Shown here in pieces: positions 1 to 32,000 of a DNA stretch of 32,000 bases (positions within the stretch are counted from its first letter, which is position 1; every line of letters begins with the position of its first letter). Made by a program: the position numbers and the translations under genes. The DNA is from Candidatus Korarchaeum cryptofilum OPF8 (GTDB lineage Archaea; Korarchaeota; Korarchaeia; Korarchaeales; Korarchaeaceae): positions 30,001-62,000 of the forward strand of contig NC_010482.1 in NCBI RefSeq assembly GCF_000019605.1, in the 5' to 3' direction. Below the pieces are notes generated by a model. That model saw only the letters and a program-made list of their open reading frames with translations. It did no database searches and had not been told where the DNA came from.

Positions 1-123
1 CTCAAGTATAGTCGTTTTCCCAGCTCCGTTGTTCCCTATTATAGCATTTATCCCATCGGCGAAAGTTATATCAGTTTTTTGATGGGATCCGAAGTTTTCA
101 AGCGATATTCTTTTTATCCTCAA
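1..123 (-). CDS. rad50: Rad50 DNA double-strand-break repair ATPase, N-terminal fragment (gene runs off the window)
   Basis: The reverse-complement translation of 1..123 reads (TTG)[40 protein letters not shown]. This is a Rad50 N-terminus with Walker A GNNGAGKT. The TTG start at 123..121 overlaps the mre11 stop (TTGA). Confidence 0.85.
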
Positions 124-1289
124 GGCTCCTCCACCATCCTCATGACCTCATTCAGGAAATCCTCTCCCCTCTTCCCCTCCCTGTACCATATGTCGAATAT
201 CCTAATAGCGAGGGATTTGATATCCTCATCTATCTTGAGGGAGCCTATCAATTGAGATATTGTGTCCTCTAGCCCCAGCAACGGGGCCTCATCCGATACC
301 TCTTCCCTCTCCTCAAACCTCTCCTTGACGGCTATGTGGAGGGCATCGCTAGAGAGGGATCTCTTGATCTCCCCAGTTGAGAACCCGGGCTTCAAGGATC
401 CCTTCACCTGGATTCTCCCGCATATAACAGGCCTCTCCTTCCCCTTAATCTCATTCCTTATCCTCTCTATTAGGGAGTAGAGATCCCTCGTGTTCCTTAT
501 GATCTCGGAGAAAGTTATGAAGGGCCTCGTCTCGAGCTTTATCTCCCTAACATCAACGCCATCCCTCTCTATATCCACGGAGAGTATGTACTTGCTTCCA
601 TCCGAAGTGAAGGCCTCCCTCAGCTCAACGATCTCAGTGGATCCGGGGTAGGCGAACACTCTATTCCCACTCCTCCTCACGACCTTATTGTGATAGTGCC
701 CCATAGCGACATAGTTGAAGCTAGTGCTCGCTATATGGGAGAAATCGAGCTCCGGATAAAACGTCTTGATCATCCCCTTAACTCCCTGATGGATCATCAG
801 GACTGAGGGGCAATTGCACAAACTCTTGCATTTTCCCTCCAAATTGCTTATCATAGCCGGGACATCTTTACCCAGGCTCTTGTAGGGTAGGCCAGCCACA
901 ACGAGGTCACCTATCCTCTCAACCTTCGCATTGAGTCTCATGAACAGCTTCCCATAACCGAGCCTATTGAAGAGAGTCTCCATGTTCGCGATAGGGGAAG
1001 TTATCTGCTTTCTCACGACATCTGGCCCCAGCTCGTGGTTCCCTTCTATTATCGCTATCGGTATCCCCCTCTCAGCCAGTTTCATGAGGGATTCGAACGC
1101 CCTAACGAATGCCCTGGGATGGGGCCTGTAGCTATCGAATAGATCCCCAGTATATATGAGTAGATCAGGCTTCTCCGATATAGCGATATCTATAGCCCTA
1201 CTGAAGGATGAGTAGAAGTCCTCCTCCCTCTCAGCTAGATTGAATTGAGCCTTCCCCAAGTGACTGTCCGATAAATGAACTAGCCTCAT
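120..1289 (-). CDS. mre11: Mre11 nuclease (calcineurin-like phosphoesterase)
   Basis: Mre11 phosphoesterase motifs occur in order: [32 protein letters not shown]. The preferred start is ATG 1289 (MRLVHLSD), with AGGTGAT upstream and 1 nt after the herA stop. The track's GTG at 1298 is an alternative. Confidence 0.9.
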
Positions 1290-1290
1290 C

Positions 1291-2883
1291 TCAATCACCT
1301 ATGGCTGAGTAATAATCGTCCCTGAAGTCCTTCCTCTCAATTCCCCTCTTCCATAGCTCCCTCGCTTTCAGGCTCTCCCCCCTCCTCTTGGCTTTGGATA
1401 ATCTGACCTTTATGAGAGCTGGTATCTTGAGCATAGGACCGACGACTACCGCTTCCCCTATATCCAAGGACGGGAGGTACTTCACCATATCCTCGCTGAG
1501 GAATTCCGTAGCCCTCCTTATGTATGCCTGGTCCTCAGGTTCTATCACCCTCAATATTATCTTATTGACCATCTGCGAGAGTATGTCCGTGTTTATGCCC
1601 TTAGGCCTCTGACTGACTAAGCAGAGACCAATCCCGAATTTCCTACCTTCTCTAGCTATTTTCGAGGCGGCATAATTCGTGTAAGTGTCCATCATGGAGG
1701 GCACCAGTATATGCGCTTCTTCTATCACTGAGAGCACGGGAATAGGCATCCAAACATCTGACCCCATTCTCCTCTTTTTAGCCCTATCTAGTAGAGTTAG
1801 GAGGGTCTTACCGACGACTATATCCGTTAACTCCGTGTCTAATTGACCCAAATCGACTACGACAAGCTTTCCATAGTTCAAGTGATCGACTATCTCACCG
1901 GCCCGTGAGACTAAAACCCTGGAATACCTCTCCCTCACATGCTCCAGCCTAGCTAAGAGGCTCAATATGCTCTCCCTATCCCTATACTCGTACCTCAGTA
2001 GGTTCTCATCATCAGAGCCACCTTCCTCATCCGCGGAGAGCTTAACTATAGCATGTATACCAGCGAGTAGATCCTGAGGATCGCCATCTATTCCTGCCCT
2101 CCTGATGTAATCCCCTAACTCCTCCCTCATCAAGAGATTTTTCGCATTCTTATGAGCTCTCTTAAGGAATATGTACATTTTAGCGGCAGATTCGTAGGAT
2201 ATACCTATTAATTTAGCCACCTCATCGATGCTAAGTGTTAATGGATCTATCTCGGGCTGTATCGTCTCGACATAGCACCCATCACAATCCAGGGACATGT
2301 TAGAATATTCAGAGTGCACATCGAAAAGTAGAGCCACACCCCCGAGCCTCAGGATCTCCTCAAGTATCACAGCGACTGTGTTTGATTTCCCAGCGCCCGT
2401 GACCGCTAGAATAGCCAGATGCCTTGAGAGTATCTCATCGGGATCTAGGTAAACATCGACGTCATCCCTAGTCATCAAACTCCCTATCCTTATCCCGTCA
2501 CCATCGTTCGGTTTGAAGATCTCGGTCAAAATATTAGTTGGGGCTCTTTTGACATCCGCTGCAGGCGATACAGGTATCTTGGGCGTCCCGGAGATGTTGC
2601 TCCCATCTAGAACCCCTATCATCTTTATAGAGGCTTTTATCCAATTGGAAGGCCTCTCAATCAACTTAAGGATCTTATCGTAATAATTCGCCTGAAGGAG
2701 ATCCTCCCTCTCGAGCTCGGAGGCTCCCATGATGACGTCAGTTATCATACCGAGTACCCTGACGTCCCCATCCTCCAGTATGACGTACTCACCGACCCTC
2801 GGGATCACGCCTTCATAAGCCACCATCTGCACCGAGAGGGGCGTGGTGCCCGGGGCGACTTTGCCCAAGGAGTCACTCCCCAA
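1291..2883 (-). CDS. herA: HerA hexameric DNA helicase/translocase (FtsK-HerA superfamily)
   Basis: The protein is 530 aa with Walker A LAVTGAGKSNT, Walker B LSVIEEAHILVP and a VSQRP region. It has an N-terminal barrel-like segment. The TTG start is preceded by GGGAGGGAGGT. It overlaps the nurA stop by 11 nt. Confidence 0.9.
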   Translation of the reverse strand: MGSDSLGKVAPGTTPLSVQMVAYEGVIPRVGEYVILEDGDVRVLGMITDVIMGASELEREDLLQANYYDKILKLIERPSNWIKASIKMIGVLDGSNISGTPKIPVSPAADVKRAPTNILTEIFKPNDGDGIRIGSLMTRDDVDVYLDPDEILSRHLAILAVTGAGKSNTVAVILEEILRLGGVALLFDVHSEYSNMSLDCDGCYVETIQPEIDPLTLSIDEVAKLIGISYESAAKMYIFLKRAHKNAKNLLMREELGDYIRRAGIDGDPQDLLAGIHAIVKLSADEEGGSDDENLLRYEYRDRESILSLLARLEHVRERYSRVLVSRAGEIVDHLNYGKLVVVDLGQLDTELTDIVVGKTLLTLLDRAKKRRMGSDVWMPIPVLSVIEEAHILVPSMMDTYTNYAASKIAREGRKFGIGLCLVSQRPKGINTDILSQMVNKIILRVIEPEDQAYIRRATEFLSEDMVKYLPSLDIGEAVVVGPMLKIPALIKVRLSKAKRRGESLKARELWKRGIERKDFRDDYYSAIGD

Positions 2884-3973
2884 GTACCTCCCTCCCGCTA
2901 ACGAGATCCAAGTGTAAGTTCTTCGTCAAGAACTGGATCAGCTTCCTCCCGACCTTCGCCATTTCATGAGCTATCCTCAGGTGATACGGGTACCCTTTTA
3001 TTGAATCTCTGGCGAGGGATCCCAATATCTCCCCAATATCCTCACGATCCCCCAGAACCTCTATCCTCAGGACGTTAGCTCCTCTCTCCAGCCTCGCATA
3101 AGTTAGCTTAATTGGATATGAGCTATCTATACCGTGATACTGGAAGTCCAAATTCATAGAAATAGGTTTGAGGAACCCTGGCCTCATTTCATAGCACCTC
3201 CTAACTATCTCAATATCGGGGATCTCCGATCCGAAATAAGCATTACTCCCCGATCTCTTAGATATCGCTACAACGTTCTTAGACATACTAAGGAGCTTAT
3301 TCATCGAGTAAAGGAATTCATATCTCTCCAAATAAGCTCTGGCCCTCAGGAGCTCATCTTTCCTCAGGGTCCCCCCGCTCCCCTCCAGGACTTCCCCTAT
3401 CATAGCGTCTATCTCCCTCGAGTACTCCTGACTATGGGTCAGGGGGACGAACCCACTCGCGAGATCGAGCCCCATACCCTCTATTCCCATAAGCAGTTTA
3501 TCCAGGAACTTCCTCACGTCGCTAGCCGGATACCTCGAGCCGAATGGTGTGGCCCATATATCCCCATCTACAAATGCTTTAAGCGATCCATCAAGCAGCA
3601 GGAGATCTGGGTTAAGCGATTCGACCGTTCTAATGGCCATTTTTACCTCCATCGTCTTCCTGCATATTGAAACCCTCTCATTATGCGCGAAAGCATCTAG
3701 AACGCCCATATGGTATTTCCTAGATCTCCTAATCCCCTCATCCCTCTGGAAGAGGGAGGAGGAAGTTAAGAACATCACCTGACCCTGGTTCAAGAAGAGT
3801 ATGCCGCTCCCCCCGTCCACAGCAGCTATATTCTCATGAGATCCCTCAGGGATCTCCTCCCACTCCAACTTGTACTTGCTCTTCTCGATGTTGAGGGAGC
3901 TCAGGATACTTCTACTCATCCTGATGAACGCTTCTTCAGGGGACTCGAAGGGGAGCTCATCTTCCAATGGCAT
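2873..3973 (-). CDS. nurA: NurA 5'-3' nuclease
   Basis: NurA-like motifs AAVDGGSGILF and LLLLDGSL are present, and the gene lies directly upstream of herA. The track ORF runs to 4186, but its first ~71 codons overlap the divergent acdA gene and look non-protein-like. ATG 3973 (MPLEDELP) lies ~25 nt from a minus-strand TTAAAAAT element. ATG 4012 is an alternative start. Confidence 0.7.
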   Translation of the reverse strand: MPLEDELPFESPEEAFIRMSRSILSSLNIEKSKYKLEWEEIPEGSHENIAAVDGGSGILFLNQGQVMFLTSSSLFQRDEGIRRSRKYHMGVLDAFAHNERVSICRKTMEVKMAIRTVESLNPDLLLLDGSLKAFVDGDIWATPFGSRYPASDVRKFLDKLLMGIEGMGLDLASGFVPLTHSQEYSREIDAMIGEVLEGSGGTLRKDELLRARAYLERYEFLYSMNKLLSMSKNVVAISKRSGSNAYFGSEIPDIEIVRRCYEMRPGFLKPISMNLDFQYHGIDSSYPIKLTYARLERGANVLRIEVLGDREDIGEILGSLARDSIKGYPYHLRIAHEMAKVGRKLIQFLTKNLHLDLVSGREVLGE

Positions 3974-4001
3974 TATTTTATAGTCCGTTAGCCCATTTTT
4001 A
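3973..4001. promoter_or_regulatory. Putative bidirectional promoter region between nurA and acdA
   Basis: A plus-strand TTATTTTATA (3973..3982) sits upstream of acdA. A minus-strand TTAAAAAT (3994..4001) sits upstream of nurA ATG 3973. The spacing fits archaeal TATA-to-start distances. Confidence 0.4.
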
Positions 4002-4022
4002 ACGTAACCCATGAGGGGGAGC

Positions 4023-5402
4023 ATGAGCCTGGATGTCTTCTTCAAGCCTAGATCCGTAGCTATAGTGGGCGCATCTAGGAGCGAGGAGAAGGTGGGGCAT
4101 GTCATCCTGAGGAGGATGGTGGAAATAGGATTCGAGGGGAAAATATATCCGATAAATCCAAATGCAGATGAGATTTTAGGGATCAAATGCTACAAGTCTA
4201 TCTCAGATATACCTGAAAGCGTTGACTTAGTCGTAGTAGCTGTCAGGGCAGATGCTACGCCCGCAGTAATAGAGGAGGCAGCCGATAAAGGAGCGAGAGG
4301 AGCTCTAGTGATCTCAGGCGGGTTCTCTGAGGTGGGGAACTGGGAGCTGGAGAGGAAGCTCGTTGAGGTTGCGAGGAAGAGAGGTATAAGGGTCATTGGA
4401 CCGAATTGCCTCGGGATATTCGACCCCAAGGACAAAATAGATACACTCTTCCTCCCCGAGAGAGTCATACCGAGGCCAGGGGAGGGGAAAATAGCTGTGA
4501 TCACACAGAGCGGTAGTTTGGGAAGCACTGTGCTCACTATGATGAGGAAAGAGGGTATGGGGATAAGTAAATTCGTGAGCTATGGTAATAGGGCGGATGT
4601 GGATGAGGGTGAGCTATTGGAATATCTCATGGAAGACGAGGATACCCAGGTGATAGCTGCATACATAGAGAGCGTGGCTGACGGGAGGAAGTTCATGGAG
4701 TCCATGAGGAGGGCATCCAGGAGGAAGCCGGTAGTAGTCCTGAAAGGGGGCAAGACGTCATCGGGCGATAGGGCCGTGAGGAGTCATACGGGATCGATGG
4801 CTGGGAGCAGTGAGATATTCCACTCCGCTGTGAAGCAGAGCGGGGGAATAGTTGTAAGCAGCTTAGGGGAATTCTTGGATTCAACTCAGACGTTGGTATC
4901 GCAACCCCCAATGTCGGGAGATAGAGTGGCTGTGATAACTAACGGGGGAGGCTTCGGGATATTAGCTGTGGATGCCCTCGAATCGATAGGCTTCAGGTTG
5001 AACCCGCCTTCCGAACGGCTTGAGAGGAAGCTCAGGGAGATACTCCCCCCTTATTATCCCGTTGGCAATCCGACGGATCTGACTGGTGACTCGACGCCGG
5101 AGCAATTCCTGGAGGTCGGCAGCATATTCTCTGAGAGCGGTGAGTACGATGCCCTCTTCATAATTCCCTTGCTCGGGGTACCTGCTATGATACCGGATAG
5201 GACTCTGAAAGCATTATCGGAGCTCCTGAAATCCTCGAAGATACCTATCGTCGCTGTAGCAGTACCTACGACCGATGAAGTAGATTCCATCCTGAGGGAA
5301 TTGAAGAGGAGGGGATTGCCAGTGTTTCCCACGCCGGAGAGGGCTGCATATTCCCTCCTCTCGCTCAAAAAATACGGAGAAGCCCTCAAAGGTAAGTCTT
5401 AA
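4023..5402 (+). CDS. acdA: Acetyl-CoA synthetase (ADP-forming), alpha subunit / CoA-binding succinyl-CoA-synthetase-like protein
   Basis: The N-terminus carries a CoA-binding Rossmann segment (MSLDVFFKPRSVAIVGASR) and the phosphohistidine loop is SHTGSMAG. About 460 aa is typical of ACD alpha. ATG 4023 is preceded by GAGGGGGAG. ATG 4011 is an alternative start. Confidence 0.85.
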   Translation: MSLDVFFKPRSVAIVGASRSEEKVGHVILRRMVEIGFEGKIYPINPNADEILGIKCYKSISDIPESVDLVVVAVRADATPAVIEEAADKGARGALVISGGFSEVGNWELERKLVEVARKRGIRVIGPNCLGIFDPKDKIDTLFLPERVIPRPGEGKIAVITQSGSLGSTVLTMMRKEGMGISKFVSYGNRADVDEGELLEYLMEDEDTQVIAAYIESVADGRKFMESMRRASRRKPVVVLKGGKTSSGDRAVRSHTGSMAGSSEIFHSAVKQSGGIVVSSLGEFLDSTQTLVSQPPMSGDRVAVITNGGGFGILAVDALESIGFRLNPPSERLERKLREILPPYYPVGNPTDLTGDSTPEQFLEVGSIFSESGEYDALFIIPLLGVPAMIPDRTLKALSELLKSSKIPIVAVAVPTTDEVDSILRELKRRGLPVFPTPERAAYSLLSLKKYGEALKGKS

Positions 5403-5512
5403 GTAAAAATTCAGGGGTCTTAGCGGGATCTCAGGGGGTCAATACATGCTGAAGGTGACCCTTGAGAGGCTCATCTTTTTATCCCTATGAGGGTTTAGGT
5501 AGAGGTGATCGT

Positions 5513-6220
5513 ATGTCCGGATTCTGGGATAGATTGAGAGCGAATGTGGAGGCTAAGTTGAACAAGCTTTTTGACAGATTTGAGGATCCGAGGGAGCAGC
5601 TGGATTATGCTTATGATAAGCTCGTTCAGCAGCTGCATGACGTTGAGATGGCATTATCTAGAGCGATAGCTGCTAGGAAGAAGCTGGAATTCGAGTTAGA
5701 GAGGTTGGACGAAAGGATAAACGATATGGACGATAAAGCTAAGAGGGCCCTTAAGGCGGGTAGGGAGGATTTAGCTAAGCAAGCTCTGGAGAGGAAGCTA
5801 GTCCTAGTTCAGCAGAGGGAAACCATAAGTAAGAGGATAGATGAGATGAAGCAGGATGAGGAAAAGATGCTCGCTTTGAGGGATAATTTAAAGACTAAGA
5901 TAGAGCTCTTCAAGGCCAAGAAAGAGCAGCTTAAGGCAGAATATGAAGCATCGAAGGCTCAAGTCGAGGTTCAGGGGATGATAACGGGCCTATCCGATGA
6001 CTTCGCATCAGCCGCTAGGATAATTGAGAGATCTGAGGAGAAAATTAGCGATATGAAGGCGAGAGCAGCAGCGATAGACGAATTGATAGCTACTGGAGGG
6101 GCTCTAGACTTACTGGAGCCGGAGGAGAGGGATGCCATAGAGAAGGAGTTAGGCAAGATAGAGATGCAGAGTCAACTAGAGGAGGAGCTTAAGAAACTGA
6201 AGGAGGAAATTGGGGGTTAA
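5513..6220 (+). CDS. pspA: PspA/IM30 (Vipp1) family membrane-remodelling protein (ESCRT-III superfamily)
   Basis: The N-terminus MSGFWDRLRANVEAKLNKLFDRFEDPREQLDYAYDKL is a classic PspA start and is followed by long coiled coils. ATG 5513 is preceded by GAGGTGAT. The track's TTG at 5462 adds an unlikely 17-aa extension. Confidence 0.85.
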   Translation: MSGFWDRLRANVEAKLNKLFDRFEDPREQLDYAYDKLVQQLHDVEMALSRAIAARKKLEFELERLDERINDMDDKAKRALKAGREDLAKQALERKLVLVQQRETISKRIDEMKQDEEKMLALRDNLKTKIELFKAKKEQLKAEYEASKAQVEVQGMITGLSDDFASAARIIERSEEKISDMKARAAAIDELIATGGALDLLEPEERDAIEKELGKIEMQSQLEEELKKLKEEIGG

Positions 6221-6623
6221 ATTGCCCTCAATATCCGATATCTTATCTTATCTACTCTCAGCAGTGCTCATATTTTTTGGCTTGATATTCCTGATAGCTA
6301 GTACGATCGAACCCATGAGAGTGCTACCGGGGATAGCACTAATGGGCTTGGGGGGCTTGATCATCTACCTCAGGCATATGCTGAGGGAAGCCGAAGCCTC
6401 TGAGGAGAAGTTAGAGGCAGCCGTCATAAGGCTAGCTAAGAGGAAGGGTGGATTCGTCTCAATAGCAGATGTATCCTCTGAGCTGAACTTACCAGTGGAG
6501 CTCGCGAAGAAGATATTGGAGGGGCTCGAGAGGAAGGGATTGGCCTTCCTCGATTTCAAAAAGATAGGGGACGAAGGGGTGGAAGTTTATAGGATACTCG
6601 GAGCCTCCGAGGAGGAATCATGA
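6210..6623 (+). CDS. Membrane-anchored (2 TM) protein with a C-terminal winged-helix-like domain
   Basis: Two hydrophobic helices (ILSYLLSAVLIFFGLIFLIA and LPGIALMGLGGLIIYL) precede a segment resembling a wHTH (GGFVSIADVSSELNLPVELAKKILEGLERKGLAF). The start is TTG at 6210, after AGGAGGA, or TTG at 6222. It overlaps or abuts the pspA stop. Confidence 0.6.
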   Translation: MGVKLPSISDILSYLLSAVLIFFGLIFLIASTIEPMRVLPGIALMGLGGLIIYLRHMLREAEASEEKLEAAVIRLAKRKGGFVSIADVSSELNLPVELAKKILEGLERKGLAFLDFKKIGDEGVEVYRILGASEEES

Positions 6624-6944
6624 GACTGGTGTCCCAGGCGGGACTTTCTCCTCGGGTTCAATGAGGACAGGTCTACCATTGACTACAGCCGCTAGCAGCA
6701 TGCCTTGGGACTCAACTCCCATGAACTTCCTCCTCTCTAAGTTCGTCACTACAACTATCTGCCTCCCTATGAGATCCTTCGGCTCATAGAACTCAGCTAT
6801 GCCCGCTACGAGCTGTCTCCTCTCACTGCCCAGATCTACTACTAATCTAACTAACTTCCTGCTCCCCTCTATCCTATCAGCCTCTATTATCTCCCCTATC
6901 CTTATATCAAGCTTCTTGAAATCCGAGAAAGGGACGTAACTCAT
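6618..6944 (-). CDS. tRNA-binding domain protein (Trbp111/CsaA/MetRS-C-terminal-like OB fold)
   Basis: The sequence FKKLDIRIGEIIEADRIEGSRKLVRLVVDLG...VVTNLERRKFMGVESQGMLLAA matches the EMAP/Trbp111 tRNA-binding OB-fold pattern. The protein is 108 aa. Confidence 0.85.
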   Translation of the reverse strand: MSYVPFSDFKKLDIRIGEIIEADRIEGSRKLVRLVVDLGSERRQLVAGIAEFYEPKDLIGRQIVVVTNLERRKFMGVESQGMLLAAVVNGRPVLIEPEEKVPPGTPVS

Positions 6945-7028
6945 GATGTCACCTCATCGAATCCCCACGCTCACATGTTTTTAAAGGGCTACTGGGCATA
7001 TCCTCGCTAAGACCTGAAGAGGTCAGAG

Positions 7029-8306
7029 GTGATGAAAGTGGCTAAGATATCCATAACATGCTTAGGGGGAACTAGGGAAGTTGGGAAGAGCGCTATACTA
7101 CTCGAAGCCGGAAGAACGAAGGTCCTGCTGGACTACGGGATGAAGTTAATACCCAAGCAGCACCCAGAGTTCCCCCCGATCCCGGAGGAAGTAGACGCTG
7201 TGCTCCTCACGCACGCTCACCTAGACCACTCCGGCGCATTGCCCAGGCTCGTGAGTCACGGCATGGAAGTGCCCATCTACGCTCTGGACATAACGAAGTA
7301 CTATACGGAGCTCCTGCTCTACGATTCGATAAAAGTAGCGAAATTGAAGGGCCATAACTTGGGATATGGGGCAAGAGATGTGAACAAGACCTTGGAAAAC
7401 TTCAGGACTATAGATTTCAATATCCCGTTCAAAGTGGGCGATCTCGAAGTCACTGCTATAGATGCGGGACATATACCGGGGAGCGCCATGTTCCACATAA
7501 GTTACGATGGCACCTCCCTGCTCTACACTGGGGACTTCAATACTGTGGAATCGAGGCTCATGCCTCCAGCTAGGATAGAGGACGTCCCTAAAGTGGATAT
7601 ACTGATAACTGAAACGACTTATGCGAAGAAGGAGCACCCACCTAGGGATAAGCAGGAGATACTCTTGAAGGAGACAGTGATGGAGACTTTGAACAGCGGG
7701 GGCACAGCTATAATAGCTGGCTTCGCTATAGGCAGACTGCTGGAGGTCGCGATGGCCCTGAGGGCTAGGGGCTTCAAGGGGGACATATTCCTCGATGGCA
7801 TGGCTAAGAAGAGCACTGAGATAACTTCGGAGTTCTCAAATAAGGTCAGGAATTATGAGGAGATGAGCTTGACGATAAGAAGCATGATCCCCGTGAGGGA
7901 TTGGGGGATGAGGGAGAGGGTAGCGAAGAGGCCCAGCGTCGTGCTCACGACATCGGGCATGCTTGAAGGAGGGCCCGTACATTACTACGTTAAGGAGAGG
8001 AAGGAAGATGAGAGCAGCACTCTCATCCTCACAGGCTATCAGGTCGATGGATCCGAGGGGAGGAGGCTTTTAGAGGAGGGGAAGATGGAGATAGATGGAG
8101 AAGACAACTGGGTTACGATGAAGGTAAATCAGCTCAACTTCTCAGCTCACGTGAGTAGGTCCGGCATCTTGAAGACGATAAGGGATCTCAACCCGAGGGA
8201 GGTAGTAGCGGTCCATGGCGATAGGGCTGATGAATTCGCTGATGAGCTAGATAAGGTCGGAATAGCGGCATATTCGCCTGAAATGGGAGAGACAATTGCT
8301 TTTTAA
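7029..8306 (+). CDS. Beta-CASP metallo-beta-lactamase RNase, aCPSF2-like (no KH domains)
   Basis: The HxHxDH motif is THAHLDHSGALP. Later motifs are consistent with MBL/beta-CASP (DAGHIPGS, TETTY, AVHGD). The protein is 425 aa. ATG 7032 directly follows GTG 7029. Confidence 0.8.
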   Translation: MMKVAKISITCLGGTREVGKSAILLEAGRTKVLLDYGMKLIPKQHPEFPPIPEEVDAVLLTHAHLDHSGALPRLVSHGMEVPIYALDITKYYTELLLYDSIKVAKLKGHNLGYGARDVNKTLENFRTIDFNIPFKVGDLEVTAIDAGHIPGSAMFHISYDGTSLLYTGDFNTVESRLMPPARIEDVPKVDILITETTYAKKEHPPRDKQEILLKETVMETLNSGGTAIIAGFAIGRLLEVAMALRARGFKGDIFLDGMAKKSTEITSEFSNKVRNYEEMSLTIRSMIPVRDWGMRERVAKRPSVVLTTSGMLEGGPVHYYVKERKEDESSTLILTGYQVDGSEGRRLLEEGKMEIDGEDNWVTMKVNQLNFSAHVSRSGILKTIRDLNPREVVAVHGDRADEFADELDKVGIAAYSPEMGETIAF

Positions 8307-9373
8307 CCCCTACTCCTCAATATGAATTCAAGCGGGTAAACCTGGAGGACCTTCCTCTCCTCGGTCGGCATTACCTCGATAAGCCTCCCGTCTAACCCGA
8401 GCTTTTTTATCTCTTTAGAGGCTTTTTCAAAAGAATCTGCTCTCATCAATAGTTTCCCACTCTTGTAATGGCCCCCGTACTTCCTGAAGATTATCATGAG
8501 CTTCTCCTCGGGTCCGCTGACCTCCCCGTATATGAGAGTACCCTCATCCGTCGGCATCTCGTAATCCCTAGCGACATTGGATGCCCTCCTGATCCACCTC
8601 ATCCTCACCTGATATTCCTTCTGGGAGGCCGGGCAGAAGTAACCCATTATCCCAGTCTCCCTCTCCAAATATTCTAGCACTCTCCTAGCGGCTTCCGCGC
8701 TCCCCTCAACTCCAACTTCATCGTCGATCCTCGGCCTCATACCCATTCTCAAGAGGTTCTCTCTGTTTGAAGGTGTGAATTCGAGCTCATTTAGGTTCAA
8801 AAAATCAGCGCCTACCTTATCAAGGAAGCCCGAAAGTAGGATGAGCTTCCTCATCCATCCCTCCCCGGGGATCGATGGCATCTCAGCCCCCACCGAGAAT
8901 CCGAAGGAGACAGCCATTCTTATCTTCTCCCACTTCCTCTCATCCCACGTGTGGAACCTTATCTCATCTACCCCAGCATCGTAGAGAATCGATAGCGCCC
9001 TCTCATCTATACCGATAGAATTGGTGTAAAGATGGACATGAAAATCCCTTCCGAATCTCTCCTTAAGCAACTTAACGTATTCGTAAACCCTATCGGGCAC
9101 GATCGTTGGCTCTCCCCCAGTTATCCCAACTCCTAGAGAGGAGTTGTATTCTATCTCCTCAATGAGAGAGGATTCATCCTCGATAGTCCTCTCGTTCACG
9201 ATTATAAGGTCTCCCTTACCCCTCCTCCAATCGGCTATCGTGCAGTAGAAGCAGCTCCCGTATAAGGGACACTCCCCGGTTATGAAGAGGACGCTCTTGG
9301 CTCCCTTCCAGCAAAGATCGCATCCCTTACTCCATCCCCTCACTCTGAGGGCGCCTAAAGGAAGTTCCTCCAT
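8303..9373 (-). CDS. Radical SAM protein (PflA-related family of unknown function) with a non-canonical CX5CX2C motif
   Basis: The cluster motif reads GECPLYGSCFYC (C-x5-C-x2-C) and the GGE SAM motif is GITGGEPT. Extra N-terminal cysteines occur at CDLCW. The gene follows ahcY after a 1-nt gap. Confidence 0.75.
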   Translation of the reverse strand: MEELPLGALRVRGWSKGCDLCWKGAKSVLFITGECPLYGSCFYCTIADWRRGKGDLIIVNERTIEDESSLIEEIEYNSSLGVGITGGEPTIVPDRVYEYVKLLKERFGRDFHVHLYTNSIGIDERALSILYDAGVDEIRFHTWDERKWEKIRMAVSFGFSVGAEMPSIPGEGWMRKLILLSGFLDKVGADFLNLNELEFTPSNRENLLRMGMRPRIDDEVGVEGSAEAARRVLEYLERETGIMGYFCPASQKEYQVRMRWIRRASNVARDYEMPTDEGTLIYGEVSGPEEKLMIIFRKYGGHYKSGKLLMRADSFEKASKEIKKLGLDGRLIEVMPTEERKVLQVYPLEFILRSRG

Positions 9374-9374
9374 C

Positions 9375-10619
9375 TCAGATCCGCCAACTCCTCAAGTACT
9401 CCTCCTGCTCCTTCGTCAAGCTATCTATCTCGATCCCCATGGATCTGAGCTTTATCCTAGCTACTTCGCTATCTATCCATCTGGGCACCGGTATCACTTT
9501 AGCTGGGAGCTTCCCCCTCTCTTTCACCAGATATTCGATGCTTAAGGCTTGGTTAGCGAAGCTCATATCCATGACCTCACTGGGATGGCCCTCAGCTGCG
9601 ACCAAATTCACCAATCTTCCCTCAGCGAGTAAGTAAACCCTCTTCCCGTTGGGAAGCAGGTACTCCCTCAGGTTCTCCCTCAGATCCCTCTTAGCTAATG
9701 ACATGAGCTCAAGGTCCTTGACAGATACTTCGACATCGAAGTGCCCAGCGTTAGCGAGTATGGCGCCGTCCTTCATCGAGCTCACATGCTCCGCTTTTAT
9801 CACTCCACTATTTCCGGTAGCTGTAACGAATATATCGCCGAGCTTAGCTGCCTCCCTCATTGGCATCACGATGAAACCATCCATCGCGGCCATTAAAGCC
9901 CTTATAGGATCCACTTCAGTCACTATAACTTTGGCACCCATCCCCCTAGCCCTATTAGCTATACCTCTCCCCACATATCCATATCCAGCGACAACGAACC
10001 ACTTACCAGCTATCATTATATTAGTAGCTCTCAATATCCCATCTATAGTGCTCTGCCCCGTCCCGTAAACGTTATCAAAGTTCCTCTTTGTCTCAGCGTT
10101 ATTCACCGCTATCACGGGGTACCTCAGCTTACCATCCCTCTCGAGCGCCATCAACCTCAAGACCCCAGTAGTCGTCTCCTCAGTCCCCCCAGCTATCCTC
10201 TCAGCATAACCTTTCTCATGGGCCATTACAGTAAGGTCTCCACCATCATCCATAGTGAAATCCGGATCAGCCTTGAGGCATTCCTCTATCGCCCAGAAAT
10301 ATTCAGATTCCGACATGCCCCTCCACGCATATACCTCTATTCCCTCCTCAGCCAGAGCTGCCGCTACATCGTCCTGAGTTGAGAGGGGATTCGATGGAGA
10401 GAGGAATATGCGGGCGCCTCCATCCCTGAGAGCAAGCATCAATACAGCTGTCTCCTTAGTGACGTGCATACTAGCGGCGATCCTCAGGCCATCGAGGGGC
10501 CTCTCCTTGAGGAACCTCCTAGCTATCTCCGATAGAACTGGCATATGGGCCCTAGCCCATTCAATAGAATCCTTCCCCTTCCCAGCTAATCCTTCATCCT
10601 TCACCTTGGGCAAATTCAA
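9375..10619 (-). CDS. ahcY: S-adenosyl-L-homocysteine hydrolase (or S-inosylhomocysteine hydrolase), archaeal short type
   Basis: The protein is 414 aa with an NAD-binding GYGYVGRG motif. Conserved segments include HVTKETAVL and EETTTGV. The TTG start overlaps the upstream stop (TTGA). Confidence 0.9.
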
Positions 10620-10840
10620 CCCTCCCTCTTAGTTATCTGAACGAGCCAGTGATCACCCCTCTCCGATACTTTAAGCATATGGCCCGTCCTGCTGATCCAC
10701 TCGTATAAATCATCCATGGTCCCCTTATCACCTACAAGGAAATCTAAGGTCTCACCTGGCGTAGCCTTCTTCACGAGCTTCGCTATCTCCACTATAGCCC
10801 TGGGGCTCTTCATTCCCCTAAGATCCACAGCCCGCCTCAA
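10616..10840 (-). CDS. TusA/SirA-fold small protein lacking the catalytic cysteine
   Basis: [34 protein letters not shown] aligns by eye to the TusA segment [34 protein letters not shown]. The CPxP motif is replaced by SPRA. The protein is 74 aa with a TTG start in a TTGA junction. Confidence 0.7.
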
Positions 10841-11364
10841 CGGATCACCCTGTTTCCGAGGGCCTGGTAGATCAGGGAGTCATCGAGTCCCTCCCTCAGT
10901 ATCTTATACATCAGGAAAGCATCCTCCCCATCAGCATAGTAGAACGGGATTATTCCCAGCTTCTTATATCCCAGCTTCTCATATAACCTTATGGCCGGTT
11001 CATTTGAGACCCTAACTTCAAGATAGACCGCATCACAGTTGTAAGATAGGAGCCCCTCCTCTGCTTTCAGCATTAGAGCTTCCCCTATCCCCTTCCTCCT
11101 GTGATCCTTGCTCACAGCTATCGATAGTATGTGCCCCAGGATGAGAGTTTCACTCTTGGTGTAATGCGATTCGACCCTGCACATGACGTAACCGACTACA
11201 TTTCCGCCCTCATCCTCAGCCACGAAGAAGCTCCTCGGGAACCTCCTGTAATTTTCCATGAAGAAGTAACTAGGGTAGTTCTCCGGCAAGAATACCCTGT
11301 TTATCCTCTCGACAGCCTCCAGATCTTCCGGCTTGAACGGCCTTATTCTGTAGTTAGGGATCAT
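10837..11364 (-). CDS. ard1: N-alpha-acetyltransferase Ard1/Naa10 homologue (GNAT)
   Basis: The sequence closely resembles Sulfolobus Ard1: INRVFLPENYPSYFF, GHILSIAVSKDHRRKGIG, YLEVRVSNEPAIRLYEKLGYKK, YYADGEDAFLM. The preferred start is ATG 11364 (MIPNYRIRPF). The track's TTG at 11385 is less likely. Confidence 0.85.
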   Translation of the reverse strand: MIPNYRIRPFKPEDLEAVERINRVFLPENYPSYFFMENYRRFPRSFFVAEDEGGNVVGYVMCRVESHYTKSETLILGHILSIAVSKDHRRKGIGEALMLKAEEGLLSYNCDAVYLEVRVSNEPAIRLYEKLGYKKLGIIPFYYADGEDAFLMYKILREGLDDSLIYQALGNRVIR

Positions 11365-11487
11365 CACGCTACTATGTGCCGACAATTAAAATTAGTTTTG
11401 CGATCTCCCCAGTGGATGGGAGGGCGCGAGTTAAGTGGGGCTTCGATCATATTAAAAAACGGGATCACATCTAATAGGAGGTGAGCG

Positions 11488-12288
11488 ATGGATAAGGATG
11501 ATATAGAGGAGAAGGTGGCTGAAAAGGAGGAGCTAGAGGAGAGGATAAGGGAGCTCACCAAAATCGCTGGCAAACTCAATAAGGAAGTAGAGGTGCTGAA
11601 TAATAGATATCAGACGCTTTTAAAATGGATAGAGGATCTCCAGAGGAGGAAGCTATCGTTAGAAGGTGAGATAGCTGAGAGGAGATCCATGTTAGAGCAA
11701 TTGAACTCTCAGATAAAGGAACTGGAGAAGGACATAGATGCTCTCAGGGAAGGTAGGGAGAGGATGAGGGCTGAGCTGAACGCTATCGAGGCTAAAAAAT
11801 CGGCTTTGGAATCGGAAGCATCCTCGCTAGATCTGAAGGTCTCAAGCATGAGGAGTGAGGTATCTAGGCTCGAGGAGGTATCTAAGAGTCTCAGTTCTGA
11901 GGTCAGGACTCTAGAAGCTAGGAAGGAATTGCTCCTAGCTGAGGTGGATGAGTTAAGGAAGATAAGGAAAGAATTAACTGAGGAGATTGAGATGATAGCG
12001 AGGCAGGTGAGGGATTCCTCCGAAGCTCTCCTGAAGAAGCTTTATCCTAACTTATCTGAGCTTAGGAAGTTCTCAGAGATAGTGGAATCGAGTAAGGGAG
12101 TTCTTTCAGACTTGTTAGGGAAGATCTCAGAGCTCTCATCAATTCTGAATGATATAAAAATGAGAAGGGAACTTATTTCAATATTAGACAGGGAAATAGA
12201 GGCTAAAAGGGAAAAAATTGAACTTTTAAGGTCGGAAGAGGAAGCTCTAAGGGCTGAGAGATCCGATGAGGACCGGGAGCATAATTAA
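11488..12288 (+). CDS. Highly charged coiled-coil protein of unknown function
   Basis: The 266-aa protein shows an uninterrupted E/K/R/L heptad-like composition with no TM segment and no enzymatic motif. ATG is preceded by GGAGGTGA, and ATATTAAAAAA lies ~30 nt upstream. Confidence 0.6.
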   Translation: MDKDDIEEKVAEKEELEERIRELTKIAGKLNKEVEVLNNRYQTLLKWIEDLQRRKLSLEGEIAERRSMLEQLNSQIKELEKDIDALREGRERMRAELNAIEAKKSALESEASSLDLKVSSMRSEVSRLEEVSKSLSSEVRTLEARKELLLAEVDELRKIRKELTEEIEMIARQVRDSSEALLKKLYPNLSELRKFSEIVESSKGVLSDLLGKISELSSILNDIKMRRELISILDREIEAKREKIELLRSEEEALRAERSDEDREHN

Positions 12289-12320
12289 AAAGCCTTGAGG
12301 TGAGGGGCAAGGGGTGTGCT

Positions 12321-12578
12321 ATGAGCGCTGAGAAGGCCGAGAAGATAATCAGGGATGTCGAAGTTAAGCCCCAGGTTATGGATCAGATAAGGAAGGAAGT
12401 AGTGAGATCGAGCTATATAACTCCCCAGTCCATAGCGATGAAGTATAACATAAGGGTCAGCGTCGCTAGGAGGCTCCTGAGGGAGTTTGAGAGGGAAGGG
12501 CTCGTCATATACGTGGATGGTAACTCGAGGATAAGGATTTATAAAGGAGCTAAGGCGAAGGTATCGGGGGAGGGATAA
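12321..12578 (+). CDS. rps25e: Ribosomal protein S25e
   Basis: The winged-helix core ITPQSIAMKYNIRVSVARRLLREFEREGLV...IRIYKG matches the S25e family. ATG 12321 follows GAGGTGAGGGG. The track start at 12300 is GTG. Confidence 0.75.
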   Translation: MSAEKAEKIIRDVEVKPQVMDQIRKEVVRSSYITPQSIAMKYNIRVSVARRLLREFEREGLVIYVDGNSRIRIYKGAKAKVSGEG

Positions 12579-12610
12579 AACTATTTGACCCTCCCCGAGG
12601 TGAAAGCATA

Positions 12611-12997
12611 TTGAAGGAGAGGGTTGAGGGAATAGAGAGCTACATAGTTACCCTGAGGTGGGAAGGGGCCGACGATACCGTTCAATTGGAGTTGATAAGG
12701 CACCTCTCACCTATAACTATAGAGAGGTTCTACAGGAGCCTCCCGATAAGGAGCATGGTGGTGAGCAGCGGGGAGCTCATCTACATATCTGCCCCCATAG
12801 AGACCAGGTCAGAGAAGACGAGGAACTCGATGAGGAAGGGACACGTCGCATATTCAATATCTAAGAAGATGCTATTGATTGCCTTATCCGACATCAGGCT
12901 GAGCGAACCCATAAATCCGATGGGGAAAGTGATCTCGGGTATGGAACTGATAAGGGGCTTGAGGACAGGCATGAATGTGGAGCTGGTGAGGTCTTGA
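12611..12997 (+). CDS. Cyclophilin-like fold protein (TM1367-like family), function unknown
   Basis: The pattern (LELIRHLSPITIERFYRSLP ... GHVAYSISKKMLLIAL ... PINPMGKVISGMELI) resembles the cyclophilin-like family. The TTG start lies 7 nt after GAGGTGA. Confidence 0.5.
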   Translation: MKERVEGIESYIVTLRWEGADDTVQLELIRHLSPITIERFYRSLPIRSMVVSSGELIYISAPIETRSEKTRNSMRKGHVAYSISKKMLLIALSDIRLSEPINPMGKVISGMELIRGLRTGMNVELVRS

Positions 12998-13632
12998 TCT
13001 TCGTTTGGAAGGGGAGCTCCGCAGTATATCTGAGGGTCGAGGGAGTCAGCTTACTAATAGATCCATCCTCTCTCTTCTCAATTGACGAGATGAATGATTT
13101 AGGAGGGCTCGATATAATTCTCTTCACCCATGAACATTCGGATCACTTCGATATAGCCTCTCTCAATTCCATGATCGATGAGTTCAGACCGCGTGTAGTG
13201 GGGAATCCCGGAGCTTATAGGATGGCGAGGAGGTCCTCGGATATAATCAGGATAAGGGACGGTGAGATGATAGAATTCGAGGGGGTCAAGGTACACGCTC
13301 TGAGATCTGTGCATCCCGGTCACCATCCTGTCGTTTTCTTACTGGAGATAGGGAGCATATCGATATTTCATGGAGATTCCACGGGATTCTCAAAGAGTTT
13401 CTCAGCATTCTCCCCCGTGGACCTCGCTTTCATTCCAGTAGGTTCCCCATCCCCTAATTCCAGCCCCTCTGAAGCTGTGAGGATAGCGAGGGCTGTAGTG
13501 CCTAGCCTAGCTGTCCCGATCCATGGAGATGATAGCGAGAGATCCGAATTCATAGAGAGGATAAAGCTCTCGAATCTTAATATTAAGACGCTACTCCCTG
13601 AGATAGGAGAAATCGTCACTTTAGATCTCTGA
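12994..13632 (+). CDS. Metallo-beta-lactamase-fold hydrolase
   Basis: The HxHxDH motif is FTHEHSDHFD, with later HPGH and FHGD motifs. The N-terminus is typical of small MBL proteins. The TTG start sits in a TTGA junction with the upstream stop. Confidence 0.7.
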   Translation: MIFVWKGSSAVYLRVEGVSLLIDPSSLFSIDEMNDLGGLDIILFTHEHSDHFDIASLNSMIDEFRPRVVGNPGAYRMARRSSDIIRIRDGEMIEFEGVKVHALRSVHPGHHPVVFLLEIGSISIFHGDSTGFSKSFSAFSPVDLAFIPVGSPSPNSSPSEAVRIARAVVPSLAVPIHGDDSERSEFIERIKLSNLNIKTLLPEIGEIVTLDL

Positions 13633-14578
13633 AGTGCTCCCAGCCTCCCTCCGGGACCTCGATAAGTTCATTTCCTGCTCTCAAGCGTATTCCTCCTCCT
13701 TCCACGACCCTGCCTATCTTGATTGGCTCAACCCCCAAGACTGTTAGCTCATCCCTGACCTTAGCTACATCCTCCTCCCTCAAAGTGAAGACTATCTCGT
13801 ACTCCTCCCCTCCATGGAAGGCAGCGCTTATAGAATCCCCGCCTAAGAAGAGTCCAACTTCCTCATCCAGGGGGAGCTCCTCTATCAGGAATCCATTGCC
13901 GCTGGCTCTGGAGAGTTCTTTGAGGGACCAATATAGCCCATCACTGCTATCAACAGTCGATGTGGCATAATTAGATATTATTATCCCCTCCTCGACCCTG
14001 GCCTCGGGTTCGTATACGGATTTCAGTGCCCTCCTCCTCAATCCCTCCGGTAGCTCCAATCCCTCTAAGAGGTGCTTGAAGCCGAGCCAAGTCAACCCGA
14101 AGCTGCCCGTCGTCATCACGATATCCCCTGGTCTCGACCCCCCTCTCCCCACGAGCCTTCCCTCGACCCTACCGAAAGCGAATCCCGATATTATAAGCTC
14201 TTCAGATTCCCCTAGATCCCCTCCAACTAGATATGTTCCGTACTTCCTCATCGCTTCCTCAAATCCCTCGAAGATTGAGACGAATTCCTCGTCCCTCATC
14301 CCTCTGGGGAGGCCGAGGGAGCACATGAAGAGGAGGGGCCTAGCCCCCTTAGACGCAACATCGGAGAAGTTAGCCACTACGCACTTCTTAGCTAACTGCC
14401 TCAGGCTCATCCCGGGGAGCAGATCTGTCGATGAAGATACCATATCCATCTTAAAGACATATATACCTTCATTCAGCCTTCTGGCTGAAGCATCATCCCT
14501 TCCGAGCCTCAGCAAACCGTATGGGTCCTCTGAAACTAGCCCAATTATCTCATCTATGAGCTCCCTCTCAGGTCTCAC
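13616..14578 (-). CDS. thiL: Thiamine-monophosphate kinase (AIR-synthase-related, ThiL-like)
   Basis: The PurM/ThiL superfamily pattern is present: LGRDDASA, FKMDMVSSSTD, ANFSDVASKGARP, LVGGDL. At 320 aa, the size fits ThiL. Confidence 0.65.
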   Translation of the reverse strand: MRPERELIDEIIGLVSEDPYGLLRLGRDDASARRLNEGIYVFKMDMVSSSTDLLPGMSLRQLAKKCVVANFSDVASKGARPLLFMCSLGLPRGMRDEEFVSIFEGFEEAMRKYGTYLVGGDLGESEELIISGFAFGRVEGRLVGRGGSRPGDIVMTTGSFGLTWLGFKHLLEGLELPEGLRRRALKSVYEPEARVEEGIIISNYATSTVDSSDGLYWSLKELSRASGNGFLIEELPLDEEVGLFLGGDSISAAFHGGEEYEIVFTLREEDVAKVRDELTVLGVEPIKIGRVVEGGGIRLRAGNELIEVPEGGWEHFRDLK

Positions 14579-14635
14579 GGGGCTTCCGGGGGATCAAAGT
14601 TAAATCCATTTCCCAGCTCATGCTGAGGTGATATC

Positions 14636-15958
14636 ATGGTCAGGAGAGTAGTCATCATGGGTGCAGCTGGCAGGGATTTCCACAATTTCAACGTTTTCTT
14701 CCGGAATAACGAGGATTATAGAGTAGTCGCTTTCACAGCAGCTCAACTACCTAATATAGCTGGGAGGATTTACCCACCAGAGCTTGCGGGCCCTCTATAC
14801 CCAGATGGGATCCCAATATATCCGGAGGAGGATCTCCCTAAGATAATAAGGGAGATGAATGTGGATCTCGTCGTTTTCTCATATAGCGATGTCTCCCATC
14901 AGTACATAATGGAGAGAGCTGCTTTAGCTCAAGCCAATGGAGCAGATTTCATGCTCTTAGGTCCAAAGAGCACGATGTTGAAGTCAAGTAAGCCAGTAAT
15001 AGCTGTAACTGCTGCTAGAACAGGGGCCGGAAAGAGCCCGACGAGCCGGAGGGTATCGAAGATACTGAAAGCTAAGGGGCTGAAGGTATCAGTTATAAGG
15101 CATCCGATGCCCTACGGAGACCTTAGGAAACAGATAGTTCAAAGATTCGCCTCACTAGAGGATCTAGATAGACATAATGCCACAATAGAGGAGAGGGAGG
15201 ATTATGAGCCTCATCTAAGGCTTGGAAATGTCGTTTATGCCGGAGTGGATTATGAGAAGATACTGAGGGAAGCCGAGAAGGAGAGCGATGTCATACTCTG
15301 GGACGGGGGGAATAACGACTTCCCATTCTACAAACCGGATCTCATGATAACTGTAGTGGATCCTCTCAGAGCTGGTCATGAGCTCACTTACTGGCCAGGT
15401 AGCGTCAACGTCAGGATGGCCGACGTCATAATAGTGAGCAAGGTAGATACTGCTTGCTACGCCGATGTAGAGAAGGTTATCATGAACGTAGAGAGGGTGA
15501 ATCCTAGGGCTAAGATAATAACTGCCGCTATCCCCTACACTGTGGATAGGCCCGAGCTGATCGAGGGGAAGAGGGTCATAGTGGTCGAGGACGGCCCGAC
15601 GGTGACTCACGGAGACATGGGCTTCGGGGCCGGTTATCTGATGGCTCGCAAGCTGAGGGCTGAGATCATAGATCCGAGGCCATACGCAGTTGGCTCAATA
15701 AAGGAGACGTATGAGAAGTACACTCACCTATCTCAAGTGCTTCCAGCGGTCGGTTATGGAGAGGCTCAGATGAAGGAACTGGAGGAGACCATAAACAACT
15801 CACCGGCTGAAGCAGTGGTCTTAGGGACTCCCACGGACATAAGCCGGTACCTGAGGATAAACAAACCGGCCGTCCACGTTTACTACGAGCTCCAGGAGAT
15901 AGGATCTCCGACACTAGAGGACATAATAGGTGAGTTCCTGAAGAGGGTCGGCTTATGA
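14636..15958 (+). CDS. COG2403-family protein (cyclic 2,3-diphosphoglycerate synthetase-like / predicted GTPase)
   Basis: Family hallmarks are VVIMGAAGRDFHNFNVFFRNN, VVAFTAAQLPNIAGRIYP, FSYSDVSH, RTGAGKSPTS and IRHPMPYGDL. The protein is 440 aa. Confidence 0.75.
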   Translation: MVRRVVIMGAAGRDFHNFNVFFRNNEDYRVVAFTAAQLPNIAGRIYPPELAGPLYPDGIPIYPEEDLPKIIREMNVDLVVFSYSDVSHQYIMERAALAQANGADFMLLGPKSTMLKSSKPVIAVTAARTGAGKSPTSRRVSKILKAKGLKVSVIRHPMPYGDLRKQIVQRFASLEDLDRHNATIEEREDYEPHLRLGNVVYAGVDYEKILREAEKESDVILWDGGNNDFPFYKPDLMITVVDPLRAGHELTYWPGSVNVRMADVIIVSKVDTACYADVEKVIMNVERVNPRAKIITAAIPYTVDRPELIEGKRVIVVEDGPTVTHGDMGFGAGYLMARKLRAEIIDPRPYAVGSIKETYEKYTHLSQVLPAVGYGEAQMKELEETINNSPAEAVVLGTPTDISRYLRINKPAVHVYYELQEIGSPTLEDIIGEFLKRVGL

Positions 15959-16701
15959 GCGAGAGAAGGATCTGGTTGATGAATTTGAGGGAGTTCAGGG
16001 AGGCCATTGAGGACACGGATCTAGCTATACTCCCGGTAGGTGTCTGCGAGGCTCATGGACCCCACCTCCCCCTGGGGACCGACTTCCTCATCCCGGAGTG
16101 GATCGCCCTGAACTTAGCCGAGAGGCTTAATGCATTGATAGCTCCTCCGATAAACTACGGGGTGACTTTGGGCCTCACAGGTTACTTCGGCACGCTTAGA
16201 GTAAGCGAATCGACGATGGAGTCTCTCATGTACGATGTACTGGTCGATCTGATGAGGAATGGGTTTGAGAAAGTGATAGTGATGAATGGACATGGGGGCT
16301 CGGGTCAAGTAGAAGCTATATCGAGGGCGATGAGGAGGGCATGGCTCGACTACGGGCTGAAGTCAGCTATGATAAACTGGTGGAATTTAGCTAGGGATCT
16401 GACTGAGGAGATATTCGGGGGGAGCGGAGGGCACGCTGGCGTGGATGAGACAGCGATGATCCTAGAGATAGATCCCTCCTTAGTCAAGGGGGAGATGGAG
16501 AGGGAGGAGATATACAGGACGAGGGAAGGCATCTACGCTGTCCCCACTCCCGGCTCCATAATCTCCTACGATGATAGATTCTCTAGCAGGATCCCGGATA
16601 GGGATAAGGCCTCCGAATTCGCTAATAAGCTGCTGGAGAGAATATTCAACGAAGCAATGGCGATAGTTGAGGGATGGGATAGGCAGGAAATTCATTCATA
16701 G
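15955..16701 (+). CDS. Creatininase-family amidohydrolase (ArfB-type formamide hydrolase candidate)
   Basis: The signature AILPVGVCEAHGPHLPLGTDFLIPEW is followed by MNGHGG and HAGVDETA. The start is ATGA-coupled to the upstream gene. Confidence 0.8.
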   Translation: MSERRIWLMNLREFREAIEDTDLAILPVGVCEAHGPHLPLGTDFLIPEWIALNLAERLNALIAPPINYGVTLGLTGYFGTLRVSESTMESLMYDVLVDLMRNGFEKVIVMNGHGGSGQVEAISRAMRRAWLDYGLKSAMINWWNLARDLTEEIFGGSGGHAGVDETAMILEIDPSLVKGEMEREEIYRTREGIYAVPTPGSIISYDDRFSSRIPDRDKASEFANKLLERIFNEAMAIVEGWDRQEIHS

Positions 16702-17421
16702 GAGGCTCTCTCTCCAACTTTTTACCTTTAGAACAATTCTTTTGACGTCATCAGCCCTATGCATCCCTCTTTCCTTCGGATAGAGGGCTAGATAAGGTAT
16801 GCTAGTTCTCATACCGGGGATCACCCTGAGGGGCTCAGATTTAGAGTATATGGATAAGCAGACGACTCTATCGCTTCTCAAAAGGCCCTCAGGACTCCTC
16901 CCATCCACATAGACGAAGCCTATCCTCCTCTCCCTTATCCTAGAGGATATCTCGAGGGCTCCCTCGCCTATCAACTCTAGGGCTATGTAAGCGTTCCTTC
17001 CCACTCCCGAGAGTATCCTCTGCAACTTGCTCATGACTAACCCGTAATTCTGCGGTATAGCGGAATTTGAAGGTCTTATTATTGAAAAATCGGCGTTTAA
17101 AGAGAGTGAGAGGTTTATTGAATCCTCAATGCTCCTGATCGAAGCCTCTGAGATATAAGGGTTGCTGCTGAAGATATTAACATCAGTCTCAGGGGATCTA
17201 ACAGCGACTACGACATCTAAGCTGTTGATGAGATCCCTCAAAGCCCTCACACTCTCCCTGTGCAGTGTCGATGGGAAATAATGAGGGGGATCTGTGGATA
17301 TAACGAGGCCCTCGCACCCGATTTTAATGAGATGAGCTGAAGCATCTCCAATATCTGAGCCCCAGAAGAATTCTGTGGAGCAAAGAAGTCTCAATCCATC
17401 CCTCCTAGCTGACTCTACCAT
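16696..17421 (-). CDS. Hypothetical protein, possibly a degenerate xylose-isomerase-like TIM barrel
   Basis: This is a 241-aa ORF with protein-like composition and an alternating beta/alpha pattern. I recognise no firm motif. Confidence 0.4.
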   Translation of the reverse strand: MVESARRDGLRLLCSTEFFWGSDIGDASAHLIKIGCEGLVISTDPPHYFPSTLHRESVRALRDLINSLDVVVAVRSPETDVNIFSSNPYISEASIRSIEDSINLSLSLNADFSIIRPSNSAIPQNYGLVMSKLQRILSGVGRNAYIALELIGEGALEISSRIRERRIGFVYVDGRSPEGLLRSDRVVCLSIYSKSEPLRVIPGMRTSIPYLALYPKERGMHRADDVKRIVLKVKSWRESLL

Positions 17422-17607
17422 GGGAACCCCTCTAAATTTCAGGGCTATATAGAGGGCACTCGTTCCTATTAAATATTCCTACTCGAGCTCCGGAAATTAG
17501 ATTCAAAGAACAAAATCTCCAGATCTTGAAGCTGATTATGGGTATAGGAGTCAAAAGAAATTAATTCCAATCTAATATGGGAAAGTTACCCTCGGAGTTT
17601 GTCTAGG

Positions 17608-17632
17608 ATGATCTCCCAGGGCCGGAGATCAT
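17608..17632. repeat. Perfect 9-bp inverted repeat (hairpin) with a 7-nt loop
   Basis: ATGATCTCC (17608..17616), cagggcc, GGAGATCAT (17624..17632). I read this directly from the sequence. Confidence 0.7.
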
Positions 17633-17897
17633 TGATCCGAATGAGTCATCTGATGATCTTTTGAGAGACATCTCCCACTCTAAAAAGTTATTTAATTTAT
17701 CTATCATGACTATAATGTAATTTTAGATGAAGTTCCCTTCTCACGAGTTATTTCCATACCAGTGACCTGGATAGGTACATTTTTATTGGTCGGTGCATAG
17801 TAGATTGAGTTCATAAGCTCATCAGAGGTATATTTCCACTCCGGCTGATGAGGATCGATAGGAGTAAGCTATATCCACTGGAACCTCCTAAGCGGGC

Positions 17898-18014
17898 AAT
17901 TATCGATATTTTCCAAATAAAAATATATTGCGTTATCATTTAAATATTTTTGAATCATTTATAAAAATATTTTATCATAATGATTTATAATATCTATTAT
18001 GTTAAACATTAATC
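17898..18014. other. Extreme AT-rich tract (candidate duplex-unwinding element)
   Basis: By hand count, 17901..18010 contains 15 G/C in 110 nt. It contains imperfect direct repeats TCATTTAAATATTTT and TCATTTATAAAAATATTTT and a small palindrome ATCAT-a-ATGAT. Confidence 0.5.
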
Positions 18015-18121
18015 ATGGGGGTCATGATGGGGTCTCAGGAAATCTCCATCGATTTAGTAGGTTGATCACTCGATAAAGTAGGCAAGTCTACATTCATATG
18101 GTTGATCATGCCTCATTCTTC

Positions 18122-18138
18122 AGAAAAGCTTATATTTA
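18122..18138 (+). promoter_or_regulatory. Putative BRE/TATA promoter of the histone gene
   Basis: A purine-rich AGAAAAG is followed by TTATATTTA (18130..18138), ~55 nt upstream of ATG 18192. GAGGTGA lies 6 nt before the ATG. Confidence 0.5.
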
Positions 18139-18141
18139 GGT

Positions 18142-18160
18142 GCCATGCATAATACATGGC
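18142..18160. promoter_or_regulatory. Inverted repeat between the histone TATA box and start codon (candidate operator or 5'-UTR hairpin)
   Basis: GCCATG (18142..18147), cataata, CATGGC (18155..18160). Confidence 0.4.
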
Positions 18161-18191
18161 CCATATAGGGTTTGTTAAGAGGTGATATGGT

Positions 18192-18422
18192 ATGCCCCAG
18201 AAGCAGACTAGGTATCTCCCCCTAGCACCCGTATACAGGATAATCAAGAGCGCGGGCGCTGAGAGGGTAAGCGACGATGCGAGGGAGAGGATGGTCTACC
18301 ACCTCGAGAGATTCGCTAGGGAAGTCGGAGCGCAAGCTGTAGAGCTTGCGAAGCACGCAAAGAGGAAGACCGTGACCGATAGAGACATAGAGATGGCTGT
18401 TGAGGCCGTCTGGAAGAGGTAA
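18192..18422 (+). CDS. Archaeal histone (HMf family)
   Basis: [62 protein letters not shown] aligns along its whole length with HMfB ([24 protein letters not shown]...RKTIKAEDIELAV). The protein is 76 aa. Confidence 0.92.
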   Translation: [76 protein letters not shown]

Positions 18423-18441
18423 GAACCCCCCAAATAAAATC

Positions 18442-18454
18442 TTTTTTCTTTTTT
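18442..18454 (+). terminator. Oligo-T archaeal terminator after the histone gene
   Basis: TTTTTTcTTTTTT begins 20 nt after the stop codon. Confidence 0.55.
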
Positions 18455-18666
18455 AGGCGATGTTTTATACACCTAACTTACTTCTACGATATTTTTATAG
18501 ATCCTTCTCTAGTGGAGCTATCCAGGAGAAATATCAGGAGATCTACTAATAAGAGTGTGATGAAACCGATCTTCAAAAATCTATTTAATGTTTCGGAAAA
18601 TCCTCAGAAATATTAGGCGAATAGCAGGAAAGAGAAAATTAAGGACTCTAACTTTGAAAGGGGAAC

Positions 18667-18740
18667 GGGCCCGGAGGGACTTGAACCCTCGACCTGCGGC
18701 TCCGAAGGCCGCCGCTCTATCCTTGCTGAGCTACGGGCCC
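18667..18740 (-). tRNA. tRNA-Arg (anticodon TCG), no intron, no encoded CCA
   Basis: The reverse complement is GGGCCCGTAGCTCAGCAAGGATAGAGCGGCGGCCTTCGGAGCCGCAGGTCGAGGGTTCAAGTCCCTCCGGGCCC. It folds as a 7-bp acceptor stem, D stem GCTC/GAGC, anticodon stem GCGGC/GCCGC with loop CTTCGGA, and T stem GAGGG/CCCTC with loop TTCAAGT. Confidence 0.92.
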
Positions 18741-18816
18741 TCTTAATGATGAGTATGTGCTCAGCTATAACCCTTCCTGAAGGATCAATTTCCCCCCTGA
18801 ACCGTTCACGTTAAAT

Positions 18817-19665
18817 ATGAAGAGGGATCAAGTGAGCTCAATGGCCGAATTAACGTTCGGTGGTATGAATAACCCACATAGGGATCTGATGAGTGAAGTT
18901 AGGAGTATACTGGATATTGGAATGGACTTCGTGGAGCTAACGGTTGAATGGCCTCTCTCCTGGGTGGATTCCGTGGAGAGGAGGATAGATGAACTCAAGG
19001 ATGCTGTGGAATCTCACAACGCGTTCCTGCTCGTCCACTCCCCCTATTACTTGGAGATAGCCCATCCATACGAGGAGGTCAGGAGGGGGGCTTTGAAGGA
19101 AGCATTGAAGATCCTCGAAGTGTCCAGAAAATTGGAATCCACATCAGCTACTTTCCACCCATTCACCCCTGGCTGGCTCGCATCGATTAAGGAGAAAGCT
19201 AGAGAACTAAATGTAGTTGGGTTCAGGGAATTGGTTAAGCATGGGAGGGAATTGGGAGTCCAGATCTTAGTTGAGAACGTGGATCATGGGGCCTTCAGAT
19301 CCCCGCCCGATATAAGGTACCTCCTGGATCATGTGGATGGCCTCCTCATGACGCTAGATGTAGGACATAGCGTAATTAACGGTGGTCTAGAGAAGCTCAA
19401 ATCCTACCTCAAGAAGTGCGGAAAGGAGATAGTGCACATGCATATTCACGATAATGATATGAGCAGCGATCTACATCTACCGATAGGGGCTGGCAGGATC
19501 CCCTGGCCCGAGGTCCTCGGGGAGATCTCGAACTACAGAGGTACAGTCACGCTAGAGGTCCACTCCAGCGATCCCGATTACCTGAGGATATCCAAGGAGA
19601 AGATACTATCAATCCTCAAGCCTCAGGAAGGAGCACGTCATCAGCGTTATGAGCAGGGAGACTAA
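18817..19665 (+). CDS. Xylose-isomerase-like TIM-barrel protein (sugar phosphate isomerase/epimerase or AP-endonuclease-2 family)
   Basis: Family-like segments are LLVHSPYY, ILVENVDHG, LDVGHS and HMHIHDN, consistent with metal-binding residues. The start may instead be ATG 18841 (MAELTFGG), which lies ~26-33 nt from GTTAAATA. Confidence 0.7.
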   Translation: MKRDQVSSMAELTFGGMNNPHRDLMSEVRSILDIGMDFVELTVEWPLSWVDSVERRIDELKDAVESHNAFLLVHSPYYLEIAHPYEEVRRGALKEALKILEVSRKLESTSATFHPFTPGWLASIKEKARELNVVGFRELVKHGRELGVQILVENVDHGAFRSPPDIRYLLDHVDGLLMTLDVGHSVINGGLEKLKSYLKKCGKEIVHMHIHDNDMSSDLHLPIGAGRIPWPEVLGEISNYRGTVTLEVHSSDPDYLRISKEKILSILKPQEGARHQRYEQGD

Positions 19666-20172
19666 GATCCCCAGTATAACTTGTCCGATCGTATGTGAGC
19701 CGGATTTCCACCTGGACCAGGCCAATATCGGTATTAGGAGGATCATCGGATATCCGAGCTCGTTCCCCGAGTATAGGAGGAAGGTTGCTGGTCCAGTTAT
19801 CCCAGCCATATGCACGCTGATCTTCGTCACCCCTCTATTTATCAGCATGAGCGCCAAGCTCACGAAGAGGTAAGTGAGGGCTAGGGTTGACAAGGTCCTG
19901 CTGCCGAAGAACCTCAGGAGGATGAATCCGATCGAGTAAGATAGGGATGCCTGCAGGAAGAACTTCCCCCTCATTGATCTCTCCGGGACGAGTATATCTA
20001 TCTCCCCCCTCAAATACCTCCTTATCACATCCGCTATCGGCATTAAGACGATGAAGATGATCGAGAGGAGAAGGCCGAGGGAGTCCCCTTCCTTAAAGCC
20101 TATAGCTAGCACGGCTAAGAGGCCCACTGTTACTGGGGAGAGTACTAAGGCCAGAGCCCTATGGCCATCCAT
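19609..20172 (-). CDS. Polytopic membrane protein, PAP2-like (putative lipid phosphatase)
   Basis: There are about 5-6 hydrophobic helices. KISVHMAG and SRWKSGSHTIGQV resemble PAP2 motifs 2 and 3 (SGH; SRx5Hx3D/Q). Motif 1 is not evident. Confidence 0.45.
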   Translation of the reverse strand: MDGHRALALVLSPVTVGLLAVLAIGFKEGDSLGLLLSIIFIVLMPIADVIRRYLRGEIDILVPERSMRGKFFLQASLSYSIGFILLRFFGSRTLSTLALTYLFVSLALMLINRGVTKISVHMAGITGPATFLLYSGNELGYPMILLIPILAWSRWKSGSHTIGQVILGILVSLLITLMTCSFLRLED

Positions 20173-20196
20173 TTACATCCCGAGCTATATTGCTAC

Positions 20197-20210
20197 CCTT
20201 TTATAAAAGG
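20197..20210. promoter_or_regulatory. Perfectly palindromic TATA element shared by divergent genes
   Basis: CCTTTTATAAAAGG equals its own reverse complement. Its centre is ~25 nt from dtdA ATG 20228 and ~32 nt from the minus-strand start at 20172. Confidence 0.5.
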
Positions 20211-20227
20211 AGCTGATACGATAGCTT

Positions 20228-21058
20228 ATGAGCAAAAGGTTAGCTCTAGCGTACTCCAAAAAGGACCCGGCTGGCTCAGGTATGGCTCGCGAGATAAAAG
20301 ATATGATGGGCGAGGAATTCGAAATCTCGGATAAGAGATGCGAGCTGATCGAGGTAGACAGGGAGATCCTCTACATAAATGGATCCCAGTTCGAGGGTTT
20401 CGATTATCTAGCGGTGCTATCAAGGCACAGCGGTACGCCAAATCATCCGATATTCACAGCTCATGTATCCGGGAACTTCGGGAGGGCTAGATACGGCGGG
20501 GATCATTTCAAGCTATCCATAGCGATACCCTCCCTGATGAAGGAATACCTAATCTCAGTCAGCAAGAGGGCAGAGGAGATAGGTTACTGGGTCGGTTTCG
20601 AGCCAACCCATCATGGCCCCACCTTAGATATTCCAACGGCTTTCCTCGAGATAGGTTGCGATGAGACAGCTTGGAGGGATGAGAGGGGGTTGAGGGCTGC
20701 AGCGGAATCTGTCCTGGAGGCAATAGAGTCGTGGAAAGATGGTAAGTTCGTAGCAGCTGTAGCGTTCGGTGGGCCTCACATAAACGATCACTTCACTAGA
20801 GTCGAGCTATTCACTAGGTTCGCGATAGGGCATGCCGCGAGGAAGCTCGATGCCGAGTGGGTGGATGGGGAGATGGTGAAGCAAGCTGTATCTAGGAACG
20901 GTGAGCCCACTGGAGTGGCTATAGTGGATAACAAGGGGTTGAAGGGGGAGGATAGGGAGAGGATAGAGGGGGCTCTTAGGGATCTAGGTCTCGAGGTGAT
21001 CAGGGTTAAGAAAATTCTGAGGGATGAACTTGGTGAAGAGGAAGGTGAGGAAATATAA
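20228..21058 (+). CDS. dtdA: D-aminoacyl-tRNA deacylase, archaeal type (DtdA/Dtd2 family)
   Basis: The N-terminus LALAYSKKDPAGSGMAREI and the HSGTPNHPIFTAHVSGN and FEPTHHGP segments match my recollection of the archaeal DTD family. The 276-aa size also fits. Confidence 0.7.
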   Translation: MSKRLALAYSKKDPAGSGMAREIKDMMGEEFEISDKRCELIEVDREILYINGSQFEGFDYLAVLSRHSGTPNHPIFTAHVSGNFGRARYGGDHFKLSIAIPSLMKEYLISVSKRAEEIGYWVGFEPTHHGPTLDIPTAFLEIGCDETAWRDERGLRAAAESVLEAIESWKDGKFVAAVAFGGPHINDHFTRVELFTRFAIGHAARKLDAEWVDGEMVKQAVSRNGEPTGVAIVDNKGLKGEDRERIEGALRDLGLEVIRVKKILRDELGEEEGEEI

Positions 21059-21383
21059 GACCCCCTTTTTCTTCGATAGGACTGTCCCTAAGGACTTCTA
21101 CTTCTCAGTTCAGAGGAGACTGAATTACTTAGGCTACGGAGCTGTTTGGCAGCCTAGGAGCGCTGTAAGAGGTAGGAATAGGGACATAAGGGAGATATTG
21201 GAATACTGCTTGAGCAGAGGAATCAAAATACTTGTGACGTTCTCGAGGAACGTTGAGATACCCGAGGAGTACGAGGGCAAGATAAGGTTGATAAGGCTGA
21301 AGGGAGGCAGGAGGAAGACCGTAAATAAGGTCATCGCGAGACTCTTCCTCGAGATCAGGCGGGATGAGGGGGCTCAATCCTGA
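21024..21383 (+). CDS. Small basic hypothetical protein
   Basis: This is a 119-aa Arg/Lys-rich ORF whose ATG overlaps the dtdA 3' end by 35 nt. I recognise no motif, and coding status is uncertain. Confidence 0.35.
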   Translation: MNLVKRKVRKYKTPFFFDRTVPKDFYFSVQRRLNYLGYGAVWQPRSAVRGRNRDIREILEYCLSRGIKILVTFSRNVEIPEEYEGKIRLIRLKGGRRKTVNKVIARLFLEIRRDEGAQS

Positions 21384-21388
21384 TATTT

Positions 21389-21408
21389 GGACTCTCAGAC
21401 ATGAGTCC
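21389..21408. repeat. Hairpin just downstream of the 21383 stop
   Basis: GGACTC (21389..21394), tcagacat, GAGTCC (21403..21408). Confidence 0.5.
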
Positions 21409-21603
21409 ATCTTAAGCGAATTACTGATAAAACTATATTGAAAATTCTGGGAGTGACTAGAGCTTTTAATAGAATCTCCGGAAGTTGAGTTTAAGCGATG
21501 GCCGAGCTTCTGGGAGTCGATGCTATTCATCTAGCCAGGGATTCTACGAATCATGCTATTCGTGTATGAGGAGCGTTATATCCCGAGGATTTAATCGTAA
21601 ACA

Positions 21604-21610
21604 TTTATAA
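21604..21610 (+). promoter_or_regulatory. Putative TATA box for the DUF211/mtaB operon
   Basis: TTTATAA lies ~43 nt upstream of GTG 21650. GGAGG (21635..21639) sits 10 nt before the start. Confidence 0.4.
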
Positions 21611-21649
21611 GCTGGTGCTCCCGACTTCAGCAGGGGAGGACCTAGCGAA

Positions 21650-21955
21650 GTGTCGAGATCTCCCTTAGGGAAATCAAACAGCAAGAGGACTTTCATAAGG
21701 AAGTTAGTGTTGGATGTAGTGAAGCCCCATGAACCGGATATAGTAGAGGTGGCTGATGCCATCTCGAAACTCGATGGGGTTAAGAAAGTGGAGGTAGAGG
21801 TGAGGGATTACGATTCAAACATAGAGAGGCTGAAGCTCATAGTCGAGGGAGATGACTTGGATGAGGATGACATAATGGAGCTCATCAAGTACTACGGAGG
21901 CAATGTAGCGAGCGTCGATGGAGTTACTGTGGAGTCGGAGGAATTTATCGATTGA
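21650..21955 (+). CDS. DUF211 family protein (COG1888, archaea-conserved)
   Basis: RKLVLDVVKPHEPDIVEVADAISKLDGVKKVEVEVRDYDSNIERLKLIVEGDDLDEDDIMELI...SVDGV matches the DUF211 pattern (LDVLKPH...). Confidence 0.8.
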   Translation: MSRSPLGKSNSKRTFIRKLVLDVVKPHEPDIVEVADAISKLDGVKKVEVEVRDYDSNIERLKLIVEGDDLDEDDIMELIKYYGGNVASVDGVTVESEEFID

Positions 21956-23250
21956 GATTTTACATTGAAACCTACGGCTGTTCTATGAATAGATCTGATT
22001 CCCAGATAATGGAGAAGCTACTTGAGGAAGCTGGCCTCATCAGAGTAAATGATCCAAGGGAAGCTGATGTGATAGTACTGAATACTTGTAATGTTAAGAC
22101 CCCCACGGAGCAGAGGATGATTCAGAGAGCTAGAGAGCTCTCGAAATATGCTCCTTTAGTCGTAGCAGGCTGCATGGCTAAATCCCAGGGGTATAAACTG
22201 AAGGATTTCTCCAAAGTTCTAGTAGCTCCGAGGGAGATAGATAAGATAGTTGAAGCTGTTAACTCAGCTATCGCTGGAAGGAGAGCTGAGTTCCTAGAAT
22301 GGAGGTTCATCGACAAATCCTCATATCTGAGGGATCCCCTCGAGCTCGTAGGGATAATCCCGATAGCTGAGGGATGCATGGGGGCTTGCACTTACTGCAT
22401 AACGAGGCTAGCTAGAGGGGGCCTCACTAGTTTTCCTAAGCGAAATATCCTCAGGCTAGCCGAACACTTCCTGAGGAAGGGAGCCGTTGAGCTCTGGCTC
22501 ACATCTGAGGATACAGCAGCTTACGGTAGAGACATGGGCGAAAATCTCGCGAACTTGATAATGGATTTGAGTGATCTACCTGGGGATTTCAGGATCAGGG
22601 TTGGAATGATGACTCCTAGCTCCGCCCTGCCCATATTAAGTGAGCTGATAGGAGCTTACAGATCTCGTAAGGTCTACAAGTTCTTCCACCTGCCCGTCCA
22701 GAGCGGTTCCGACCGGGTGCTCGAGGACATGGGGAGGAACTATACCGTGGATCAGTTCCTGAGTATGGTCGATTTTATAAGGAAGGAGCTTTCAGATGTG
22801 TCGATAGCCACCGATATAATAGTAGGATTTCCAACGGAGGATGAAGAGGATTTCGAGAGTACTTTAGCGATTTTGGAGAGGCTCAAGCCGGATGTAGTGA
22901 ACGTGAGCAAGTTCGGGGCGAGGCCCGGGACTAAGGCAGCGAGCATGAGGAAGCTCCCCGATGCTATAGTATCGAGGAGGAGTAAGGAGGTAAACGAGTT
23001 GGTTGAGAGGATAAAGGAGGAAGTAAATGAGAGATACTTAGGTAGGGAGCTCGAAGTACTTGTCTCAGAGAAGGGGGAGAAGGGATTCCAGGGAAGGACG
23101 AATAGCTATAAGCCTGTGGCCCTCCGCGAAGTGAAACTGGGTCACTTCTATCTAGTGGAGATAGTGGATTTCAGAGCGAACTATCTGATAGGGGAGGTGA
23201 AGGAGGAGCTGGGAAAGGCCGGGCTCCAGATAGAACTCAAGCTCACCTGA
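21952..23250 (+). CDS. mtaB: Methylthiotransferase, archaeal/eukaryotic MtaB (CDKAL1-like) radical SAM enzyme
   Basis: The N-terminal MTTase cluster region is FYIETYGCSMNRSDS...NTCNV...AGCM. The radical SAM motif is CMGACTYC (CX3CX2C), and the C-terminus is TRAM-like. The TTG start overlaps the DUF211 stop (TTGA). Confidence 0.85.
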   Translation: MRFYIETYGCSMNRSDSQIMEKLLEEAGLIRVNDPREADVIVLNTCNVKTPTEQRMIQRARELSKYAPLVVAGCMAKSQGYKLKDFSKVLVAPREIDKIVEAVNSAIAGRRAEFLEWRFIDKSSYLRDPLELVGIIPIAEGCMGACTYCITRLARGGLTSFPKRNILRLAEHFLRKGAVELWLTSEDTAAYGRDMGENLANLIMDLSDLPGDFRIRVGMMTPSSALPILSELIGAYRSRKVYKFFHLPVQSGSDRVLEDMGRNYTVDQFLSMVDFIRKELSDVSIATDIIVGFPTEDEEDFESTLAILERLKPDVVNVSKFGARPGTKAASMRKLPDAIVSRRSKEVNELVERIKEEVNERYLGRELEVLVSEKGEKGFQGRTNSYKPVALREVKLGHFYLVEIVDFRANYLIGEVKEELGKAGLQIELKLT

Positions 23251-23611
23251 AGTCAAGGCCGCTCTTTATCTCAACAGCGCTCTGCTGCCTCGGTTTCAGG
23301 AATTTCGCCATTATCTTATACATATCCCAGGACCAGCTGGGTTCAGAGAAGCTAACTATGTTTATCGTAGCGTAAGAATGCTCCGGCCATGTATGTATGG
23401 CCACATACCCTTTATCAGTCATCAGGAAACCGCTGACCCCATAGGGCTCGAATTCGTGCACGTGTATGTGGAGGACCTTCACCCCACTCTCGTCGGCCGC
23501 ATCCTGTAGTAGTTTCTTCATCAGCTCAGGGGAATCTAGGAAATCCTTTTCAGCAACATCGTACAATTCCGCTATTACCTGAGTCTCCTTAGGTCTTATT
23601 TCAGAGCTCAT
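23243..23611 (-). CDS. S-adenosylmethionine decarboxylase-fold protein (SpeH class 1 family) lacking the self-processing serine
   Basis: FEPYGVSGFLMTDKGYVAIHTWPEHSYATINIVSF aligns with Thermotoga SpeH [36 protein letters not shown]. The ES cleavage dipeptide is replaced by KG, and the TCG cysteine is replaced by F. Confidence 0.75.
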   Translation of the reverse strand: MSSEIRPKETQVIAELYDVAEKDFLDSPELMKKLLQDAADESGVKVLHIHVHEFEPYGVSGFLMTDKGYVAIHTWPEHSYATINIVSFSEPSWSWDMYKIMAKFLKPRQQSAVEIKSGLDFR

Positions 23612-24275
23612 AACTCTCTCCTGGCTTCAAAGCTATTATTTCCGCTTTTATCCCTCTCCTTCCCAGATGTTCCTTTAGTTCCTCGGGCTTCCCCTTGAGC
23701 ACCGGGAAAGTCTGGTAGTGCATGGGTATGACCTTACTAACTCCAAGGAGCTCTATAGCGAGGCTAGCCTCCAACGGACCCATCACGAAGTGTCCTCCTA
23801 TCGGAAGGAGAGCCAGATCAGGTTTGTAGAGCTCACCGATTATCTTCATATCGTAGAAGACCCCCGTATCCCCGGCATGATATACCCTCTTCCCATCTAG
23901 CTCGATGACAGCTCCCACTGGAGCCCCTAAGTTGCTGCTGTGGAGGGCCTTAGTGAGGACTACCTTAACTCCATTGACCTCGAAGAAGCTGCCTATATTG
24001 GCGCCTAGGGAATTAGCTCCCTTCCTCCTCGCTTCCTCGGCTATCTCGTAGATGGATACCACCGTACCCCCGTGTCTCTTCGAGAGCTTTATGGCATCCT
24101 CTAAGCCGTGATCCCCGTGATCGTGCGTGACGATATAGACATCAGCGCCCTTGCATTCCTCAATCTTAATGGGGGACTGCGGATTACCCTCTATCCAGGG
24201 ATCTATTAGGACCCTCTTGCTCCCCTCCAGCAGGAAAGCGGAGTGGCCTAAGAACGTGACCCTCACCAAGCTCAC
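23601..24275 (-). CDS. UPF0173-family metal-dependent hydrolase (MBL fold)
   Basis: VTFLGHSAFLLEGSKRVLIDPW, VTHDHGDHG and YHAGDTG are present. The 224-aa size is typical of UPF0173. Confidence 0.8.
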   Translation of the reverse strand: MSLVRVTFLGHSAFLLEGSKRVLIDPWIEGNPQSPIKIEECKGADVYIVTHDHGDHGLEDAIKLSKRHGGTVVSIYEIAEEARRKGANSLGANIGSFFEVNGVKVVLTKALHSSNLGAPVGAVIELDGKRVYHAGDTGVFYDMKIIGELYKPDLALLPIGGHFVMGPLEASLAIELLGVSKVIPMHYQTFPVLKGKPEELKEHLGRRGIKAEIIALKPGESYEL

Positions 24276-24318
24276 ACCCAGCCTAGTTGAGTGAAGAGCA
24301 AAAAAGCTTTCCCATCGG

Positions 24319-24957
24319 TCATGGAAATCTTCTTAACTTTTTAATGATCTTGCTTAAAAATCTTTCATCTAACTTCCCCGAAGCCTCCGCCTGAGTTTTA
24401 GAGGATAGGGCCTCTAATATCAAGTTCCTTATCTCCCCTCTGCTCTCCCTCCCCAGCATCTCAATGAATAGCTTTTTGACATCCTCCCTCTCAGCGTATA
24501 TTGAAAGGGAGGAAACTAGAGCTAGCCTAACCTTGGGCGAGGGATCCTCCGCTAGGGGAGCTAAATCCTCCACTCCTACTTCCCCCCTATCGAAGAGCTT
24601 CAGGAGGCACTTGAGGTAAGCGATCCTCACGCTAGGCTCTAAGTCTTCACCCCACCCCTCAAGTCGATCCAATAGCTCCCGGCTGCAGAGTTCCCTCAGG
24701 ATGAGAGTAGCCTCATCCCTGAGCTTCTTATCGCGGAGTTTCTCCCTCAATATATCGAGGAATTTCTCCACTTCCCCATTCTCAACATAAAACACCATAT
24801 CGGAGAGGAGGGAAGCCACATCCTCCCCGAAGCACTCATCATATCCGTTCAATATCTCCCCCACTCTCGATTTATTGCCCCTATATTCTTCTGATAACAA
24901 CTGTGAAATTATCTTATATAACGCTAGCTGGCAATCTTCATCTCCCTTAATTTCCAT
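24319..24957 (-). CDS. HEAT/PBS-lyase-like repeat protein
   Basis: Repeats of the D/E-P-S-x-x-V-R-x-A type occur (LEPSVRIAYLKCL; EDPSPKVRLALVSSL). The composition is all-helical and the protein is 212 aa. Confidence 0.55.
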   Translation of the reverse strand: MEIKGDEDCQLALYKIISQLLSEEYRGNKSRVGEILNGYDECFGEDVASLLSDMVFYVENGEVEKFLDILREKLRDKKLRDEATLILRELCSRELLDRLEGWGEDLEPSVRIAYLKCLLKLFDRGEVGVEDLAPLAEDPSPKVRLALVSSLSIYAEREDVKKLFIEMLGRESRGEIRNLILEALSSKTQAEASGKLDERFLSKIIKKLRRFP

Positions 24958-24978
24958 CCCCTCGCTATGTAGTAATAT

Positions 24979-24988
24979 TTATTAATAA
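24979..24988. promoter_or_regulatory. Palindromic AT-rich TATA-like element shared by the divergent HEAT-repeat and tes-like genes
   Basis: TTATTAATAA is its own reverse complement. It lies ~26 nt from minus-strand start 24957 and ~31 nt from ATG 25015, which also has GAGGTGG upstream. Confidence 0.45.
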
Positions 24989-25014
24989 TCATTTCCACAA
25001 GAGGTGGTGTTGAA

Positions 25015-26736
25015 ATGGTAGTCGAGTTGCCCAAGCCCCAGTTCTTCGAGGTAGCTGGGAAGGAAATATATATCGGGGGGCCCAGGCCCCAGCTAAGGGA
25101 GTCGGAGAAGCTCGTCAGACATACATCTTCGATATGTCCCGAGTGCTACAGGATACTCCCGGCCATCTTAGTGGAGAGGGATGGTGCTATATACATAAGG
25201 AAGGTCTGCCCAGAGCACGGTGAGTATGAGGACCTCTACTGGGGGGATTCGGAGCTATTCAGGAAGGCTATGAGATTTGAGGTCAAGGGGAGAGGGATAT
25301 ACCCGCCGCACACGAGCCTTAAAGCGCCTTGCCCTTTCTCCTGCGGTATATGTGAGGCTCACTGGAACACTACGGCCTTAGCCAACTTGGTGGTTACTAA
25401 CAGGTGCAACATGGATTGTTGGTATTGCTTCTTCTACGCTGAGAGAATGGGATACGTCTACGAGCCCAGCCTAGAGGAGATAGATAGGATGGTCGATCTC
25501 ATGCTGAAGGAGAAGCCAGCGCACGGTAATGCCGTTCAGATAACTGGCGGCGAGCCCCTGCTCAGGGACGATATAGTAGAGATAGTGAAGCTGCTCAAGA
25601 GGAAGGGAGTTACGCATATTCAGTTGAATACTGAGGGAGTGGCGTTCCTAGAGAAACCTTGGCTCATGAAGGAACTCAGGGAAGCTGGAGTCAATACTAT
25701 TTACTTCAGTTTCGATGGGGTCACGCCTATAGCCAATCCGAAGACGCATTGGGAGACTCCCTACATACTGGATCTCGCTAGGAAGTCCTCAATGACTAGC
25801 TTAGTGCTCGTCCCGACAGTGATAAAGGGAATAAATGATAGGGAAGTCGGGGATATAGTGAAATTCGCAGCTTATAATATCGATGTGGTGAGGGGGGTCA
25901 ACTTCCAGCCGGTCTCCCTCACGGGGAAGATGCCGAGGGATCAGAGGGATAAATACAGGATAACGATACCAGACGTCATAAAGAGGATAGAGGAGCAGAC
26001 AGATGGACAGATATCAAGGGATTCTTGGTATCCAGTTCCATTCACAGTCCCAATAAGCCAGTTCGTTGAGGCAATAACTGGGAAGCCCAAGTTGATGCTC
26101 ACAAACCATCCAGCTTGCGGGATGGCGACCTACGTTTTCCCGGTATTCGAGAATGTGGATGGGAGGAGGGAAGTGAGGTTCATACCCATAACTGATTTCG
26201 TGGATGTGGAGGGCTTCTACGAATTCCTCTCGGAGAAGACTAGGGAGATAATGGAGGGAGGGAATAGGCTCCTAGTCCTCCTGAAAGTCGTATCGAAGTT
26301 GAGTAGCTTTATAGAGAGGGAGAAACAGCCTCCAGGTCTCGATCTCATAAAAATCCTCAGGAGGATACTGATCAGGAGGAACTATGAGGCCCTAGGGGAA
26401 TTCCATTATAAGGCCTTATTCTTGGGGATGATGCACTTCATGGACCTCTACAACTACGATATCCAGAGGGTGATAAGGTGCGATATACATTACTTCTCCC
26501 CCGACGGGAGGATGATACCCTTCTGCACGTATAATGTGATCTCAGATATATACAGGGATAAGGTCCTCAGGGAGCATTCTATGAGCTTCGAGGAGTACGA
26601 GAGGAAATATGGATCGGGTAAAGTGGGTCCATCGATGAAGTACAAGAGGGATATAAAGAAGCTGGAATCATCCGAGCTATATTTGAAGACATATGAGCCG
26701 TTCATGGATAAAATTAAGTTCAAGAAGGGCGGCTGA
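25015..26736 (+). CDS. tes: Radical SAM tetraether lipid synthase homologue (Tes / GDGT-MAS family, COG1964)
   Basis: Three elements are present: an N-terminal zinc/iron ribbon (SICPECYRILPAILVERDGAIYIRKVCPEHG), an auxiliary-cluster motif (CPFSCGICEAH), and a radical SAM motif (VTNRCNMDCWYC, CX3CX2C) with ITGGEPL. The 573-aa architecture fits the family as I recall it. Confidence 0.72.
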   Translation: MVVELPKPQFFEVAGKEIYIGGPRPQLRESEKLVRHTSSICPECYRILPAILVERDGAIYIRKVCPEHGEYEDLYWGDSELFRKAMRFEVKGRGIYPPHTSLKAPCPFSCGICEAHWNTTALANLVVTNRCNMDCWYCFFYAERMGYVYEPSLEEIDRMVDLMLKEKPAHGNAVQITGGEPLLRDDIVEIVKLLKRKGVTHIQLNTEGVAFLEKPWLMKELREAGVNTIYFSFDGVTPIANPKTHWETPYILDLARKSSMTSLVLVPTVIKGINDREVGDIVKFAAYNIDVVRGVNFQPVSLTGKMPRDQRDKYRITIPDVIKRIEEQTDGQISRDSWYPVPFTVPISQFVEAITGKPKLMLTNHPACGMATYVFPVFENVDGRREVRFIPITDFVDVEGFYEFLSEKTREIMEGGNRLLVLLKVVSKLSSFIEREKQPPGLDLIKILRRILIRRNYEALGEFHYKALFLGMMHFMDLYNYDIQRVIRCDIHYFSPDGRMIPFCTYNVISDIYRDKVLREHSMSFEEYERKYGSGKVGPSMKYKRDIKKLESSELYLKTYEPFMDKIKFKKGG

Positions 26737-27888
26737 ATGATTTACGATGCTGCCATTATAGGAGCCGGCCCCGCTGGATCAGCCGCATCCTTTTTCCTAT
26801 CCCAAAGGGGATATAAGGTAATAGTGATCGAGAGGAGCAGGAAAGCCAGCAGTATCTGCGGGGAGTACGTCCCTGATCCCAGCTCGCTCGGGATCGAAGG
26901 GGAAGTGGGCTCAAGCTACTCTGAATTCTTCAAACCCTTCGTAGTGAATGAACTGAGGAGAATATCCTTCAAAATATTTGGAAGATCCTTCAAAGTCGAT
27001 TACTTAGGATATTCGATAAAGAGGAGTGAGATGGTTGAGGATAGGCTCGAAAGAGCTCAAGACCTCGGAGCCGATGTCAGGCTAGGGGAGAGCTTCATAA
27101 CGCTTGAGAGGGAAGAAGTATATAAAATTTTAACGAGTAAAGGCGAGTATTTTGCAAGATATGTCATAGGAGCGGATGGATTCCTGAGCAGAATTTCAAG
27201 ATTTCTGAATGGAGAGAAGGTAGATCTGGATGATGTCAGCATCGCCTTTCCCATAGAGGCCGAGCTGAAGGTAGAGGATCCGAGTGAGATGAAGCTGATA
27301 TTCGATGAGGAAGTAGCGCCTGGAGCCTATGCATGGATAATCCCCAGGGGGGATTCGAGGGCGAATGTAGGCTTAGGGATAAGGTGCAGCATGATTACGA
27401 TGAACCCTCTAGATTATATGAGAAAATTCCTCTCAATTTTGGGAATTGAAGCTCGGGATCTCAGGGGTAGATTCGTCCCAGTCGGTGGATTGGTCAAGAG
27501 AGTGGCTGAGGACGGTATATTCCTCCTGGGAGATGCGGCAGGCATGGTGATACCATCCAATGGAGGGGGGATCCATAATGCCATAATATCAGCTTATCTG
27601 CTCTCTAAATCCCTCGAAAGCGAACTTCCAGAGGAGAAGTACACTTCCTATGTCAATAGGTACATAAGAGGGGATTTAGAGGCCGGTCTTACCTACAGGA
27701 GAGCTGCTGACGTCCTTCTCAGGCTCGGAATTCTTAAGAAGATGATAGGTCTTCTCCCAAGATCCATGGCTTCCGAGGCCATAACTGGAAGGAGAGGGAA
27801 GTATTACCCCCTCCTCAAAATAGTCTCTTACCTTTACCCCCTATCCAAGGGCAGAGGCGGAAGCCGTTCAGCCTGTAGATTGGCGTAG
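26737..27888 (+). CDS. Geranylgeranyl reductase family FAD-dependent oxidoreductase (digeranylgeranylglycerophospholipid reductase candidate)
   Basis: The FAD motif is YDAAIIGAGPAGSAAS. A conserved Cys segment (SICGEYVP), PVGG and LLGDAAGMVIPSNGGGI are also present. The ATG immediately follows the tes stop. Confidence 0.85.
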   Translation: MIYDAAIIGAGPAGSAASFFLSQRGYKVIVIERSRKASSICGEYVPDPSSLGIEGEVGSSYSEFFKPFVVNELRRISFKIFGRSFKVDYLGYSIKRSEMVEDRLERAQDLGADVRLGESFITLEREEVYKILTSKGEYFARYVIGADGFLSRISRFLNGEKVDLDDVSIAFPIEAELKVEDPSEMKLIFDEEVAPGAYAWIIPRGDSRANVGLGIRCSMITMNPLDYMRKFLSILGIEARDLRGRFVPVGGLVKRVAEDGIFLLGDAAGMVIPSNGGGIHNAIISAYLLSKSLESELPEEKYTSYVNRYIRGDLEAGLTYRRAADVLLRLGILKKMIGLLPRSMASEAITGRRGKYYPLLKIVSYLYPLSKGRGGSRSACRLA

Positions 27889-28879
27889 CACAGCTATCGC
27901 ATTCTAAGACAGTATCGAACTCATCGGAGAACTGAGAAGCCTCATGCGTTGACAATATGAAACATCCTGACTTTGAAAGGGAGGATATGATCCATTTAAT
28001 CTCATCTCTTACCTTTCCATGCAATCTCTCATCCGTTATTGGGCTTAGGAGCGGGGAAATCACTAGGAAATCCCTATCATCATAAGCTAAGCATTGTAAG
28101 AGGACCATGAGGGAAATTGCATTCTTTCCCCTCGCATTCAGCTTTGATAAGTCTATTATGAGCGCCCCTCCGGGCTTCGGGAGCGCTTCATCTATCCTTA
28201 CATGCTCCTCCGATAATGGGAGGAGGATATCATCAACAGAGCTCCTGATGTCCCTCTTCCTAATGACATTGAGGATCGCGGACTGATCGACCCCGAAATA
28301 GGAGAGGAGTTCGGAGAGCGTCAGATCATAGGATGATCCGAGGATCCCCTTATATCCCAACCAGATATCTGATGGGCTCGCAATTCTATGCTCAATATCT
28401 CTGAACCTCTTCGAGGCCTCACCGCTCCAATCAACGAGGATTACTCTCCTCCTCTTAGATATCTCGATGGCTAGAGAGGTGGCCAGAGAGCTCATAATCC
28501 TTACAGACTTACAGATCACTAGATTAGATCCATACGAGGCACTCAAGAGGTCCATCCCTTTAGCTGGGGCTCGATAGGCCTCACTTCTCCGCTTAATCCT
28601 GAAGGGGATGAGAGTCAGCATTAAAATTGGCGGAAAAAAGAAGGAAAGCACGAAGAATATTGGGAAAAAGCTCCTCCTATTTTTCCCGATGATTAGGGCA
28701 AGGTACATAAGGAGGCCGGCTAGAGAGATGCCATAAACCCTCTTCGGATCCGGTATTAAGATCCCCCTGGAGGTCTCAGCTAATATGGAGAGGGTAGCCA
28801 CTAGGATCAGTATGCTGAATGAAATCCTCCTCAGATTCTCATTCAAATTTTCAATTCTTCTGAAGGTTCTCTCTAGCAT
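27815..28879 (-). CDS. Membrane-anchored HerA/FtsK-like protein with degenerate nucleotide-binding motifs (predicted pseudo-ATPase)
   Basis: There are about 3 N-terminal TM helices. The cytosolic part aligns by eye with the bona fide HerA in this window at three places. NLVICKSVRIMSSLATSLAIEISKRRRVILVDWSGEA aligns with HLAILAVTGAGKSNTVAVILEEILRLGGVALLFDVHSEY. LIIDLSKLN aligns with LVVVDLGQLD. FLVISPLLSPIT aligns with VLSVIEEAHILVP. Confidence 0.5.
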   Translation of the reverse strand: MLERTFRRIENLNENLRRISFSILILVATLSILAETSRGILIPDPKRVYGISLAGLLMYLALIIGKNRRSFFPIFFVLSFFFPPILMLTLIPFRIKRRSEAYRAPAKGMDLLSASYGSNLVICKSVRIMSSLATSLAIEISKRRRVILVDWSGEASKRFRDIEHRIASPSDIWLGYKGILGSSYDLTLSELLSYFGVDQSAILNVIRKRDIRSSVDDILLPLSEEHVRIDEALPKPGGALIIDLSKLNARGKNAISLMVLLQCLAYDDRDFLVISPLLSPITDERLHGKVRDEIKWIISSLSKSGCFILSTHEASQFSDEFDTVLECDSCATPIYRLNGFRLCPWIGGKGKRLF

Positions 28880-30455
28880 ATTCGAGAAATACCCTCGCCT
28901 CAGCCCTCCATATCAATCTAGCTTGATGCTGCGCCTCACTCTCACCTAATATGAAGTCCGCTCCGAGCTTAATCAGGGAGCTCAGTAGATCCACTGAGGG
29001 CAGGGATTCGCCTAGATCGATCATAATGGATCCGAAGCTATCCTTCAGGATTCTCAAGAATTTTCCGGAAATTTTATCTATAATATCAATAGGGACCACT
29101 GCTCCTGAGAATACCCCAGATATACCGGGGAGGAAGATCGTTCCAGGATCCTTTAAATATAGAATTAGCTTTATGCCCGGATTAAATGCTATCATTCTCT
29201 TAGCAACTTCAATAGCTGATGAGATATTCGAAGGCCTCAAGATTATCGATTGAACTCCGCATCTCTCTAAAACTTCTCCCCTCAATTCCTCTGACTCGTC
29301 GATCAATAGTATTATGTTTGAACAATCGACTTCCCCACTAGTTACATGCTCCTGCGTTAATACGAATCCATCAACTCCAAATATCGCACTAGGGCCAAAT
29401 AGATATACCCTTGAGCCAATGGGTGGGAATTCCATCTCCCTAATAACTTGAGGGATCTTTTGCTTCCTCCTCTCGGTGACCACTTCCACTGCCCTCGATT
29501 GAATCATATCGATAACCTTCTTCTCCAAAGATTTTATTTTTGGTTTCTCGGATTCCCTGTATGCCTGAATAATGAATATCTCATTTGTACCTTCCTGAAT
29601 GATCCACTCCATCACGTTAGGCGTTCCGAAGATCGGTGAGAGGTCAAGGGAGATATTAGCTATCCTCAAGACCTCTTCCTTTGATATAGAGGGCATTAAC
29701 CATAGATCAGTCTCCAAATCGAACTCCTTAAGCCCCTTATCAGTCGGCAGTAACTTCGTCTTCTTCTCATTTATCTCGCTCTCAATTATCTCCCTGAGGT
29801 CTATCCCCACTCTGAACTTATCGGAGGGTCTCTCATCGAAGGAACCCCATGTGGACCTTATCACTATCTCATTCCTCCTGGCCGGGCAGCAAACAGCTAC
29901 GCCTGATGACCTGGGGACAATGGCCTCCTGTATCATCAGGGCCAGGGAGAGATCCTCCGGATAAGAGCCCAGATCATAGATCCTAGCGAGTGTCCTCAAG
30001 TTAAAGGATTCAGATAAAACTTTTTGAATAGCTCTCAAGATTTCCTTCCTCTCAGGCTTGAAATACCATATCTGCATCCTGCCCTTGAGATCCCCCTCTG
30101 ATATGCCCTGAGAGAAGGGGGAGGGGCGTATTATAGCTAAGTCCCTTATCCTCCCATCGATCGCTCTCATAAGTTCCTCGATCAATTCCTCGGGTATCTG
30201 AACTGATGAGAGGGAGGACTTGAGCTCCCTCTCCATCTCCAAGAGGTAGTTCCAATCCTCCGAGATCAGAGATCTGGAGAGTTCAAATATCTCGTGCCTC
30301 AGGCCCTCCATCAGGATCTTGGAAACCTCTGTGGATGGGATCAAGAATGTCTCGGGGACCTTCAGTCCCTCAGATAATACTTTCGCCAAGTTCCAGGCTT
30401 TAGAACCGACTTCCTCCTCCGATCTGAGCGGGACTTCTCTCAACGATAGGATCAT
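28851..30455 (-). CDS. PEP-utilizing-enzyme-like protein: PPDK_N ATP-grasp nucleotide-binding domain plus a C-terminal region, with no recognisable phosphohistidine swivel domain
   Basis: The N-terminus (EVGSKAWNLAKVLSEGLKVPETFLIP, AIIRPSP, LALMIQEAIVPRSSGVAV) follows the PPDK_N/PEP synthase pattern (vGGKganL..g..VP.gf; AVRSSA; vvvQ.mv...sGV). No GGxTSHAAI-type motif is present. ATG is preceded by GGAGGTGA. Confidence 0.6.
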   Translation of the reverse strand: MILSLREVPLRSEEEVGSKAWNLAKVLSEGLKVPETFLIPSTEVSKILMEGLRHEIFELSRSLISEDWNYLLEMERELKSSLSSVQIPEELIEELMRAIDGRIRDLAIIRPSPFSQGISEGDLKGRMQIWYFKPERKEILRAIQKVLSESFNLRTLARIYDLGSYPEDLSLALMIQEAIVPRSSGVAVCCPARRNEIVIRSTWGSFDERPSDKFRVGIDLREIIESEINEKKTKLLPTDKGLKEFDLETDLWLMPSISKEEVLRIANISLDLSPIFGTPNVMEWIIQEGTNEIFIIQAYRESEKPKIKSLEKKVIDMIQSRAVEVVTERRKQKIPQVIREMEFPPIGSRVYLFGPSAIFGVDGFVLTQEHVTSGEVDCSNIILLIDESEELRGEVLERCGVQSIILRPSNISSAIEVAKRMIAFNPGIKLILYLKDPGTIFLPGISGVFSGAVVPIDIIDKISGKFLRILKDSFGSIMIDLGESLPSVDLLSSLIKLGADFILGESEAQHQARLIWRAEARVFLEYARENLQKN

Positions 30456-31225
30456 TCGATCACCTCCAATGAGATCTCATAATTCAAATCAGCATTCAAT
30501 AGTTCTGCAGCGCTCCCCTTAGCGATAGAAACCTCAAGTAAATCGCTACTCCCCCTTATGAGGAGGAGCCCCCTGTACTCATAGTTAGGGGATACTCTAG
30601 CTCTCCCATAGGAATCGCCCACTCTCACAATAGCCTCTTCAAATCTCACATAGCTCCAGGGTATGTTAGTCACTATATTACCGAATCGGTCTACGTTCCT
30701 AACTTCGCCTACGATCCTTCTCCCCTCAGCCCTGATCCTCCATAAGTCGAGGATCTCCAGGGACTTCTTCTCAAAACCCAGTTCGTCCATTGATTTACCG
30801 CAGGCTAGCATAGCAGCTATAGGAGCGAACACATCTCTACCATCGAATGTCCCGGTCCTCCTCTCAGCTAGTCCAGTGCTCCTTAGATCTATCTTATAAG
30901 CCTCATAAGACCCTATGCTTTGGACGGCTGGCCAAAACAAGCCATTATCAGGCCCTACGAAAGTGAATTGTCCCGACCTTATCATCACCGGATCCCTAGA
31001 AGTCCCGACTCCCGGATCCACTACTCCAACTATTATCGAATTTTTCTCGAGCCATTTCAAGCTCTGCCAGAGTAGAAATGCTCCATGCCTCACATCGAAC
31101 TTCCTGACTTCATGAGTCAGGTCGATTATCTCGGCCCTCTGGCAGATAGATTTTATCACGCCCTTAAGAGCTCCTACATAGTAGTCCTGATACCCGAAAT
31201 CGGTAAGTAGGTATAGAGTGACCAT
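30452..31225 (-). CDS. SAM hydroxide adenosyltransferase (DUF62; chlorinase/fluorinase-like family)
   Basis: MVTLYLLTDFGYQDYYVGALKGVIKSI...IDLTHEV...FDVRHGAF, VVDPGVG and PDNGL are family hallmarks. ATG 31225 is preceded by GGAGGTGA. The track's GTG 31243 is probably too far upstream. Confidence 0.85.
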   Translation of the reverse strand: MVTLYLLTDFGYQDYYVGALKGVIKSICQRAEIIDLTHEVRKFDVRHGAFLLWQSLKWLEKNSIIVGVVDPGVGTSRDPVMIRSGQFTFVGPDNGLFWPAVQSIGSYEAYKIDLRSTGLAERRTGTFDGRDVFAPIAAMLACGKSMDELGFEKKSLEILDLWRIRAEGRRIVGEVRNVDRFGNIVTNIPWSYVRFEEAIVRVGDSYGRARVSPNYEYRGLLLIRGSSDLLEVSIAKGSAAELLNADLNYEISLEVIE

Positions 31226-31275
31226 CGGAAGTTCACCTCCCACTATTTTTTAATATTGTCGTTACAGGGTATCCT

Positions 31276-31476
31276 GTGAAGTTGAAGGGCTTACTTTTCG
31301 GCTTGGGTGGAATCGCTCTACTGACGACTTCGTTCTTAGTCTTAATAGTAGATGAGAGGAGCTTAATCCAGATCCTGAGGGTATTAAGTTCGATAGGGCT
31401 GTTGATAATCTCATCCTTAATGCTGATAATAGCTTGGAAGCTGCTAACTATGAGACCGGCTCCTCCAGCCTCCTGA
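31276..31476 (+). CDS. Possible small two-TM membrane protein
   Basis: This is a 66-aa ORF with a GTG start and two hydrophobic helices. There is no other support. Confidence 0.3.
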   Translation: MKLKGLLFGLGGIALLTTSFLVLIVDERSLIQILRVLSSIGLLIISSLMLIIAWKLLTMRPAPPAS

Positions 31477-31481
31477 GAGTC

Positions 31482-32000
31482 TCACTGGCCCGAGAGTTTC
31501 ACTACGTGCATATCCCCATATATGGGCCCCCTGGGAGTCAGTGTGCTCTTCTTCAGCTTCACCTCCCTGACATCAATATAGCCGATCTCTATATCCGAAA
31601 GTTTCCTTATGATCTCTGGCAGATTCCCTATCGGACCCTTAACCCTCGCTATCGTCAGATGGGGCTCTATTCCCTTCTCCCTCTGGAATCCCATCTTGGA
31701 GAGGGCTCTATCGAGTTCACTAGCCACTCTCACGAAGGCCTCTCTTCCCTCCTCAGCTCCAATCCAAACTACATTTGGTCTATTTATCGTTGGAAATGCG
31801 CCAATTCCCTTTAATTTCATCCTAAATTGTGAGAATTTTTTCAAAATATCATCCATAATACTCATTACTTGAGTTAGCCTATCCTCCTCTACCTCCCCGA
31901 GGAACTTAAGGGTGAGGTGCAGATTCTCCCTCTCCACGGGCTTGAGTTTCGCCGAAGAAGAGCATATTTCCTCTTGTATGCTCAATATCTTCGAGATAAC
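31482..32000 (-). CDS. ligT: RNA 2',3'-cyclic phosphodiesterase / 2'-5' RNA ligase (LigT, 2H phosphoesterase), N-terminus beyond the window
   Basis: Two HxT motifs are present (HLTLKFLG and HLTIARV). The frame stays open upstream of the track's TTG to the window edge (VISKI...). Confidence 0.8.
   Translation of the reverse strand, partial: VISKILSIQEEICSSSAKLKPVERENLHLTLKFLGEVEEDRLTQVMSIMDDILKKFSQFRMKLKGIGAFPTINRPNVVWIGAEEGREAFVRVASELDRALSKMGFQREKGIEPHLTIARVKGPIGNLPEIIRKLSDIEIGYIDVREVKLKKSTLTPRGPIYGDMHVVKLSGQ

Follow-up and report, generated by a model that had tools for sequence, protein, structure and literature searches.

A packed three-gene unit of a DUF62 protein, a PEP synthase descendant and a membrane-anchored protein near the tetraether lipid synthase gene of Candidatus Korarchaeum cryptofilum

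Three genes lie in close succession on the minus strand of the window, the whole stretch of 32,000 nucleotides of Candidatus Korarchaeum cryptofilum OPF8 that was analysed. The first, g1 (30452..31225), encodes a DUF62/SAM_HAT family protein of 257 aa; the second, g2 (28851..30455), encodes a 534-aa descendant of PEP synthase (PEPS); and the third, g3 (27815..28879), encodes a 354-aa protein with a hydrophobic N-terminus and an alpha/beta domain. The longest open reading frame of g1 spans 30452..31243 and opens with GTG; because its orthologues begin with MVTLY, the ATG at 31225 is taken as the true start. The ATG at 28879 as the start of g3 is backed by the N-termini of close orthologues. The stop codon of g1 and the start codon of g2 share an ATGA at 30452-30455, and g2 overlaps g3, when the latter starts at its ATG, by 29 nt (28851-28879). 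The original prediction had described this arrangement of three minus-strand genes, with the same two overlaps and the same start of g1, and the reading frames and orthologue N-termini bear it out. A Shine-Dalgarno-like sequence, GGAGGTGA (30460..30467, minus strand), lies 4 nt upstream of the g2 ATG, and a TATA-like AT-rich box (ATATTAAAAAATA; 31244..31256, minus strand) lies about 25 nt upstream of the g1 ATG, a position that suggests a leaderless or near-leaderless g1 transcript. A tRNA-Arg was the only non-coding feature found when the window was scanned with Rfam and for repeats. Measured against locus L004 (86-95% identical), dN/dS is 0.06 for g1, 0.11 for g2 and 0.18 for g3, compared with 0.05 for the nearby tetraether lipid synthase gene (Tes). 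All three are real genes under purifying selection.

Orthologous loci have tight junctions as well: g1 and g2 are at most 4 nt apart or overlap by up to 20 nt, and in the loci of Korarchaeales g2 and g3 lie anywhere between 1 nt apart and an overlap of 22 nt. The latter junction stays tight even though the Korarchaeales orthologues are only about 40% identical, and its persistence could reflect selection for co-expression or interaction. The overlaps had been put forward as an argument for a physical complex. That argument carries little weight, as 9 of the 16 other same-strand adjacent pairs of open reading frames in the window overlap or abut within 1 nt, a count that uses longest-frame starts and so inflates overlaps; with such junctions being usual here, overlap alone does not argue for a complex. 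Furthermore, a PADLOC search with the three proteins at E values up to 1 returned no defence-system match, by which an anti-phage defence system was rejected and the original statement that the trio resembles no described defence or transport system was upheld.

All six genes are present in order in loci L001-L004 and L007-L011, and the Korarchaeales loci on short contigs show what their coverage allows. By contrast with this conservation within Korarchaeales, the trio is split outside them: g1-g2 occurs without g3 in three loci (L017, L027 and L028), and g3 occurs without g1-g2 in six lineages. Lack of neighbourhood conservation in related genomes had been named beforehand as the finding that would speak against the triad, and outside Korarchaeales the triad as one unit does not withstand that check. 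In L017 a deacetylase-like gene follows g1-g2, and in the two Methanodesulfokora loci (L027 and L028) g2 shares no more than about 21% identity. A 338-aa gene near DUF62 in Methanodesulfokora, tested as a relocated g3, is not a g3 homologue.

The g1 protein carries both Pfam domains of its family, SAM_HAT_N (3.4e-50, 170 bits against a cut-off of 26.3) and SAM_HAT_C (3.1e-11, 43.9 bits against 25.5), together with the GVVDPGVGT and GPDNG motifs, and is 40-45% identical to solved DUF62 structures. It differs from (R)-SAM hydrolases in scoring below both NCBIfam equivalog cut-offs for that activity (169 bits versus 350 and 137 bits versus 470) and in its catalytic triad. An Asp-Arg-His triad, called strictly conserved in DUF62, activates the water nucleophile (PMC10491745). 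Asp70 and Arg77 of this triad are kept in g1, whereas the His position is occupied by Asp128 (codon 30842-30844): the TFDGRD of g1 aligns with the TFHGRD of 2zbu, 2cw5 and 1wu8; in PH0463 the triad His is His127. Asp128 is kept in the orthologues. Among the best 120 homologues of g1, which were picked by shared words and therefore form a sample biased to the query's own motif, Asp stands at this position in 60 and Glu in 8. A change specific to Korarchaeia was rejected on the same count of Asp. No characterised Asp-variant DUF62 protein was found among the near relatives. The DUF62 enzymes of thermophilic archaea function as (R)-SAM hydrolases (bioRxiv 10.1101/2025.08.29.672840). Judged by its sequence, g1 is likely to hydrolyse SAM; as a DUF62 adenosyl-transfer enzyme it would most likely convert SAM to adenosine and methionine with Asp replacing His, and its substrate is probably the heat-generated (R)-sulfonium epimer of SAM. 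Of the original description of g1, the family assignment is supported by Pfam, while the cleavage of SAM, which had been stated as fact, becomes a likely activity in view of the sub-threshold equivalog scores and the altered triad.

The g2 protein combines two domains recognisable from PEPS and pyruvate phosphate dikinase (PPDK) with a linker where a third would be expected. Residues 1-305 (29541..30455, minus strand) form a PEPS/PPDK-type ATP-grasp, or nucleotide-binding, domain, as indicated by Pfam (PPDK_N, residues 14-317, 6.1e-59, 200 bits against a cut-off of 27), by Foldseek matches to rifampin phosphotransferase's ATP-grasp domain (E 2.5e-20), to HpeI (E 1e-14) and to PEPS, and by hhalign against PEPS of a neighbouring lineage (probability 99%, E 5e-19). 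K19, R110, E283 and Q297 are invariant in the g2 alignment and aligned with the K, R, E and Q of PEPS; two ATP-grasp positions are altered relative to PEPS, DVEW to VMEW and QARPE to QAYRE. Residues 306-345 (29421..29540, minus strand) consist of a helix and a variable, low-confidence linker at the position of the PEPS swivel domain. The model confidence (pLDDT) falls below 50 at residues 322-340, and neither the length nor the sequence of the linker is constant in the alignment. The PEP-utilizers swivel domain (PF00391) gave no Pfam match in g2, and this region amounts to a 40-residue linker. The only invariant His of g2, H54, belongs to the ATP-grasp domain; the full PEPS of locus L030 likewise has a His there. 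Pfam, NCBIfam and Foldseek thus agree with the initial reading of g2 as a PPDK/PEPS-type ATP-grasp protein without a phosphohistidine domain.

What that reading missed is the rest of the chain and the descent of the gene from a full PEPS. Residues 346-534 and the stop codon (28851..29420, minus strand) are predicted to form a compact (beta/alpha)8-like remnant of the PEP-binding TIM barrel that ends in a long helix. The AF2 model of this domain shows eight alternating strands and helices; its Foldseek matches are the PEP-binding domain of S. marinus PEPS (9dae), transaldolase and TIM, and the C-terminal end aligns with the last 55 residues of PEPS (756-810) by hhalign (E 1e-4, probability 57%). 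Pfam and PDB profile searches with the domain were negative, the top match being hexulose-phosphate synthase at E 0.13, so that the informative methods here are the structure model and hhalign against full PEPS only. The position of the catalytic Cys of PEPS (ICGQ) is Leu481 in g2 (DLGE). Compared with PEP synthase and PPDK, g2 therefore shares the PPDK_N ATP-grasp domain, the K, R, E and Q residues and the (beta/alpha)8-like domain with a terminal helix homologous to the end of PEPS, yet it has neither swivel domain nor catalytic Cys, its barrel comprises about 190 aa versus about 300, and its NCBIfam PEPS scores all fall far under the cut-offs (72 bits versus 1063).

Since the swivel domain and the catalytic Cys are both missing, g2 could not act as a dikinase alone. 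One way around this would be for g2 to supply the ATP-grasp component of a dikinase made of two proteins, much as HpeI does in HpeHI and PpsB does in phenylphosphate synthase, with the swivel partner encoded elsewhere in the genome. Such dikinases are documented and carry an ATP-grasp domain without a swivel on the same polypeptide, g2 structurally resembles HpeI (PMC12167813), and the Foldseek matches and the four invariant residues point the same way. Nevertheless, known systems encode the His-swivel/substrate-binding partner next door, and PF00391 is absent from g1, g3 and all other scanned reading frames of the window; g3 moreover lacks a conserved His, the two ATP-grasp substitutions depart from PEPS, and HpeI has no counterpart of the TIM remnant of g2. 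A two-component dikinase is accordingly considered very unlikely.

The position of g2 points to its origin. In loci L029 and L030, which represent a related lineage, DUF62 is followed by a full PEPS of 823-826 aa with all three Pfam domains; both loci have ThpR and a small minus-strand reading frame on the upstream side and, like L028, RsmF/PUA genes on the downstream side. The same place after DUF62 and homology at both ends of the protein show, at the level of sequence and gene order, that g2 is the positional descendant of a full PEP synthase. The adjacency is not a general arrangement, which was rejected because a PPDK_N/PEPS gene lies within 4 kb of DUF62 in none of 80 metagenomic DUF62 loci, and a literature search found no paper on a DUF62-PEPS link.

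The g3 protein begins with three hydrophobic helical segments at residues 16-95 (28595..28834, minus strand), which probably serve as a membrane anchor; Kyte-Doolittle analysis places them at 16-42, 47-66 and 69-95, and AF2 predicts helices at 14-36, 45-65 and 68-89. Residues 110-354 (27818..28552, minus strand) make up an alpha/beta domain that, by family alignments, has no Walker A. Conserved motifs include VLVDWxG and LIIDxS, and C327, C330 and C343 (nt 27851-27901) are invariant in the korarchaeal members. Walker A is absent from all 18 family members, which have an hhhhD motif only, without DE, and no conserved His. The family has 9 representatives among 1.84 billion proteins.

A HerA/FtsK fold had been proposed for g3. 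The protein has a strand-loop-helix-strand core and an hhhhD motif at the would-be Walker B, and FtsK-HerA ATPases are its top but weak Foldseek matches (VirB4 4ag5_C, E 0.017, TM 0.32/0.41; HerA 4d2i_B, E 0.1) with a model of mean pLDDT 54.7. In contrast to these ATPases, the family lacks Walker A, DE and any DUF87, HerA_C, AAA_10 or HAS-barrel match. A relationship to HerA, FtsK, ParA or KaiC by sequence was rejected after negative PDB searches (one single-sequence and two profile searches) and a Pfam scan of the 18 members; hhalign against the genuine HerA of the window (1291-2883) was also negative, as were comparisons with Pfam, NCBIfam, the PDB and PADLOC. The modelled resemblance therefore only weakly suggests a HerA/VirB4 fold. 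The three N-terminal hydrophobic segments and the lack of a P-loop in any member stand from the original description, and the fold assignment becomes a tentative one. The HMM searches that had been proposed as a check thus place g2 in PPDK_N by Pfam and give g3 no Pfam, NCBIfam or PDB profile match.

With the hallmark catalytic elements gone from both proteins (the swivel His domain and Cys from g2, Walker A from g3), the two might be taken for functionless remnants in decay, g2 of a PEP synthase and g3 of a P-loop ATPase. Their dN/dS values of 0.11 and 0.18, intact frames and many invariant columns among orthologues about 40% identical render this scarcely credible.

Tes (25015..26736, plus strand), identified by NCBIfam rSAM_GDGT_ether (4.4e-220, 731 bits versus a 450-bit cut-off), is followed by a paralogue of the GGR family (26737..27888, plus strand; GG-red-SF, 162 bits against a cut-off of 158.8), which scores under the NCBIfam DGGGPL reductase equivalog cut-off. 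This paralogue is convergent with g3, and the 3' ends of the two genes overlap by 74 nt (27815-27888); the convergent overlap occurs again in L002, L003, L020, L023, L025 and L026. Six g3 homologues that lack g1-g2 (P0034-P0037, P0039 and P0040, in loci L018, L020, L021, L023, L025 and L026) lie beside Tes and/or GGR, with Tes adjacency in all six loci, and in every lineage examined g3 homologues are found about 0-1.5 kb from Tes and/or GGR. Orientation, inserted genes and upstream partners of g3 vary among these six loci. HEAT-repeat and MBL-fold genes recur in most g3/Tes loci, and since the six distant lineages share such further neighbours (HEAT, MBL, AdoMetDC) they are not independent samples. 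In L020 and L023, the genes of 254-270 aa that lie upstream of the g3 homologues were rejected as g2-like, as they encode secreted beta-domain, single-TM, coiled-coil proteins. The literature searched describes no Tes partner or accessory membrane protein; in this respect g3 differs from what is known around Tes, and its link to the enzyme is one of synteny.

The original prediction had the three proteins belong to a single complex tethered to the membrane, in which g3 would be the anchor of a module for nucleoside chemistry or phosphotransfer. In one version, such a complex would serve (R)-SAM clearance or adenosine recycling at the membrane near the radical-SAM tetraether synthase. The junctions are tight and conserved across Korarchaeales, g2 is linked to g1 by an ATGA and has a Shine-Dalgarno-like sequence ahead of its start; g3 converges on GGR-Tes, and SAM-using genes surround the locus (Tes, a MiaB-like radical SAM enzyme, AdoMet decarboxylase and AdoHcy hydrolase). 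The modules are nonetheless split in relatives, overlaps are common in this genome, and elsewhere g3 has another upstream partner, a secreted single-TM coiled-coil protein, or none. A single complex is therefore regarded as unlikely.

On balance, it is somewhat probable that the trio, a real packed unit of co-directional genes in Korarchaeales, arose by lineage-specific juxtaposition of two older neighbourhoods and is not a dedicated three-protein machine. Module A would comprise g1 and g2, and module B g3. Within module A, g2 derives, as its position and the homology at both ends show, from a PEP synthase gene already downstream of DUF62 in an ancestor. It keeps equivalents of the ATP-grasp K, R, E and Q and of the C-terminal helix responsible for the oligomerisation of archaeal PEPS, the C-terminal domain being the oligomeric core of that enzyme (bioRxiv 10.1101/2022.08.11.503304), and it may be a protein that forms oligomers and binds adenine nucleotides, in a changed role that does not include making PEP. 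In module B, g3 would be a membrane-anchored alpha/beta protein without a P-loop that works at the membrane with the lipid machinery, as its synteny with Tes and/or the GGR paralogue suggests. Co-transcription of the two modules in Korarchaeales may add a functional link. A bolder proposal, quite unlikely as it stands, is that the g3 family is an unrecognised membrane-anchored pseudo-NTPase accessory of Tes, coupled in Korarchaeales to a SAM-repair module of Asp-variant DUF62 and ex-PEP-synthase scaffold that brings clearance of inactive (R)-SAM to membrane radical-SAM lipid chemistry.

The trio constitutes no new kind of system; its distribution is narrow, and the functions of g1, g2 and g3 are those that we infer. 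Its wider interest lies in the individual families. The g1 protein flags a feature of DUF62 at large, in that a big share of its members carry Asp or Glu at the "strictly conserved" catalytic His, and the activity of these members is a predicted one. If its proposed history is true, g2 would be a natural PEP synthase without a phosphohistidine carrier that is still under selection, which would make it either a pseudoenzyme or an oligomer repurposed for binding nucleotides, with an ancestry traceable through genome position. The g3 proteins make up a small family with no entry in Pfam, NCBIfam or the PDB and are the most consistent non-enzymatic neighbours of Tes in several archaeal lineages. 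In the tetraether pathway, whose organisation at the membrane is not understood, g3 would, if this association is true, be a concrete accessory-factor candidate for the formation of the lipids.

An ORF search of the window recovered three minus-strand genes, as originally predicted: g1, a DUF62 (SAM_HAT) gene (30452-31225); g2, a phosphoenolpyruvate (PEP) synthase-related gene (28851-30455); and g3, a membrane-protein gene (27815-28879). The mechanical ORF of g1 begins at a GTG (31243), and the ATG start is adopted from the alignment of orthologues, all of which start with MVTLY. An AT-rich box (31244-31256), about 25 nt upstream of this ATG, suggests by its position that g1 may be a leaderless first gene. 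The ATGA at 30452-30455 is common to the g1 stop and the g2 start, GGAGGTGA stands 4 nt upstream of the latter, and the g2/g3 overlap spans 29 nt. These overlaps had been taken as a sign of co-translation and a probable physical complex; as a special signal they do not hold, since such junctions are habitual in this genome: of the window's 16 other same-strand ORF pairs, 9 overlap or abut. That g2 and g3 are non-functional relics is very unlikely in view of dN/dS values that, against locus L004 (86-95% identical), are 0.06 for g1, 0.11 for g2 and 0.18 for g3, with 0.05 for the tetraether lipid synthase gene (Tes; 25015-26736, plus strand). All three genes are therefore functional.

Korarchaeales loci repeat the order ThpR, g1, g2, g3 and then, convergently, a GGR-family paralogue (GGR; 26737-27888, plus strand) and Tes, even where g2 falls to 39% identity. 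All six genes are present in loci L001-L004 and L007-L011, and truncated Korarchaeales contigs show the order as far as their length reaches. Because the whole region is syntenic in this order, conservation of the triad there is by itself weak evidence. Neighbourhood conservation of the triad, as originally proposed, holds within Korarchaeales and fails in the more informative deeper relatives, where the g1-g2 pair and g3 are separate. The Methanodesulfokora loci L027 and L028 carry the pair without g3, and so does L017, in which g2 is followed by a deacetylase-like gene; g3 occurs without the pair in all six distant homologues with recoverable context, each beside Tes and/or a GGR paralogue. 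In four of these (L020, L023, L025 and L026), g3 runs towards GGR-Tes with overlapping 3' ends; in L018 and L021, g3 and Tes share a direction and are separated by a HAD gene or by MobB and AroM. Tes in the distant g3 loci is 57-67% identical to that of the window, compared with 77-95% within Korarchaeales. The upstream partner of g3 varies by lineage, being a secreted, single-TM coiled-coil protein or absent. In the preferred reading, the triad is probably a composite: DUF62 and a former PEP synthase make up one module, g3, as a membrane protein associated with the Tes/GGR lipid genes, is the other, and the two have become tightly fused in Korarchaeales. A true complex of the three proteins is a less likely rival. 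The interval between ThpR and g1 contains, on the strand opposite to g1, a 66-aa ORF (31276-31476, plus strand) with two hydrophobic segments; it is conserved among Korarchaeia loci (tblastn E down to 9e-24; 38-92% identity) and lacks a Pfam match.

The ancestry of g2 is indicated by two loci, L029 and L030, in which a DUF62 gene sharing 49% identity with g1, and likewise TFDGRD, is followed after 29-38 nt by a gene for a full-length PEP synthase (PEPS) of 823-826 aa that has the complete set of three Pfam domains. Upstream, both loci have ThpR and a small ORF on the opposite strand; downstream, they have RsmF/PUA genes, as in Methanodesulfokora L028. DUF62-PEPS adjacency is clade-specific, with no instance among 80 metagenomic DUF62 loci. 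The ATP-grasp domain of the g2 family aligns with this type of PEPS (hhalign probability 99%, E 5e-19), and its C-terminal profile aligns with the final barrel unit and terminal helix of PEPS (residues 756-810; E 1e-4, probability 57%). By position and sequence, g2 is thus a PEP synthase descendant.

As predicted, g2 carries a PPDK-type ATP-grasp domain (PPDK_N, residues 14-317; Pfam 6e-59) and lacks the phosphohistidine (PEP-utilizers) domain. It scores far under the cut-offs of the NCBIfam PEPS, rifampin phosphotransferase and PigC models, which match the ATP-grasp part only. In an AlphaFold2 model built from 19 sequences (mean pLDDT 82), a low-confidence linker (322-340) joins the ATP-grasp domain to a compact C-terminal domain, which consists of eight alternating strands and helices and closes with a long helix. 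In Foldseek, the N-terminal part matches the rifampin phosphotransferase ATP-grasp (E 2.5e-20) as well as HpeI and PEPS, and the C-terminal part matches TIM-barrel folds, among them transaldolase, triosephosphate isomerase and the PEP-binding domain of S. marinus PEPS (9dae). The Cys of the CGQ/CGE motif is the catalytic proton donor in EI, PPDK and PEPS. In the C-terminal alignment, PEPS ICGQAPSV corresponds to g2 DLGESLPSV, placing the invariant Leu481 at the position of this Cys. ATP-grasp residues K19, R110, E283 and Q297 are retained, whereas DVEW of PEPS has become VMEW and QARPE has become QAYRE. A near-invariant Cys-Cys (AVCCPARR, residues 189-190; window ~29886-29891) lies inside the ATP-grasp domain; in P. 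furiosus PEPS, a Cys42-Cys189 disulfide has been reported (bioRxiv 10.1101/2022.08.11.503304). In g2 the carrier domain is gone, as is the pyruvate/PEP chemistry, yet the protein is constrained (dN/dS against L004 of 0.05 for the N-terminal and 0.19 for the C-terminal part). Archaeal PEPS form 24-mers whose oligomeric core is made by the C-terminal domain (bioRxiv 10.1101/2022.08.11.503304); since the terminal helix of that domain is retained, oligomerisation may persist in g2. From anatomy and synteny, g2 is taken as a probable oligomeric protein that binds adenine nucleotides and has ceased to act as a dikinase. Less likely, it is half of a two-component dikinase whose swivel (phosphohistidine) partner is remote, comparable to HpeHI (PMC12167813). 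As a PEPS derivative without a swivel domain, g2 represents a novel form within a known protein type.

The placement of g1 in DUF62 is firm (Pfam SAM_HAT_N and SAM_HAT_C), with a score under both NCBIfam (R)-SAM hydrolase equivalog cut-offs (169 vs 350 bits). Its TFDGRD aligns with TFHGRD of solved DUF62 structures, so that Asp128 (codon 30842-30844) replaces the His of the Asp-Arg-His triad; His is present in every solved structure whose alignment was inspected. According to a review, this triad is strictly conserved and activates the water nucleophile (PMC10491745). Asp128 is invariant across Korarchaeia but not peculiar to them: among the best 120 database homologues (P0041-P0160), a set picked by shared words and hence biased towards g1's own motif, 60 carry Asp, 43 His and 8 Glu at this position, and the 80 metagenomic loci have His in 61, Asp in 8 and Glu in 6. 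These acidic variants appear uncharacterised. Thermophilic archaeal DUF62 enzymes clear (R)-SAM, an inactive epimer (bioRxiv 10.1101/2025.08.29.672840), and family membership makes g1 a predicted SAM hydrolase, probably for (R)-SAM. Besides Tes and g1, SAM-metabolism genes are abundant in the window (8303-10619, 21952-23611), including AdoHcy hydrolase, two further radical-SAM genes (one MiaB-like) and AdoMet decarboxylase; this richness may be coincidence. A separate feature is a low-G+C stretch (17001-18000; 0.40 vs ~0.49 elsewhere) near tRNA-Arg(TCG) (18666-18740, minus strand), which holds a 241-aa ORF (16696-17421) without a Pfam match and ~1.2 kb without any ORF of at least 110 aa. It has no Rfam match or repeat array and may be of foreign origin, for instance by integration.

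The predicted three N-terminal membrane-type segments of g3 are present (hydrophobic at 16-42, 47-66 and 69-95) and precede an alpha/beta domain. Single-sequence and profile searches gave no match in Pfam, NCBIfam, PADLOC or PDB, and an exhaustive profile search over 1.84 billion representatives returned nine proteins only. Walker A is absent in all members, in agreement with the predicted lack of a P-loop; an hhhhD motif occurs where Walker B would fall, no His is conserved across the aligned members, and korarchaeal members share three invariant C-terminal Cys. The description of g3 as a 'pseudo-HerA' is a lead rather than a finding, because the AlphaFold2 model is poor (pLDDT 55), the top Foldseek matches are weak (VirB4, E 0.017; HerA, E 0.1), and hhalign against the genuine HerA of the window (1291-2883), used as a control, was negative, as were profile searches. 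This HerA belongs to a canonical Mre11-like, HerA and NurA cluster (120-4186, minus strand; DUF87 6e-39, HAS-barrel, HerA_C; NurA 1e-21). The g3 proteins form a small family that is undescribed.

The convergent 3' coding overlap of g3 and GGR is 74 nt in the window (27815-27888), 68 nt in L002 and L003, 62 in L020, 52 in L023, 29 in L025 and 30 in L026, persisting in lineages with g3 at just 27-34% identity; the overlap could itself help maintain linkage. An MBL-fold (Lactamase_B_3) gene stands beside Tes in all five of L018, L020, L021, L023 and L025, and a HEAT-repeat gene in most of them; both also adjoin Tes in the window (23601-26736), and AdoMet decarboxylase does so in L020, L023 and L025. 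These recurrences point to a broader conserved group of genes around Tes. In one distant lineage (L021/L022, 1476-4583), Tes contains an intein with a LAGLIDADG endonuclease domain.

As a whole, the operon matches no described system, and its parts are of ordinary ancestry and narrow distribution. Anatomy and synteny lead us to infer that g3 is anchored in the membrane and partners with the tetraether lipid machinery, and its association with Tes is the most valuable lead.
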